A program made the translations under genes and the position numbers. Below the pieces are notes generated by a model. That model had not been told where the DNA came from and did no database searches. It saw only the letters and a list, made by a program, of their open reading frames with translations. A DNA stretch of 64,000 bases from a virus: the UHGV virus genome UHGV-0277313; one strand, 5' to 3'. Shown in pieces: positions 1 to 64,000 of the stretch; position 1 is the first letter of the stretch, and the number at the start of each line of letters is the position of its first letter.

Positions 1-103
1 CTAACAATGCATAAAAAGTAACCGCAGTATCCTCTTCAGCAAAAACACAAGACATCTCTTCAACCAACTTTCCTTCAGAATAAAACTGTGAAATTGTTGA
101 CAT
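1..103 (-). CDS. hypothetical protein, 5' portion; gene continues beyond the window start
   Basis: Minus-strand ATG at 101-103 preceded by GGAGGT Shine-Dalgarno (plus 111-116). The frame reads MSTISQFYSEGKLVEEMSCVFAEEDTAVTFYALL... and runs off the window edge. Not in the supplied ORF track because it is truncated. Confidence 0.3.
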   Translation of the reverse strand, partial: MSTISQFYSEGKLVEEMSCVFAEEDTAVTFYALL

Positions 104-203
104 TAAAGAAACCTCCGATTCCTTGACTTGTTCAACCGCTTTTTGCGGGTAATGAATAACTTATCAAAGAATCGAAGGTTTTGCAAGAAGTATTTTTAAA
201 ATT

Positions 204-446
204 TTAAAATTTATATGTTCCAGACCACACACCTGTTGCATCTTGGACATGCAAAGTCACGTCACTTAACTCAACAGTATCATTCTTAAAAACTTCAATT
301 TCATTGCCTTTTCCTAAAACTTCATCTTGCGATTGCATCATTCGCAAAGATTTAGAAATATTTTCTTTTAAAGGTTTTATTTTGAAACGTTTTTTCTTTT
401 TATCAACTGTGATTTCAGCTTCATCATTTTTAAAATAAAAAATCAT
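204..446 (-). CDS. hypothetical small protein (80 aa)
   Basis: ORF with GAGGT SD 5-6 nt upstream of the ATG at 444-446. Same strand and tight spacing with neighbouring early genes. No recognisable motif. Confidence 0.4.
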   Translation of the reverse strand: MIFYFKNDEAEITVDKKKKRFKIKPLKENISKSLRMMQSQDEVLGKGNEIEVFKNDTVELSDVTLHVQDATGVWSGTYKF

Positions 447-453
447 TTTAACC

Positions 454-699
454 TCAAATGATTGGTGAATTTAGAATTTTAACAATATAGTCATCTAGAA
501 ACAATGTCAACAATTCTCTTTTGTTAACAACATCAAATTTTTTATAAAGCTTTTTAATTTGATATTCTAAAGTTGGTTTAATAATATTTAACTCTTTTGA
601 AATTTCTGAATTTGAATACCCATAAACCATTAACTTTAGAATGCTTCTTTCTTTTTCATCTGTATCTTGCAATGCAAAATAAATAGCATCTTTTGACAT
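454..699 (-). CDS. LuxR/GerE-type helix-turn-helix regulator (sigma region-4-like), 81 aa
   Basis: Sequence KERSILKLMVYGYSNSEISKELNIIKPTLEYQIKKLYKKFDVVNKRELL fits the LuxR/FixJ/GerE HTH signature (ExE-L-L-x-G-x-S-N-x-EIa-x-L-x-I-x-x-T-V-x-x-h-x-x-I-x-x-KL-x-V-x-NR). Start ATG 697-699 immediately follows the TAA (700-702) of the upstream ORF, in the same frame. Confidence 0.55.
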   Translation of the reverse strand: MSKDAIYFALQDTDEKERSILKLMVYGYSNSEISKELNIIKPTLEYQIKKLYKKFDVVNKRELLTLFLDDYIVKILNSPII

Positions 700-1491
700 T
701 TATTTAGGCTTTCTTAATCCGTAATTGCGCCATGTATCATCAGCAACAGCAATACTTTTTAAAATTAAACTGGGATCTACACCTAATTTAATCAAATTCA
801 TTCCAATAATTTCTTTTATTTTACTCATTTTGGAATACTCAATACCTAATTCTTCGCAAATTACTTTTGCTGGTATTCCTTTATTTTTATGTGGATTCTT
901 TGGGTTTGTAATTCGAAGCCATTTTTCATATCTGGCTTCCGTACTATCTGAAGGTGAAATTGATTCTTTTAAATAACCGATTGTTTCGTACGGCATTTCA
1001 GATACTTCTAAATTCTGAATCAATCTTTCTACTAGATTATTTGCTTCTGAAACACTTTCTTCATCTTGATAGTATGTGATTTGGATAGGTGCATCTGTCG
1101 TACTAAATTCATAAATATCTTTTTCTGGATTTCGTTCATCTGAATCATCTAAACTATTGATGAACATTGAAGTATCTTTTTTCTTTGAAAATTCCATACT
1201 TAAGTCTGCAAATCTATTATGAATAATTCTAACAGCCATAAATATCAAATCTTGAATAGTTGCATCCTCACGTAAAATTGTTAATTCAAATTCATATTGT
1301 CGAAACACTCTCAAAGCCTTCAGCTTTAACTCTTGTTTGTAATCGTCAGTCGTTCCTATAGCGTTTCTTAAACGGAATGCAAATTTATTAATATATTTAT
1401 CAAGATGCTGAATAGCTAGCAAACAACAATTATCATAATTTCGACATGTTAAAATAATCTTTTTTTCATCTTTTGTCAGTTGTCTAGGCAT
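700..1491 (-). CDS. putative sigma-70-family-like transcription factor (region-2.2-like segment), 263 aa
   Basis: N-terminal ILTCRNYDNCCLLAIQHLDKYINKFAFRL...DYKQELKLKALRVFRQYEFE resembles sigma region 2.1-2.2 (DLIQEGNIGLMKAVDKFE pattern). A second HTH-like stretch is ICEELGIEYSKMSKIKEIIG. SD AAGGGA lies upstream of the ATG at 1489-1491. Assignment from motif recall only. Confidence 0.35.
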   Translation of the reverse strand: MPRQLTKDEKKIILTCRNYDNCCLLAIQHLDKYINKFAFRLRNAIGTTDDYKQELKLKALRVFRQYEFELTILREDATIQDLIFMAVRIIHNRFADLSMEFSKKKDTSMFINSLDDSDERNPEKDIYEFSTTDAPIQITYYQDEESVSEANNLVERLIQNLEVSEMPYETIGYLKESISPSDSTEARYEKWLRITNPKNPHKNKGIPAKVICEELGIEYSKMSKIKEIIGMNLIKLGVDPSLILKSIAVADDTWRNYGLRKPK

Positions 1492-1573
1492 AAGTTATCC
1501 CTTTAACTTGATTTAAAATTCAAGTTAAAGTTTAACGGCTACAAATATTATGTCAAACAAAAAAATTACAAAC

Positions 1574-2536
1574 TTAAGATTGCGTTATTTTATTGAAACT
1601 CTTGAAGTATAATTTTAAGAAATGTCTGTACTCAATTCTCTTTTTATACCTATCAGAATACGAATCAGGCTTCATATTATCAGGATCTTCGTCGCCATTT
1701 AATTTAATTATTGTAACTGTTCCATTATAAAATTTTCTTAAGGTTTTGTAATTATTTATAATTTCAGCTCGTGAAACATCCCCGTCGAAACTAAACGAAA
1801 TTTCCGTTGGGTTTTTCGACGCGATAATTCTTGCTTGCGAATCAGCTAATACTTTACCAAAAATAGATACTGCAGTCACATCTTCAGGTGTATTACGGTT
1901 AGCTGCAATACCCGAAAAAACACCTTCAGTAATAATTACTTTACCATTTGTTGATACATTCTGAATATTCCAAACAGCAAATGATTTGTGACTTCCTTGA
2001 GGATTGATATATTTTGCTTCAGGGTTTTCTGATACATAATCACGTGCAACTAAATAAACAACGTTATTATTCAAATCAAACGTCGGAACAATAATCCTTC
2101 CCCGATATCTTCCTTGCCCAATACGGATATCGTATTTTTTAATTTCTTCAAACGTTATATTTCTTGAACGCAGATACTCAACTGCATTAACAAATGAACG
2201 ATCTATTTTTACTGAAATATTGTCCAAATCAATCAATTCAGCTTGAATTAACAGACCACTCGGTGATGTATATTTTATACGCTGTTTAGTATCAATGTTG
2301 TCTAGTTTATATCTTAATAATGCACCACCATTTACATAACCTTGTAATAGCTGATCTACTCTTCCAGACCACCCACATCGATAACAATGAAATACGTTTT
2401 TTTCAAGTGATAAACTTAATTTATAATCATCATAACGTTTACCTAACATTTTACAATTTGGACAATGTGTCACATATTGATCGACATTCGATGTTAAGCT
2501 TACATCTCTCAAACTTTCAACGCGTACATCACACAT
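1574..2536 (-). CDS. 61: DNA primase (T4 gp61-like; zinc-ribbon + TOPRIM)
   Basis: N-terminal zinc-binding motif HCPNCK...(21 aa)...HCYRCGWSG, followed by a TOPRIM-like core (IIVPTFDLNNNVVYLVARDY, ...ITEGVFSG...). Lies immediately downstream of the helicase, as in the T4 41-61 order. Confidence 0.75.
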   Translation of the reverse strand: MCDVRVESLRDVSLTSNVDQYVTHCPNCKMLGKRYDDYKLSLSLEKNVFHCYRCGWSGRVDQLLQGYVNGGALLRYKLDNIDTKQRIKYTSPSGLLIQAELIDLDNISVKIDRSFVNAVEYLRSRNITFEEIKKYDIRIGQGRYRGRIIVPTFDLNNNVVYLVARDYVSENPEAKYINPQGSHKSFAVWNIQNVSTNGKVIITEGVFSGIAANRNTPEDVTAVSIFGKVLADSQARIIASKNPTEISFSFDGDVSRAEIINNYKTLRKFYNGTVTIIKLNGDEDPDNMKPDSYSDRYKKRIEYRHFLKLYFKSFNKITQS

Positions 2537-3411
2537 TATTTAACACCATTAGCAGCTTTTTTCATTTCCTTAACGTCATACGGCTCACATTCTTTCACTT
2601 GATTAGCCGCTTTATCAAAGTTTACATACACAGTTGTATTTGTTTTACCACGACGGGCTTTAGCAACATATAATCTCATTTTACCATTGTCAGACTCTTC
2701 ACGAGTTTGGTTTAATGTAACAATGCCATATGCCACATGCGCTTTTCTTGATGAATCAGCTAACATGTCTTGCGATGCCACTTCATTGTCTTCAGTGTTC
2801 CATGCAGCCTTTCCTAACTGTGAACCTGTAACAACAGGACAATTAAATTGGTCAGCTAACGCCTTCAAGTCATAAAAAATTGTACCCATTTCTTCATATG
2901 TACTTTCAGATGACCGTCGCGTTTGTTTGTTCGGTAACATTAAATCTGCATAGTCTACAATAATTAAACCAGGTTCAAAATTTTCCAAAGAATGTAACTT
3001 CGTCAAATATGTTCTCAAATGATTAGCAGATACTGTTTTATTAGAATAATAAATAGTCCTTACATTAGGTGCCCAATATTTAATTTTCTGCACACGCTGT
3101 TTGTATTTTTCAATTTGTGATTCATCCAATAAATCTCTCATTGACATACCAGTTGAACAGGAAATGATATTTGATAACACTTCCTTTTCAGACCACTCAA
3201 ACGAAAAATACACAACCGGGCGTCTCTGAAACATTGCCTGATATGCCAAAAAGCTCAAGAACTTACTTTTTCCACGACCAGGCGCTCCGCAGTTTTTACT
3301 GTAAAAACAATGACTTAGCTCGAAGTTGTGATACTTATTATTCACCGTCAAATTGTAAACAGGCACCTTTTCATCAAGGTGAATGCGTTTTTTATTTACT
3401 AATTTCATCAA
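2536..3411 (-). CDS. 41: replicative DNA helicase (gp41/DnaB family), C-terminal gene fragment; begins with a 40-aa split-intein C-half then the Walker-A extein
   Basis: Residues 1-40 MMKLVNKKRIHLDEKVPVYNLTVNNKYHNFELSHCFYSKN match the DnaE-type Int-C consensus (VYDIGVERDHNFALKNGFIASN) and end in the terminal Asn. The +1 Cys starts CGAPGRGKSKFLSFLAYQA, a DnaB/gp41-like P-loop, followed by a RecA-like core. Own strong SD AAGGAAG sits 7 nt upstream of the ATG at 3411. Confidence 0.8.
   Translation of the reverse strand: MMKLVNKKRIHLDEKVPVYNLTVNNKYHNFELSHCFYSKNCGAPGRGKSKFLSFLAYQAMFQRRPVVYFSFEWSEKEVLSNIISCSTGMSMRDLLDESQIEKYKQRVQKIKYWAPNVRTIYYSNKTVSANHLRTYLTKLHSLENFEPGLIIVDYADLMLPNKQTRRSSESTYEEMGTIFYDLKALADQFNCPVVTGSQLGKAAWNTEDNEVASQDMLADSSRKAHVAYGIVTLNQTREESDNGKMRLYVAKARRGKTNTTVYVNFDKAANQVKECEPYDVKEMKKAANGVK
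3292..3411 (-). mobile_element. split intein C-fragment (Int-C, 40 aa) of the helicase
   Basis: See CDS 2536..3411. Block F/G-like VYNLTV...YHNFELSHCFYSKN, then the +1 Cys. Confidence 0.7.
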
Positions 3412-3518
3412 TTACTTCCTTACTTAAACCCAACTTCAGAACATAATCCAAATCGTTTTTGTATAAAAACTTCAGTGATGTTATCACAAAATCAGACAGT
3501 TCGTCAACCTTTAATGTT

Positions 3519-4475
3519 TTAAAATTCATCATCTTCCGACAAATCTTCCGCTTTTTTATATGCAACACCTTCTGACCATATAACTTTTTCATCACCTTTT
3601 TTTGGATTTGTAATTCTAAATTTATGATCAGGTGTACATTTAATTGTATACCCATTATCAAAAGTTAATTCGATCAATTCGTCTGTATCTCTAGTTTTCC
3701 ATACATTATAAATATCAGTTTCGAAAGAGTTTCCATTCTCATCAACTGAATAGGCTTTTTTATCTTTAAAGTTGTTTACCAAATCTTTGATTTCGATGAA
3801 ACCTTTATTTGTTTTCACTTTTGTATCACCTGTTAAACAGAATACATACAGTTCACCTTTTGCAATGCCGCCACCAAAAGCGTCATCTAATGAAGGAATG
3901 CCTGTTGTGAACATATTATCTTTGCCATAACTGTCACGTAACATTTGAGGTAATTCATCAAGTGAACTAACCAAATCTAACCCAAGATTTGTTCCTGCAC
4001 CAACAGACAATGCATCATCGATAATAGATACGGCTTTTTCGTAATCATTTGTTTTATCATACATATCGACCAATTTACCAATTGCATCACGCATTGCAAC
4101 GCTTTTAGCAAAATCTAAAGCTTGATCTTTTATGTACTGTGCGTCTTCAATAACAGTTGTTGTTAAGCTACGAATCACTGAAGCAAAATTTTCTTGTTCG
4201 ACAATAGGAATTGCATATTTACTCGTATAATTATTCAATTCAGTCAACAAAACAGATTCAGTCGGTTTTGTATGATACTGTTCGTAATATGAAATAATCC
4301 ACTGACAAATATTTTGCAAATAGACATTATCAAAAAAAGAAGGTTTAATTAATTCCACGCCAACTGTTGATAAATAGGTGAAATCTTGAAATAATAATGC
4401 AACAATCTTTTTCTGCATTTCAACTTCAAAATTATATGTTGTATCCTGTACAACTTCTTCGTTTTCATTGTCCAT
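3519..4475 (-). CDS. 41: replicative DNA helicase (gp41/DnaB family), N-terminal gene fragment (212-aa extein) fused to a 106-aa split-intein N-half
   Basis: Extein ends ...GIPSLDDAFGGGIAKGELYVF (DnaB-like segment preceding the P-loop). Then CLTGDTKVKTNKGFIEIKDLV...AYSVDENGNSFETDIYNVWK...KCTPDHKF (intein blocks A and B, TxxH), very similar to DnaE split-intein N-halves as I recall them. ORF stops after ...EDDEF. No contiguous frame into the C-fragment. Confidence 0.8.
   Translation of the reverse strand: MDNENEEVVQDTTYNFEVEMQKKIVALLFQDFTYLSTVGVELIKPSFFDNVYLQNICQWIISYYEQYHTKPTESVLLTELNNYTSKYAIPIVEQENFASVIRSLTTTVIEDAQYIKDQALDFAKSVAMRDAIGKLVDMYDKTNDYEKAVSIIDDALSVGAGTNLGLDLVSSLDELPQMLRDSYGKDNMFTTGIPSLDDAFGGGIAKGELYVFCLTGDTKVKTNKGFIEIKDLVNNFKDKKAYSVDENGNSFETDIYNVWKTRDTDELIELTFDNGYTIKCTPDHKFRITNPKKGDEKVIWSEGVAYKKAEDLSEDDEF
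3522..3839 (-). mobile_element. split intein N-fragment (Int-N, 106 aa) of the helicase
   Basis: Cys1 of CLTGDTKV lies at residue 213 of the ORF. Block B TPDHKF present. ORF terminates about 106 aa later, typical Int-N size. Confidence 0.7.
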
Positions 4476-4514
4476 AACTTTTTCCTTTTAAAAGAGAACT
4501 ACGGTTACCTTATA

Positions 4515-6479
4515 TCAACCTATTCTCGATTCACCCATTTTTTTAATCAACATTTTAAATTGTTCTTCATTTATTTCTGGAATTCCTTCGTTTTCTAGAT
4601 GTTGTTTCCTTTCTCTAGTCCAAGACTCAAGATATGGATGTCCTTTGTCATTAAAATCTACAAACACTGAACAGTTCAATCCTTTATCTTTTCTTCTGGT
4701 TACGCGGCCGATTCTTTGAACATGTGAAATAATATTTTTTCCAGCATCCATCAAGATACCAACATCAAATTCAGGAACATCAATACCTTCATTAAAAACA
4801 ACGTTTCCAACAATTACACGATATCCTTCTTCACGAATTGCCTTTTTAATTGTTTCAGCATTTCCCTTGCGTTCGACAACAACATGTTGAACAATACCTT
4901 TTTTTGTTTTTTCAGTCGCGTCAATAGCTTCATAAATCGTATTACCACCACACATAAATAAAGCTTTAATTCCTTTATCCTTCATTTCACGTACTATTGC
5001 TTTTCCATGTTCAATACGATTAACCATAACCAAAATTTTTAAATTATTCTTGTAACAAAATTCAATACAACGATATGCTGCTTCATTCCTATTAAAACTT
5101 TCTGCAACATATTTCTTATATACATCTGTGCAAGATTTACAAAACACAAATGATTTTGGTGCATAATTAATATAATATGAATAAACTAAAGACGAATATC
5201 CTTTATCACGAAGATACTTTGATGAAATATAATAAAACGAATTACCAAACAACGCTTTTAAAACAATATCATCAACACATTGCCCACCTTCTTTAAAAGG
5301 CGATGCTGTAAACCCAATTAAATATTCAGGATTCGCAACCATTGCGGGTATTGCAATGCTCTGACAGCTGCCGTGATGACATTCATCAACTATAATAGCT
5401 CTTACACTTTTCAGATATCTCATAATTTTTGGATCGTTACGTTTCACCATATTCCAAACTAAATTATTAGTTGAAACAATAATATCTGAATTATCCAAAA
5501 CAGGGTTTCTGTTAAGATATTCAATTTTACGGTCAATACCACGAAGTTTAGCACGACCTTCAATTTGATTTAAAATATTTGTTCGATTATTAATAACTAA
5601 AATTTTCCCATCAATTAATTTAAACAAAGATGCAATGATTTCAGTTTTACCAGAATTATGTACAATCACACCGTTGCTTAATGCAAAATTATGCAAATCA
5701 CAATCAACCTCAATATCATATACAGGAATAGGGTCTACATAATGTTCAGCAAATACTTGCTCAACAACACGACTCCCATAAACACCAGCTACAGGTGATT
5801 CAGCTAAAAGATTGATAGCTTCTACATATTTTCCATTACTTAAAAGGAAAAGATGATCGGGCGTGCATTCAACTTTAACACCATCATTAAATTTAATCTT
5901 CAATGTATCTTTAACATATTTTGACAAATGTGCCGAAACAATTGAATGAAACTTTCCATCTGAACAAAAAACAGACTTTCCATTAAAATTCATACTTAAT
6001 GAACTTAAAGTTTCAAAACCAGTATTTGTTAAAATTAAAGTATCGCCAACAAAACAACCTGTCGCAGCTTCACAGATACCATGTTTATTAATCAAACATT
6101 TTAAAGTACCAATCAATTGATGTTCACGTACTTCAAAACCAGGTGAAGCTAGTGCCATTTCATTATACGCTTGCCTAACCTTTTGCATTGTTGACTTTAC
6201 ATCAATATCAATTACTTTACGCTGATCGATTACAGTTTCAAAATGAAAATACGGTAAAATCAAATCATCAACACAACCTGATTGTACATATAAAGAAGTT
6301 TTTGTATTTTCAACTTCCATATACAATGTAATCAAACTCTGCCCATCAGCTGACAGTAATGTCAAACGTTTTTTTATACGGTTAATAAAATCAGCATCTT
6401 CATCTGAAATTAAAGACCACATCGATTTCGTAATCGTTAACATTTTATTTCTCTCAATTAGACTGTGTTTGAAAAACAA
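4515..6479 (-). CDS. uvsW: SF2 DExH-box ATP-dependent helicase, UvsW-like, interrupted by an in-frame 134-aa mini-intein in the Walker-A motif
   Basis: Extein junction ...KHGICEAATG|intein|SGKTEIIASL restores AATGSGKTE (helicase motif I). Motif II is VDECHHG. C-terminal QRIGRVTRR resembles the UvsW QTIGRVLRK. Spliced product would be about 520 aa. Confidence 0.65.
   Translation of the reverse strand: MFFKHSLIERNKMLTITKSMWSLISDEDADFINRIKKRLTLLSADGQSLITLYMEVENTKTSLYVQSGCVDDLILPYFHFETVIDQRKVIDIDVKSTMQKVRQAYNEMALASPGFEVREHQLIGTLKCLINKHGICEAATGCFVGDTLILTNTGFETLSSLSMNFNGKSVFCSDGKFHSIVSAHLSKYVKDTLKIKFNDGVKVECTPDHLFLLSNGKYVEAINLLAESPVAGVYGSRVVEQVFAEHYVDPIPVYDIEVDCDLHNFALSNGVIVHNSGKTEIIASLFKLIDGKILVINNRTNILNQIEGRAKLRGIDRKIEYLNRNPVLDNSDIIVSTNNLVWNMVKRNDPKIMRYLKSVRAIIVDECHHGSCQSIAIPAMVANPEYLIGFTASPFKEGGQCVDDIVLKALFGNSFYYISSKYLRDKGYSSLVYSYYINYAPKSFVFCKSCTDVYKKYVAESFNRNEAAYRCIEFCYKNNLKILVMVNRIEHGKAIVREMKDKGIKALFMCGGNTIYEAIDATEKTKKGIVQHVVVERKGNAETIKKAIREEGYRVIVGNVVFNEGIDVPEFDVGILMDAGKNIISHVQRIGRVTRRKDKGLNCSVFVDFNDKGHPYLESWTRERKQHLENEGIPEINEEQFKMLIKKMGESRIG
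5655..6056 (-). mobile_element. mini-intein (134 aa, no homing-endonuclease domain) inside the UvsW-like helicase P-loop
   Basis: CFVGDTLILTNTGFE (block A, Cys1) ... VECTPDHLF (block B) ... VYDIEVDCDLHNFALSNGVIVHN (blocks F/G, terminal HN), then +1 Ser. Same sequence family as the split intein in the gp41-like helicase. Confidence 0.7.
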
Positions 6480-6559
6480 CGTACCACATCTAATGCTATA
6501 TTGTCAATACAAAATGCAATAAATATTATAATTTATACATCATTTTTCAATAAAATAAC

Positions 6560-7873
6560 TCACTTATCTAAACTATTATAAATTTTATATAAATTTACCA
6601 TAGATTTAGATGACTTGAGTCTAAAAACTTCAGAATCAAAAGATTCTAAAGAACGTCTATATTTCACTTTAGATGTTTTTGTTATATCAAACAGTTCTTT
6701 CCAATTCTTATAAACCCAGCTTGATGATTCCTTCCATAGGTTGAACAAACTGGTTTTGTCTATAAGCTCTGGATAGAACTGACCTTTGATATATTTGAAC
6801 ATTGCTCTACGGGCAATTTCCAAACTTGCTGCTATTGGATCTGGTGCTTCATTACATATGTTTCCAATGAATGAAGAATAAACAGGGTTGACTTCGACGA
6901 AGTCTATTTTGTTTAGAAGAAAGTGCTTTCTTAAAGCAGAAACCAGTGCTTCATGTTTCCATTTATTCTTCGTTAATCTATTGAATGATTTACCTTTTCC
7001 TGTATTCCCAGTTTTGAAAGACAAATCTTCAATGCCAAATTTACCAACTTTATAATACTTACATTTCTGGATGATATCTTTAGCTATCTCTTTAAGCTCA
7101 AAGATTTGTTTGTTATTCTGGTGTTTACTTTTAGCATCATTTGAAGATTTGTGTAAGTTCTTTGTGAAATATGACAAATCATACTGCTCTTCAAGCAAAA
7201 TCTTTCTCTTATCACCAGTCCATTTAGAAATAGAAAATCCAATATAGTTTGGATTCATATCTATAGCACCAACTATATTTGGATTTCCAACATAATTGGA
7301 ACAATAGATTTTGGAATCATCAAAGGTTATGCAGATTCTATCCAACTTTAATTCAACACTAAAGTTAGATAACTTCTGCTTACATTGTTCTTCAAGGTTG
7401 ATTAATTCATATAAATAATTCTTATGTAAAATAGGCAATTTCAAGTTGATATGTTTTGATTTAGAAAACTTAAAGATTATCTGGTTATTCGAAATATCCA
7501 ACTGGAATTTACGGTTTCCGCCTTTTGACGTTTCACCTTGTGAATAACCCCCTAAAAGCCTATTTTCTTTGAAAATATCTTTATCTAACTTATGTTTTAA
7601 TCTTTGATAAAAAGAAAATTTGCCACCGAAAATAACCTTTTCTTTATTGGTTAAAAATATGTAATTTGCTTTCTTAATAGCACACTGAATAAACCAAGAA
7701 TCCGAAGGTACATTTGATAAACTTTTAGAAAGTAATCTAATGTCTTTTTCAGATTTGGAATCTTTATATCTGTTGAAAGCATATCTTACCATATTAGACG
7801 ACTTCCGAATTTCATCTTTGATGAAGCTTCGGTCGTCATCTGAACATGTATATGGTAAGTTAATCGTTTTCAA
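6560..7873 (-). CDS. TnpB/OrfB (IS200/IS605-family)-like RuvC-fold nuclease, lacking the usual C-terminal zinc finger (437 aa)
   Basis: RuvC-I GAIDMNPNYIGFSI (Asp), RuvC-II KFGIEDLSFK (Glu), then NRLTKNKW...FVEVNPVYSSFIGNIC, then NEAPDPIAASLEIARRA (RuvC-III Asp). N-terminus is TnpB-like (MKTINLPYT...). No CxxC...CxxC between RuvC-II and RuvC-III. Confidence 0.65.
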   Translation of the reverse strand: MKTINLPYTCSDDDRSFIKDEIRKSSNMVRYAFNRYKDSKSEKDIRLLSKSLSNVPSDSWFIQCAIKKANYIFLTNKEKVIFGGKFSFYQRLKHKLDKDIFKENRLLGGYSQGETSKGGNRKFQLDISNNQIIFKFSKSKHINLKLPILHKNYLYELINLEEQCKQKLSNFSVELKLDRICITFDDSKIYCSNYVGNPNIVGAIDMNPNYIGFSISKWTGDKRKILLEEQYDLSYFTKNLHKSSNDAKSKHQNNKQIFELKEIAKDIIQKCKYYKVGKFGIEDLSFKTGNTGKGKSFNRLTKNKWKHEALVSALRKHFLLNKIDFVEVNPVYSSFIGNICNEAPDPIAASLEIARRAMFKYIKGQFYPELIDKTSLFNLWKESSSWVYKNWKELFDITKTSKVKYRRSLESFDSEVFRLKSSKSMVNLYKIYNSLDK

Positions 7874-7943
7874 ATTTAAAACCTTATCAAACTTTTTGTC
7901 TTTATTTGTTATAAATTATAAAAAATTAAAAATCAAGACTTGT

Positions 7944-8720
7944 TTAAAAAATAATATAAGCGTAATTAGATAAACCTGTTGCTTCAAACATGTATGCAGT
8001 TTCCTGTGTATCTTCCAATTTACAAACAGGTGTGTACTTAAAAGTTGTTCCTTCTCTATCACGTGTATATACAGAAATACCTTGATTCAGATACATGATG
8101 ACTTCCTGACGAGATTTAAGAAATTTCTTTTTATATTTAGGTACAGACATTACAGAAGCAATTTCTTCATTTGTAAAACCATACACTTTCATCAAATCAC
8201 CTAATGTGACAGGGCAATCTTCTTTAGGATTATTTTGTTCAAATTTAGCAATCACATTTTTTAAAGACTTCAACAATTCATTTTTTTCAGATGACAACTG
8301 AACTCTTTTTTCATCAATGATTACTTCTTTTTCTTTCTTTTTAGGCAAACTATTAAATGTTGGTTTAACTTCTTTAGCCTTTTCTGTCTTTTTGGGTTTC
8401 GACTTTTTAGTCTCAACCTTCTTAACAGCGACCTCTTTTTTCTTTTCAGGTTCATGTTTTTTAGCTTCAGCTTTTTCTTTAATAGCTTTAGCTGGGCCAT
8501 ACCCTTCAGCATATCCCCATTTAGTTAATGCAACTTTAGCAGCACGATAACGATTTGCTTCAGTTACAACAATTGAATTACCACAATCATTACACAAAAT
8601 AGTTTGAGTAATTGATTTATCTTTATTCTTTACATATTTAGCAGTGATGTTATGTTTTCCACATTTAGGACAATTACCCGCCTGAACATTCAACGCTTCA
8701 CTATCTTTTCTTTTAGCCAT
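7944..8720 (-). CDS. zinc-ribbon protein with lysine-rich (histone-H1-like) linker and a C-terminal globular domain (258 aa)
   Basis: N-terminal CPKCGK...(20 aa)...CNDCGN, a C4 ribbon. Middle KEKAEAKKHEPEKKKEVAVKKVETKKSKPKKTEKAKEVKP low-complexity K/E tract. About 110-aa C-terminal domain of unknown fold. Lies between two TnpB-like genes. Confidence 0.5.
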   Translation of the reverse strand: MAKRKDSEALNVQAGNCPKCGKHNITAKYVKNKDKSITQTILCNDCGNSIVVTEANRYRAAKVALTKWGYAEGYGPAKAIKEKAEAKKHEPEKKKEVAVKKVETKKSKPKKTEKAKEVKPTFNSLPKKKEKEVIIDEKRVQLSSEKNELLKSLKNVIAKFEQNNPKEDCPVTLGDLMKVYGFTNEEIASVMSVPKYKKKFLKSRQEVIMYLNQGISVYTRDREGTTFKYTPVCKLEDTQETAYMFEATGLSNYAYIIF

Positions 8721-8993
8721 TTAAAAACACCTTTAAAAGTTAAATATCAAATATGCTTTATCATTACATAAATTTTGCTAAATAGCAACAGAAAAGTTCT
8801 TTATTTATTTGTTGTTGACAAAGGAATATGAAAACAAATGAATGAACTTGATTTGCTGATTGAAGAATTTCAAAAAGAAATTAGAAATAAACTTGAAGAA
8901 AACAATCAAAAAACAAACTTTGCTAAATTGTTTGAAGATTTCATGATGACTATTGATAAAAAGGCGTCTAGCTTCAATTAAATACCTCAAATA

Positions 8994-10355
8994 TTAAAAC
9001 TTATTAACATCTTGCATAAAGAAATTAACGAATCTTAAAGTTTTAGACTGAAAGACTCTTTCATCAAGAGGAAACCTATATTTAAATTTAGATTTCTTTA
9101 ACTCGGAATGAATCTGTTGCCAATTCACAAAACCAACAAAGCACTTTACTTCTTCCAACGAGTGTTTTACTTTGTCTAATAATGATTCTGTTAAATCTGG
9201 AAAGATCACATTCTTCGTTTTGGCTTTAATCTTCTGTATGTATTGAAGATTAAACTCATAGCATCTTCTACTGATTTCAATAGAAGATAACACCATGTCT
9301 GGTAATTCTAAATCTCTATAGACTAGATTACCAATAGTGGATGAATATTGTGGAGATATTTCTATAAACTTAATTCCATAAATATTGCATCTCTTTTTAA
9401 GATTATTGACTAATTTATTTCTACACCAATTATTATTTACAAGTCTATTGAAATTCTTTCCTTGTTTATTATCCTTGGACTTAATAGACAAATCCTCAAC
9501 ACCAAAACATTCGCAATGATAATGTTTTGCTATATCAACAAGAAACTTGGCTACTTTCAATGTTTCATATTGACGTTTATTGTTAAGATATTTTCTTTCC
9601 TTTGATGTTGAAGGTAATTTTAATTTCTTGAGTTTATACTCAATATCATTGATATTCTTTAATGATACTACACCTGAATTTATAGCCTTTAATTCATCAG
9701 ATGATTTCCAGTCTACGACTGACCAACCAACATAATTTGGGTTCATATCGATAGAAAATATTCTGTTTGATATTGGTTTAAATATCTTTTCTGACAATAT
9801 CATTTCATCAAATGAAATATATACAAATTTTTTATCTAATTTGTATGTGATTGGAGTATCTTTCAACTGTTGATGAATATATAATTTTTGTAATACTTTA
9901 ATTCTATTACCAACACCAATAAGTTTTAAGTGTATTCTGTTTTTAATTGTTGGACTAAAGTTGACTGAATAGCAATCTTCAGATAATCTGAAGAATCTAT
10001 TTCCCCTATAGTTTCTATCACCAATTGAACACAAAGATACTAATCTTTTTTCTTTAAATTCTTCATTTGATATGTTGTGTCTAAATCTTTGTTCGAATAG
10101 ACGTTTGCCACCAAATAAAACAGTTTCTTCTTTCTTCAACAAAAATGAAGCATCTTTTACACAAGATTGTCTGAACCATGATTTCATTAAATCAAGATTA
10201 TTGAATTGTAAATGTTTACAAGCAGTTTCAGATACGCCATCTTTTAATCTATTATAAAACAAATGAAGAAGATTATTATATTGCCTCTGATAATCAGCTA
10301 TCAACTGATTATCAGATTCTTTTTCTGCAATATACTTAATCTTCAATGTTATCAT
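8994..10355 (-). CDS. TnpB/OrfB-like RuvC-fold nuclease, second diverged paralog, also lacking a zinc finger (453 aa)
   Basis: IFSIDMNPNYVGWSV (RuvC-I), ECFGVEDLSIKS (RuvC-II), FIEISPQYSSTIGNLVYRDLELPDMVLSSIEISRRC (RuvC-III Asp). N-terminal MITLKIKY... is typical of TnpB. Paralogous to 6560..7873. Confidence 0.65.
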   Translation of the reverse strand: MITLKIKYIAEKESDNQLIADYQRQYNNLLHLFYNRLKDGVSETACKHLQFNNLDLMKSWFRQSCVKDASFLLKKEETVLFGGKRLFEQRFRHNISNEEFKEKRLVSLCSIGDRNYRGNRFFRLSEDCYSVNFSPTIKNRIHLKLIGVGNRIKVLQKLYIHQQLKDTPITYKLDKKFVYISFDEMILSEKIFKPISNRIFSIDMNPNYVGWSVVDWKSSDELKAINSGVVSLKNINDIEYKLKKLKLPSTSKERKYLNNKRQYETLKVAKFLVDIAKHYHCECFGVEDLSIKSKDNKQGKNFNRLVNNNWCRNKLVNNLKKRCNIYGIKFIEISPQYSSTIGNLVYRDLELPDMVLSSIEISRRCYEFNLQYIQKIKAKTKNVIFPDLTESLLDKVKHSLEEVKCFVGFVNWQQIHSELKKSKFKYRFPLDERVFQSKTLRFVNFFMQDVNKF

Positions 10356-10425
10356 TAAATAATTCCTTAACTTACCTATTATTCTACATTATCATCTTTT
10401 TAAGAAAAATACAAGAAAGATTTAT

Positions 10426-10635
10426 ATGATCTTATACAAAATTCCTTTTACCAACAAAGCTTCATATGAAACAATTTCAAAAGTGTTTGATGATAAAGAA
10501 AATAGCAACAGGTTTTTACAACCAACATGTGAACATATTGAAGATTTCTTAAAAGATGAAGGTGTTGAAGGCCTTGATGCTGATTCTCAACAAATATGTA
10601 TTGGCTGGGAATTTAAACTAGAAGATATTTTGTAA
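10426..10635 (+). CDS. hypothetical small acidic protein (69 aa), lone plus-strand ORF in the early block
   Basis: ORF ends 8 nt before a strong bidirectional terminator. Weak SD (aagaaag). No homology recognised. Confidence 0.3.
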   Translation: MILYKIPFTNKASYETISKVFDDKENSNRFLQPTCEHIEDFLKDEGVEGLDADSQQICIGWEFKLEDIL

Positions 10636-10643
10636 ACAATAAA

Positions 10644-10671
10644 GGCGGGAATTGAACCCGCCTTTTCTTTT
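10644..10671. terminator. bidirectional rho-independent terminator between convergent genes
   Basis: GGCGGG-aattgaa-CCCGCC stem-loop, followed by TTTTCTTTT on the plus strand and by a U-rich tract (ttattgttta) on the minus strand. Confidence 0.7.
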
Positions 10672-11056
10672 AATCGTTACGCCCCAAATCAGAATCAATA
10701 CCCATTGCTTCAAGGGTTCGCATTTCTTCTTTTTTACGTAAATACTCTTCAGTCAACTTTTGTTGTGCCTGTTCCCATTCTTCACGAGCTGTTGCTGAAG
10801 TTTTCCATTCTTCCGCTGAACATGTATAAAAGGCTTGTGGATGTGGTTTATCAAGTGTGTATTCAACAGGGAATACCATTTGACCGCGTTCTTCATCCCA
10901 CATAGCGGCTGGCATTAAATTACACATACAGCCTGGAACTGACAAGATTTCGTCAACAGATTGAAAATCGGCTGTTTTCAATCCCATTTCAACATACGTC
11001 CCATCTTTTTGACGAATCTTTGATTTACCTTTTTCTTCTTTTAGTTCAATAGACAT
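10670..11056 (-). CDS. hypothetical protein (128 aa)
   Basis: Long ORF in the early operon context. No motif recognised. Confidence 0.45.
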   Translation of the reverse strand: MSIELKEEKGKSKIRQKDGTYVEMGLKTADFQSVDEILSVPGCMCNLMPAAMWDEERGQMVFPVEYTLDKPHPQAFYTCSAEEWKTSATAREEWEQAQQKLTEEYLRKKEEMRTLEAMGIDSDLGRND

Positions 11057-11080
11057 TTAGATCCACTTTCATTCTAGAGT

Positions 11081-12118
11081 TTAAGACAATTGTTCAATGA
11101 TTTTATCAACAGTAATTTCTTTCATTTCTTCATCAGAAGGAACGTCTTCCAACAAGGAACAATAATCAGAAAGATATTGTTTTAAATCACAATTTAATTC
11201 CTTGATATGTTTAGGTTCAGTTTTTAAAGCTAATTCATAACACAACGGAATCATTTTTAAAGGCAATCCTAAACAATAACTATTAATAAAATTTTCTATA
11301 CGTTTAACATGTTGAAATCCGTTAAATTCAAATTTTGTATATCTAGTTACTCCACTTTTAAGTTCCAATAAAGCAAACATTTTAGGTGACTTGCTAGGTA
11401 ATATATTAAACATGTTATTCTTTAATAAATCATGTTTACTCATGAACTTCAGCAGATAATTCATATACGATATTTTACCACCACGCGGAAGATTCTTTCC
11501 TTCAGTCCATAAACGATACCATATACGAATGCAAGGCAAATCTTGTTTACCTGTTTCTGAAATAACATCAGTTTTCCAATTTACACGTTTATTTGAATAT
11601 AATAAACCATCAATTAAATTGACTTGTTTTCTTTCAGACAACGCAGGGCCGTCATAATACAATTTAACCTTCCTAATAATTTCAGGCATTTCAGTTTTAT
11701 CAACTTGCTGATCCGCGCTTCTTTTTGCCGTATAACGAACACGAACAGGTTTGCGAATATCAATTAAAGGCAAACCTTCTCTTTCCAAAACTTTATTCGC
11801 TTCTGGAATTAAATCATAGGCTGTATAGCTTTTACCTTTATATAAATAATGTCTATATCCGTTTGGTGTTATCTTGTTATATAATAGATTTAAAACAAAT
11901 CTAAAAGTATCGCTCGTTTCCCAATCAAGAATTTCATCTTTTACACAAAAGAAATCCATATAAAAATTATACAATTGAGAATTATTACCACGCTGATATT
12001 CAATCTGCATAGGCTTTAAATCATACTTTACAGCTAAATCTGAAATAGGGATACCAAAGGCTAATTCCTTTAATAACTGATCCCTTAAATCATCAGTTAA
12101 TAGAGATGCTTTAGGCAT
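11081..12118 (-). CDS. hypothetical protein with N-terminal HTH-like segment (345 aa)
   Basis: N-terminal LRDQLLKELAFGIPISDLAVKYDLKPMQIEY looks like a helix-turn-helix. The remainder is unassigned. Confidence 0.45.
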   Translation of the reverse strand: MPKASLLTDDLRDQLLKELAFGIPISDLAVKYDLKPMQIEYQRGNNSQLYNFYMDFFCVKDEILDWETSDTFRFVLNLLYNKITPNGYRHYLYKGKSYTAYDLIPEANKVLEREGLPLIDIRKPVRVRYTAKRSADQQVDKTEMPEIIRKVKLYYDGPALSERKQVNLIDGLLYSNKRVNWKTDVISETGKQDLPCIRIWYRLWTEGKNLPRGGKISYMNYLLKFMSKHDLLKNNMFNILPSKSPKMFALLELKSGVTRYTKFEFNGFQHVKRIENFINSYCLGLPLKMIPLCYELALKTEPKHIKELNCDLKQYLSDYCSLLEDVPSDEEMKEITVDKIIEQLS

Positions 12119-12199
12119 GAAATAGAACTCATCATTAGATCAATTAGGATTTACAATTACCTAAAGAACAATTACGAATTCATCTTAAAGAAATTAATT

Positions 12200-13525
12200 C
12201 TACAATTTTGCCTTAAAGACGGCATCTTTTATTTTATTATAAATAGATTGAAATTGTTCAACAATCCCCATAGTATGATTTAATTGTTTGTTGCTTGTTC
12301 GACCAAACATAATATATTGAACGGCATCTTTAAAGGCACCTGAACGATAATGAATATTCTTGCACCACATCTTAAAATTCTGTGTAACAACATGAATTAC
12401 AGTTGAATATTTATAATTCGTACTCAAAGCAATTTTAGTAATGTTTTCATATAGATATCTTAAATCTGCAACAATAACATCATCTAAAACATCACCATCA
12501 AAACGAAAACCTAATAATTGGCAATTTTCTAGAAATTCATTGAATGTACGCATACAAGTAAAGTTATGTATATTTGGATGTGCATCAACGAAATTTTGAA
12601 TTGTCGGATCTAATCCTTCTGTAACAAATTCAACAGGAATCGTTCTTTTCTGGCCACCAATTAATAAATTTTTCTTCAGTCTTTTGTGCTCTTTTAAAGT
12701 ACGTTGCATTGCAACCTTTTCCAAACGTTTACTATGTTTTGTAAACAATTTGGCAATATTCACATCAGGAATCAATAATGAAGGAACATAATTCGCTTCA
12801 TCAAATGTTTCAGGCTCACCTTCACATGTTTTAATACCCAACCCTTTACGAGTACCATCACCATGTGTTTTACAAAAATAGTGATATGCCACTAAAACAT
12901 TGATAATATTACCCCATTCTAATGAACCAAAACCAAATTCCTTATCGTCAAACCAACCATTTTGTGTTTGAATTGCCATGATGTCATAATCAATTGCATC
13001 TAATCTGGCAAGAATAATAGCTAAAGCGCAATCATGTGTATGAAAATCTTGCACCTTAACTAGTTTTTTATGTACAAATTCTTTTAATTCCAAAAAGACA
13101 TGATTCACTAAATTTGGGTTTTTAGCTAATATATCAATTGCATCTTCAGGTTTATATCTATTCAATGCTTCAATATCATATTGAACAACATTACCTTTAA
13201 TTACCTTACTTTTTTGTACTTTATATGTGCCAAATTGATCCGCCAGTTTTTTAAATACACTTCTCTTATTTTTAATTTTTCCACCACGATCAATACACCA
13301 ATCCATATTGGCAATCTTCATCTTTTCTGGTGCATAATATTGTAAAAATGTCGGGGTGAACCAACCGTAATGACTAGACATCGGCAACCCTGATTTAACA
13401 TACTTCTTCGTGAACTGACGGCCACCTAATTTGTTCATAGTTGTTACTGCAATTTTAGACAAGTCTTTTTTCTTATAAAAGACTATTTCTTCACGTAACT
13501 TTTTTAGAACATTAATAGGTAACAA
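12200..13525 (-). CDS. hypothetical protein (441 aa); first gene of the leftward early operon
   Basis: Long ORF. The caller start is TTG at 13525 and the first in-frame ATG is at residue 30, so the start is uncertain. Contains an FHTHDCA histidine cluster. No confident family assignment. Confidence 0.45.
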   Translation of the reverse strand: MLPINVLKKLREEIVFYKKKDLSKIAVTTMNKLGGRQFTKKYVKSGLPMSSHYGWFTPTFLQYYAPEKMKIANMDWCIDRGGKIKNKRSVFKKLADQFGTYKVQKSKVIKGNVVQYDIEALNRYKPEDAIDILAKNPNLVNHVFLELKEFVHKKLVKVQDFHTHDCALAIILARLDAIDYDIMAIQTQNGWFDDKEFGFGSLEWGNIINVLVAYHYFCKTHGDGTRKGLGIKTCEGEPETFDEANYVPSLLIPDVNIAKLFTKHSKRLEKVAMQRTLKEHKRLKKNLLIGGQKRTIPVEFVTEGLDPTIQNFVDAHPNIHNFTCMRTFNEFLENCQLLGFRFDGDVLDDVIVADLRYLYENITKIALSTNYKYSTVIHVVTQNFKMWCKNIHYRSGAFKDAVQYIMFGRTSNKQLNHTMGIVEQFQSIYNKIKDAVFKAKL

Positions 13526-13566
13526 TGTAGACCAACCTGTTTATCTAGATTTTTATCATAGAACAC

Positions 13567-13595
13567 ACTATAGTCTTGTTAAAAAACTTTGTCAA
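13567..13595 (-). promoter_or_regulatory. candidate sigma70-type early promoter driving the minus-strand operon
   Basis: On the minus strand: TTGACA (plus 13590-13595), 17 nt, TATAGT (plus 13567-13572). About 40 nt upstream of the 441-aa gene start. Confidence 0.35.
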
Positions 13596-13596
13596 C

Positions 13597-13854
13597 GATC
13601 TTTTTAAAAAAAATCAAATCCTCTACTATATATACTCTTTTATTATATATATATATAAAGATCTGATCATCAAAGTGAATTTCATATCAGAGAAGTGAAC
13701 ATAGATAATATATTTAGATCAGATCAGATCTTTAAGATCATAGAAGAAAAAATAAAAAATCATATGATCACAAAATCAGATCTTATTAAAAAATAAAATG
13801 ATAGAAATATCATTAACTTGAAAAGATCTAAAGATGAATAAAGATTTTAAGATC
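13597..13854. promoter_or_regulatory. GATC / AGATCT iteron-like cluster; candidate replication origin or Dam-controlled early/late switch
   Basis: 11 GATC tetranucleotides in 258 bp, at 13597, 13660, 13665, 13717, 13722, 13727, 13736, 13766, 13779, 13825 and 13851. Five are full AGATCT palindromes and three are AGATCA. Tandem AGATCAGATCAGATCT at 13716-13731. My composition-based expectation is under 1 GATC in this span. Confidence 0.5.
13644..13657. repeat. (TA)7 dinucleotide tract (potential DNA-unwinding element)
   Basis: tatatatatatata sits directly next to the GATC cluster. Confidence 0.6.
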
Positions 13855-13892
13855 TCTATATTTTTAAATACTTAAGATATTAACATTTCATA

Positions 13893-14008
13893 GGGACTTC
13901 GTTCGCTTCGCTTCGCAGGGCTACGCTCACTTCGTCCCTGATTTGTTTCTTTCTTGTATTGTCCTGGGACCCGCCCCTGTTCACTACGTTCACAGAGCCG
14001 ACCCAACC
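13893..14008. other. GC-rich island of about 115 bp in an AT-rich intergenic region; candidate structured element or ncRNA
   Basis: GGGAC TTCG (TTCGC)x3 AGGGCTACGCTCACTTC GTCCC forms an inverted pair GGGAC...GTCCC. Then GTCCtgGGAC, CCGCCCC, and the direct repeat GTTCAC-tac-GTTCAC. No tRNA cloverleaf found on either strand. Confidence 0.3.
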
Positions 14009-14027
14009 TATTACTTAAATATTTTAA

Positions 14028-14050
14028 TAAATAAAATAAATAAATAAATA
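14028..14050. repeat. (TAAA)n microsatellite
   Basis: aataaataaaataaataaataaata. Confidence 0.5.
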
Positions 14051-14340
14051 TATTCCAAAACTGATTCTCTTCGAAGAAAAGTCAATTGGTGATCATAAAG
14101 CTTAAAAGGTTTTACAGATAAAAAGGAAAATGTTAAAAAGAAAATAGGAATCCCAAAGCTAAAGGATAGAAATATTACACCCATATCCCCGCCAAAAAAT
14201 TTCCGAACGAATGAAATGAAGTTCGGAATAAACAAATATCCTAGCATTCGAATTTTTTGATATTTTAAAAATCAATATCAAATCTAAATTTAATGTTCTT
14301 AAAAGAAAATGTACTGTTTCAATGAATAGGAAATAGGTAA

Positions 14341-15834
14341 ATGAAGATTACATATGGTGATCCAAACGAATTAGAAATTGAAGAAGGCAGTTTTACGAAT
14401 ATCGAAGCTATTGATATTCCTGAAGGTAAATGTTTGTTTAGATTATTCGTAAACAAACCTAAAGATGCCAAAATTGTACTTAATGATATTGAGCAGGATT
14501 CTGTTTTAGTTGATGAAATGGATGTTGTACACTGGAATGTTACTTGTGATGGATACAAATCTTCTGTCGGTGAATTCCAGGTTATCAATTCTATTGGGTT
14601 TACTATTTCCTTATTACCTGAAAGAAAAAAGAAAAAGAGAATTAAAAATCCGTATATTAAATGGTCGGTGAATAATAAATACGGGTATCAAGTTGATATT
14701 ATTGATTTATCTGATCAGGAAGATTGTGATTTACCACTACCTTCACCTGAAGGATATGATAATACATATTTGTATGCATTTGGTGGAAATGTATATTGGA
14801 AAGAAATCAAACTTGAGAATCTATTAACGCCAAAAGTATCAGATTCAGGAAAGTATTTAACTTTTGATTCTACTAAAGGATTTTCATTTAATTCACCAAT
14901 TCCTGTATTGCCTGAAGATGAAACAGGTGTCTTTATATTAAAGAATGAAAACGGAAATTTATATTGGGCTAAAGATAATGCTCTTCCTGATTTCCCTGTC
15001 GAACAATTAGGCAATAAACAATATTATATGTTGACATATAAAGATGGTAAAATGAAATGGACTTTAAACCCGTTCACTTTACCAAAACTTCCTGATGAAA
15101 CATATTTTAATGGTGACAAGTTTGTTTTGTCATATAGAAACGATGAAACATTCTGGTCTGATGGTACTGTGTATTGGAAAGATATTAAAGGTACTATAGC
15201 TGATCAACCTGAAATTAGTGAAGATTTAAATAAAGCACTTCAAGATGCTAAAGATATGTCTGAAAAGGCAAATAATAATGCTACAGACGCTTTAGCAAAA
15301 GCTGATAAAGCACTGGCATGGGAAGATTCATTTGGTGTTGAAGCTCCTGGATTTGTCTTTATTGATGGTAAAATAAAAAATGAAGATGGATTCTATTATC
15401 CTGATGGAAGAGATATTGCTCAACTTCATACAGATTTTGATATTTTTAAAAACAGGTATTCAACATTTGAAAAATATGTTATTGCACAAGTTCAAATGAG
15501 ATTAACTTCCCCTGACTATTCACAATTAAGCAATGTCGAATATGTTATGGGTAACTTCTTTTATAATTCTAAAAAAAGATATTTACATATTGAATCGTTT
15601 GAAGTTGGTTCAACTATAGAAGTGTTTAAACCTTTATATAATGAAGATTCAGGATCGGTACAAGGACCTGATTTATCAAGTGGACCAATTATGACGATTT
15701 ATAAAAATGTGTCAGGTGTTGGTGATATTCGTATGCTTGAATTAACTACAGGGTTCTTTTATAAAGTATCAAATAAAAAATCGTTTGAATTAAAATATGT
15801 CGGAGAATTACCCTATGGCGAATACCCAGGTTGA
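14341..15834 (+). CDS. virion structural protein with internal Trp-containing repeats (497 aa); first gene of the rightward late block
   Basis: Repeated motifs NVYWKEIK / NLYWAKDN / KMKWTLNP / TFWSDGTVYWKDIK, spaced about 40 aa apart, suggesting a repeat or beta-rich fold (neck, whisker or fibre-like). Located upstream of the portal. Confidence 0.5.
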   Translation: MKITYGDPNELEIEEGSFTNIEAIDIPEGKCLFRLFVNKPKDAKIVLNDIEQDSVLVDEMDVVHWNVTCDGYKSSVGEFQVINSIGFTISLLPERKKKKRIKNPYIKWSVNNKYGYQVDIIDLSDQEDCDLPLPSPEGYDNTYLYAFGGNVYWKEIKLENLLTPKVSDSGKYLTFDSTKGFSFNSPIPVLPEDETGVFILKNENGNLYWAKDNALPDFPVEQLGNKQYYMLTYKDGKMKWTLNPFTLPKLPDETYFNGDKFVLSYRNDETFWSDGTVYWKDIKGTIADQPEISEDLNKALQDAKDMSEKANNNATDALAKADKALAWEDSFGVEAPGFVFIDGKIKNEDGFYYPDGRDIAQLHTDFDIFKNRYSTFEKYVIAQVQMRLTSPDYSQLSNVEYVMGNFFYNSKKRYLHIESFEVGSTIEVFKPLYNEDSGSVQGPDLSSGPIMTIYKNVSGVGDIRMLELTTGFFYKVSNKKSFELKYVGELPYGEYPG

Positions 15835-16489
15835 TCCGTTTTATATGAAAGCTTTAGAATCATTCAAAGAGGCGGTTTACGTTAAATCTTTAAAAGAAAA
15901 AGAAGATGATGACGTTGATTTTTTGTCATCAACTGATATGAAGATTGCTTTATGTGATTTCCTAAAGACTAATAAAGATTATTTGGACAAGTTAAAGGGT
16001 TTGGAAGACTTTTTATCTGAAGTGTTATTACAAGTAATAACAAAAAGAAAACAGGTCGAAGCAAATCCAAATGAAAAGCCAGAAGAGTCTGATTTTTTCG
16101 AGATGTTTTATGATATTCTTTATAAAGGTTTATCTGAAGAAAAATTAACTTTTCTTAATGCATATCTTGAATCAAAATCTTTAGTCGAGAATTATTCTAT
16201 CGTTGACAATAATGAAGACCCGTTTAAACAGCTTTTCGGGGTGAACTATGACCCTAAAGTTTTGAGCGGCATGTCACAACAACAAAAAGATGAACTCGCG
16301 TCTAAAGCCGCTAAAATGGACCAGAAACAACGTGAAGATTTGTATAAAGAATTAGGTGCATTATGGAAACGGTTTTCCAATTTAGAATTGCCTAGAGTGA
16401 CAGCTATTTCTGCTTTAGGTAATTTTAATCCAGTTGCAGGTTTTTTAGCAAACCTTTTGACTGGTGGGTATGGCAGGATCAATAAATAA
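15815..16489 (+). CDS. hypothetical structural-module protein (about 225 aa)
   Basis: ORF 15797..16489. Start is ambiguous between ATG 15797 and ATG 15815 (MANTQVDPFYMK). Acidic. Confidence 0.45.
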   Translation: MANTQVDPFYMKALESFKEAVYVKSLKEKEDDDVDFLSSTDMKIALCDFLKTNKDYLDKLKGLEDFLSEVLLQVITKRKQVEANPNEKPEESDFFEMFYDILYKGLSEEKLTFLNAYLESKSLVENYSIVDNNEDPFKQLFGVNYDPKVLSGMSQQQKDELASKAAKMDQKQREDLYKELGALWKRFSNLELPRVTAISALGNFNPVAGFLANLLTGGYGRINK

Positions 16490-17160
16490 TGGCTGATTTA
16501 TTTGGAATAGATAATTACAGAAAAGCATTAATTGCACAAGCGGCTGATTATATTTGGATTGCAAGAGATCAGGCGTTGATGTTGCGAGGAATGTATGTCA
16601 CTGTATTAATTCCAAAAGAAGAAAATAATATTGATGAATATAGTGATTATAAAGATACTAAAACAGATTATGTTCAGATTCAGACATATATTGAACCACA
16701 ATTTGATAAATATATCTTAACTTTGTCATTGTTAGGTCAAGATATGGAAAGAGATTATCCTCTTGAAGTATCAATTATGTCAAGATTACATTTGCCGCGT
16801 AATTCTATTATTCAAATTCCTGAAATAAATTCTGCTGGACAACCTATCACTAGAGAGTGGAGAGTATTGTCAACATCAATAAAACAAGTTGGCAATATTT
16901 ATACAAGAACAGCGAATTGTACGCCAGCCCGTACTTTCGAAGAAATTACAACTGATATTGTTGAAGAATATTGTCGTAGTACTTTTGAAGTAATAGATTG
17001 TACTGTAACAAAAGATGACGAAGTTTGGGATATTCCTATAGATATTATGGGTGTTGGTACTTTAAAAGTTGTTGATTTTGTTTATTACGAACCGTATGGT
17101 TTAGTTGAATGTTCAAATAGACATAAATTTATAATATTTCAACCGACAATATCAGATTAA
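16489..17160 (+). CDS. hypothetical structural-module protein (223 aa)
   Basis: ATGA stop/start overlap with the upstream ORF, suggesting translational coupling. Confidence 0.45.
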   Translation: MADLFGIDNYRKALIAQAADYIWIARDQALMLRGMYVTVLIPKEENNIDEYSDYKDTKTDYVQIQTYIEPQFDKYILTLSLLGQDMERDYPLEVSIMSRLHLPRNSIIQIPEINSAGQPITREWRVLSTSIKQVGNIYTRTANCTPARTFEEITTDIVEEYCRSTFEVIDCTVTKDDEVWDIPIDIMGVGTLKVVDFVYYEPYGLVECSNRHKFIIFQPTISD

Positions 17161-17219
17161 TTTTATTTGTTCTTTTTTAATATACTAGTTTAAATAACCG
17201 TTTTAAGGGGAATTATTTC

Positions 17220-17648
17220 ATGAGTACAATGACAAAAGAAGCATGTAATGCTATGATTGATTTTGTTTTTGGAAACGGTCAAGGTTTAAAGTCACCAACA
17301 AGTCTACATTTGGCATTATTCAATAATGACCCTTCCGAAGATTTGCCAGTTGAAGTTCCAAATTCTTCAGCATATGGTTATTCAAGACAAGTTATTAAAT
17401 TTTCACAAGCTAAAGATGGACGTTCCTATAATACTGAAACAGTAACATTTCCAGCAGCTAAAAAATCATGGGGCGTCGTTAAGGCTATTGGTGTTTATGG
17501 GAATATTCAGACATCTGAAGGTGATGGAAATACAGGTGAAGTTGAGACATTATTGTTTTATGCTACTTTGCCAAATCAAAAAGAAATTCCGGCTAATGCT
17601 GTTTTAGCTTTTTCACCAGGGAATATTAGATATACATTGGTTATCTAA
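17220..17648 (+). CDS. hypothetical protein (142 aa)
   Basis: ORF with AAGGGGA SD at the correct spacing. Confidence 0.45.
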   Translation: MSTMTKEACNAMIDFVFGNGQGLKSPTSLHLALFNNDPSEDLPVEVPNSSAYGYSRQVIKFSQAKDGRSYNTETVTFPAAKKSWGVVKAIGVYGNIQTSEGDGNTGEVETLLFYATLPNQKEIPANAVLAFSPGNIRYTLVI

Positions 17649-17676
17649 TATTTTTTTCTTTTATTTCTTTTCGAGG

Positions 17677-17907
17677 ATGAATCTAATGTGTACCGAATCT
17701 GAATTAAAAGCTATTATTCGTGAAGAGCATAAAAATTTAAAAAAAGCTGCTAAAACAGCAGGTATTTCCGAAGATCTTTATTTATCCTGTATTGCTAAAA
17801 GTTTTGCAGACGCTTTTAAAATTTTCCCAAAAGAACATTTTTATAATTATAAACAAAATACGTGGATTGGAAGAGTCTACAAGAGGGCGGTTGCTTTGCG
17901 TGACTGA
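17677..17907 (+). CDS. hypothetical protein (76 aa)
   Basis: ORF with GAGGATGA SD-like sequence upstream. Confidence 0.35.
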   Translation: MNLMCTESELKAIIREEHKNLKKAAKTAGISEDLYLSCIAKSFADAFKIFPKEHFYNYKQNTWIGRVYKRAVALRD

Positions 17908-17915
17908 TATTTTTT

Positions 17916-19253
17916 ATGCAAGAAGCCGTTCCATTTTTTTCGGAAACTTTGCTCGAATTTTTTAAGTTCACACAAACTTTGGGTGATAGTTACGTTTTCT
18001 TTACTTTTTTAGCGATTTTTATAATAATTCTAAATAAAGCATTAGGTGCTGAAAGAATTGAAAAACTAGCATGCTTTATTTGGAAAATAACGACTTTTCC
18101 GTTTATTTATGTATATAAATTTCTTTTTAAGAAAACAAAAAGAGAAGAAGCCAATACAACTATTATACATCAACAAATTGTAAATATTGATTATTTTTCT
18201 TTAGTTAATCGATGTTTAAAAACATTTGAAGAATGTATAGCAGAAATAAATACATTTCATACAAATGATTTAGTTAAAGATATTTTATTACGTGATATTT
18301 GTGAATGTGTTTTTGAAGCTGTAAAAGAAGAGTTATATGACTTTGCAGAAAAAAATAAAGATGTAAATGATGTAGAGATTATATTATCAAATCTGTATGT
18401 GACTGTTAATAAAATTTCTGTAAATTATGATAGAAGATGGAAAAGTAAAAAGATTCAAATAAGTTTGATTCAAAAAATCTATAAAATTATTAGTGAGTTA
18501 GAGACGGTGTTTAAGGAAACTTTTAAACATATGATGAATTTTGATCATACGTCTTTTTCTATTGATACTGAAATTCGTTATATTTGTGCTCATTATCAAA
18601 CTTTAGCAGAAACTTTTAAGTCAGAAATAAAAGAAATGAATGGAACGCTTAACGGTGTTGAATATAAAAATAAAGTAATTGGATTGTATAATTCATTTGG
18701 TGCTTTAAAAATTGATCGATTTCCTTTTCCTTTAGGTATTCATGATGCAGATGTAAGTAGCGTACTGACAGTCACTATGAAAAAATTAAAATGTGATTAT
18801 GCAGGATTAGTAGATTTTTATGAAACACCTGAAATGATTGAAGATGGTTTGAATCATGAATTTAATGTACAACGTATTCTTGATTCGAAGTTTGCAGTGT
18901 CGTTTGCAAGCTGTCCAAAAAAATTCTCATATAGAGATTTTATTGAAAAACGTGCAACTGATTTATTAACTCGCGATTGTGCAGAACGTTTGATTAATAA
19001 TGAGGTTTTAATTTTTGATAGAAGTGAATTATTGGAATGGTCAAATATAAGAAGCTTTATGGCAATGAATGATTTTCAGACTATCGTAATGCAGCCGATT
19101 TTAAGCGGTCGTGAAGTTTTGATTGGTTTAATTGTTTATTTGTTTATTTATGAAAAGGATCATTCTACTGATAAACTTGATAAAGAGTATTTAAAAAGTA
19201 TGTCAGCAAGGTTTGTAAATTTTTTTCGTCATATGATAAGCTTGAAGAATTGA
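17916..19253 (+). CDS. hypothetical membrane-anchored protein (445 aa)
   Basis: N-terminal hydrophobic segment YVFFTFLAIFIIILNKALG. No Walker motif, so not a terminase. Confidence 0.45.
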   Translation: MQEAVPFFSETLLEFFKFTQTLGDSYVFFTFLAIFIIILNKALGAERIEKLACFIWKITTFPFIYVYKFLFKKTKREEANTTIIHQQIVNIDYFSLVNRCLKTFEECIAEINTFHTNDLVKDILLRDICECVFEAVKEELYDFAEKNKDVNDVEIILSNLYVTVNKISVNYDRRWKSKKIQISLIQKIYKIISELETVFKETFKHMMNFDHTSFSIDTEIRYICAHYQTLAETFKSEIKEMNGTLNGVEYKNKVIGLYNSFGALKIDRFPFPLGIHDADVSSVLTVTMKKLKCDYAGLVDFYETPEMIEDGLNHEFNVQRILDSKFAVSFASCPKKFSYRDFIEKRATDLLTRDCAERLINNEVLIFDRSELLEWSNIRSFMAMNDFQTIVMQPILSGREVLIGLIVYLFIYEKDHSTDKLDKEYLKSMSARFVNFFRHMISLKN

Positions 19254-19322
19254 TTGACTGAAGATAGTCAATAAACGTTCTTAACCTATAAAGATCACTT
19301 GATCTATTCTAGGAGATTTGTT

Positions 19323-19505
19323 ATGTGCACAAAATTTGAAATTAATGAATCAGTAAAAGATCGTTTAGAAAAGTCTGGTATTGAACTAACTGAACAAAAA
19401 TCTCAAGCAGAAGTTATTAGCGAAGTCAACCGTTCAAACATTGCTGTTGCTCGTTATGATGAAAAAAACGATAAAGTGACAATTAAAGAAAGTTTGAATG
19501 GGTAA
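19323..19505 (+). CDS. hypothetical small protein (60 aa)
   Basis: The caller used TTG at 19299. A better start is ATG 19323 with AGGAGA SD at 19311-19316. Confidence 0.35.
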   Translation: MCTKFEINESVKDRLEKSGIELTEQKSQAEVISEVNRSNIAVARYDEKNDKVTIKESLNG

Positions 19506-19974
19506 GTTTATGGCTGAAATTAAGTATCCTATTAAATGCATTAGTTATTGTGCGTCAAATTATGGTACGTATGATCGGGCTAATTCTTTTGAATTTTGGG
19601 TTCGTGGTCATCTGATTCGTATTGTTGGTGATAAACCTTTTTCACGTGGTGATATGATTTGGTTAGATGAAATCGATTACGACGATTTACATGAAGAATA
19701 TATTGTACGTATTCGTGTAATTGATGAAGAGCCGTATGAAGAAGGTTTGCCTGTATTATCTTTAGCAACATCACGTATCGTTTATAGTTCAGATGATTTT
19801 GATGTTATTGAGAAAGACGGTGTTAAAGTATTGAAAACATTGTCGGTTCAGACTGATGATAGTTATTCTTTAGCATTCATTAGTTTGTTATACGGTGATG
19901 GTGTTATTTCTTGTAAGTCTAAATCTTCAGGTGCGGCCTTTAATTTAGACTTCAAGTTGTCATGGAAAAAATAA
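19498..19974 (+). CDS. hypothetical protein (158 aa)
   Basis: ORF overlapping the previous stop (ATGGGTAAG...). Confidence 0.4.
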   Translation: MGKFMAEIKYPIKCISYCASNYGTYDRANSFEFWVRGHLIRIVGDKPFSRGDMIWLDEIDYDDLHEEYIVRIRVIDEEPYEEGLPVLSLATSRIVYSSDDFDVIEKDGVKVLKTLSVQTDDSYSLAFISLLYGDGVISCKSKSSGAAFNLDFKLSWKK

Positions 19975-19983
19975 GGATAGCGA

Positions 19984-21954
19984 ATGTCTGGTTTTGCTAG
20001 CAAGCTTAAAAATATGATTCCTTTTTTAGAATCTGAAACAGATCAGCTAAAGAAGGTGGCTCGTCATATGACTGATGATTCTTTACGGTCTTTTGCCGCA
20101 AGGAACAATCTTCGCGTTCAGCGTACAGAAACTGGTGATTTTATTTCAGTTCCAGTTGATACACCTGATAACATTTTTATGTCTTTTTATGAAAGCTGGA
20201 CTTCAACATTTTCAAACACTGGTAGTTTTACTGGAAACAATAAAGCTAATATTTATGCAATGTATGATGTCATGGATGAAAACATGACTGAAGCAAGTAT
20301 GATGCTTGATACATATGCAGAAGAATCAATTTCTTTTGGTGTTATTGATAACGCTATCAAAGTTACTGTTTCAGATCCAAGTGCTCAAAAAGTTCTTGAT
20401 TCTGTTTTAGAAAAAAATAAAATTTTAAAACGTGCAAAAGCTGATATTCGCACAATGTGTAAATACGGTGATGCAGCATATGTTTTAGAGTTTCCTCAAT
20501 CTTTATATGATGCATATAATAATTTACCGTCTGATATTAAAGACGAAACCGATCCTGGTGAATTCTTTAATATTATGGATTTAGATATTTATCCAATAAA
20601 TCCAAAGAATTTCGTGATTAATGCTGATGAACAAGGTCGTGTAATTAATTATAAACAAGATAATTCATTACAGTCTGATTCGAAGAGAATCGTCTCTTCA
20701 CATACAATATTAACTAAAGTTTGGCAGCCGTGGCAGTTTGCAAGATTCTCAATTGATGACGATACTTTACGCCCGTATGGAAAGTCTATTCTTTACGGCA
20801 TGCGTACATTGTTTGATCAGTTATCAACACTCGAAGCTTTATTAGCAATGTCTAGAGCGTCAAAAGTACAACGTTTAGTAATCAAAGTTCCTGTACCCTC
20901 AAGTAATGCCACTGAAGCTTTTCAGCAGATTTCAAGAACAAAAGCACAGTTTAAATCAACAATCTTTTCTGATGCCGTAAGTACTAAATCAGGTCGTAAA
21001 GTGGCCGGATTAACTGAAGTGTTCTTCATGCCTTCAGGTCCAGATTATAGCATTGATACAATTAAAAACGATATTGATATTTCTTCAACTGAAGACGTTA
21101 ATCATTTTCTTGATAAAGCTTTACGTGCAACAAAATTACCTAAAGGATTCTTTTCAGGTGAAGATGGTGAAGATTCTGGTACAGCTTTAGCTGAAAGAGA
21201 CCAAAAATTTGGTAAAGCGTTATTGCAAGTTCAAAATGCATATGCAGAAGGTTTGGTTGATTTATGTTCATGTATTTTAGCACATGCTGGTTTTCTTGTT
21301 GATCAGCTTGAAATTACTGTTGAAATTCAGCGTCCAACTCGTTTATCAAAGAATTTAATTGAAGAATATAAAAACATTTTGGACTTCGTTTCTGCATTAC
21401 GTGAAGTTGTTCAGGAAGATAATCCAAAGATTAAATATCCGGCAACGAATTTAGCGCAGTTGTTAGTTTTAGCAGGTATTCCTGTTGATTATGTTAAGTT
21501 GTTATTGGCTCAAAATCCTGTAACTGTTGTTAGTGATACTATTATGTATGACTTGATGAGTTCGTTGGAAGTTAAGCCGTATAATTATGAAAAATCAAAT
21601 AAAAAAGATATTGATGCTCAATCTGATATTTCTAGAGATGAGAAAGGTCAGTTGATTGTTAATGATGATAATACAACTTCTGATATTGATATTAATAATA
21701 TCAAACAGGCAACTATTAATGATGTAGATACAAAATCCGAAGATGATTTGTCTATTGGGTTTGGTATTGAACCTGATCATTATAAAGTAAGTTCAGTAAG
21801 CAATTCAAAAGACCTTTATTTGTGTGAACGTCGTACAATTGTTAGAGTTACAAGTCGTGAAGTTTTAGCAGCAGAACCTTCTTTGAAAAATGAGCTTCTT
21901 GAAGTAGCTAAAGATTTGCGTGGAAAGAAGTTGTTGAATGAACAATCAAAATAA
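19984..21954 (+). CDS. 20: portal vertex protein (T4 gp20-like), 656 aa
   Basis: Segment YAMYDVMDENMTEASMMLDTYAEESISFGVIDNAIKVTVSD parallels the T4 gp20 [31 protein letters not shown] region. Size and position upstream of the protease/scaffold and MCP fit a portal. Confidence 0.55.
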   Translation: MSGFASKLKNMIPFLESETDQLKKVARHMTDDSLRSFAARNNLRVQRTETGDFISVPVDTPDNIFMSFYESWTSTFSNTGSFTGNNKANIYAMYDVMDENMTEASMMLDTYAEESISFGVIDNAIKVTVSDPSAQKVLDSVLEKNKILKRAKADIRTMCKYGDAAYVLEFPQSLYDAYNNLPSDIKDETDPGEFFNIMDLDIYPINPKNFVINADEQGRVINYKQDNSLQSDSKRIVSSHTILTKVWQPWQFARFSIDDDTLRPYGKSILYGMRTLFDQLSTLEALLAMSRASKVQRLVIKVPVPSSNATEAFQQISRTKAQFKSTIFSDAVSTKSGRKVAGLTEVFFMPSGPDYSIDTIKNDIDISSTEDVNHFLDKALRATKLPKGFFSGEDGEDSGTALAERDQKFGKALLQVQNAYAEGLVDLCSCILAHAGFLVDQLEITVEIQRPTRLSKNLIEEYKNILDFVSALREVVQEDNPKIKYPATNLAQLLVLAGIPVDYVKLLLAQNPVTVVSDTIMYDLMSSLEVKPYNYEKSNKKDIDAQSDISRDEKGQLIVNDDNTTSDIDINNIKQATINDVDTKSEDDLSIGFGIEPDHYKVSSVSNSKDLYLCERRTIVRVTSREVLAAEPSLKNELLEVAKDLRGKKLLNEQSK

Positions 21955-22297
21955 AAACTTTAAGGTTTTCAGCGGAATACGATCTTTTTTAAAATTAGAA
22001 AACGGATATGTTTCCGTGACTGATGTTGAAACTAAAGTTTCTGTCGTTGAAGATTATAAAGTTGTTTATGATATTTTAAAAATTATCTTAACAGAACAAC
22101 GGTTTGATGTTTTTCTTCGTGAGTTGTCAGCAGGTAATCTTGTTGTTTATAATTTTTTAACAAACAAACTATCATTTGTTAAGGATAAAGAAGAAGAATT
22201 AGTTAAGTTCGGTTTGTCAAAAGAGTTAAATCGTTCGGTAATTGAAGAGCGATATCTAAATGAAGATGGTAAAGAAGAATTTTTCTTAAATTGGTAG
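21938..22297 (+). CDS. hypothetical head-module protein (119 aa), possible prohead core component
   Basis: Position between portal and prohead protease, as gp67/gp68 are in T4. No sequence evidence. Confidence 0.35.
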   Translation: MNNQNKNFKVFSGIRSFLKLENGYVSVTDVETKVSVVEDYKVVYDILKIILTEQRFDVFLRELSAGNLVVYNFLTNKLSFVKDKEEELVKFGLSKELNRSVIEERYLNEDGKEEFFLNW

Positions 22298-22349
22298 TTT
22301 TGTTTATTAATAAGAATTACGTTCTTTAGTTTAATTCTAGTTTCTATTT

Positions 22350-22736
22350 TTGAGAGAATTGCACATGGATAATAATTTTAATAACCCGTTTATTTTTGAC
22401 AATAGACCTGTACCGTGTGTATCTGTTAAGTTTAGGACTCTTTTAAACACAAAGGATACAAATCTGTATCAGTTGTGGAACTCTTTTATTTCAAAAGTTA
22501 TGCGTGAAGAAAAGAGCAGATATAAATATTCACAGGTTACTTTAATTCGTGAGTATTTACAAAGTCATCCAAATTTTGATATTGTCAAAGCAGCGGAATA
22601 TACATCATATACAATGCGTGAGTCTGTTGCTAGCATCAAGCCAATTTATGATTTAATTGACATTGATACACTAGCTTTTGTTTTGGCAATTTCTGGCTTT
22701 AATGTCAGAGAATTTGTTCGTAATGAAAATTGCTAA
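22350..22736 (+). CDS. hypothetical head-module protein (128 aa), possible prohead core component
   Basis: Positional only. Confidence 0.35.
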   Translation: MRELHMDNNFNNPFIFDNRPVPCVSVKFRTLLNTKDTNLYQLWNSFISKVMREEKSRYKYSQVTLIREYLQSHPNFDIVKAAEYTSYTMRESVASIKPIYDLIDIDTLAFVLAISGFNVREFVRNENC

Positions 22737-22759
22737 TTGATGATATAGGATTGTTTAAG

Positions 22760-24790
22760 ATGAAAAAGAAAACTCTTTTGATTGAACAATCAGACTTTTC
22801 CTTTCATGTAGAAAGAGAAAGCGAAGGGTTAAAAGAAGCTCTAGAGATCAAAGAAGACGGAAACGCGATTATTGTTAAACATGTTCCTTGCACGATTTTG
22901 GGCAAGAAAAATTTAAATGGTCGTATTTATCCTGCTGCAATGATGAAAAAGTCTTTAACAGATGCAAAACCACAGATCGATGCTCGTTCCTTGATTTGTC
23001 AGGCGCACGATCATCCTGAAGGTACATATGTTAAACCTATTGAAGCTTCACATCTAGTTGTTGATGCATATATCGAAGATGTTCCAAATGTTGGTCCGGT
23101 ATTGTTCAACGATTGGGAAATTTTACCAACAAGTCATGGTCGTGATTTAGCGGCCTTAATTGAAGCTGACGTTAGTTTAGGTACTTCAATTCGTGGTTTA
23201 GGTAATATGAGCGGTTCAGTTGTCGATGATTATGAATTTTTGGGAACTGATGTCGTAGGTAACCCTTCATCTGGTACGTTCACAGGAATGTTTAATCCAG
23301 CAAAAGCGACTAAAATGTCACGTAATGAAATGCGTGAAGCTTATGGTGATCCAGATGTTGCAGTAAATAAAAATATTGACATAATCATGCAAAATGCGTT
23401 AGCTGATAAAGAAGATGATGCTGCAGATGTTGGAAATATTAGTGCTCAAAAAGAATATAATGATATTCTTAAATTAGCTGAATATATTTATGTTGCTATT
23501 GTTAATAACAATAAATCTTTTGATAGTAAAGATGGTTTGTTAGATACAATGGCAGAAATTGTTTCTGAATATTTAGAGCTTAATAATTCTGAAGTTAAAG
23601 ATCAAGTCAATATGGCAATGTGTCAATTGCATGGTGCAAGTTGGTTTGAAGATTTAGACTCTTTAGTTAATCCTGTTAAAACAGATAAAGATAGTGAGTT
23701 CTCTAATCCAGAAAATGAAACGCCTGAAATGTCAGGCGAAGAACTAATTGATAATCAACAAACTCAAGTTAGTACGCTAGGAGAAAGTAAAATGGCTACA
23801 GTTGATCTTTCAGATTTACCTGAATTAAAACAGTTACAGAAAGGTGGCGACGCTACCGCTATTCATCAGGCACCTGAAGCTTTGGACCGTCCTGAAGAAG
23901 CTGTTACAGCTGAAGAAACACCAAATAAAGGTGCTTTGAAAGCTGGTCCAAATCCCGTCGTTGGAGATGCCCCTTCTGTTGAAGATATTAAAAAAGTTAA
24001 GTTCCAGGCTTATGATGCGAACAACATTCTTGCTCGTGAAAAAGTTAAAATGGAATCTCGTTGCACTGAATTAGCGCAGATGTTGGCGGAATCTCGTCGT
24101 AATCTGGCTGAAAAAGCTGAAAAGTATAATGAAGCTCAAAACGTTGTTAAGAGTCTTGTTGAACAATTATCAGTGTACAATACCGCGTTTGGTTCAAAAA
24201 CACCTGACGAAATTAAGGGTGAATATGAAAAACAGATCGCTGATCTGAAAGAATCCAGCGCTAAAGAATATGCTGTTCGTAAAGAAAAAGCGAATGCATA
24301 TGTTAAAGGTCTAATGACCGAATCTTCCGAAAAAGTCAAAAAGATTGCTGAAGACTTTAATGGTAAATTGTCTGTTAAAGAATCTGAAATCGCTGATTTG
24401 AATAAAAAGTTGGAAGAATCTGCGGCTGAAATGAAAGTTCTGAAAGCTGAATCTTATTCCGATAAACTTCGTATGGAAGAAGAATCCAAAAAAGCGCAGA
24501 AAGAAAAATATATGGAAGCTGCTAATAAAGCCGCTAAATTGAACGAAAAGCTGATCGAAGAATCTGCTAAAATGATTAAAGTCGCTTTAGAAGAATCCGC
24601 GAAAGCTCAAAAAGAACTGAAAAAAGAAATCGACATGCAAAAAGGCTTGTTCGAAAAAGTTCAGTCAATGTTCGATATTGCTTGCTCTATCAATGAAGCT
24701 TTGTCTGATGCCGTTATGAAAGAATGCATGGGCAAATGCGGAACTCGCCGTAAAGAATCAACTGCTCGCCGTTTGCGTGGTCACCGTTAA
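22760..24790 (+). CDS. 21: prohead core protease (T4 gp21-like) fused to a long acidic/coiled-coil scaffold domain (about 676 aa)
   Basis: N-terminal domain NLNGRIYPAAMMKKSL...QAHDHPEG...DVSLGTSIRGLGNMSG parallels the gp21 NKRLYPKRILEKAV...GELNHPPR...IPGVSSRGLGSLT (catalytic His and Ser). C-terminal 350 aa is K/E/A-rich heptad-like scaffold (KKAQKEKYMEAANKAAKLNEKLIEESAKMIK...). The caller start is TTG 22730; ATG at 22760 is more likely. Confidence 0.6.
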   Translation: MKKKTLLIEQSDFSFHVERESEGLKEALEIKEDGNAIIVKHVPCTILGKKNLNGRIYPAAMMKKSLTDAKPQIDARSLICQAHDHPEGTYVKPIEASHLVVDAYIEDVPNVGPVLFNDWEILPTSHGRDLAALIEADVSLGTSIRGLGNMSGSVVDDYEFLGTDVVGNPSSGTFTGMFNPAKATKMSRNEMREAYGDPDVAVNKNIDIIMQNALADKEDDAADVGNISAQKEYNDILKLAEYIYVAIVNNNKSFDSKDGLLDTMAEIVSEYLELNNSEVKDQVNMAMCQLHGASWFEDLDSLVNPVKTDKDSEFSNPENETPEMSGEELIDNQQTQVSTLGESKMATVDLSDLPELKQLQKGGDATAIHQAPEALDRPEEAVTAEETPNKGALKAGPNPVVGDAPSVEDIKKVKFQAYDANNILAREKVKMESRCTELAQMLAESRRNLAEKAEKYNEAQNVVKSLVEQLSVYNTAFGSKTPDEIKGEYEKQIADLKESSAKEYAVRKEKANAYVKGLMTESSEKVKKIAEDFNGKLSVKESEIADLNKKLEESAAEMKVLKAESYSDKLRMEEESKKAQKEKYMEAANKAAKLNEKLIEESAKMIKVALEESAKAQKELKKEIDMQKGLFEKVQSMFDIACSINEALSDAVMKECMGKCGTRRKESTARRLRGHR

Positions 24791-24810
24791 TTCTTCGGTC
24801 GTGATTATAA

Positions 24811-24845
24811 AAGAGGGGTGGTTAGTTCCGCCCCTCTTTTTGTTT
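24811..24845 (+). terminator. rho-independent terminator after the protease/scaffold gene
   Basis: AGAGGGGTGG-ttagtt-CCGCCCCTCT (one G.U pair) followed by TTTTTGTTTTATTT. Confidence 0.65.
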
Positions 24846-24872
24846 TATTTAGAATATTTATATAAATTTTTA

Positions 24873-24901
24873 TTGACATATTGTTTTATTTGTTGTAATA
24901 T
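24873..24901 (+). promoter_or_regulatory. sigma70-type promoter for the first homing-endonuclease-like gene
   Basis: TTGACA (24873-24878), 17 nt, TAATAT (24896-24901). Confidence 0.45.
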
Positions 24902-24933
24902 TATTTCATAAAATAAAGTTTAAGGTGTCTTTT

Positions 24934-26592
24934 ATGAAAAAAGCTATTTGTGAATTTTGCGGTAAAGAATATGAATATGATGAAAACAATATTCGTGTTC
25001 GTGAAGAAGGAAGAAAAGATTCGTATGATTCCTCGCGGTTTTGCTGTTTTCATTGTTTTTCAAAAGAACGTGTTAGAAAACAAAAAGAGACTCTATCTAA
25101 AAGATTGGGATACGAAGTAACCAGTACATTTCATCTTCCAGGAGTTCAAGAAAAAGCTCAAGCCACTAGTCTGAAAAGATACGGTACAAAATTCGGCGTG
25201 TGTTCAAAACAGTCCGTAGAAAAAAGAAGAAAAACGTGTAAAGAACGTTACGGATTTGAAATGCCGTTGCAGAATAAAGAAATTAAACAAAAGACGTATG
25301 ATTCAAATATAAAGAATCATAACGGTACGTATCACTTGCAAACCGAAGAAGTACGCGAAAAGTGTGCTGAAGGTCATCGTACTGATGAATATAGGGAAAA
25401 AGCAAGAAGATTGTTTGATGTTAAATCGAAACATACAGAGTTTGTTGAAAAGTATGGTGTAAGCAATCCTTTTCAATTAGAGTTTGTAAAAGAAAAAAGT
25501 AAAGAAACGTTGCTGAAAAAATACGGTGTTGAAAATATTTCTAAAGATGTTTGTACTTTAGAAAAACGTAGCAATACTCGTATGCTTAATGAAGCAATAA
25601 ATGTTGACAACTTAACAAAAGATTATTTGGAAGAAAATTTTGTTAAAGAAGAAAAGTTTCAATTAAAAGAAGCAGCGGATTATTTTAATGTAACATTGTT
25701 TGCAATGGATTCGTTTAAACAGCAGTTGGATATTGTTATTCCAAATGAAGAAAAGAAGAATAATACATTAGAAACAGAATTCTTTAATTTTATTTCTTCT
25801 TTAACTGATAAAGAGATTATAAGAAATACTAGAAATGTTATTTCGCCTTTGGAGTTGGATATTTATATTCCTACAATGAATCTAGCTTTTGAGTTCAATG
25901 GTGATTATTGGCATAGTGAAAATTTTGGCAGAAGTAAATTTTATCATATTGAGAAAACAAAACAATGTGAGAAAAAAGGAATTCGTTTAATTCATATTTG
26001 GGAACATGAATGGTTAAAAAATGATGAAAAGATCAAACTATTTATCAAAAGTCTTTTTGTTAAACGAGAAAAGATTCGAGCAAGTCAATGTGTGATCAAA
26101 GATCTATCGACAGAGGAGTTTGATAAATTTGCTGATAAATATCATTTGTTAGGTGCAACGTCAACTACAGCTGTTAAGTTTGGTTTGTTTTATGATGATA
26201 CTTTAGTTTCAGCAATAGGTTTGTCTTTTGATAGTAAACATGAATTCTGGAACTTGAAGCGTTACATTATTGGAGAATACCAAGTAATGGGTGGGTTTGA
26301 AAAATTATTTAAATATTTTATTGAAAAATACAATCCGGATAAAATTATTACTTTTGTTGAGTTGTCTAAATTTAAAGGTGATGTAAACTTTAAAAATGGT
26401 TTTGTATTAGATAAGGAATTAGCACCAGATTTCTTTTGGGTTATTAATGATGTCCGTGTAGATAAATGGACAGCATGGAGACAGTTTAAAGAAAGTGATG
26501 AAAATACCGCAGAGTATCAAAAAAAGATGAAAACTTTTGCATTAAAATGTTATGATGCAGGAAAAAGACGGTTAATTTGGAATAAAAGTTAA
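24934..26592 (+). CDS. free-standing homing-endonuclease-like protein, paralog 1: N-terminal zinc finger, tandem KxYGVxxP repeats, Vsr-like PD-(D/E)xK nuclease core, conserved C-terminal domain (553 aa)
   Basis: CEFCGK...CCFHCF zinc finger. Repeats LKRYGTKFGV / KERYGFEMPLQ / EKYGVSNPFQ / KKYGVENISK. Nuclease core ISPLELDIYIPTMNLAFEFNGDYWHSE matches the Vsr/DUF559 pattern (D-I-x-x-P...A-I-F/E-x-D/N-G-x-x-W-H). Start set at ATG 24934 (SD AAGGTG) rather than the caller's GTG at 24925. Confidence 0.6.
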   Translation: MKKAICEFCGKEYEYDENNIRVREEGRKDSYDSSRFCCFHCFSKERVRKQKETLSKRLGYEVTSTFHLPGVQEKAQATSLKRYGTKFGVCSKQSVEKRRKTCKERYGFEMPLQNKEIKQKTYDSNIKNHNGTYHLQTEEVREKCAEGHRTDEYREKARRLFDVKSKHTEFVEKYGVSNPFQLEFVKEKSKETLLKKYGVENISKDVCTLEKRSNTRMLNEAINVDNLTKDYLEENFVKEEKFQLKEAADYFNVTLFAMDSFKQQLDIVIPNEEKKNNTLETEFFNFISSLTDKEIIRNTRNVISPLELDIYIPTMNLAFEFNGDYWHSENFGRSKFYHIEKTKQCEKKGIRLIHIWEHEWLKNDEKIKLFIKSLFVKREKIRASQCVIKDLSTEEFDKFADKYHLLGATSTTAVKFGLFYDDTLVSAIGLSFDSKHEFWNLKRYIIGEYQVMGGFEKLFKYFIEKYNPDKIITFVELSKFKGDVNFKNGFVLDKELAPDFFWVINDVRVDKWTAWRQFKESDENTAEYQKKMKTFALKCYDAGKRRLIWNKS

Positions 26593-26623
26593 TTCATTAA
26601 TATTCTTGTAACTATTAATAAAT

Positions 26624-26660
26624 AAAGCGATTGACGTGATTGTTGGTCGCTTTATTTTTA
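26624..26660 (+). terminator. probable rho-independent terminator after HEG paralog 1
   Basis: AAAGCGA ... TCGCTTT stem with a 16-nt loop, followed by ATTTTTATTT. Confidence 0.4.
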
Positions 26661-26849
26661 TTTAAAATAACTTTTTTAACTTTTTTATATTTTTTGTACT
26701 TAATTACTTGTTCTTAAATTTCAGATAGTTAAGTCTATCATTCATTTTCCTATTCGCGGCGTTATTCGGTTAACATTTCTATCACTTTCTCTATACGTTT
26801 TTGTATAGGGTATTTAATCGTTTAATAAACCTTGATTAGGAGAATTATA

Positions 26850-28346
26850 ATGGGTTTTTTCCAAACAATTAACGAATCTGTTGCCGAAAAAGCGGCTCTA
26901 ACAGAAAGCCAGACAGTTGCTCGTGGTAAACGTGCTCTAGCTGAACATGCCGATTGGAAAGGCCGTTTCTCTAAATTGGAAGCGATGATGGAATCTGCCG
27001 ATGCTGCCGAAGCGAAAAAAGCTAGTGTTACAGCGCAGGTTATGTCAAATCTGTCCAATTTGATGGAACGCCAGAAAGAATATTACACTGAAGCGACATT
27101 CACTTCAATGTTAGGACCTATGGCTATGTTAACCCCGCGCGTTTTGGACATCGTTGGCGTGTTCTATCCAAACATGATTGCGCACCTGATTACAGACATC
27201 CAGGTTATGGATCGTTCAACAGGTGAAATCTTCGTTCTGCGCCCTCGCTATGGTTCTGACGCTGCTGGTGTTACAGCTGGTCAGGAAATGTGGGTTAATC
27301 AGACAGACGGAACCTATGCTTCTGAATATCGTTCAGCTTCTGCGAACGGTGGTGAAACAGACGGGACCACAACCGAATTTGCGGTTTCTGGTTTGACAGC
27401 TTCTGGTGGTCCTTTGCGTCGTGGTTCAGTTACCATTAAATTGGCTGGCATTGTTGTTGGTCGTGATGACGCTCATGGCATCATGGTTGGTAAAGATCGT
27501 GAAGGTCATGTTGTTTCCGGTACAGTTGATTATGACGCTGGTGACATTACAGTTGCTTTCTCTGCCGCTCCTTCAGCTGGCAAGAGCATTATGATCGACG
27601 CGTATGTTGATTCAGAAGAAGATCCTTCTTTGATCAATGAAGTCAACTTTGACATTCAGGCTGTTCCTGTTACAGCCCGTGCGCATCCTTTGCGTTACAC
27701 TGTTTCTGCCCAGGCGACATTGGTTGCTTCAGCGCACCTTGACGTTGATGTCAATGAAGTTCTGACAAACATTGCTGCTGGCGCGATCAAACAGGAACGT
27801 GACGTTGCTCTGGTCAACATGTTGGTTGCTGCTGCGACACATCTGGATACTCTCGACTTCGACCTGGCTGATGCTACAGTCAACTATCGTAACAAACGCG
27901 ATCGTTTCGCTGATATCGAACTGAAAGTCAACGAAGCCCAGACGAAGATTCAGACCGTTGCTGGCCGTGGTGGCGTTTCCTTCATTGTTGCTGGTGCGAA
28001 TGCTGCGAACTGCTTCCGTTTGGTTGAAGGTTTCGAAGCGGCTCCTGAAGCGACAAATGCGACAGTTGGTCCTTACAAGATGGGTGCTATTCGCAATGGT
28101 ACCGTTCCTGTTATCTGCGTTCCTATTTCCCGTACTCTGAAAGCTGACGATTTCGTTATCGGATTCCGTGGCTTCCAGGCTGGTGATAGCGCGACAGTGT
28201 TGGCGGAATGGATTCCTTTGTATTTCACCCCATTGTTCGAAGCCCCCAATTTACAGAATAAACGTGGTCTGATGAGTTTGTACGACATGTTGACAAACCG
28301 TCCTGAATACCTCGTTTCTGGTAAAGTTAAAGGCTATAACGCTTAA
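26850..28346 (+). CDS. 23: major capsid protein (T4 gp23-like), 498 aa
   Basis: GPMAMLTPRVLDIVGVFYPNMIAHLITDIQVMDRSTGEIFVLRPRYGSD parallels the T4 gp23 IGPAVMGMVRRAIPNLIAFDICGVQPMNSPTGQVFALRAVYGKD. GRGGVSFIVAGANAANCF parallels GRGEGNFIIASRNVVNVL. AGGAGA SD at 26838-26843. Markedly higher GC and optimal-codon usage than the surrounding DNA. Confidence 0.85.
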   Translation: MGFFQTINESVAEKAALTESQTVARGKRALAEHADWKGRFSKLEAMMESADAAEAKKASVTAQVMSNLSNLMERQKEYYTEATFTSMLGPMAMLTPRVLDIVGVFYPNMIAHLITDIQVMDRSTGEIFVLRPRYGSDAAGVTAGQEMWVNQTDGTYASEYRSASANGGETDGTTTEFAVSGLTASGGPLRRGSVTIKLAGIVVGRDDAHGIMVGKDREGHVVSGTVDYDAGDITVAFSAAPSAGKSIMIDAYVDSEEDPSLINEVNFDIQAVPVTARAHPLRYTVSAQATLVASAHLDVDVNEVLTNIAAGAIKQERDVALVNMLVAAATHLDTLDFDLADATVNYRNKRDRFADIELKVNEAQTKIQTVAGRGGVSFIVAGANAANCFRLVEGFEAAPEATNATVGPYKMGAIRNGTVPVICVPISRTLKADDFVIGFRGFQAGDSATVLAEWIPLYFTPLFEAPNLQNKRGLMSLYDMLTNRPEYLVSGKVKGYNA

Positions 28347-28365
28347 TTTAATTAAGTGTTATAAA

Positions 28366-28403
28366 GGAAGCGGAAGCAAGAAATTGCTTCCGCTTTTCTT
28401 TTG
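28366..28403 (+). terminator. strong rho-independent terminator after the major capsid gene
   Basis: GGAAGCGGAAGC-aagaaatt-GCTTCCGCTT followed by TTCTTTTGTTTG. Confidence 0.8.
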
Positions 28404-28406
28404 TTT

Positions 28407-28416
28407 GTGATACAAT
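28407..28416 (+). promoter_or_regulatory. candidate extended -10 promoter element (TGaTACAAT) for HEG paralog 2
   Basis: gTGATACAAT. The same TGATACAAT element precedes paralog 3 at 30297-30305. Confidence 0.3.
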
Positions 28417-28434
28417 TAATTTAGTTATTTTATT

Positions 28435-30264
28435 TTGAGGAAATTTATTTTGAATAGTAATTGGCAAGATGAGTTAAGAAAATTTTTCACTGAATATGAT
28501 TTTTCTGGATTTGTTTTGGAAATCAATAGTGGAAAAGAGTTTCAGTTTGGCAGTATCAGTCAAAATAAAAAGTTATTTTTAAATGTACAAAAAGAGTTGT
28601 CAAATTATTTTTCAAAACCTGGTGATTTAGGTGCATGTTTACTTTACCTAAAAGATCATTCAATAGATGAGTTGCTTAACAAATTAGAATGTCCAGTTTG
28701 TCATAAATTTAATGGTGTGTTTAGATTCAACAGACAACGTTGTGATGAGCATGTTTTTTGTTCAAGAGATTGTCGATATTCGTTAAAAGGTAAAACTTTA
28801 TTGATGAATCGATATAAAGAGAAAACAGGGTACGATAGTCCATATAGCAACCCAAAAGTTCAACAGAAACGAAAAGAGAACTTTTTGAGGAACTATGGTG
28901 TTGAATCGCCTATGCAAGTAGAAGAGTTTAAGAAAAGAAATATAGAAAGCAATAGAAACAATCACTGTGGTCTTCTAGCATGTCAGACTGAAGAAGTTAA
29001 GTTAAAAATAAAAGAAACGAATTTAAAGAATCACCATGGTGTGTTTAATTTGCAATTACCTGAAACAAAAGAAAAGTTAATTAAGCTGTCAAATGAACGA
29101 TATGGTGTAGATTTTCCTATAGCGAATAGTGACATCAGAAACAGACAGGAAAGGTTTTACGATGGTGTTGGTTTAGCATCATATATAATTAGAAAGAAAG
29201 CAGAAGAAACGTTTGGTGGGCCTTTAAACGGGTCTAATCCAATTATTTTTGAAAAGATGAAACAAACGGTAGAAAACAAAACAGGAAAGAGTTTTGAAGA
29301 AGCTGTTACTGAAAACATGCAACGTGGTTTAAAAGAAAAGTTTGGTGATGAAATAGGTTTTGCCAATGAAAAGATTGCAGCTAAAATTCAGAAACAGGTT
29401 GTTGAAAAATTTAACGTTCCTTATTTTTGTTTAACTGATAAATGTAGACAGGCAAATAAAAAGACAATTTCAAAAAGAAATGTGATGTTTGCCGAAAAGT
29501 TGAGAAAGTTAGGTTATGAAGTTGGTTTAGATTCGGTAAAGCTTGAGACTTTTTCATACGATATCTGTTTGGAAAAAGAAAAGATTTTGATAGAAATAGA
29601 TCCATCTTTTACACATAATTCGACAAGAAACCCGTTTGGTTCTGTACGGTTACCAGATTATCATTTAAGGAAATCTGAAGTTGCAAGAAGGTTTGGTTAT
29701 AGGTGCATTCACATTTTTGATTGGGATGATGAAAAAAAAGTTTTAGGTTTATTTGAAAAGAGCGAAAGAATCTATGCTAGAAAGTGTGAAGTTAGGGTAG
29801 TTGATTTTGAAAGTTGTTCAGAATTCTTAAATCGCTATAGTTTAACGAATTGTTTAACAAAAGAAGATGTTTGTTTATGTTTGTTTTATAATGAACTATT
29901 AGTTCAAATTATGGTTTTTGGAAAACCTAGAAAAGATAAAGACATTCAATATGAATTGTTGCATTTTTGTAGCAGAAAAGGTTTTAGAATCATTGGTGGT
30001 GTAAGCAGGTTATTCAGCTATTTCAAAAATAAATTTAAACCTGAATCATTAGTTTCATATTGTGATTTTTCAAAATTTGAAGGAGCTGTTTATGAAATTT
30101 TAGGGTTTCATAAAGTTGACGAATTGATACCAGTTTGTCATCTATCCAAAAAGAAACAACAATTCATTATTGAAGATAGTTGTGAAAAGATAGATTTGAT
30201 AGAAAAAGGTTTTGTAGAAGTTTTTGATTGTGGCTATAAAAAATATTTGTTTTGTGTAAAATAA
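28435..30264 (+). CDS. free-standing homing-endonuclease-like protein, paralog 2 (about 605 aa): zinc finger, YG-repeats, PD-(D/E)xK-like core, conserved C-terminal domain
   Basis: CPVCHKF...CSRDCRY zinc finger. Repeats LRNYGVESPMQVEEFKKR / NERYGVDFPIANSDIR. Core YDICLEKEKILIEIDPSFTHN. C-terminal IYARKCEVRVVDFESCSEFLNRYSL...GKPRKDKDIQYELLHFCS...GGVSRLFSYF is shared with paralogs 1 and 3. No in-frame ATG near the 5' end. Probable start is TTG at 28435, or TTG at 28450, which has GAGGAAA SD 6 nt upstream. Confidence 0.55.
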   Translation: MRKFILNSNWQDELRKFFTEYDFSGFVLEINSGKEFQFGSISQNKKLFLNVQKELSNYFSKPGDLGACLLYLKDHSIDELLNKLECPVCHKFNGVFRFNRQRCDEHVFCSRDCRYSLKGKTLLMNRYKEKTGYDSPYSNPKVQQKRKENFLRNYGVESPMQVEEFKKRNIESNRNNHCGLLACQTEEVKLKIKETNLKNHHGVFNLQLPETKEKLIKLSNERYGVDFPIANSDIRNRQERFYDGVGLASYIIRKKAEETFGGPLNGSNPIIFEKMKQTVENKTGKSFEEAVTENMQRGLKEKFGDEIGFANEKIAAKIQKQVVEKFNVPYFCLTDKCRQANKKTISKRNVMFAEKLRKLGYEVGLDSVKLETFSYDICLEKEKILIEIDPSFTHNSTRNPFGSVRLPDYHLRKSEVARRFGYRCIHIFDWDDEKKVLGLFEKSERIYARKCEVRVVDFESCSEFLNRYSLTNCLTKEDVCLCLFYNELLVQIMVFGKPRKDKDIQYELLHFCSRKGFRIIGGVSRLFSYFKNKFKPESLVSYCDFSKFEGAVYEILGFHKVDELIPVCHLSKKKQQFIIEDSCEKIDLIEKGFVEVFDCGYKKYLFCVK

Positions 30265-30277
30265 ATTGAAAATTTTG

Positions 30278-30305
30278 TTGACATTTATTGTGTTTATGAT
30301 ACAAT
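30278..30305 (+). promoter_or_regulatory. sigma70-type promoter (with TG-extended -10) for HEG paralog 3
   Basis: TTGACA (30278-30283), 16 nt, TACAAT (30300-30305), with TG at 30297-30298. Confidence 0.45.
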
Positions 30306-30335
30306 ATGATTATATATTGTAAGAGGTTTTTTGTA

Positions 30336-32153
30336 ATGTATAGTATTAAAGATATTGATGCTTCTCGTTTAAGAAGGGATTATTCTAAATATCCTTTAAT
30401 TGATGATGAGTATATTACAAAAGAAGAGTTTGAATATCTGTATTTAGAAGTGAATTTGTCTTTTGAAGAGATTGATATTTATTTGCAATCAAGACCTGGT
30501 ACTGCATTAAATAAAAACAGAAGAAAACCGAATGCAAAGAATTCTAATAAGTTTGGTTTAAAAAAAACAAGTGCATTAATTGCTGCTAAAATGAGAAATG
30601 CAACGTTTGACAGATATGGTGTAACAACGCCTTTTGCTTTAAATGAAGTAAAAGAAAAGGTTGTACTGTTGAATAAAGAAAGAATGCGGGATAAAGAAAA
30701 ACGCGATCAGATTGTTAAGAAAATAAAAGAAACGACTTTAAAACGTTTTGGTGTTGATAATGCAATGAAATGTAAAGAGGTGTATGAGAAGGGTGCCAAA
30801 AAGAGAGTTGAGTTATATGGAACTTGCAACAATAATGAAAAAATAAAAAAGACAAAATTTGAACGTTATGGGGATAGTGGGTATTTAAATAAAGAGAAAG
30901 CAAAAGAAACATTAAAGAATAATTTTGGTGTAGAGTCGCCTTTTGAATCGGTTGAAATTAAAAATAAAGCGATGGAATCTGTTAAAGAAAAATATGGTGT
31001 TGATAATGTTTTTAAGCTGAAAGAGTTTCAGAAAAAAGCAAAAGATGTAATTTTTGAAAGATATGGCGTTGATAAATTTTCTTTAACAGGTGTTCAGCAC
31101 CCTGAAAACTATAATAAAGATTTTATTGAAAAGAATTTTATAGAAGGTGGGTATTTTAAAATAGAAGAAGCATTGAGTTATTTTAATGTAAACAGATCGT
31201 CAATGGATTCTTTTAAGCGCAGAAATAATATCATTATTCCAAATAAACATGAAAAACATCAAATGCAAAATCAGATTTATGAATTTATTAAATCGATATA
31301 TGCAGGTAATGTTATTTGTGATACAAGAAAGGTTATTTCACCTTTAGAGTTGGACATTTATATTCCTGATTTAAGAATAGCAATAGAGTTTGATGGTTTG
31401 ATGTTTCATTCAGTATCGACTATTGAGGAAGATAGATCGTTGCGAGGTGAAATTATGATGAAAGACTATCATAAAGTCAAAACTGACATGTGTGAAGAAT
31501 TAGGAATTAAACTTTTTCACATTTTTGAGAATGAATGGTTAGATTTAAATAAGCAAGCTATTTGGAAGTCAGTCATTAGAAATGCAATTGTTCAAGATAA
31601 TTATATTTATGCAAGAAATTGTGTTGTAAAAAATGTAGATAAAACATTAAAGAAAAAGTTTTTGGAAGAAAATCATTTACAGGGTGATTGCATTTCAGAA
31701 ATTAATTTAGGTTTGTTTTATAATGATGAATTAGTGTCATTGATGTCTTTTGGCAAACCAAGATTTTCTAAAAAATATGATTATGAATTGTTGCGATTTT
31801 GTACTAAATTAAATTTGCAAGTTCGTTTTGCCGCGTCAAAATTGTTAAGTCATTTTAAAAAATTGATGAATACAAATACAAATTTAGTGTCGTATGCAAA
31901 CAGACGTTGGTCGAATGGACATTTGTATGAATCATTGTGTTTTGAAAAGCAGAATACAAAAGTTGAGCCTTCATATTTCTATTTTCGAAATAGTGAGAAA
32001 ATTCTATTTAGTCGAATTAAGTTTCAAAAGGGAAAGTTGAAAAATCTTTTAGAAAGTTTTGATGAAAGTTTATCTGAATCTGAAAATATGTTCAACAATG
32101 GTTTTAGAAAGATTTATGATTCAGGTTCATTAACATATTGCTTGAAACTATAG
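30336..32153 (+). CDS. free-standing homing-endonuclease-like protein, paralog 3 (605 aa): at least 7 tandem RYGVxxPF repeats, Vsr-like nuclease core, conserved C-terminal domain
   Basis: Repeats FDRYGVTTPFALNEVKEK, LKRFGVDNAMKCKEVYEK, FERYGDSGYLNKEKAKET, NNFGVESPFESVEIKNK, KEKYGVDNVFKLKEFQKK and FERYGVDKFSLTGV. Core ISPLELDIYIPDLRIAIEFDGLMFHS. C-terminal IYARNCVVKNVDKTLKKKFLEENHLQG...GLFYNDELVSLMSFGKPRFSKKYDYELLRFCT...ASKLLSHF. ATG 30336 with AAGAGG SD. Confidence 0.6.
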   Translation: MYSIKDIDASRLRRDYSKYPLIDDEYITKEEFEYLYLEVNLSFEEIDIYLQSRPGTALNKNRRKPNAKNSNKFGLKKTSALIAAKMRNATFDRYGVTTPFALNEVKEKVVLLNKERMRDKEKRDQIVKKIKETTLKRFGVDNAMKCKEVYEKGAKKRVELYGTCNNNEKIKKTKFERYGDSGYLNKEKAKETLKNNFGVESPFESVEIKNKAMESVKEKYGVDNVFKLKEFQKKAKDVIFERYGVDKFSLTGVQHPENYNKDFIEKNFIEGGYFKIEEALSYFNVNRSSMDSFKRRNNIIIPNKHEKHQMQNQIYEFIKSIYAGNVICDTRKVISPLELDIYIPDLRIAIEFDGLMFHSVSTIEEDRSLRGEIMMKDYHKVKTDMCEELGIKLFHIFENEWLDLNKQAIWKSVIRNAIVQDNYIYARNCVVKNVDKTLKKKFLEENHLQGDCISEINLGLFYNDELVSLMSFGKPRFSKKYDYELLRFCTKLNLQVRFAASKLLSHFKKLMNTNTNLVSYANRRWSNGHLYESLCFEKQNTKVEPSYFYFRNSEKILFSRIKFQKGKLKNLLESFDESLSESENMFNNGFRKIYDSGSLTYCLKL

Positions 32154-32194
32154 TAAAACTGTGTTCTATATTTAAAACAATAAAGGGTGAAGCG

Positions 32195-32713
32195 ATGCAA
32201 ACTTTTCGTGAATGTTTTTTAAATTATATGGAAGAAGCTTTTGAAGCTGATTTAAGTTTATCTGATTTAAAGATTGATAATATAGATAAAGTTGAAAAGT
32301 TTTTGAAAGACAAATTAGAGTTAGAAGGTCTTGAAAGATTTGAGGATGTTTTTCAAATATCTAATTCTTTAGACGAAGGTTTGCTTGACTCTTTAAGCAA
32401 TTATTTTAAAAATAATAAAAATGCTTTATTACTTGCAGCAGCATTGTCTATTTTAGGTTGGTCAATGTCTGATGTTGTAAAGAATTTTGTTGTTTTGTCT
32501 GTTACAAATTCGGCTTGTCGTTCATATGATTATAGTTTTAAATCGTGTCCTTATAGAAATGTAAAAGATTTGGCAAAAGAAGTCGATGAAAATAAAGATG
32601 CTGTTTTAAAAACTTTTGAGAAGATTGAAAATAAAGAAGACATTAATAAAGAAGATGTTGAACAATTTTTATCATGGCAGCAATTTATTGAAAAAGATTC
32701 AGTTTCTTCATAA
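32195..32713 (+). CDS. hypothetical protein (about 172 aa)
   Basis: The caller start is TTG 32138. An in-frame ATG at 32195 has AAGGGTGA SD. No motif recognised. Confidence 0.4.
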   Translation: MQTFRECFLNYMEEAFEADLSLSDLKIDNIDKVEKFLKDKLELEGLERFEDVFQISNSLDEGLLDSLSNYFKNNKNALLLAAALSILGWSMSDVVKNFVVLSVTNSACRSYDYSFKSCPYRNVKDLAKEVDENKDAVLKTFEKIENKEDINKEDVEQFLSWQQFIEKDSVSS

Positions 32714-33038
32714 AAATATTTAGGAAAATTGAAATCGTAAATAAAATTAACATTGAAGTTGTTGCAAAAAAAGCTTCGTGGCAATACAAAAGGATCCAAA
32801 TTGTAGAAGCTAAAAACGAAGTTTCAAACATTCGATCAAAAAAATTGATAGCAAAGTTTTTCTTATCTAGATAAACATTGAAAGCAACTAGTGTAAACAT
32901 AGCGATGAATGATTGAAAAGCTTCACGTAAAAAAGTTTTGGAATAAACTAAAGAAAACAATATTGCACCAATAAAGTAAATGAGCAAAATTGTGAAAATG
33001 ACATTAGCTATAAATTGTTCAAATTTGGTTTGTTTCAT
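32685..33038 (-). CDS. small multi-pass membrane protein (117 aa) on the opposite strand within the late block
   Basis: Hydrophobic segments FIANVIFTILLIYFIGAILFSLVY, FIAMFTLVAFNVYL and FLASTIWILLYCH...MLILFTISIFLNIFM. Candidate holin or superinfection-exclusion-type protein, or an AT-rich artefact. Confidence 0.35.
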   Translation of the reverse strand: MKQTKFEQFIANVIFTILLIYFIGAILFSLVYSKTFLREAFQSFIAMFTLVAFNVYLDKKNFAINFFDRMFETSFLASTIWILLYCHEAFFATTSMLILFTISIFLNIFMKKLNLFQ

Positions 33039-33164
33039 TTTATTTTCCTTTGCTTATATATGTATATTATAATATTGCGAAAGATTTGTCAATATAAAAA
33101 TTTTACTTAACTGTTTTATTGTTCTTTGGTTATCAATTTTATTCAAACTATTGGGGTAATCTAA

Positions 33165-33839
33165 ATGGTAGTGTATTTTCCTAAAAATGGTAAATCTGTT
33201 GTTGTTAACGGAATTCAGATTAAACGTCCTGGTTTACCTATGCAGTTTCCTGTAAAAGTTTATGAAAAGTTTGTTGAAAAGGGTCTTTTGGTTCGCCGTC
33301 CTCAAGATATGGATCCTATTTCACCTGAAGATTTACGTCGTCAAGTAGAGATGGCGCAAGAAGCGAAAAAACCTGTTTATATCCCTGAATCAACTGGTGG
33401 TGACGTATCTGGTGCCCCTGTACCAGCAGGAATTGGCGAAGATTATCCGTCTGCTTCATATAAAGATGAAAGTGGTGGTGATTTGGGTACAAATGAATAT
33501 GATTTACAATTGATTAATGAGTTACGTAAATTAGGTGTAGATACAGATAAAGTTTTAGCTGAAGCAAAAGCACAACAGAATGCCGAGACTGTTGTTAAAG
33601 AAGTTGTGGAAGAACCCGTTGTTGAAGAAACACATACAGGTGGTGTTTTTGCATCTTTTGTTGAAAAAGAAAATAAAGAAGAAGATTCAGGTTTGACTTA
33701 TGAAAAAGCATTATCTATGGTTAAATTAAACGAAGATGGTTCTTTTAAGTTAGGTAAAGATAGGACGTATGTATTAACACCTGGTGCAAAACCGTATTCA
33801 AAAGCAGAGATTTGTGCTGTTATTGATAAAGGTAAATAA
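33165..33839 (+). CDS. hypothetical head-module protein (224 aa)
   Basis: ORF with GGGGTAATC SD-like sequence upstream. Acidic central region. Confidence 0.45.
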   Translation: MVVYFPKNGKSVVVNGIQIKRPGLPMQFPVKVYEKFVEKGLLVRRPQDMDPISPEDLRRQVEMAQEAKKPVYIPESTGGDVSGAPVPAGIGEDYPSASYKDESGGDLGTNEYDLQLINELRKLGVDTDKVLAEAKAQQNAETVVKEVVEEPVVEETHTGGVFASFVEKENKEEDSGLTYEKALSMVKLNEDGSFKLGKDRTYVLTPGAKPYSKAEICAVIDKGK

Positions 33840-33886
33840 TAAAAGTTCATCTAAAGCAATCTAATTGTTTTGAAGAAAGATTTATC

Positions 33887-34660
33887 ATGGCTGACAACGT
33901 GCCGTCAATGTTAGATTTTGTTGAAAGAACAATTAGGTTAGCTTTAGGCAATCCTATAATGCTTCTTTGTGAAAAAGAAAAAGAGATCAAAGAAGATGCT
34001 GAATATGTAGGGTTAATGGACTATTATAGATTATGTCCTTTTATTCAGCGTACGTTTCATACATTGTCAGGAATGGACGGATTAAATCTGTCTATTCCTT
34101 TTTCGCAACCTATTGGAATGTTACCTAAAAGAGTTCAGAAGTATGCCTATTATTTAGGTGTTGTACGTGCTGATGTTTCTATAGGTATGTCATATCAAGG
34201 GTTGTATTCTTTTGATAACTATCTTTTAGGTACACCGTTAGTAAATCCGTTAGCGGCGTATTCTGGCAGTGGTAATCTTTTCTCAAGAACTGATTTCCCG
34301 TTGAAACAGTTGGCATATACAACAACAACGGATTTAACAACAGGTGAGCCTTCATATATAATTAATCGTACAGAAGAATGTGTTGATGTTATAGGGCCTG
34401 TTACGATCGGTCAGTTGATGATGGAACATGGTTTAGGTTTTTATTGTTGGGATATGATTGAGCCTAGTCATGTGGATTTGGTTTCAAAATTTGTTAGTAA
34501 AAGATTATTGGAATCCGTTATTACGTCAAGAACTTCAGTGAAGCTAAAATCAGATTTTGATATTGATGTATCAGCTTTAGAAAGACAATTAGATAAAATA
34601 GATACTTATTTAAAAGAAGAAGCACCAAAATATCAAAGACAGAATCTGATTTGGGGGTAA
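33887..34660 (+). CDS. hypothetical structural protein (257 aa)
   Basis: ORF tightly packed with the flanking late genes. Confidence 0.45.
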   Translation: MADNVPSMLDFVERTIRLALGNPIMLLCEKEKEIKEDAEYVGLMDYYRLCPFIQRTFHTLSGMDGLNLSIPFSQPIGMLPKRVQKYAYYLGVVRADVSIGMSYQGLYSFDNYLLGTPLVNPLAAYSGSGNLFSRTDFPLKQLAYTTTTDLTTGEPSYIINRTEECVDVIGPVTIGQLMMEHGLGFYCWDMIEPSHVDLVSKFVSKRLLESVITSRTSVKLKSDFDIDVSALERQLDKIDTYLKEEAPKYQRQNLIWG

Positions 34661-34663
34661 ATC

Positions 34664-36634
34664 ATGAATCAACAGAATAAAGATTTTTATAATGTTTTAA
34701 ATGATCATAATGTTTTAGTTGAAGAAGACGAAGGTTATGAAATTCAACAAGCTGAAGCTTTACAGAAATCTTTGGAAAAAGCTAAAACTTTAGAAGATTT
34801 GTTTAAAATTAAGTCATTCGGCAATTATGTTGGTTCATTGCATGTTATGTCTAGTGATGGTACTGATACAGAAGCATCGAGTTCAAATTATAAACCTATC
34901 ATTGATTTTAAGACTTTGACAGGTTTTTCATATGAAGATAAGTTAAGAGTTGTAACATTTTGTTGCGCTGTAATAACTTCTGTTTTTGACGCGTTGAAAC
35001 AAAAGAAGAAGCTGGACGACGAATCACTTGCACAAAAAATACCTGTTGGTAAAAAAATTGCTGTTAGTTTAGGAAAAGATTCTGATTTAAAAAACAATGT
35101 TTTTGGTTATGATATTGTAGCAGATAAATTAAATGAGATTAACGAAAATAAAAGTATGTTGATCAATTTAAATGTAAACAGTGATTATTTATATAAAATG
35201 TTTGCATCTGGTATTTTATCATTGGAAAATATTGGTGAATTCATTGTTAAGTTTAAATCAGATACGTGTGAATTTGTTTGTCAATCTTCAAAACTTTCTG
35301 AAATTTTGAATATCCTTAATTTATTGCAAAGAGAAGCAAGCAATGTAACTTCAATAAATTCTTTAAAAGATTCTTTTGGAGTTTTATTGAATAATATTGT
35401 TTTTACGTTTTGTGGTTTGACTGTTAATGAGATTTTCAGTGATACAAATGAACGTGAATATGAATTATTTTCCAGCTTAAGTGAAGAAGATAGAATTCAG
35501 TTAAAGCGTACTGTTGTAGAGGAATTAGTAGATAGTTTTTCTAAAAAAATACATTTAGATCCGTATAAGATTAATTTTAACAGTAGTTTTAATGTTGATG
35601 GAAAAGTTTCGTTTATAACGGATTTTAATTTCAAATCTGTAAATGTAAAAAAAGCTAGTGAAGATACAGCTTCAAAAAATATTAAAACTAAAGGTAAGTC
35701 AGATAATATTTTATATTATGTGGCGCAGCAATTATCAACAGCAGATTTTTCAAAATTTGATGAAAAATTTGAAATTCAGAATTCAGGTTTTGTTAAAAAG
35801 TTTAATGCTGATTGGAAATTGGTGCTTAAACCTGTATTTGATGAAGAAAATATTAAAAAAACAAAAGATGCACTTGATGATTTGAAGTTTGAAATTGACG
35901 AAAGATTATCAAAGTTAAAATTTTTGTATGATGCCAATATTCCAATGAAAAAGGTCGGTCAGTCAGAAATTGTAGATGATGACAAGATTTCAAATAATTT
36001 AATGGATGTAATGGAAGACTTGACAGAAAAAGATGAAATAAAAAGCACTCTATCTGGTTCTGGTTATTTCTTTAGAGTTACTTTAAAAAAGTTTGTTGTG
36101 TTAAAGAAAAATTTTAATGATAGCAAAAAACAGATACAGGCTTTGTATGATGTGAAACTAAAAAAAGCTAAAGACGATTACCCTGAACTTGGTAAAGATG
36201 GTAAGATTTCACAATCAAAATTGAAGTCCTATCAAAGTAATGTTTCGGAGTTGGAAGATAAAAAAGAAAGTAGTTTATCAGATTTGAAAACGAAATACAT
36301 GGAGTCTAGAGCTAAATTAGTTGCAAATGCAGAAGAGGCTGTCAGAGCAATAAATACTTTAGCATCATCTATTTCATCAAATCAAAATAAGTTGAGAAGA
36401 ACTGAAGATTTTATGAACAGTTTAGGTAAAGATAGTTATTCTAAAGATGTCTGTGAGGCATGGAAAGAAAGCTTTTTATCATTGTTGTCGGAAGAGGATA
36501 ACGTTGTTCAAAAAAGAATTCCTGAACCAAAACGTGAGTCAGATAAATCGTATAGGTTAAATGGAAAACTAAGCTTTAACTTTAATAATAAAGATTATTT
36601 TTATACAATGAATTTGTTGATTGTTGTACGGTGA
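34664..36634 (+). CDS. hypothetical K/D/E-rich structural-module protein (656 aa)
   Basis: Long ORF starting 3 nt after the upstream stop. Largely helical and charged. Confidence 0.45.
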   Translation: MNQQNKDFYNVLNDHNVLVEEDEGYEIQQAEALQKSLEKAKTLEDLFKIKSFGNYVGSLHVMSSDGTDTEASSSNYKPIIDFKTLTGFSYEDKLRVVTFCCAVITSVFDALKQKKKLDDESLAQKIPVGKKIAVSLGKDSDLKNNVFGYDIVADKLNEINENKSMLINLNVNSDYLYKMFASGILSLENIGEFIVKFKSDTCEFVCQSSKLSEILNILNLLQREASNVTSINSLKDSFGVLLNNIVFTFCGLTVNEIFSDTNEREYELFSSLSEEDRIQLKRTVVEELVDSFSKKIHLDPYKINFNSSFNVDGKVSFITDFNFKSVNVKKASEDTASKNIKTKGKSDNILYYVAQQLSTADFSKFDEKFEIQNSGFVKKFNADWKLVLKPVFDEENIKKTKDALDDLKFEIDERLSKLKFLYDANIPMKKVGQSEIVDDDKISNNLMDVMEDLTEKDEIKSTLSGSGYFFRVTLKKFVVLKKNFNDSKKQIQALYDVKLKKAKDDYPELGKDGKISQSKLKSYQSNVSELEDKKESSLSDLKTKYMESRAKLVANAEEAVRAINTLASSISSNQNKLRRTEDFMNSLGKDSYSKDVCEAWKESFLSLLSEEDNVVQKRIPEPKRESDKSYRLNGKLSFNFNNKDYFYTMNLLIVVR

Positions 36635-37113
36635 TTGATATGAACGATTTAGAGCAGATTAAAGAACATTTAGAAAAGGTAATGTTGGCAGAAAACGTTC
36701 GTGAGTGGATGGTTATAGTCAATAAAGGTTTGTTAGGAAATCGTCGTGTCGTATATTCAACTGATGATAGAAGTAAAGTAAAAGAAAAGTTTGAATGGTA
36801 CCGTGATACTTATCCTAATATTAAGTTTCGTATTATGACAAAATCATCTTTTAGAGATTCGTATCATCGTTTCCCTGAATACATTGACGATGCAAAAAAG
36901 CAACAGTTGTTTGGTGATAGAGAAAGAAAAGTTTCGTATGGTCAATCTGAAGTTAAAAAACGGTATGTTTTTTCGCCGCGTACAAAAGACGTAGAGGTTG
37001 ATGTAGAGGAACCTGTAGAAAAAGAGATTATTAGAACAACGGTTATTAAAGAGCCACAACAACAACAAAATGGTTATGTTAAAACAAAACCTGTTGATAT
37101 AAAGAAAGTTTAA
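36631..37113 (+). CDS. hypothetical protein (160 aa)
   Basis: 4-nt overlap with the upstream gene. Followed by a strong terminator. Confidence 0.45.
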   Translation: MIDMNDLEQIKEHLEKVMLAENVREWMVIVNKGLLGNRRVVYSTDDRSKVKEKFEWYRDTYPNIKFRIMTKSSFRDSYHRFPEYIDDAKKQQLFGDRERKVSYGQSEVKKRYVFSPRTKDVEVDVEEPVEKEIIRTTVIKEPQQQQNGYVKTKPVDIKKV

Positions 37114-37122
37114 TTTTGTTAG

Positions 37123-37161
37123 ACCCGTCAAATTAACTAAAATTTGACGGGTTCTTTATTT
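37123..37161 (+). terminator. rho-independent terminator upstream of the chaperonin operon
   Basis: ACCCGTCAAATT-aactaa-AATTTGACGGGT followed by TCTTTATTT. Confidence 0.8.
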
Positions 37162-37188
37162 ACTATATTTTCTATTCGGAGAATTTCT

Positions 37189-39068
<1,880 letters not shown>

Positions 39069-39139
39069 TAATTTTATTCCGTTTCTTTTTTCACTATTCA
39101 CGTTTTTTGTTCTTTATGCAATGAAGGTTACGGTGAAAA

Positions 39140-39538
39140 ATGGCTGGCGAAGTTCGATATCAATATCGTGATTTTAACTTGAATTACATAACAGGTGGTG
39201 AAAAAGGACCAGCTTGCGTATCAGGTTATGCTGCGATTAGAGAATCTTTATTAAATATTTTATATACAGATATGGGTTCACGTTTTTTTAATCGTGGATT
39301 TGGAAGTTTATTGCAACCGTTATTGTTTGAGCCTATGAATGAGTCAACGGTTTCAAGTATAAGAACAGTGTTATATACAAATATTCCTGAATTAGAGCCT
39401 CGTATTGAGATGGGACCTTATGATGTTGAGGTTGAAGCAGATTATGCCAATCATTGTTACATTGTGACAATGCATATGATAGAAAAAAGCACAAATCAAT
39501 CTTTGAAGTTAAGTGCTGTACTTGAACAGGTGTCGTAA
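39140..39538 (+). CDS. 25: baseplate wedge protein (T4 gp25 / GPW-like), 132 aa
   Basis: SGYAAIRESLLNILYTDMGSRFFNRGFGSLLQPLLFEPMNESTVSSIRTVLYTNIPELEPRIE parallels T4 gp25 SLGLRSIKNSLLGIITTRKGSRPFDPEFGCDLSDQLFENMTPLTADTVERNIESAVRNYEPRID. Confidence 0.75.
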   Translation: MAGEVRYQYRDFNLNYITGGEKGPACVSGYAAIRESLLNILYTDMGSRFFNRGFGSLLQPLLFEPMNESTVSSIRTVLYTNIPELEPRIEMGPYDVEVEADYANHCYIVTMHMIEKSTNQSLKLSAVLEQVS

Positions 39539-42500
39539 TGGAATTAAGAAATAATTTAGTAATTGACTATGATACTTTTAAAGCAGCATTGACTGAAATT
39601 TTATTGGAAGATTCTGATACTTTTAGGTCGTTATACCCTGGCTCAACGGCAAATATTTTCGTTGAGTGTTTATCAGGTTATGCTGCAATGTTAATGTATA
39701 GATTGCAGACAGCGATCACAAATTCATTTTTGAAAACAGCATTTTCGGAATATTCAATTTTTTCAATTGCTGAAATGTTGGGTGTTATCATTCGTGGTAA
39801 TACAGGTTCAAAAGTTGATGTGGTTTTAGAAAGACAGCCGTTTACGTCAACTCCCAATCTTCCTGCATTTACAATTCCACAGCATACAGGTTTTACGATT
39901 AATAATTTACCTTTTTATAATCGTGAAACATTAACATTCCCAAGTAGTTACACTCAAATTGAAACAACATTGTATCAAGGTGAGATTAAACAGAAAGAGT
40001 ATACAACAACAGGGGCTATGAATGAAAAGTTCTTGTTCGGAGACAGTTTTACCGTTGATATTAGTTATGTAACAGTTTTGGTAAATGGTGTTGAGTGGAA
40101 AACTGATTACGAAACAATTATGGATTATACTGTTGGTGAAGAAAATTCGACAGATAGTGTTCAAGTTGTTTTATTAAGAACAAATGTTGATGGTACGTGT
40201 TACATTCAGTTTGGTAACGGTATTTACGGTGCTTTACCACCAGCTGGATCTATTGTTCAAATTTTATATGCAACAACTGTTGGTGCAGCTGGTAACTTTA
40301 CAGGTGCACAAGATTTGTCAATTAATGACAATCTTCTATCTGACAATATTGAAGCTCCAGAAATTTTACAAGTATCTGGAGCAAGAATTGGCGCTGCAAC
40401 TGATGGTTCGAATAGATTGTCGGCCTCTTCTTTAAAATATGTTTCACCTCGATTATTTGCTTCTAATAATCGTGCTGTTAAGCGTTCCGATTATATTGGA
40501 CAGATGATTTACAATTGCAATTATAAGGATTGTAACTTTTGGGGCGAATATGAACAAGCAAAGAAAGAAGGTTATGCCGACAACTCGATGATGAATAGAG
40601 TTTATTATACGGCAATTACAAATGATTTTTCTGTCAATACTGTTGTTTTTACAACAGGTGATGGTGTAACAAAAGAGTTCACAAAAAATGTATCTTCTAT
40701 TGTGATGTTCCCTGGTTCTGTTGAAGTTAAAAGTGATACAGAAACTTTCCGTGATTATAATGGTATGGGTTACATGTTTTCTGAAGCTTCTGATTATACA
40801 ATTCAGAAAAGTTTAGGAAAAATTGTAACAACAGACGAAGATGATTCAGCAACAGGTGAAACTGTTTCAACTGATACAACTTGTGTTGTTCAGTTTAATT
40901 TATTAGGAAGTATTGGTGAAACAAATCTGAATATTGATTTTTCACAGAGCATGAAGTGTGTTATTGATGTTACAGGTGAAAAGCATTGTAAATTGGGTGA
41001 TAGAACATTTACAAAACAGATTGATGGGAAAACGTATACTTTTACTTTTGATTATAATGATAGACGTATTTTAACTGATGTTGAGTTTAAAGGTGTTGGT
41101 CAGGAGTTTGGATATTCAACATCTGAAATGTCAGTAGCCGTGACAGAAAAATCTGGAAGTATTGTAAATACTGTTAATGATGCAAGATTAAAGGTTTTAT
41201 CAATACAGTATATTACAGGCTCAAGTGTTGTTTATGATAAAACAGAAGTTGTGACAACGGAATTTGATGTTAAGACTTCTTCGAGTGGTAACTTCTCAAA
41301 CACGACAATTACAGTAGCATGGGATGATCCGTCATCTGAATCTGTAGATGGTTCATTACAAATAACTAAAACATTTGAAACATTTTTAAGTTGTAAATTT
41401 GATGAATCAGGTGTTCCACATTGTTGGTTAGGTAGCAATAAATTAGAAAAAGAATTTGATGGCAAGAATTATGTTTTTGAATTCTTGAATAAAGATGGAA
41501 CAACATTGTCTGATGTAGAGTTCATTGAAGGTCAACTTTTTAATAAAGATTCAATGATTTATGTGAAAGGTGAAATCCAAACTTTCACAGAAGAGGGTGT
41601 TGAATACGAAACAATTGAAAATGCGAATGTAAAGATTGTTACTGTTAAATTCGTAGAAAGAGACATTGGAAACATCTTAATACAAAAAGAAAGTGTTGAA
41701 GATGAATCGATGTCGAATGCTAATACTTATTATCAATCATCGCAAGCGCCAACTTCAAGTCACCCAATTGTTATTGATTTTTCATTTGATAAACCGATTG
41801 CTCTTGCTGGTATTCGATTCTTTTCATCTTCATTCTCAACAGCTGAAGACAGGTGTTTCCCGTCTAAAATAATTGTTTTAGGTTGGCGCGGCGGTGAAGA
41901 TGGAACAGACCCTGTCAATTTGCCACTTGAAGATTTTGAATCAAGTGATGAAAATAAGGCTTGGAATTTTAAAGAGTTAATGCATGATACTCGTTGGGAA
42001 CATTTAACTGAAGCCGTGAGTTTGTCTGAACCGGGCGTGTCAGCATGGTCAGATTGGGTAGGTTTGGATACTTCAGCAAACGAAAAAACATTTACATATA
42101 TCAAAGACGGTGCACCAGTAACATCGAAAAAACAGAATGTTTTTAAATTGTATCGTTTGATTGTTTTGGATCGTTTTGGTGCTTCAGAAGAACAGTCTAT
42201 TAAGATTGGTAAAGTTGCTTTAATTACAAAAGCAAAATCATCTTTAGTGAATTATGAAGATGGAAATGCTATAGTTAAGTTCAAATCAGCACCTGCAGTT
42301 GATGAAGTGATTTATGCGACAACTATTGGGGAAAAATTGTCTGATTATCAAAAGTTGCGCGATTACGCTTTCTTAAAGAAAATTAATCATTTTACAACTG
42401 AAGTTGAGTACAAAGATTTGAAATTAAAACGTGTTGATATTGATGTTAAAGTTATTTATAGCAATTCAACAGATGTTTCAACATTAAAATCAAATGTTGA

Positions 42501-42714
42501 AGAAGCAATTACTAATTTATTTGCTGTTACGCAGGGACGTATTGGTCAGAGTTTACGTGTTTCAACATTGTATTCAACAATAATGGGTGTTGAAGGTGTT
42601 GTGTATTGTATTAAGAAATTACCTGTTGATGACATTGAAATAAATGTTGACGAAATTTTGTATTTATCAAAATTGAACATCGAGTATGAATCAGCAGCAA
42701 GATTAGGGAACTAA
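39538..42714 (+). CDS. 6: baseplate wedge protein (T4 gp6 / baseplate-J family), enlarged to 1058 aa
   Basis: N-terminal FVECLSGYAAMLMYRLQTAITNSF resembles the gp6 VLCDLLAYNTLYIQQFGNAA region. Directly follows gp25, with an ATGA overlap. Confidence 0.55.
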   Translation: MELRNNLVIDYDTFKAALTEILLEDSDTFRSLYPGSTANIFVECLSGYAAMLMYRLQTAITNSFLKTAFSEYSIFSIAEMLGVIIRGNTGSKVDVVLERQPFTSTPNLPAFTIPQHTGFTINNLPFYNRETLTFPSSYTQIETTLYQGEIKQKEYTTTGAMNEKFLFGDSFTVDISYVTVLVNGVEWKTDYETIMDYTVGEENSTDSVQVVLLRTNVDGTCYIQFGNGIYGALPPAGSIVQILYATTVGAAGNFTGAQDLSINDNLLSDNIEAPEILQVSGARIGAATDGSNRLSASSLKYVSPRLFASNNRAVKRSDYIGQMIYNCNYKDCNFWGEYEQAKKEGYADNSMMNRVYYTAITNDFSVNTVVFTTGDGVTKEFTKNVSSIVMFPGSVEVKSDTETFRDYNGMGYMFSEASDYTIQKSLGKIVTTDEDDSATGETVSTDTTCVVQFNLLGSIGETNLNIDFSQSMKCVIDVTGEKHCKLGDRTFTKQIDGKTYTFTFDYNDRRILTDVEFKGVGQEFGYSTSEMSVAVTEKSGSIVNTVNDARLKVLSIQYITGSSVVYDKTEVVTTEFDVKTSSSGNFSNTTITVAWDDPSSESVDGSLQITKTFETFLSCKFDESGVPHCWLGSNKLEKEFDGKNYVFEFLNKDGTTLSDVEFIEGQLFNKDSMIYVKGEIQTFTEEGVEYETIENANVKIVTVKFVERDIGNILIQKESVEDESMSNANTYYQSSQAPTSSHPIVIDFSFDKPIALAGIRFFSSSFSTAEDRCFPSKIIVLGWRGGEDGTDPVNLPLEDFESSDENKAWNFKELMHDTRWEHLTEAVSLSEPGVSAWSDWVGLDTSANEKTFTYIKDGAPVTSKKQNVFKLYRLIVLDRFGASEEQSIKIGKVALITKAKSSLVNYEDGNAIVKFKSAPAVDEVIYATTIGEKLSDYQKLRDYAFLKKINHFTTEVEYKDLKLKRVDIDVKVIYSNSTDVSTLKSNVEEAITNLFAVTQGRIGQSLRVSTLYSTIMGVEGVVYCIKKLPVDDIEINVDEILYLSKLNIEYESAARLGN

Positions 42715-42715
42715 C

Positions 42716-45700
42716 ATGCATTCATTAAATTGGGACGTTACTTCAGAATATAATCTGAATATCACAGGTCAAACTTTAGATTTTATCTTGTTTAAAGATT
42801 CGGTTTGGCAAGATGATAGTATTTGTGATTTTAGCGATGGTACGTCATTTACTTTAAATGCATTGACAATTGAAGGCCAGTTATTAACTTTATTTGCGCT
42901 TTCAAAATATTATGTTGTTAGAAAATATATTTTAAGAAATGATGGGTATATTGCTGGTAGTGATGTTGACTTAAAACCTTTTAAGATTACGACTGATAAC
43001 GTTGCTGTGTTTCTTAATGGCACTTATGTCAGACCAACATGCTATACAGCAACTGATCATTCAATTAGATTTCATATTAAAGGGGAAAGAGTTTCAGGAA
43101 CATCCGAACTAAAGGATTATATTTCATGGTCCGAAGGTGATGTTGTAAAATTTATTACAAATGATCCTGATTCAAAAAAACAGACGTTCAATAGCTATTT
43201 TATGCAATATACGTCAAACAAAGCGACAACTGTTTTATCACAGAATGGTAAAAACTTTTATTCTGCAATAACACCAAAATTGTCTAAAGGTAAAACAATT
43301 GTTTTAGTGAATGATAAAATAATTCCTTACAGTGAATTATCATTTCCTGGTGGTGAATTTACAACAGGTAATGTAAACACACAGGGTGCTTTGGTCATTA
43401 AAAGAAACTTGTCAGAAGCTGATAAAGTTACAGTCTTTTATTTTGAAGAAGATTTTGAACATTTTGAATATTCCCCTAAAACAGGACAAACTAGGTTTCA
43501 AGGTCCAGATCTGTTAGGTAATTATTTAAGTTATTCAACGACTGAAGGCGCTGGTGTAGCACAACTTTTTGAATATTCTGTAGGTAATACTGGTGAAGTA
43601 GTTACAAATGGTGTTCCTTGGTCAAATATTACAGGTGTAACTAATGGTTGCCGTTTACATGCATCATGTATTTTTAATGGTGTTTCATATTCTGGTGAAG
43701 CTGAAATACAAGATTCAAATATGGAAAAATCTTATGTTTCAGTAAAGATTATTTCAGAATTTGGAAGAAAAGAATTTGATTCGTCAGAGTGGTATATTTC
43801 TCCAGCATATTCGAAAAATATTGTTTCTTATTTAGATGGAAGGACACAAAGTACTGTAGCGTTTCCTGAAATTTTAGGAACATTTCAGATGTTCTTTCTA
43901 GATTATTATCAGGATGGGTTACGTCGTTTAACAAACATTCGCAATGTTAATGAAGTTGAACCTGATTTACTGATCCCGACGTTAGATATGTTAGGCATGC
44001 GTTTGGATATGTCTAATGTTTCAGAGTTAAACAAACGTCGTGCTGTTCGTGAAGTAATTAACTTTTATAAACGTTGTGGTACTAAAAAGTCAATTAACTT
44101 TTTAGGTTATATCAACGACAGAGTTATTAATCTTGATGAAGCTTTATGGACTAATGATTATATTCATTTTGCAACACCTGATGAGTTAGGCGCAACTTAT
44201 GAAAGAAAACAATTAGCTCAATTTATTGATTATCGTTTCATTGCTGCAACTGCAGTAGAAACAGATGATTACGGTGATTGTTTGGATTTAAAAGGACCGT
44301 TTAAGTTAAAGGTAGAAGGTACAAAATTAACTATTCCTTACGGAAGCAGGGCTTTTTATCCTAATCACTATACTGGCACAGAAGGATCAATGAAATGGAA
44401 TTCAATTTCAGATAAATTGGAATTGAATAGTGAAGATTATTCGCCAGGTGATTACTTTTTAATTGTAATTGATGATCATGGATTTCAACATTTAGATTTA
44501 GTTGAAAATATACCTTCAGGAACACAAGAAGATTTTCTTGAAACAAATGTTAGTTATTATTATAATGAAACATATAATTCGATCAATATGGTTGACGATT
44601 TAGAAGTTTCAGTATCTTTACCTGTCGCAAAAGTTAATATCGCGCTAGATGATTATACAATTACTTTGTTGCAAGAATATAAAACATGTTCGTTTGTAGA
44701 TGATTTTGTTTTTGCAATGACATCAGATCCTGTTAGCGATCCAGTGTCTAAAATTAAAACACAAACAGGTTTGTCTTATTCATATCAAATAATTGATAAC
44801 GAAGATTTTGTAAATGATCGAAAAGTTGAGTTACAGAAATCACAGCGTTTAGATATAAAAGATGCAACAGGGGAAAATTACCTTGTATTTCTTAATGATT
44901 CGAATGAATTAAAGGATGTCAATAACGTAACATTAAAGTATATTCCTAAAGGGTATTATACTAATACAGGTATTCAACCTGTAGCAACAAATCATGCTTT
45001 ATGGAAATTTCATAATGAATGGTTTGTATATGATAACTTCGCTGTTGGGTTAGATAAATATGAATTTACTGTAGATGAATCTGGAGAGATTGTAAAAGAT
45101 TCATCAGGTTATTCAGATATTAAATATGTTGTTAAAGATTCTTGGTATAAAAGTGTATTCATTGGTGATTTCGTAGAATTGCCAAAAGCTAGTACATTAG
45201 AAGAAATCAAAAATATAAGTAATACTTTTTATGCATTTTACAATAAAGAACAACAACTTCAAGTTGTTTATACATTAGAACAAGATCCTGAAGTAGGTTC
45301 TGTCGTATACAAAATAGCAGATGCGAGTGTTGTTTTAGGTGTTGTTGATAGCGTAGATAAAACCAAACATACGATAACTATTGGTTCAGCAACTTATTCG
45401 TTTAGCCCTTCTAGAAATGTAACAGGTCGTCCGTTATGTCGTGTCGATGGCGTATATTATTCATTAGTTAAACGCCAAACTTATGAAGTCGATACTTGTC
45501 ATGAGTATTCAAACGGTAATGATTTGATGTTTCTTTTGAGTTCGAATCCTATTGTTGGTGATATTGCACATACTTATAAAGATTACGAACGAAGTGATTA
45601 TGTCGTTACAAGTGTTGATGCATTTCTAGGTGTTGTCAAGGTTTGTCCAAAACAATATTTTGGAACAGAACAGCAAGATGATTTTACTAAACAATATACA

Positions 45701-48265
45701 CGTGTAACAACATATGATCCAGTTGCTGAAGAAAATGTAGATTTAATAGTTTATAATTATTATTATACATACGATGTAGCTTCTGGTTGGTCAAAAATCG
45801 AACGATATTTCACTGATGTTAATGAAGTATATGAAACAGTAGAGACTGTTGAAAATGGTATTGTAAAATATACTGTTCATTTGTTAGGTGTAAATAAAAA
45901 GGATAATTATATTGCATACACAGTATATGGCATGCCTGGTGCAACAGAAAATTTTATTCCTTATTTCAATGGTGAAATTTATTATGATTCAAGCGTTTTA
46001 AAATATTTTCAATTTAAAGATGGTGCTTGGGTTGAGATTAACGCAGCAATCGTTGGCGAATTTTCTAGAGGTGGTAAAGCTTCAGAAAGTGGTAAATCAT
46101 ATAAAGATAATTTTATTGCAACTGAAATTTTAGGCGAAAGATTCTATTTAAAACATCAAGAATTGCTAAATACGTCTTCTGTATCTGTTATTGTAAATGA
46201 TGATACTTTTGATATTATTTTTGACAGTTTTGACAAGTATGACAGTGAGTCGTATGTTGTATTGTTGAAAAAGGATTCAGTAGGTAAATGGTATTTACAG
46301 TTTGGTGACGGTGTACACGGTGTTCGTCCGATAAAAGGTTCAAAAATATTAGTAACTTATGACAGTTTAGATTTCCCGGTAATGAATAAATTCTTACCGT
46401 ATGAGAAATTGTATACAAATTTACATAAAGATGAACATAAAATAGGTTATAAAAAAGTTTATGTTAATACATGGGTTGAAGATCCAACTGTTGAAGATGT
46501 TATACCAGTTACAGGTTATCGATTTGAAAAGTTTACAAATCCAGAGAGTGTTGATACATCTTCGATAGCCGTTTTTGTTAACGGTTCGCAGTGGAATATA
46601 GTAAAAGATAAATCAAAGTATGGACCTTATGATCGTGTTGTTGAAATCAGACGTGCACGAACAAACAGTGGTGTGTTCTTATATGTAATTTTCGGTGATA
46701 ATAAACATTCACAAAACTTAAGAAAAGGTGATTTGATTTCAGTTTATTATAAAACTTTGAATGAAGAAATCATTAATAATAATACATACTTAAAATGTTC
46801 AACATTTAAACATGCATTAACAACACGTGTTGCTTATGATTATGGTTTAATTACACAAACAAAAGAATCTGAATGGGTATATTATAGAAACTTTATCCCG
46901 CCTGAAGGTTATTATCCAACAAACCACGTTAGATTTAATGTTAATTCAAATTCTATGATCGATGCTAAAGATTTTGAAGCTGAAGCAAAATATCAGTTTT
47001 ACGAATTGGCATCAACACCTTGGGTTTTGGAGAACATTTGTAACATCATTGAATTCAATGAATTGTATTTGGGAGTGGCATCAGTTTCAACATCTGTTGG
47101 CAACTTATTCTTTAGAGCAACTGAAGAGTTAGGTATGCTAAAGGTGAGTTTGCCAAATTTAACTTCTAAAATGACATCAATGAATAAAGATCAAACAGAA
47201 AATATTTATTGTGTTAGAAATGGCGATATTGGTCGTTTGGAAGACGTCAATAAATTGAAGTATATAGTTCCAGTTGAAGACGAAAATGGTGTAATTTGGA
47301 ATTACATGGTTTATACAACAAATGCTGGTGGTTTGACAAAGTATGCAACTTTAGTAAATAATTTAGATTTTATTAGACCCGGTGAGATTTTTGATATTAA
47401 ACAAGGTGATATTTTATTTGCTAAAAATGGTATGGTTATTCCTGTAACTATTGAAACTGATGATCGTAATACTGTAACAACAGATTTGACATTTACAGAA
47501 AAAGGCACTTCTGTTGAATTCAAAGATTTTACAAAAGATTGTTTTGTAAAAGTTAATGTTGAAACAGAAAATAAAAGGATTTCAGATAAAGTTTCATTGT
47601 ATATTGGTGGAAAGAAAGTTGATGTAGGTTCGACTTTATCATTTAAAATGATTGATGGTGGTAAAGTTGAATTAGATATTTCTGCGAAACAAAATGGGTG
47701 TACGCCTGTTACAAAACATTTAACTTTAGACATTTCAATGTTTAATAACAAAGATTCTTTATTAGAAGAAACTTTATATTTGAAGTTGTATGAAGTTAAG
47801 ACAACTGTATTCGCACCGTCATTAGATTGTAAAGTTAATGTTAACGGTACTTTGTATGAAAGCGGTTCAGACATTATAACAAAATATGGTGAATCTTTAG
47901 TTATTTTTGCCGTTGGTGATAGATATATTGAGGCAACAGAAAATCAAACTGTTCGTATAGAAACATTACAAGATGCAACATACTATTTAGATTTGACTTT
48001 AAGAAAATATCGTTTAAAAGTAACAACTAGAGTTAATGGTAATGTAGACAACAATCAGCCTGTCTATTTAAATGGTGTACCAAATACTTATAATGATATT
48101 TGGACATTAGGTCAGGTTGTAGAGATTGTTGCTGGTGGCGAGTGGCAAAATACAAAAGTTGTTTCGAAAGTTGTTACAATTTCTAGCAACACTGCTGACA
48201 ATGTTTATGTAATTGACTGCCCTGTTTTAGATGATTCTTATTTAAGTGCAGATTTAATTCCTTAA
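42716..48265 (+). CDS. giant baseplate/tail-fibre structural protein (1849 aa), possibly gp7-like or a fusion of wedge components
   Basis: 5.5-kb ORF immediately after gp6. Beta-rich T/S/N/G/Y composition typical of baseplate and fibre proteins. No precise family recognised. Confidence 0.5.
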   Translation: MHSLNWDVTSEYNLNITGQTLDFILFKDSVWQDDSICDFSDGTSFTLNALTIEGQLLTLFALSKYYVVRKYILRNDGYIAGSDVDLKPFKITTDNVAVFLNGTYVRPTCYTATDHSIRFHIKGERVSGTSELKDYISWSEGDVVKFITNDPDSKKQTFNSYFMQYTSNKATTVLSQNGKNFYSAITPKLSKGKTIVLVNDKIIPYSELSFPGGEFTTGNVNTQGALVIKRNLSEADKVTVFYFEEDFEHFEYSPKTGQTRFQGPDLLGNYLSYSTTEGAGVAQLFEYSVGNTGEVVTNGVPWSNITGVTNGCRLHASCIFNGVSYSGEAEIQDSNMEKSYVSVKIISEFGRKEFDSSEWYISPAYSKNIVSYLDGRTQSTVAFPEILGTFQMFFLDYYQDGLRRLTNIRNVNEVEPDLLIPTLDMLGMRLDMSNVSELNKRRAVREVINFYKRCGTKKSINFLGYINDRVINLDEALWTNDYIHFATPDELGATYERKQLAQFIDYRFIAATAVETDDYGDCLDLKGPFKLKVEGTKLTIPYGSRAFYPNHYTGTEGSMKWNSISDKLELNSEDYSPGDYFLIVIDDHGFQHLDLVENIPSGTQEDFLETNVSYYYNETYNSINMVDDLEVSVSLPVAKVNIALDDYTITLLQEYKTCSFVDDFVFAMTSDPVSDPVSKIKTQTGLSYSYQIIDNEDFVNDRKVELQKSQRLDIKDATGENYLVFLNDSNELKDVNNVTLKYIPKGYYTNTGIQPVATNHALWKFHNEWFVYDNFAVGLDKYEFTVDESGEIVKDSSGYSDIKYVVKDSWYKSVFIGDFVELPKASTLEEIKNISNTFYAFYNKEQQLQVVYTLEQDPEVGSVVYKIADASVVLGVVDSVDKTKHTITIGSATYSFSPSRNVTGRPLCRVDGVYYSLVKRQTYEVDTCHEYSNGNDLMFLLSSNPIVGDIAHTYKDYERSDYVVTSVDAFLGVVKVCPKQYFGTEQQDDFTKQYTRVTTYDPVAEENVDLIVYNYYYTYDVASGWSKIERYFTDVNEVYETVETVENGIVKYTVHLLGVNKKDNYIAYTVYGMPGATENFIPYFNGEIYYDSSVLKYFQFKDGAWVEINAAIVGEFSRGGKASESGKSYKDNFIATEILGERFYLKHQELLNTSSVSVIVNDDTFDIIFDSFDKYDSESYVVLLKKDSVGKWYLQFGDGVHGVRPIKGSKILVTYDSLDFPVMNKFLPYEKLYTNLHKDEHKIGYKKVYVNTWVEDPTVEDVIPVTGYRFEKFTNPESVDTSSIAVFVNGSQWNIVKDKSKYGPYDRVVEIRRARTNSGVFLYVIFGDNKHSQNLRKGDLISVYYKTLNEEIINNNTYLKCSTFKHALTTRVAYDYGLITQTKESEWVYYRNFIPPEGYYPTNHVRFNVNSNSMIDAKDFEAEAKYQFYELASTPWVLENICNIIEFNELYLGVASVSTSVGNLFFRATEELGMLKVSLPNLTSKMTSMNKDQTENIYCVRNGDIGRLEDVNKLKYIVPVEDENGVIWNYMVYTTNAGGLTKYATLVNNLDFIRPGEIFDIKQGDILFAKNGMVIPVTIETDDRNTVTTDLTFTEKGTSVEFKDFTKDCFVKVNVETENKRISDKVSLYIGGKKVDVGSTLSFKMIDGGKVELDISAKQNGCTPVTKHLTLDISMFNNKDSLLEETLYLKLYEVKTTVFAPSLDCKVNVNGTLYESGSDIITKYGESLVIFAVGDRYIEATENQTVRIETLQDATYYLDLTLRKYRLKVTTRVNGNVDNNQPVYLNGVPNTYNDIWTLGQVVEIVAGGEWQNTKVVSKVVTISSNTADNVYVIDCPVLDDSYLSADLIP

Positions 48266-48345
48266 ACATCTGAATTTGGATTCAAACTTAAACCTGCTGA
48301 TGTTGTTCTTAACTAAAGTGGGTTTTTGTTTTTTAGGTTAAAAAA

Positions 48346-50523
48346 ATGGCAGATACATATTCTTCAATTGTAACAAATGATGGTGAATCTACCTTATTAC
48401 AAAATACGGTTAATGCATATATTTTTAAATTAGCACGTATTGAAATTTGTTCTCGTGCAAATTTAGATATGACTGATGCAATGACTTGGAAGAGTATGGA
48501 AGCGGCAAATGTTGTCTATACAATTTCAAAACAAGAAAACATTAATTCAATGGTGCGTAAAGTACAGTTGGATTCAAATACTGTACAGTTTAGGGTTTCT
48601 TTAGATACATCTATTGGTGGCATTTCAAGTTCAGGTATGATTTGTGGAAGTATTGGTTTATACTTGCAAGGTTATAATGAACGTGGAGAAGCTTTAAATA
48701 CACCGTTTTTATTTGCTGTAGGAAGTTTAGGTTCAGAATTTGTTAAATATGCCGACAGTTCAAATACAGTTGGCAATATGGTTTCTTTTTACTTAAACTT
48801 TAGAATTTCTAATACAGCCTTAATTGAAAATGTTTTAGTAGCACCAACTGAAAACTATTCCTTACCGACAGTTGATACAGAAAATTCAGATTATTTGAAT
48901 GATTATTTTAATGCATATATAGTAAACAATTATGATAGAACAGGTTTGTCTGCTATTGCATATAAAACTAATAAAAATTCTGAAGGGTTTGCATATGTAT
49001 TACCGAAAAACGAAAGCACAACGCGTTTAGGTATGGGTGGTGTATATGAAGCCCCTGAATTAGATCCTTCTGTTACAGATGCGTCTTTTAAGCGTTTTGC
49101 ATATTATAAAAGAACAGGTAATACTTATTCAGTATGTTTAGAACCAGGAAGAACATTAGCTTTAACAAATGGGTTGGAATCTGATGGTTTTTATCGAAAT
49201 GAAAGATTTTTATTAGATAAACCTTATGAATCAAATGTAGTTACAAATGCTGGCGAATATGTAACATTAGCAGTTAATGGTGTTCAGTTTGGTAAAGAAG
49301 ATGAAGAAGAACAGTTTTATTTGATTACTGTTCCGTCAGACAGTGTAAAGACAGTTAATGATAAAGATTTAAATAATATCGAACATCCAAAAACAAAATC
49401 TGATGTTTACTTTATTTTTAATACATTAACTGGTTTTGTTCATGAAACAACCGTTTCGCAAGCATATGAAGTTAAAGCAACAAAACTCGCATTCTTCAAG
49501 ATAAACAGCAATGGCGATCTTGATTACTTTATACAAGTTACATCAGCTTCAGGAAGTAATTCTTTTGAAGTAAATTCAGTAAAAGCTGATATGAAGAAGT
49601 TGCGTAGTGAATTTGAAGATGGCGCTTCTAATAAGTTTGTTCATTTTGTTGGAACGGAAACAATTAGTGGTAAAAAAGTTTTCACAGCCGACGGAACTTC
49701 AGCTTTAAAGGAAAGCTTGCAGGTTTTTTCAAAAAATCCGACAATTGGTTTGAAGGTTAATACAACAAATTCTTTCGTTGGTGGTGTTGTTGCAAAGAAT
49801 AGTAATGATCAAAACATTACTAGTTTGTATATGAACAACAAAGCTATCGGTGTAGTTAGCTGGCCTGACAGTGCAATTAACGGAAACAAAAATAATACAT
49901 ATTCAACTGGTGAATATTTATTGATTGATTCGAGTAAAACAGGAAATAGTGTTGTTTCAGAATCAACAAATGTAAAGAATCATTTCATTCAGAATACTCT
50001 AGATAAATTGTCTGTTGTAAAAGTTACAGATAATTCAGGTGTTGCTGGATTTCAGCATGCAAATACTGTTTATTTTAGTAAGAATATTCAAGCTGGTTTG
50101 TTTAGGGGCGCTGCATCATATACCTATTGGGCAGATTTAGCTGAAATGTACGAATCTGATATGAAATTACAACCTGGCACTCTAGTAAAGTTTGGCGGTA
50201 AAAAAGATATTACTATAGCTGAAAATGAAGAATGTGCAGAAGGTGTTATTTCAACAAAACCTGGTGTTGTGTTAAATAGTCTTTCCGAAGGTGAGCATGT
50301 GTATCCGGTTGCTTTAGTCGGACAAGTTCCGGTTAGAGTTATTGGAAGTGTAAAAAAACATGATTATATTTATCATTCTTCAGTAATTGGTAAAGATTTA
50401 AGTGGTGTAGCTATAGCATCTTCTAAAAAGATTCTAAATGCCAAAATTATAGGTAAAGCATTAGAAGATAATCTGAATGAAGATGAAAAGCTTGTTAATT
50501 GTGTTGTTCGTTTAGTTTTCTAA
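48346..50523 (+). CDS. tail-fibre / baseplate-associated structural protein (725 aa)
   Basis: ORF with AGG SD. Beta-rich composition. Lies between the giant baseplate protein and the long tail fibre. Confidence 0.45.
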   Translation: MADTYSSIVTNDGESTLLQNTVNAYIFKLARIEICSRANLDMTDAMTWKSMEAANVVYTISKQENINSMVRKVQLDSNTVQFRVSLDTSIGGISSSGMICGSIGLYLQGYNERGEALNTPFLFAVGSLGSEFVKYADSSNTVGNMVSFYLNFRISNTALIENVLVAPTENYSLPTVDTENSDYLNDYFNAYIVNNYDRTGLSAIAYKTNKNSEGFAYVLPKNESTTRLGMGGVYEAPELDPSVTDASFKRFAYYKRTGNTYSVCLEPGRTLALTNGLESDGFYRNERFLLDKPYESNVVTNAGEYVTLAVNGVQFGKEDEEEQFYLITVPSDSVKTVNDKDLNNIEHPKTKSDVYFIFNTLTGFVHETTVSQAYEVKATKLAFFKINSNGDLDYFIQVTSASGSNSFEVNSVKADMKKLRSEFEDGASNKFVHFVGTETISGKKVFTADGTSALKESLQVFSKNPTIGLKVNTTNSFVGGVVAKNSNDQNITSLYMNNKAIGVVSWPDSAINGNKNNTYSTGEYLLIDSSKTGNSVVSESTNVKNHFIQNTLDKLSVVKVTDNSGVAGFQHANTVYFSKNIQAGLFRGAASYTYWADLAEMYESDMKLQPGTLVKFGGKKDITIAENEECAEGVISTKPGVVLNSLSEGEHVYPVALVGQVPVRVIGSVKKHDYIYHSSVIGKDLSGVAIASSKKILNAKIIGKALEDNLNEDEKLVNCVVRLVF

Positions 50524-50534
50524 TAGGTGTTTAA

Positions 50535-50777
50535 ATGGCGGATCTATATGTGTCTTTTAGGTGTTCAGCTTGTGGAGAGTTTTCAGAACCTATTCGTGTA
50601 ACAGGTTCATGGGTTCCTAAAAGGGATATTTTGGAAGTTATGAAGGCTCGTGGGTGGAAAGTTACTAGATCACACATAGCTTTATGTAAAGAGTGTCATT
50701 TAGATATGGTCGCACATAATCGAACATATATTGAAGAAATTGAAGAAAAGAAAAAAGAAAGCGTTCAAAAGAAATAG
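50535..50777 (+). CDS. small zinc-binding protein (80 aa)
   Basis: CSACGEF...(about 40 aa)...CKECH, a C4 arrangement. Confidence 0.4.
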   Translation: MADLYVSFRCSACGEFSEPIRVTGSWVPKRDILEVMKARGWKVTRSHIALCKECHLDMVAHNRTYIEEIEEKKKESVQKK

Positions 50778-50831
50778 TCTTTTGAATTTATGTTCTTTAA
50801 CTATTAAAGTTTTAGTTGTCAAGGGTTTAAC

Positions 50832-53800
50832 ATGAGTGATACTGACGTAAAAGCAATACAGCGCCGCAGAGGTACAGCAGCTGAATTTGATGGTTTTACA
50901 ACAGGCCTAGAAGGTGAAATTACTGTAAACACGACGAACAATTCTGTTGTCGTTAGTGATGGTAATATGAACAATTACGAGGCGTCACGTGCTGATATGA
51001 CAAATGTCGATCAGTTCGATATTATGAAACGTGGTATCGCAGACAATAGTTTAACAAATACGGTTTTTGAATATAAGTTAGACATGACAGGGTCAGTTCA
51101 GCAAATGAGAAAATCTGCTGATCAAATAAAGGCTCAATTAACAAAGGCTTATATTGCAGACAAAGATTTAACAAACGTTCCTTTACAAATTATGTTGAAT
51201 AAAGGTATTGCAAAGTATACATTTGCTAATGTTCCTTTTTCAGCTGTTTCATGGGATAGTGATGCTTTTAGGGAACATATTGGTAGTGAAGAAGTTGATA
51301 TCACTGGCGGTGGTTTAGCTTTTCGAAACTTGCAAAATCTTAAAGCGGAAACATTTAACAGTATTCCTACAGATGATTTTGAATTGACTGGCGGTGGAGT
51401 TGCTTATAAAACATTAGAAAATGTTGACGCTCTAAAAATGGAAGTTAAGACACAAATTGGTGTAGCTTCTATTGATATGGCAAACGTTTCTGATGATACT
51501 TTGTATGGTAAAGGTGGCAGTAGAAAGTATTTATTACAGCGTGATTTGAATAACATTGATGGGCCAAATGTTGATCCAGAGAATTTGACTTATGCTGGTA
51601 TTGCACAAAAGAATTTGTCAAATATTGACTTCAATGGAGATGCTGTTTTACAACAATCAGTGTTAGATACTTTAGGAGCATGCAACTATAACTTGGATCA
51701 TGTCAGTTTAACAGTGTTTACTGATAAATTTCATTTGATGAAAGATGACGGAAGTAACGCTGTTAAAGAAAAAGTTTTTAAAGGCATTAAAAATCTATTA
51801 TTGAACGGTGACTTTAAAGAAAAACATTCGGCATTCGCTGATGTTTCAATGGCTGAAAACGAGATTGCTAGTAAAGGTGACACATTCTATTCAGAATGGG
51901 TTGCAATGTATGACGGTGCTAAAATTCATTTAGAAGATGGTTTAGCAACAATTTCTGGTTCATGGGGACAATGCATTGGTTGGGATGCTGCTTTCAGCAA
52001 GATTGATGCTTTGTACTTTTCCTGTTCAAAAGATAGCTCAATGGATATTAATGTGTCATTAATGCAGCCGTCAAAAGATGGGTGGATTACTATATCCGCG
52101 AACGTTATCAATGATATTGAAGGAAAAGATTACGACAGAAAAGGTTGTAAATTAATAATTAACAAGGAAAAGTTACTTAAAAAAGTTCCTTTAATGTTAG
52201 TGATTTCTGGCGGTCAATCTAAAATTGGTTATTGTCAGTTGGAACGTGAAGGAATTACAAATTTTTATCAAACTCCTTCAAATTATTCTAGAATGTTTTC
52301 TGGTGAAGCTTCTGGTAAAACATGTTATTTACAAATTCATGATAAATTACCTGCAGCGACTGATGAGTATTATAAACTTGAGCCTTTATTTACATCTGAT
52401 GGTGCAGCTGGCACTAAAGAGATTTATTACTATTCACTGAAGAGTAATGGTTACGTACATTTGTCTGATACAAAAAAATGCGTCAGATATGGTGATGAAG
52501 TTTATCGTTTTGTTGGTGATAGTTTTGAATTATATTGTTTAGCTGCAACAGGTCAGTTTAAGCTGGTTGATAGTGAAGAAGTTGTCACTATATCAAAATT
52601 TAAGAATGGTGATTTGTTCTTTTCTGAAGAAGATGGCAAAATTCATACATTTGCTAATGATGATTTCTATTATATGTATGATACAATTCCTTATCAAGGT
52701 TTGTTGTATATTGATGGGAAGTATAGTGATCATTCAGTGTTTTTGTGGAATGCATTAAAAGAAGATTTCGAAGTAGTGACTTCTGAAGGCACTGGTTTAG
52801 CATCATTACCTTTATTTACACATCTGTTTTCAGATAGAAGATTGGAATCAGCTGGATGGACAGAAGCGGATTCTTTCTCCAAAAAGTCTGCATCAGTTTA
52901 TCAAGGTGCATATGATTATTTGGTTAATCAGTTACACCCTGTTGGTAAATTGATTGCTGGTGGTAGTGTTGGTGATCAGGTAGGTGCTTCTGAACAGACG
53001 ACGTGGATTATTGAGTGGTCTGATAATCAGTTTGAAAATACAATTGTGTCATTGTTGTTAAATCCTATCGAAGCCAAACAGAAAATTATTGAATTTTGTA
53101 ACAAACAAGGGTATTTGATTGACGGTGCAATCTATGATCCAAATACGGATCCTGGTACAACAATTATTACAGATGTTCCTGGAAAAGAGTTACATGATTT
53201 AGTTTTCAGAAAAGTTTTAAAACAAAGTGATGATCACGGAATTGTTCACTATAAAACATATGATGGTTTGAGAATCGTTATTGAAACTCAAGAAGCTTGT
53301 AGATTGATAACAACACAGTTTGAATCAACTGGAAACGGTTGGTTTTACCTTCTAAACGAATCTGATGATATTAAACAAGCATATTTTAGATTACCTAGAA
53401 TGAAAGGGTTTGCTGTAACTGAAGGTGTTGTCGAGGAACCATATGGAGAGTCATATCAAGAAAACATTACTTTCAATACAGATGTAAGCAAAGGGTTTGC
53501 AGCCGTAAAACACAAACTGTATTTTTACATGGGTGTTCCTAGCTTAAAACGTGAAGAAGTAGCTGTTAATAGTGTATTTTCAGCGTTGAGTCAAATTGAT
53601 ACGAAATTAAATAAATCAATTTATGATTTGAATGGTGTTGAAGAATCTACTGTTGATAGTAAAACATATCATTGGATTAAGTTAGGTGCGAATACTCATG
53701 AATTTGTATGGAAACCTAAAAATAACAATTCAGTAATTTTAATTGATTTAACATCAATTTTAGGTGAAATGGATCAGGATCCTATTACTAAAATTTATCC

Positions 53801-54620
53801 TGCATCAGTATATAATGAGTTTACAAAGTTTGCTTTTAAATTGTGTATTGATAAAAGTTTCATTGAAGATTTGAGTGATAAAACTAAAGCACGTTATTAT
53901 ATTAAGTATTATATTAAGAATGATGCTCGTGCAAACGGAAGACCTCAAATTATTACTGGAATTGGGTATGATGAATACTTTAGCAATTCTGGAACTGATA
54001 CATTAACAAATGTCCCTGTTGAATATAACGATGCAACATTAATTACGAATTATGATGTGTTTAGTAATATTCGCGCTGGTTTTGATGCTGAAATTCAAAA
54101 CTATACAAGGGATATGTTTGTTTTTGATACAACATTAACAACGCGTCCTCAAATACCTTTAAACGTGATGCATTTAGATGGTGATGAAGTTGTTAACGGC
54201 CTAAAAATTTTTACAGGAACACCTGCTGTGGCAAATACTGCACCTGCTGTTTTATATAATAACAGGAGTTATGAAGGTGGGGTAGTTAATCCAGGGAGTA
54301 ATACACAAACACCTTTTTCTATTGTAACAGGAACAAATGGAGTGCATCAGAGCTATCTTGAACAGTGGTATTATACAGATGGCAGCGTTAATATGAATCT
54401 TTGTGCATCAACATATAAAGCTGACGGATCTCGTGTTGTAGGGGCTTTGACAGCAAGGGCAGATCGTAACGGTGGCGTTTATACGTATGCAGCAACACCT
54501 GACGTTGAAGCAAATGACACAAGAATTGCAACGACAAATTATGTAAATAATAAGTTTCAGGTTGTATCTGCATTGCCAGCAAATCCTAATGCAAATGTGT
54601 TTTACTTTATTCCAGAATAA
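50832..54620 (+). CDS. 37: long tail fibre protein (distal fibre, gp37-like), 1262 aa
   Basis: N-terminal IQRRRGTAAEFDGFTTGLEGEITVNTTNNSVVVSDGN matches the widespread tail-fibre N-terminal motif (RRGT.A...L..GE.g...DT....iGDG). C-terminal DTRIATTNYVNNKF is a tail-fibre IATT..V signature. Followed by the gp38-like adhesin genes. Confidence 0.65.
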   Translation: MSDTDVKAIQRRRGTAAEFDGFTTGLEGEITVNTTNNSVVVSDGNMNNYEASRADMTNVDQFDIMKRGIADNSLTNTVFEYKLDMTGSVQQMRKSADQIKAQLTKAYIADKDLTNVPLQIMLNKGIAKYTFANVPFSAVSWDSDAFREHIGSEEVDITGGGLAFRNLQNLKAETFNSIPTDDFELTGGGVAYKTLENVDALKMEVKTQIGVASIDMANVSDDTLYGKGGSRKYLLQRDLNNIDGPNVDPENLTYAGIAQKNLSNIDFNGDAVLQQSVLDTLGACNYNLDHVSLTVFTDKFHLMKDDGSNAVKEKVFKGIKNLLLNGDFKEKHSAFADVSMAENEIASKGDTFYSEWVAMYDGAKIHLEDGLATISGSWGQCIGWDAAFSKIDALYFSCSKDSSMDINVSLMQPSKDGWITISANVINDIEGKDYDRKGCKLIINKEKLLKKVPLMLVISGGQSKIGYCQLEREGITNFYQTPSNYSRMFSGEASGKTCYLQIHDKLPAATDEYYKLEPLFTSDGAAGTKEIYYYSLKSNGYVHLSDTKKCVRYGDEVYRFVGDSFELYCLAATGQFKLVDSEEVVTISKFKNGDLFFSEEDGKIHTFANDDFYYMYDTIPYQGLLYIDGKYSDHSVFLWNALKEDFEVVTSEGTGLASLPLFTHLFSDRRLESAGWTEADSFSKKSASVYQGAYDYLVNQLHPVGKLIAGGSVGDQVGASEQTTWIIEWSDNQFENTIVSLLLNPIEAKQKIIEFCNKQGYLIDGAIYDPNTDPGTTIITDVPGKELHDLVFRKVLKQSDDHGIVHYKTYDGLRIVIETQEACRLITTQFESTGNGWFYLLNESDDIKQAYFRLPRMKGFAVTEGVVEEPYGESYQENITFNTDVSKGFAAVKHKLYFYMGVPSLKREEVAVNSVFSALSQIDTKLNKSIYDLNGVEESTVDSKTYHWIKLGANTHEFVWKPKNNNSVILIDLTSILGEMDQDPITKIYPASVYNEFTKFAFKLCIDKSFIEDLSDKTKARYYIKYYIKNDARANGRPQIITGIGYDEYFSNSGTDTLTNVPVEYNDATLITNYDVFSNIRAGFDAEIQNYTRDMFVFDTTLTTRPQIPLNVMHLDGDEVVNGLKIFTGTPAVANTAPAVLYNNRSYEGGVVNPGSNTQTPFSIVTGTNGVHQSYLEQWYYTDGSVNMNLCASTYKADGSRVVGALTARADRNGGVYTYAATPDVEANDTRIATTNYVNNKFQVVSALPANPNANVFYFIPE

Positions 54621-54770
54621 AGTAATGTCAAAATAAAATAGCGATTTTAGAAATAGTGTTTATAGAGCGATTTGTAAACCTGATGTAGGTTATTTTAAAA
54701 TAACAACTGCATGATTAGTTTTGTAATTCTGTAGTTGATATTTCATGTGCATTAAAATTAGGAGGTTTTA

Positions 54771-55403
54771 ATGTCGATATATAAAAGTAACCGTAAACAA
54801 TCTAAAATTGTTATAAGTGGTCACAGATCTGTTAAAAAAGTTTTCAATGGAAACAATTTACTTTTTGGTAAAGAATCATTTGAAAAGATATTTACAGCAA
54901 GTGGTTCGATTACATTTCCAGCAACAATGTTTTCATTAACTGTTATTGTTGTTGGAGCTGGTGGTTGCGGTGGTCAGTGGATTTTAGGTAAACATGGAGA
55001 TTGGATAGGTGCTGGCGGTGGTGGTGCTGGTGGTTATTCAAAAAGAATGTTTAATAATATTGAGTGTAAATCAATCGCAGGGAAAACAATATCTTTTGTT
55101 GTAGGTGTTATACATTTGCAAGCTAAAGGTGACGATTCAGTTTTTATGGATGTTACAGCATATGGTGGTCAACCTGGTGGTCCTTATTCTGACGCACACG
55201 GTGGTGTTGGCGGTTCAGCTACAGGTGGTTCAGAAAATAAAACAGGAGCAAGTGGAACAAACGGTGGATATGTAGTTGTAGGAAGAGGTGGTGCAGGTTG
55301 GGTTATAAATGGAATGACTTATGGTTCTGGTGGAGATTCAACACAAATTGCTCATAATGGGGCCGGTACAAATGGTTGCATTTATATCAGATATGAATTT
55401 TGA
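54771..55403 (+). CDS. 38: gp38-like glycine-rich-motif (GRM) tail-fibre adhesin, paralog A (210 aa)
   Basis: VVGAGGCGGQW, GAGGGGAGGYS, YGGQPGGPYSDAHGGVGGSATGGS and GRGGAGWV, interspersed with variable segments as in T2/S16-type gp38 adhesins. AGGAGG SD at the correct spacing. N-terminal MSIYKSN... is shared with paralog B. Confidence 0.6.
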   Translation: MSIYKSNRKQSKIVISGHRSVKKVFNGNNLLFGKESFEKIFTASGSITFPATMFSLTVIVVGAGGCGGQWILGKHGDWIGAGGGGAGGYSKRMFNNIECKSIAGKTISFVVGVIHLQAKGDDSVFMDVTAYGGQPGGPYSDAHGGVGGSATGGSENKTGASGTNGGYVVVGRGGAGWVINGMTYGSGGDSTQIAHNGAGTNGCIYIRYEF

Positions 55404-55415
55404 TGTTCTTGTTTT

Positions 55416-56078
55416 ATGTTGTTTTTAGAATATAGGTGCTCCATGTTTTATGCTTTATGTATACTTTCAGTAATTGTAAACTCGTTTTGGAGAAGGTGGT
55501 TCGGCGGTGGTTATAAAAATACATGGTTAGGTAATAATCGTGCCGTTCAGTGTACAATCTATTTATTGTATACATCCGCTTTAGCATACTATTTATCAAG
55601 ATTTTCTGAAGTTTGGTATAATGCAAGTTTTGCTGTAATTTTTGCTGTTTTTACATATTGTCAGTTTTGGGCACGTGGTCATGGTGCATGCTTTGATATC
55701 GGCCGTGGTGACTTTGATGAAACAACTATAAACAGATATAATGCACGTTGGTATCATATACCTTGTGATTGGTTGTTAAAGAATCATAAATACGGTTTTG
55801 TGTATGATTTCTTATACATGGGGTTAAGATATACAATGCCGTTAGTGTTATTGTATATTTTAGGTTTAGTCACTGAACCTGTTTTTATTGAGCCTTTGTT
55901 TACAAAATGGATTATTGTTATAGGTGCAAGTATTAGCCCAATTTATGCAATCTGTTGGACTTTGTATGAAAAAGAAAATTGGATTTTCAAGAAATATTGG
56001 TCAGTTGTTGGGCCAACGAATCTGGCTGAATATTTGGCTGGTGCTGTTTGGGGTTTGTGGCCGTTGTGTGTAGTTTGA
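55416..56078 (+). CDS. polytopic inner-membrane protein (about 6 TM), unknown function, embedded in the receptor-binding module
   Basis: Six hydrophobic segments, e.g. FYALCILSVIVNSFW, IYLLYTSALAYYL, FAVIFAVFTYCQFW, MPLVLLYILGLV, WIIVIGASISPIYAICW and LAGAVWGLWPLCVV. Confidence 0.45.
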   Translation: MLFLEYRCSMFYALCILSVIVNSFWRRWFGGGYKNTWLGNNRAVQCTIYLLYTSALAYYLSRFSEVWYNASFAVIFAVFTYCQFWARGHGACFDIGRGDFDETTINRYNARWYHIPCDWLLKNHKYGFVYDFLYMGLRYTMPLVLLYILGLVTEPVFIEPLFTKWIIVIGASISPIYAICWTLYEKENWIFKKYWSVVGPTNLAEYLAGAVWGLWPLCVV

Positions 56079-56086
56079 GGCGTTAA

Positions 56087-57061
56087 ATGAGTGCTTTAAT
56101 TGAATCATTTAGAAATGCAGTTTATGAAAAACTTGTTGAGATGGGATCAATAACAGTCTTTTCATATGATGACATTGATTTTATTTATGATAAAATTTTT
56201 AAATCATCAGATGAGTTTAAAGATTTGTGTGATGAATATAAAGCAAAGTATCTAAAAGTTTATGAACCTTATTATGATCTTGAAACATTTGATTTAACTA
56301 AAGTAACTCGTGTATTAAAAATTGTAAAGAATGATAGAATAGTGGGGTATGTGACTTTTTATGTTTATGAAAAAGTTAATGCTGAAATTGATTTCTTTAC
56401 TAAAGAGTCCCGTTATAACGAAGCGGTAGAAAAGTTAATCAAAAAACTTAATAAAAACATCTGTGAACAGATTGGGTTAGGTGAAATAGAAAACATATTC
56501 GCAACGTCACATAATCAAAAATCTCATACAGAGTTGTTTGAAAAGTGTTTAGATTTTTATTCCGTTGAATTTTATAAACCTGTTGAAAATCTTAAATTTG
56601 ATGTAAAAGATAAATTGGTTATTTCAAAAAAGGTTGAGGGCACTTACTTTGATTTTATCTTTGATCAAAAAGCCTTTAATTCTGAAAGATTAATCAAAAT
56701 GGATCATGATTTCTTTAAAGATGAACAAAAGAATGCTGGTACAGATTTTAAATACAGAGATCCAAACTATGATGTAACTATTAAAATCGTTGACAGAAAT
56801 AAAGATGTTGACGTTGGTTTCATTGGGCTTAGGATGTTCAATAAAGGAATTGTTACAGTTTCTGTTTATATCGAAAATAAATATCGTGGTTTAGGTTTAT
56901 ATTCTTACTTTATTGATCATTTTAATTTATTTACACGTTTATTTAAACAGGAAATCAATTGGTTGTCGATTTATGTTTATGCTAAAAATAAGACTTCGAT
57001 GAGTGTTCACAATAAACTTTTAGGTGAAGCTAAAATCAAGACTTTCTATAAAGGCATTTAA
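56087..57061 (+). CDS. putative GNAT-fold N-acetyltransferase (tandem-domain), 324 aa
   Basis: C-terminal IVTVSVYIENKYRGLGLYSYFIDHF matches GNAT motif A (beta-strand, then R/Q-x-x-G-x-G/A). The N-terminal half has a similar strand (RIVGYVTFYVYEK) without the motif. Confidence 0.35.
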   Translation: MSALIESFRNAVYEKLVEMGSITVFSYDDIDFIYDKIFKSSDEFKDLCDEYKAKYLKVYEPYYDLETFDLTKVTRVLKIVKNDRIVGYVTFYVYEKVNAEIDFFTKESRYNEAVEKLIKKLNKNICEQIGLGEIENIFATSHNQKSHTELFEKCLDFYSVEFYKPVENLKFDVKDKLVISKKVEGTYFDFIFDQKAFNSERLIKMDHDFFKDEQKNAGTDFKYRDPNYDVTIKIVDRNKDVDVGFIGLRMFNKGIVTVSVYIENKYRGLGLYSYFIDHFNLFTRLFKQEINWLSIYVYAKNKTSMSVHNKLLGEAKIKTFYKGI

Positions 57062-57101
57062 TCAGTTCTATTGGATATAATTTAAACATTTAAGGTGGAA
57101 C

Positions 57102-57626
57102 ATGTCAGAATTTGAATACAATCAGATGATTGAGTATATTGACGGGACTTTTGATGAAAATTTCAACGCTGCACGTCAATGGGCGATGTTACATAATACA
57201 ACATTTGAAGAAAATGTTGAGATGCGAGAAGAGTTTGTCGGGAAACGTATGGAAACATATCAGGATCCTGAAACTGGTGCAGAAGTTGAAAAGGAAGTAA
57301 ATTATCCGACTTTAAAAAGATTTTGGTTTATTGGCGAAGAACCAAAACCATATGTTCCTCCTGAACCGACAGTTGATGAGTTACAATTAAACGCACGACA
57401 GGTTCGTAATACATATATGGAATCTACCCAGAACCGTATTGACAGATACCGAAATCAAAAAGAGATTGGTATAAAGACAACAGATTCGGAAGCAACATAC
57501 AAGTTATTGCTTCAGTATACGCAATATTTGCGCGATTACCCGAATGGTGAAAACTGGTGGGTTAGTACCTGTAAAACATTTGATGAATTCGTGTTTGAAA
57601 ACGAAGCAAGTGAGGAAGAGGTTTAA
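57102..57626 (+). CDS. possible tail-fibre assembly chaperone (Tfa-like), 174 aa
   Basis: Located between the two adhesin paralogs. C-terminal SEATYKLLLQYTQYLRDYPNGENWW is reminiscent of Tfa-family C-termini. Weak evidence. Confidence 0.3.
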   Translation: MSEFEYNQMIEYIDGTFDENFNAARQWAMLHNTTFEENVEMREEFVGKRMETYQDPETGAEVEKEVNYPTLKRFWFIGEEPKPYVPPEPTVDELQLNARQVRNTYMESTQNRIDRYRNQKEIGIKTTDSEATYKLLLQYTQYLRDYPNGENWWVSTCKTFDEFVFENEASEEEV

Positions 57627-57629
57627 AAA

Positions 57630-58325
57630 ATGCCGATTTATAAAGGTAGCAGTATTCTCTCAAAAATCACCAGTGGGTGGTGGGTAGATGCGGTTTACCG
57701 TGGTGCCAGTTTAATTTATACTGCAAGAACTTTTCCTAAAGATACCATAATTGCGAATAGTGCTATTGGTGATGAAACGGGATATTTTACCTTAAAAAAT
57801 AAACAGAAGTTTTATGTAGAAATGTATGGTGGCGGTGCTGGCGGATCTTCATCTCAACGTGATAGTAAGTGGTTCTATGGCCCAGGAGGAAGCGGGGCTG
57901 GTTTTGTTGGGGTGGTTGAACTTTTACAAGGCGTTTACACTTGGAAAGTTGGAGCAGCTGGCTATGGTTGGAATATAAACAACCAATTAAATATGAGTGG
58001 TTCGGTTGCTGGCGGTGATAGTTCATTAATAAACACTTCAACTGGTGAGACATATATATTAGCTGGAGGCGCACCAGCTAATCATGAAGTTTTGAGTACG
58101 CAAGGCGGTACTTTTACAAAAGCTGGTGGAATCCTTACGGTTAAGGAAGTTTCAGTTATTTCATTTACCAAAAAATCTAATGGGAATCCAAGCCAAGCAA
58201 ACAACACGCCTGGCGTTTCTTTATATGATGGTACTTTACAAGGATATGGAGCTGGGAACAACTCATTTATCAATGGCGACACTCGTTATGCTATTGGTGG
58301 TTTTATCCATATAAAAGCTTTATGA
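57630..58325 (+). CDS. 38: gp38-like glycine-rich-motif tail-fibre adhesin, paralog B (231 aa)
   Basis: YGGGAGGSSSQ, GPGGSGAGFVGVV, GAAGYGWN, VAGGDSS, AGGAPAN and YGAGNN glycine-rich motifs. N-terminal MPIYKGS... parallels paralog A. Confidence 0.6.
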   Translation: MPIYKGSSILSKITSGWWVDAVYRGASLIYTARTFPKDTIIANSAIGDETGYFTLKNKQKFYVEMYGGGAGGSSSQRDSKWFYGPGGSGAGFVGVVELLQGVYTWKVGAAGYGWNINNQLNMSGSVAGGDSSLINTSTGETYILAGGAPANHEVLSTQGGTFTKAGGILTVKEVSVISFTKKSNGNPSQANNTPGVSLYDGTLQGYGAGNNSFINGDTRYAIGGFIHIKAL

Positions 58326-58575
58326 TTTATAGAAGAAAATAAATAACTTTATAGCATTGTGATCAAATTTATGAAATTGCTAAAGTTATTTGAATTACAA
58401 CTATGTGTCATCGTTTTCTTTTATATTTTTTAAAAGCTCATTCATTAAAGCACAGTATAATTCTAAAGATATCTTGTGACCGCCGATTAATTTGTGTGCG
58501 TCAACAATTTTATAAAGTCGTGATGCACATAATTTTAAAGCAGGACAGTCTAAACAATTTACTTCATCTAGCATT

Positions 58576-61500
58576 TTATTGTAATTTAAGATATTGATTT
58601 AGAAATTTAGATTCTAGTTTAGCAAGGTAATTTATTTTTCCTGCACGCAAATCTGCTTTTTTAAATATAGTAGCGTTAGAAGAAGGATTACGCTTGAATG
58701 ATTCTAACATATCGTCGAAATCAGATATGTTATCATTATGCAAATCTGATTGAATATTGTCAATTTCTTTAACTAAATCATCAAATAATTTATCAGTATC
58801 TTTTTTGTATTTGTTTAGAAGTTGTGATAAATCCTGTTCAATGTTGACTTCGTTAAGACTTGAGATAGTTTTAATAATTGTGTCTTTTGAATTGTCTTTC
58901 AAAATATTGTCATTAGAATTTATTAAAGCATCCGTTTGATCTTCAAATGTTTTGACATATTGTTTTTTAAGTTCAGGAATATTTTCAACATACTTTTCTA
59001 ATACATTTTCAATATTTTGTAGTGATGTAGAAATCTTGTCTTTTAAAGATTTTTCATCAATCAAATTTGGCATTTGAGGTTTTTCTTTAGATTGCTTAAA
59101 TGCATTGAACGATGTGATATTATTATTGTTTTTTCTGTAGTTAGCAATATCAGCTCTATATTTTGAAATACGTTTTTCATTTAGGTTATTCAAATAATTG
59201 TAGATATTTTCAACAACAGAATTTAGTCTAAACATGTATGTGAGGTATGCAATTCCTGTTTCATTCAACATACCTTTATTTGCAAAATTTAAAAATTTAT
59301 CACAGTTGTCTTTGTATCTGCTGAAATCGATTGCATTTATATTTTCAATAGATGTATTTTTAATTTCATCTCCTAGTGATGAAAAATCAAGGAAAGAAGC
59401 TTCATTTTTGAATTGTAAAAAGAATGTATCATTACTCTTTTTGAATCTATCCAATTTTGTGATAAAATTAGATTCTTTACCAAAGTCTTTTAGAAGTGTT
59501 TGAGTTAATTCAGAGATTTCACTTGAAAGTTCTTCCTTTTTTTCATTTAAATCAGGTAAGTTTCCGTCAGCATTTCTTATCTGATTTTTAATTTTATTTA
59601 ATTCATCAATTTTATTTTGCGTTGTTTCTAAAGTTGTTTTTGCTGAAATGATATTATCTTTAAAATTTTCAATTTCAGCTCTTTGAGATGTATCAACTTT
59701 ACCTTTTGTAAATTTTATCTTTTTTATTTGATGAATTAATGAATTGATTACAAATGTTAAAAGTTCGTTATTATTGGTAATTGTGACTGCGCTCAAAGGT
59801 GTTGCAAGATCAAATGCTTTATCAAATAAGATAATTGAGTCATTATTTATTTGAATAATGTCAGAAGTAAATTTAGGTTCGATTGATTTCAAGTAAGTTA
59901 AATCAAGTTCAATTTTAGGTTCAGTAACGTTTATTTGTTTAGGCTCTTCTGGCTTACTATCGTTTTTGGTGTTAATGGTAGTGTCAATTTTTTCTTTATT
60001 ATCATCAAAGTTAAATTTGATATCTTTTTCATTATCAGCAATAGCTTCATTAATAATGTCATTAACGGTATTAACAAAATTTTTACCGTCTTCTATTTCG
60101 CTAGCAAGATTGCATAAGTATTCTGCATCATCACCTGAACAGTAATTGATGATAAAGACGCGTGCTTTTGGTGTTAAAGCAATCAAGAAAAGGATGCATT
60201 TCTCAAATCTAAAAGCATCAATTTTATTGTTTAGTGTTTCAAAAAACTTTGCTTTTTCGGCATCATTTAATGTTTTAAGAATTTTATTAATCTTTACTGT
60301 ATAATTAGAATGTTTTTGTTTATCTCCGAACAAGTCTTGGAAACGCTGATAAATACCTTTAATCGCTTGTGTTTTTTTAGCAATTTCCAATAATTCCTTA
60401 TATTTATTTTCATCATCTGAATCTAAAGTAGAGTTGTCATCTGAATTAAAGAAGTCAATGTCGTTATTATCAGCGTCATTTACATTTGTATGTATAACAT
60501 TTGGTGAATCATTAAATTGGAAAATTTTTCTTTCTTCTTTGTCAGAGTTTAAGAATCGAGCAATTTCAGATCCGAGTTTTTTTGATTTTGAGTAATCACG
60601 AACAAAAGATTCCAGTTGTAATTTATCGTTTACATTTAAGTCAGCGTATTTTATAGCAAGTTCTGGAGTTTTTGTGTTATATAGTTGAGCAAATCTGTTT
60701 AAAAACAAATTGACATTTGGTGAATCACCTGTTGAGGGGATACCATATTTTTTCTGTTGTTGAATACATGTTAAGACGTTGTCTAAATTGTATATATTTT
60801 TATAAAGGATATCTTGGACTTCTTCCGGAACTTTAGTAATTGTAGTTGGTTGTACTCCTTTTTCAAACAATTTTTCAAACATATCAAAAGTGTTGCGCAA
60901 ATTGTTATGATTAATGTGATAAATATCAACAATTGAATCAACAGACTGTTGAGCGATGTAATCTTGAGTGTTTTTATCTTGTTTATAAAAAGCATTCAAG
61001 AATCCTTCAATGAGTTCATCAACTTTTTGAAGTTTTTGGAATTTTGTTAGATTTTCAGGTTGGTTGTTTTTATTCTCATTAGGGTATTGCTGTTTTGCAT
61101 ATGCATCTGCAGCCAATCGTAGAGTATCACGATTATCTTTATCAATCTTTTTTAATTCATCATCTTTAGCTTTTTTGTCGCTGGCATCAATAGATTGTTT
61201 CGTTTCAGCAGCTTCTTTAGTTTCAACTTTTATAGAGAGACTGTCTAAAAAGTCATTACGAAATTGTTCGTTTGTAGCAAAAAGATAGTAATATTTTTCT
61301 GGCAGTGTAGATAAAACGCTTGCACCAAATTTTTTTTTGCTGACAGCTTCTTCCCAAAATAGCAAACTGTTGAATAGTTTTTTATTTTTTTGTGATAAAC
61401 GAAGAAGATTTCTTGCAATACTAGGTGGTAATTCAGCAAGACATAAACGTGCATTATCAGATAAATTTAAAAATTGTTTGCGACTTATGTCATCTGAAAG

Positions 61501-62247
61501 TTCGTTATAAAACTTTTGAGATTCTTCATCTGTTATTTCTTTGTTGTCGTAATGAAATGTTTTTAGTGCTGTTAATAAAGAATCTATTACTTTTTCATCG
61601 TTTTGCAATTTTTTTGAATTAAAAATATCTGTAAGTGAAAAATAATTTTTATCAAAAAAATCTTTTTTATCTTTATCTGTCAGCAACAGAAAAGCCGTTT
61701 GTAATTCTGGATAAAAGCTTAAATTATTATATACATATAGAAGTTCACTATTTTTTACAAATTCAAATGGTTTGTTAATTTGTGTAATGTGTCTGTTTCC
61801 TGAAGTTGCTAAATAGTACAAATCATACGACAGTTCGTTGGCAACATCTTCAGGGTTGTTTTTATAAACATCTTTTAGTTGATGCACAAACCAATCTGCA
61901 ACATCGTTTGTTAAAAATGGCAGAGCAGCAACAAGTTGTTCATTGCCGTCAGACACTAGTGTATTATAAAATTTTAAAACATTTTCATGTTGAAAAATTT
62001 TTAAAGGGTCTTCAATCTTAATTAACTCATCACGTTTATTTGGATTAACATATTTACAAATATTGTATAAAATGTCTTGAAGCTGATCAAGTGTGTTTTG
62101 ATCAGAATTTTTGTATAGGTTTTCCAAACGTCTGTTCAATAATTTAAATAAAGAGACCTTATCGCCTCTGTAATGTTTAAGGTCATTTATTTCTTCTTGA
62201 GAAATAGATTCTTTGATACCGAAAAGTGTTTCAAAATCATTAGACAT
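58576..62247 (-). CDS. giant ORFan (1223 aa), N/K/D-rich, predicted all-helical, on the opposite strand within the late module
   Basis: 3.67-kb uninterrupted ORF, far too long to be chance in AT-rich DNA. No nucleotide-binding or catalytic motif recognised. Convergent with the adhesin gene. Divergent from gp27 across a 50-nt spacer. Confidence 0.6.
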   Translation of the reverse strand: MSNDFETLFGIKESISQEEINDLKHYRGDKVSLFKLLNRRLENLYKNSDQNTLDQLQDILYNICKYVNPNKRDELIKIEDPLKIFQHENVLKFYNTLVSDGNEQLVAALPFLTNDVADWFVHQLKDVYKNNPEDVANELSYDLYYLATSGNRHITQINKPFEFVKNSELLYVYNNLSFYPELQTAFLLLTDKDKKDFFDKNYFSLTDIFNSKKLQNDEKVIDSLLTALKTFHYDNKEITDEESQKFYNELSDDISRKQFLNLSDNARLCLAELPPSIARNLLRLSQKNKKLFNSLLFWEEAVSKKKFGASVLSTLPEKYYYLFATNEQFRNDFLDSLSIKVETKEAAETKQSIDASDKKAKDDELKKIDKDNRDTLRLAADAYAKQQYPNENKNNQPENLTKFQKLQKVDELIEGFLNAFYKQDKNTQDYIAQQSVDSIVDIYHINHNNLRNTFDMFEKLFEKGVQPTTITKVPEEVQDILYKNIYNLDNVLTCIQQQKKYGIPSTGDSPNVNLFLNRFAQLYNTKTPELAIKYADLNVNDKLQLESFVRDYSKSKKLGSEIARFLNSDKEERKIFQFNDSPNVIHTNVNDADNNDIDFFNSDDNSTLDSDDENKYKELLEIAKKTQAIKGIYQRFQDLFGDKQKHSNYTVKINKILKTLNDAEKAKFFETLNNKIDAFRFEKCILFLIALTPKARVFIINYCSGDDAEYLCNLASEIEDGKNFVNTVNDIINEAIADNEKDIKFNFDDNKEKIDTTINTKNDSKPEEPKQINVTEPKIELDLTYLKSIEPKFTSDIIQINNDSIILFDKAFDLATPLSAVTITNNNELLTFVINSLIHQIKKIKFTKGKVDTSQRAEIENFKDNIISAKTTLETTQNKIDELNKIKNQIRNADGNLPDLNEKKEELSSEISELTQTLLKDFGKESNFITKLDRFKKSNDTFFLQFKNEASFLDFSSLGDEIKNTSIENINAIDFSRYKDNCDKFLNFANKGMLNETGIAYLTYMFRLNSVVENIYNYLNNLNEKRISKYRADIANYRKNNNNITSFNAFKQSKEKPQMPNLIDEKSLKDKISTSLQNIENVLEKYVENIPELKKQYVKTFEDQTDALINSNDNILKDNSKDTIIKTISSLNEVNIEQDLSQLLNKYKKDTDKLFDDLVKEIDNIQSDLHNDNISDFDDMLESFKRNPSSNATIFKKADLRAGKINYLAKLESKFLNQYLKLQ

Positions 62248-62257
62248 TTTACATACC

Positions 62258-62265
62258 TATAAAAT
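62258..62265 (+). promoter_or_regulatory. candidate T4-type late promoter core (TATAAAAT) upstream of the gp27-like gene
   Basis: 7/8 match to the T4 late consensus TATAAATA. A similar TATAAAGA lies 29 nt upstream of ATG 19323, and TATAAAAA at 33093-33100. A canonical TATAAATA was not found upstream of most late genes. Confidence 0.2.
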
Positions 62266-62338
62266 ATAAACGCAGATATTTAAAGAACCGTAGTGTGTGA
62301 TTTTAAAGTTCTTTTTGTGTGACAACAGGGTGTTGAAT

Positions 62339-63520
62339 ATGGCTAATAATATTGTTTCTATATCAGTTTATATCAACGGTATTTTATTGAATGAATCAAA
62401 TTCAGTTGTATATAAAATCTTTATCGAAGAGTCTATAAGTAATGAATTTCCAAAGTTGGAGATGCATTTAGGTTTACGTGATGAATTTTTAACAAACCAC
62501 CCTGTTACAGATGGTTCAGCTATTAAGATTGAATTGCGTAAAGGAAGCAATATTAACATTTGTAATTTTAAAGTGTTTCATTATCAGGCAATGTCATCAC
62601 CATTAGGTGGAACTTTAGAATATCAGATAGTTGCGTATCATGAAGCTTTATGGTATTTATCAAAGATTGAAGATGAAGCCTATAATATGACTTCAGAATG
62701 TGCTTTTCATCGTATTGCAAATAAATCTGATTTAGGTTTTGATTCAGATCAAACGAATGATTCAATGGTTTGGTTTACTGTTGAAGGCAATCGCTTGAAT
62801 TTCATGAGAGAGATGTGTTTGCATGCGTGGGCAAACAAGTTTTCTATTTATGCATGGTGGGTTAGCAAAACAGGTGTTTTAAATTTTAAAAACATTGTAG
62901 ATCGTGTACAGCAGAAATCTAGATATGTTTTCGCCGAATCAAATGACATTCTTAACGAGTTAAAGACAGGGGTTCAACCAGTGACAAATGTTTCATATAC
63001 TGTTGAATCAGCTGTTAATAATTTCAGATTTGGTTACGGTAATAATTTATCATTTTTTGATACTGATAAAGTACAAAATAGAATCTTGTATCCTAGAGAA
63101 TTTCAAACAAATGTTCAATCGCTAAATATCGCAAAAGTTGGCCAGAATCAAAGTTGGATTTCCAGTGGTTTATCCTCCGAAAATGTTCATACGAATTATA
63201 AAAGAGCTGAAATTCAAAACAGACGTGGCTTGGCTTTATGGTCAACGGTTGTTACTTGTGTTGATCAATATTGTATTGATGTTGATATTGGTGATTGTAT
63301 TGAGTTTCTATTTAGAATTGATGGCAAAGAAGATTGTCAATTATTTTCAGGAAATTATTTAGTATCAGGAATTAGTTTCTTGATTGATTCGACGGATACG
63401 CCAGTACAGCAGATTACATTAGTTCGTCAAGGAATTTCTGTTCCTGTGTTTGACGCAACAACTGGTGAACAACCTTTTTCAAATTCGCAATTTGATCAGA
63501 ACGTTTTGGGACAACATTGA
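62339..63520 (+). CDS. 27: baseplate hub protein (T4 gp27-like), about 393 aa
   Basis: Immediately precedes and overlaps (TGATG) the gp5-like gene, as in T4. Size matches the 391-aa gp27. The caller start is GTG 62297; ATG 62339 with GGGTG SD is preferred. Confidence 0.5.
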   Translation: MANNIVSISVYINGILLNESNSVVYKIFIEESISNEFPKLEMHLGLRDEFLTNHPVTDGSAIKIELRKGSNINICNFKVFHYQAMSSPLGGTLEYQIVAYHEALWYLSKIEDEAYNMTSECAFHRIANKSDLGFDSDQTNDSMVWFTVEGNRLNFMREMCLHAWANKFSIYAWWVSKTGVLNFKNIVDRVQQKSRYVFAESNDILNELKTGVQPVTNVSYTVESAVNNFRFGYGNNLSFFDTDKVQNRILYPREFQTNVQSLNIAKVGQNQSWISSGLSSENVHTNYKRAEIQNRRGLALWSTVVTCVDQYCIDVDIGDCIEFLFRIDGKEDCQLFSGNYLVSGISFLIDSTDTPVQQITLVRQGISVPVFDATTGEQPFSNSQFDQNVLGQH

Positions 63521-64000
63521 TGTTATTAAAAGAGCCAATTTTACAAACAGATAAAATCTTTGTTGGTGTGGTTGTAGATAATAAGGATCCCGCGCGTATG
63601 CAACGTGTACGTGTAAAACTTCCTCAACATCCTTCAAATTTGGAAAATAAGGATATTCCGTGGTCTGTACCTGAAAAATCAGGATTGTTTGGTAGTGGTA
63701 ATGGTTTAGGTACTTTAGCTGTTCCTATTGAAGGTTCATTTGTATCGGTTCGTATGTGCCCTGATCAGTATTCAACTGTTTATACTCAAATACAAACAAT
63801 TACTGACGCTGACATTTCTAGTGGTTATCCGAATGCATATGGTTTTAAAGATGCAAATGGAAATCGAATAAGCATGGATCTTGTTAATAAACTTTTAAAA
63901 GTGTTAATGAATAGTGATGTGCAAATTTCACAATCAGGTGATGTTAAGATTAAATTGAATGGCAACTTGCATTTATATTGTAAGGGTTTATTTATGCAGT
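63520..64000 (+). CDS. 5: baseplate hub / tail-associated cell-puncturing protein (T4 gp5-like), N-terminal OB-fold part; continues beyond the window
   Basis: MLLKEPILQTDKIFVGVVVDNKDPARMQRVRVKLPQHPSNLENKDIPWS parallels T4 gp5 MEMISNNLNWFVGVVEDVMDPLKLGRVRVRVHGFYTDDIEDDDLPWA. Confidence 0.7.
   Translation, partial: MLLKEPILQTDKIFVGVVVDNKDPARMQRVRVKLPQHPSNLENKDIPWSVPEKSGLFGSGNGLGTLAVPIEGSFVSVRMCPDQYSTVYTQIQTITDADISSGYPNAYGFKDANGNRISMDLVNKLLKVLMNSDVQISQSGDVKIKLNGNLHLYCKGLFMQ

Follow-up and report, generated by a model that had tools for sequence, protein, structure and literature searches.

Three Hef-like genes flanking the major capsid gene in an uncultured jumbo phage are probably separately acquired free-standing homing genes

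Three genes in the capsid region of the uncultured jumbo phage UHGV-0277313 (~313-kb genome with a T4 core), here termed P1, P2, and P3, are probably Hef-like free-standing homing genes that were acquired separately and occupy intergenic slots flanking the major capsid gene. Separate acquisition, as opposed to recent duplication, is proposed because the mutual identity of the three proteins is just 24–31%. The window analyzed is a stretch of 64,000 nucleotides of this genome, in which the three genes lie within 7.2 kb on the same strand and share a domain plan:

24934..26592, + strand: P1, Hef-like homing endonuclease gene, 552 aa, ATG 24934; Zn ribbon aa 6–41, DUF7487 23-aa repeats aa ~47–205, HTH aa ~226–272, Vsr-like nuclease aa ~286–375, Mom-like domain aa ~376–552 with degenerate active site
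26850..28346, + strand: major capsid gene, gp23 family, 498 aa, ATG 26850, RBS AGGAGA; Pfam Gp23 E 4.5e-29
28450..30264, + strand: P2, Hef-like gene, 604 aa from TTG 28450, ORF open from 28435; numbered from 28435: Zn ribbon aa 86–113, degenerate DUF7487 repeats aa ~118–326, nuclease aa ~351–442, Mom-like domain aa ~443–609, degenerate and with relaxed constraint
30336..32153, + strand: P3, canonical Hef-like gene, 605 aa, ATG 30336; N-terminal helical module aa 29–59, 7–8 DUF7487 repeats aa 82–250, HTH aa ~258–303, Vsr-like nuclease aa ~313–416, Mom-like GNAT domain aa ~417–605

The initial annotation had described three homing-endonuclease-like genes bracketing the capsid gene, and this arrangement was confirmed, with the gp23-type gene between P1 and P2/P3; its 498 aa call was repeated in relatives. 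The three long plus-strand ORFs placed at 24934, 28435, and 30336 were also recovered, except that 28435 did not hold as the start of P2. The likeliest start is TTG 28450, which has the SD sequence GAGGAA at 28437 and is conserved in relatives, whereas 28435 is no start there.

The homing-endonuclease-like reading held, with cleavage as a presumed activity. PHROG 3339 ('homing endonuclease', 536 profile positions) was matched nearly end to end, with most of the profile covered by P3 (E 2e-120), P1 (E 1.9e-84), and P2 (E 5.2e-55), and profile matches were obtained for the nuclease as well. By tblastn, 1072 places in 413 phage records matched, and at least 2839 homologues were found in metagenomes. 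The best tblastn matches were Campylobacter phage proteins annotated as Hef or homing endonuclease (~40% identity, aa 169–601), and 'Hef-like' genes of T4-type phages were also among them. Each of the three genes was closer to genes of unrelated phages than to the other two.

By these matches, P1, P2, and P3 are members of a family described before, the Hef-like free-standing homing endonucleases; the Hef and Hef-like genes of T4-related, ViI-like, and Campylobacter (CP220/CPt10) phages fall into the same PHROG 3339. This class has been known since 2005 (Sandegren et al. 2005, as cited in PMC2988022, PMC3296691, and PMC2993671). An architecture distinct from the known phage homing endonucleases had been suggested, and GIY-YIG, HNH, and LAGLIDADG domains were indeed absent from all three proteins (Pfam, E up to 0.1), the name 'HNH endonuclease' on PHROG 559 being an annotation label with no motif behind it. 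The architecture is not new, however, but that of the Hef-like class.

Genes annotated as Hef share ~35–40% identity with P1–P3 across the repeats, HTH, nuclease, and Mom-like region. Like P1–P3, the Hef-like genes are free-standing, occur in several copies per genome, and lie beside conserved structural genes. P1–P3 are larger: their repeat arrays are longer, and a Zn ribbon or helical segment is added at the N-terminus. The Hef-like matches from T4-type phages begin at aa ~140–170 of P3. Unlike Hef, two of the three window copies (P1 and P2) have degenerate Mom-like sites. In the passages that cite this work, homing is given as demonstrated for the Hef of phage U5 only, to which P1–P3 are linked via annotation.

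The N-terminal parts of the proteins carry DNA-binding modules. The N-terminal zinc finger reported for P1 and P2 was found as a CxxC...CxxxC motif that fits the family consensus CxxCG...CxxxC, and zinc-ribbon Pfam models were matched by some family members. The repeats correspond to Pfam DUF7487 (PF24308), with scores of 63.3 bits for P1 (E 4e-17), 56.5 bits for P2 (E 5e-15), and 68.6 bits for P3 (E 9e-19), all above the gathering cut-off of 27 bits. Their units are 23 aa long and centered on K/R-YGV, with about one helix per unit in the AF2 model. At least seven repeats had been counted in P3, and 7–8 were found; the proposed repeat length of 26–30 aa was incorrect, the period being about 23 aa with spacings of 17–23.

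A Vsr/DUF559-type PD-(D/E)xK nuclease core had likewise been proposed, and the HMM searches suggested at that stage returned nuclease families: matches to MTES_1575 ranged from E 2e-5 to 0.003 among family members (P1, E 0.0026), and DUF559 was also matched by family members. The AF2 model of this domain shows a helix, three strands, a helix, and a strand. The sole PDB sequence match of the family profile was the EDxHD enzyme I-Bth0305I (3R3P; PMC3239194), at a weak E of 0.084; in this weak alignment, D196, N208, and H213 of 3R3P align with D340, D353 (D or N), and H358 (P3 numbering, here and below), and the last D of EDxHD aligns with H379. Across 63 sequences, P1 and P2 included, D340, E351, H358, H379, and K382 are invariant.

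The motif ELDIYIP...EF(N/D)G..H, described for all three proteins, is present in P1 and P3 but not in P2, which reads SYDICLEKEKILIEIDPSFTH. The P2 nuclease retains D340, E351, D353, H358, H379, and K382, has neither E338 nor E398, which are nearly invariant, and differs at 11 of 20 conserved positions. In I-Bth0305I, as in P1–P3, N-terminal DNA-binding modules and an HTH precede the nuclease, and D196, N208, and H213 stand in the same order as their putative counterparts. I-Bth0305I is, in contrast, intron-encoded, with NUMOD-type modules and without a Mom-like domain, whereas P1–P3 are free-standing, with DUF7487 repeats and an invariant H at the position of the last D. Hef-type enzymes had been taken into the Vsr-like EDxHD family in 2011 (Taylor et al., PMC3239194); both this link and Mom–nuclease fusions in jumbo phages were already published.

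Structure prediction identifies the C-terminal domain as a Mom-like GNAT domain, a relative of the DNA-modifying enzyme Mom of phage Mu, which is a Gly-tRNA-dependent DNA adenine aminoacyltransferase with a GNAT fold (8BV8; PMC13219725, PMC7261163). The Mom-type GNAT fold is present in the predicted structure, the top Foldseek match of the model was Mu Mom 8BV8, and profile-profile comparison with Mom gave E 7.8e-6. The Foldseek alignment extends over 197 columns of the 202-residue target, nearly the whole chain, so it probably takes in the region past the core. With Pfam Mom (PF25680, cut-off 27.1 bits), the full-length window proteins gave no match, and the C-terminal domain of P3 alone stayed below the cut-off (18.9 bits, E 0.0013); the homologues P0026 and P0014 reached 27.7 and 26.8 bits, respectively, and 13 of 63 family members matched the model at E below 0.01. 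Identity between Mu Mom and the window domains is ~14–18%.

The equivalents of Mom H58, R111, S124, R151, and Y159 are kept in 54–62 of the 63 family sequences, and R111 is specific to Mom, not general to GNATs. At H58, Y59, R111, S124, D149, R151, and Y159, P3 has H, L, R, S, N, R, and Y (five of seven kept); the changes of Y59 to L and D149 to N are found in most family members, and the E108 equivalent is conserved in P3 and most of the family. The dimer contact W48 of Mom is lost in the window domains. P1 lacks the equivalents of S124, R151, and Y159, and P2 those of H58, R111, and R151, with 28 (P1) and 24 (P2) of 48 conserved Mom-domain positions changed. The C-terminal motif described for all three proteins is recognizable in P2 and P3 and strongly diverged in P1. 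Judging from these residues, the Mom-like domain of P3 may be enzymatically active, while those of P1 and P2 probably have a structural or DNA-contact role only.

Mu Mom stands alone, whereas the window domains are fused to a nuclease. The two-domain model of nuclease and Mom-like domain reached a pTM of 0.91, and rigid packing of one on the other is proposed. The same fusion, also in several copies per genome, is known from group 2 jumbo phages, with five Mom-REase fusions in PA5oct (PMC7824862). Some relatives carry DUF7487 and nuclease without the Mom domain. The classical homing model offers no explanation for what the highly conserved Mom-like domain does.

For each gene, an own sigma70-like promoter had been predicted. 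Good sites were found for P1 and P3, while P2 has an extended -10 without a convincing -35:

24809..24840, + strand: terminator-like hairpin after the prohead protease/scaffold gene, 13-bp stem with 7 GC pairs, T run
24873..24901, + strand: P1 sigma-70-like promoter, TTGACA-17-TAATAT, 10/12 match, followed by RBS AAGGTG and ATG 24934
26620..26657, + strand: terminator-like hairpin after P1, 17-bp stem, T run
28366..28397, + strand: terminator-like hairpin 3' of the capsid gene, 14-bp stem
28406..28416, + strand: P2 extended -10, TGTGATACAAT, without clear -35
30278..30305, + strand: P3 sigma-70-like promoter, TTGACA-16-TGATACAAT (TACAAT with TG), 11/12 match, followed by RBS AAGAGG and ATG 30336

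The hairpin at 24809..24840 resembles an intrinsic terminator and would close the transcription unit upstream of P1. The P1 promoter is conserved in relative L011, and a TTGAC(A/T)-spacer-TAnAAT promoter lies upstream of the P3 orthologues in L011, L049, L016, and L017. The element TGATACAAT, said to be common to two promoters, is indeed present upstream of P2 (28408) and P3 (30297); its five copies in the window (1.7 expected) were reached in 4 of 100 shuffles, so the count by itself is weak. Promoter-like sites across the whole region were not enriched (35 versus 30.5 expected).

Presence at syntenic positions in all relatives had been named as an observation against homing. P1–P3 were found not to hold fixed syntenic positions in all relatives, and the comparison points to mobile-element behavior of the three genes. 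In the clade of ~85–99% identity, all three are in place in every genome, save for L053, where a 1.7-kb insertion replaces aa 82–344 of P2. In L016, ThyX occupies the P1 slot and P2 lies on the minus strand; P2 is truncated in L017; and the order in L019 is capsid–P3–P2, with the hairpin 28366..28397 kept and P3 directly next. In the long flanks of the distant relatives L004, L009, L010, L030, L038, and L041, no Hef-like gene was found near the capsid gene.

Sharply bounded exchange patches at these genes, which lend indirect support to homing, were also observed. L011 and L015 differ in a patch of 59–70% identity over the 3' two-thirds of P1 and in a synonymous cluster at capsid codons 96–99; elsewhere their identity is 100%. 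Between the window and L049, identity is 98.5% or higher in almost every 200-bp bin, with a drop to 82–94% in the stretch that begins at the P2 nuclease domain, takes in P3, and ends at ~32930. Homing genes are known to cluster around capsid genes and to sit at exchange boundaries. The T4 seg/mob genes and 'HEG islands' (PMC2988022; PMC10448857) occupy the same intergenic niche beside capsid or other conserved genes, likewise with own promoters and at recombination patch boundaries between related phages; they belong to other nuclease families (GIY-YIG, HNH, T5orf172) and use other DNA-binding modules.

The dN/dS values of P1–P3 were 0.12–0.20 (P1, 0.145), similar to those of neighbor genes, which indicates that the proteins are functional; the Mom-like domain of P2 showed 0.31. 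From its sequence, P2 seems to be degenerating. The three genes resemble three different stages in the life of a homing gene, with P3 intact, P1 diverged, constrained, and allele-swapping, and P2 in decay. Clade-wide retention together with neighbor-like purifying selection would fit domesticated genes as well.

A different function was proposed for the jumbo phage fusions by Iyer, Anantharaman, Krishnan, Burroughs, and Aravind (2021; PMC7824862), who interpreted Mom-REase as restriction plus protection, not homing. Applied to P1–P3, the Mom-like domain would modify the phage's own adenines and the nuclease would degrade unmodified host or competitor DNA, a single-chain weapon acting in conflict or exclusion and not fully exclusive of homing. 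The conservation of the five Mom residue equivalents across the family, Mom-specific R111 included, and the two-domain model, which suggests a single functional unit, agree with this published interpretation. We nevertheless consider it unlikely here: P1 and P2 keep the nuclease core without the Mom catalytic residues, which would be self-toxic in a strict restriction–modification design, most family members have N in place of D149, and in some relatives the Mom domain is missing altogether. With their length and variability, the DNA-binding arrays point to rare, long recognition sites and not to short, frequent ones; the occurrence of several divergent copies in one genome and the patchy distribution are as usually seen for selfish homing genes; and no PADLOC defense-system protein model was matched at E up to 0.01.

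Domestication is less probable still. Homing descendants could serve the phage as capsid-expression regulators or as recombination or packaging helpers, with the nuclease retained or inactive; homing-gene DNA-binding domains have been co-opted as capsid-gene repressors elsewhere (CapR), and both the retention of all three genes in the close clade (except P2 of L053) and their neighbor-like dN/dS accord with such a role. The five invariant nuclease residues in all three proteins argue against it, as do the dispensability of P2 (which relatives carry in interrupted, truncated, or inverted form), the occupation of the P1 slot by ThyX in L016, the distant relatives without any of the genes, and allele swaps between otherwise identical genomes. 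It is very improbable that P1–P3 are ordinary, immobile tandem paralogues whose resemblance to homing genes reflects annotation habit: three same-strand genes of one plan within 7.2 kb could result from local duplication, but their low mutual identity, the closer similarity of each to genes of unrelated phages than to its neighbors, and the varying order and orientation among relatives contradict it.

For P1–P3 as homing genes, we infer cleavage, target location, and homing as follows. Each gene would be transcribed from its own host-type promoter. The Zn ribbon or helical module, the DUF7487 array, and the HTH would read a long DNA site, and the Vsr-like EDxHD-type domain would cut a related phage genome without that allele, probably within or beside the capsid gene. 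Repair by recombination from the co-infecting donor would then copy the endonuclease gene together with flanking capsid sequence. The capsid gene region is the likely homing target of the bracketing endonucleases, and one candidate recognition or immunity site was noted:

27135..27146, + strand: capsid codons 96–99, CCG CGC GTT TTG

These codons may be a target or immunity site linked to the allele of P1; alternatively, the cluster could have arisen by co-conversion of a short stretch from a diverged donor. Six genomes carrying the standard P1 allele share them unchanged, although the capsid gene shows up to 117 other differences, and only in L015, where the 3' part of P1 is swapped, do they read CCA AGA GTG CTC, with seven synonymous changes.

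Three long open reading frames on the plus strand were confirmed on either side of the major capsid gene, and the locus is arranged as follows:

24934-26592, plus strand: P1, Hef-like gene, 552 aa; ATG at 24934 with AAGGTG ahead
26850-28346, between P1 and P2: major capsid gene of the gp23 family (Pfam Gp23, E 4.5e-29), likely starting at ATG 26850
28450-30264, plus strand (open from 28435): P2, Hef-like gene, 604 aa from TTG 28450, with GAGGAA ahead
30336-32153, plus strand: P3, Hef-like gene, 605 aa; ATG preceded by AAGAGG

The starts given in the initial annotation were retained for P1 and P3, while that of P2 was moved from 28435 to TTG 28450, which is kept in relatives where the codon at 28435 is no start. 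A prohead protease/scaffold gene (PHROG 207 match) lies upstream of P1. Judged from close relatives, the window derives from an uncultured jumbo phage of about 313 kb, whose gene set includes a T4-type portal, gp23, baseplate gp25 and a GroES/GroEL pair. No GenBank phage matched 24000-33000 by megablast, no cultured phage being close at the DNA level, and the closest capsid proteins among GenBank phages were 42% identical.

All three proteins were covered nearly end to end by PHROG 3339, "homing endonuclease" (E 2e-120 for P3, 2e-84 for P1 and 5e-55 for P2). The best tblastn matches of P3, at about 40% identity over aa 169-601, were genes of Campylobacter phages CP220, CPt10 and IBB_35 annotated as "Hef" or "homing endonuclease", followed by "Hef-like homing endonuclease" genes in T4-type and RaK2-type jumbo phages. 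In total, P3 matched 1072 places in 413 phage records, which corresponds to typically several copies per genome, and at least 2839 homologues were found in the metagenome protein database. PMC2988022 and PMC3296691 treat Hef-like genes as an established class among free-standing homing endonuclease genes. The NCBIfam search returned chance-level matches only, and the PADLOC defence models gave no match. Mutual identity of P1, P2 and P3 was only 24-31%; a recent tandem duplication was therefore rejected in favour of separate acquisitions.

The predicted zinc finger of the first two paralogues was recovered as a CxxC...CxxxC motif at the N-terminus of P1 and P2. This motif is also the family consensus, and some relatives match zinc-ribbon models; P3 carries a short helical module in its place. 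DUF7487 repeats passed the Pfam cut-off in all three proteins. The unit is about 23 aa long, shorter than the 26-30 aa proposed initially, and consists of a single long basic helix and then a (K/R)-YGV-x-x-P-F turn, with approximately one helix per unit in the AF2 model (pLDDT 88). Seven clear units and one degenerate unit were counted in P3, in line with the expected minimum of seven, four clear units within an array of about seven in P1, and two within a longer degenerate array in P2. The other shared motifs listed for the three paralogues were largely reproduced, with corrections needed in P2.

That these are free-standing homing endonuclease genes whose nuclease is of the Vsr type was supported by PHROG 3339, by the family searches, and by the behaviour of the genes in relatives. 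The HMM search placed the PD-(D/E)xK family MTES_1575 in P1, P3 and some relatives, and DUF559 in one relative. Residues D340, E351, H358, H379 and K382 (P3 numbering) were invariant across 63 sequences, including P1 and P2. The only PDB sequence match of the family profile was I-Bth0305I (3r3p), weak at E 0.084; this alignment placed D340, D353 and H358 on D196, N208 and H213. Fold searches with the nuclease-plus-Mom model contained only GNATs among the matches listed, leaving the nuclease fold without structure-search support. Hef-type enzymes had already been placed in the Vsr-like EDxHD family by Taylor et al. (PMC3239194).

Conservation within the protein was strongest in the C-terminal domain, whose affinity is to Mom, the adenine-modifying GNAT enzyme of phage Mu (PDB 8BV8). 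The AF2 model of P3 aa 300-605 (pLDDT 94, pTM 0.91) had Mom as its top Foldseek match (E 1.1e-5, 197 columns). Homologues matched Pfam Mom at the cut-off, and the P3 domain itself fell below it. Comparison of the P3-family profile with the Mom family alignment gave a probability of 84% (E 7.8e-6), whereas hhalign with the Mu Mom sequence alone gave 0.6%, so that significance was reached only with the Mom family profile. The architecture, initially regarded as distinct from GIY-YIG, HNH and LAGLIDADG phage homing endonucleases, is not new: the proteins fit the Hef-like/EDxHD class and carry a Mom-like extra domain, both being on record. Shorter relatives with DUF7487 and nuclease, without the Mom domain, also exist.

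Mu Mom transfers glycine from Gly-tRNAGly onto adenine N6 (PMC13219725, PMC7261163). Its important residues H58, Y59, R111, S124, D149, R151 and Y159, among which R111 is Mom-specific and not general among GNATs, aligned in the profile comparison with P3 H447, L448, R487, S501, N522, R524 and Y531. Conservation among the 63 family members was 62 for H447, 61 for R487, 54 for S501, 58 for R524 and 55 for Y531, and position 522 was N in 55 and D in 7. These six family residues are all present in P3. In P1, the positions of S501, N522, R524 and Y531 are occupied by E, E, S and N, and in P2 those of H447, R487 and R524 by S, H and S.

Deviations were counted at positions where conservation among the other 60 homologues reached 90% or more. 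With a comparison set made up of the best matches of P3, and hence biased towards it, P3, P1 and P2 deviated at 3, 28 and 24 of 48 positions in the Mom-like domain (other 60: median 1, maximum 10) and at 0, 5 and 11 of 20 in the nuclease domain (median 0, maximum 3). The nearest relatives of P1 itself mostly retain the Mom-type residues.

Each gene had been credited with its own sigma70-like promoter, and this held for P1 (TTGACA-17-TAATAT) and P3 (TTGACA-16-TGATACAAT, 11/12 match) but not for P2, which lies behind the capsid terminator with no more than an extended -10, TGTGATACAAT. P1 is flanked by two terminator-like hairpins. The P1 and P3 promoters were kept in relatives even where the surrounding sequence had diverged. 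Against relative L001, about 87% identical, dN/dS was 0.145 for P1, 0.20 for P2 and 0.118 for P3, compared with 0.10 for the protease and 0.069 for the capsid gene. By domain, values were below 0.2 everywhere except in the Mom-like domain of P2 (0.31). These low values indicate that P1-P3 encode working proteins, with P2 relaxing.

Comparison of relatives for fixed synteny showed that order, strand and integrity vary. P1, P2 and P3 are all in place within a clade of about 85-99% DNA identity, and the arrangement is unstable beyond it. The gene order is capsid-P3-P2 in L019 (capsid 82% identical) and P1-capsid-P3 in L017 (91%), followed there by a P2 remnant of aa 3-273 only. In L016 the P2 orthologue is on the minus strand and the P1 slot (4969-6435 of that contig) holds a ThyX thymidylate synthase (Pfam Thy1, E 5.8e-32) and a 184-aa ORF, showing that the intergenic site takes different cargo. 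No Hef-like gene was found near the capsid gene in six distant relatives with long flanks; others have fragments.

In L053, the nearest relative, with flanks about 99% identical to the window, a 1.7-kb insert replaces P2 aa 82-344. The insert (5396-7038) contains two minus-strand ORFs, one of 437 aa (precomputed Pfam SSO2105_N) that looks TnpB-like, and one of 85 aa that combines an HTH_17 motif with a serine-recombinase motif resembling YCIVSS; the insert may be an element of the IS607 type.

In the distant relative L008 (5956-11750; on the contig that also carries L039), the capsid gene is broken into three parts. An ORF of its own, ending in a stop, encodes residues 7-112; it is followed by two Hef-like genes, one per strand, then by residues 110-155, a group I intron (10186-10683; Rfam RF00028, 68.4 bits, E 3.9e-16) and residues 155-504. 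The first break would represent either a split gene or an unrecognised intron. The ORF directly after this capsid gene (11886-13373) combines a partial Mom-like domain, matching P3 aa 419-538, with a SegE-type GIY-YIG nuclease (Pfam E 2.8e-7), and has the look of a chimera that arose by domain shuffling between two families of homing endonucleases.

Two sharply bounded recombination patches at P1-P3 matched the pattern described for homing genes, which lie at boundaries of genetic exchange (PMC2988022; PMC10448857). Relatives L011 and L015 were 100% identical over 21.8 kb save for window coordinates ~25356-26525, the 3' two-thirds of P1, where identity was 59-70%, with sparse differences running on into the capsid gene. 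An L017-type lineage was ruled out as the source of the L015 P1 allele (50-64% identity). Between the window and L049, identity was 98.5% or higher in almost every 200-bp bin; the main exception (82-94%) extended from ~29400 to ~32930, taking in P2 from the beginning of its nuclease domain onward, P3, and the two small genes that follow P3. Lesser dips (92.5-97.5%) occurred around the P1 and P2 promoters.

The capsid genes of L011 and L015 differed at ten nucleotides, all synonymous, seven of them in codons 96-99 (27135-27146, 545 bp downstream of P1). There, CCG CGC GTT TTG (CCGCGCGTTTTG) is replaced in L015 by CCA AGA GTG CTC (CCAAGAGTGCTC), including two first-position changes. CCGCGCGTTTTG was kept in all six genomes with the standard P1 allele, despite up to 117 other differing sites in the capsid gene, and the peptide encoded by this stretch was the same in every relative examined. 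When IMG/VR was scanned for exact matches to the recoded site, no additional genome was found. From these patterns we infer that 27135-27146 may be a site of recognition or immunity that is coupled to the P1 allele, or else a short stretch brought in by co-conversion; both readings would tie the exchange to P1.

The Mom-like domain could serve in site-directed self-protection, in general DNA modification, or in DNA contact only. Fusions of Mom with nucleases were read by Iyer et al. (PMC7824862) as restriction plus self-protection. A tRNA partner gene was sought near the locus, and no tRNA genes were present within the window. It is conceivable, and in our estimate rather unlikely, that P3-like canonical Hef enzymes are bifunctional, the Mom-like domain being an active adenine modifier that guards the enzyme's own site and the nuclease cutting naive genomes. 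Under such a bifunctional scheme, modification would probably be aminoacyl-tRNA-dependent, and the long DNA-reading head of the nuclease would also steer the Mom-like domain to the endonuclease's recognition site. The carrier genome would be marked and protected epigenetically, and unmarked genomes would be cut. P1 and P2 would then represent later stages, with target-site recoding in place of modification, as at capsid codons 96-99. If true, such a homing endonuclease would carry its own antidote and form a bridge between homing genes and restriction-modification systems.

Taken alone, annotating three selfish genes of an uncultured jumbo phage is routine. The protein family has two literatures and two readings, "Hef-like homing endonuclease" and "Mom-REase restriction/protection fusion", and no paper joining them was found among those searched. 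What the locus adds is one canonical copy beside two Mom-degenerate ones, which makes it a natural test case for the role of the Mom-like domain. It also adds clean natural exchange events, since the metagenomic relatives capture with unusual clarity how exchange linked to the endonucleases proceeds around an essential gene. Within the capsid gene, it offers a 12-bp stretch as a candidate site of targeting or immunity, directly testable in vitro.

Several further features of the region were recorded. The product of the gene upstream of P1 (22730-24790) resembles a prohead protease at its N-terminus (PHROG 207, E 1.4e-18; weakly also Pfam Peptidase_S77) and has a long, K/E-rich, apparently coiled-coil C-terminal part; protease and scaffold may be fused in it. 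GC content is 48% in the capsid gene, with GC3 of 0.40, compared with about 30% GC for the genome and GC3 of 0.16-0.24 in neighbouring genes; the size of the effect is striking, the trend is the same in relatives, and expression-linked codon bias is probably the cause. A GroES/GroEL pair (Cpn10, Cpn60) lies at ~37184-39063, directly before baseplate gp25, as placed from the gene calls of L049, whose identity to the window in this part is 99% or more. The 656-aa gene at 34664-36634 is hypervariable, with 99.8% identity in L049 and only 44% in L001, where the flanking genes are 88-96% identical and DNA similarity collapses from ~34990 to 36380.
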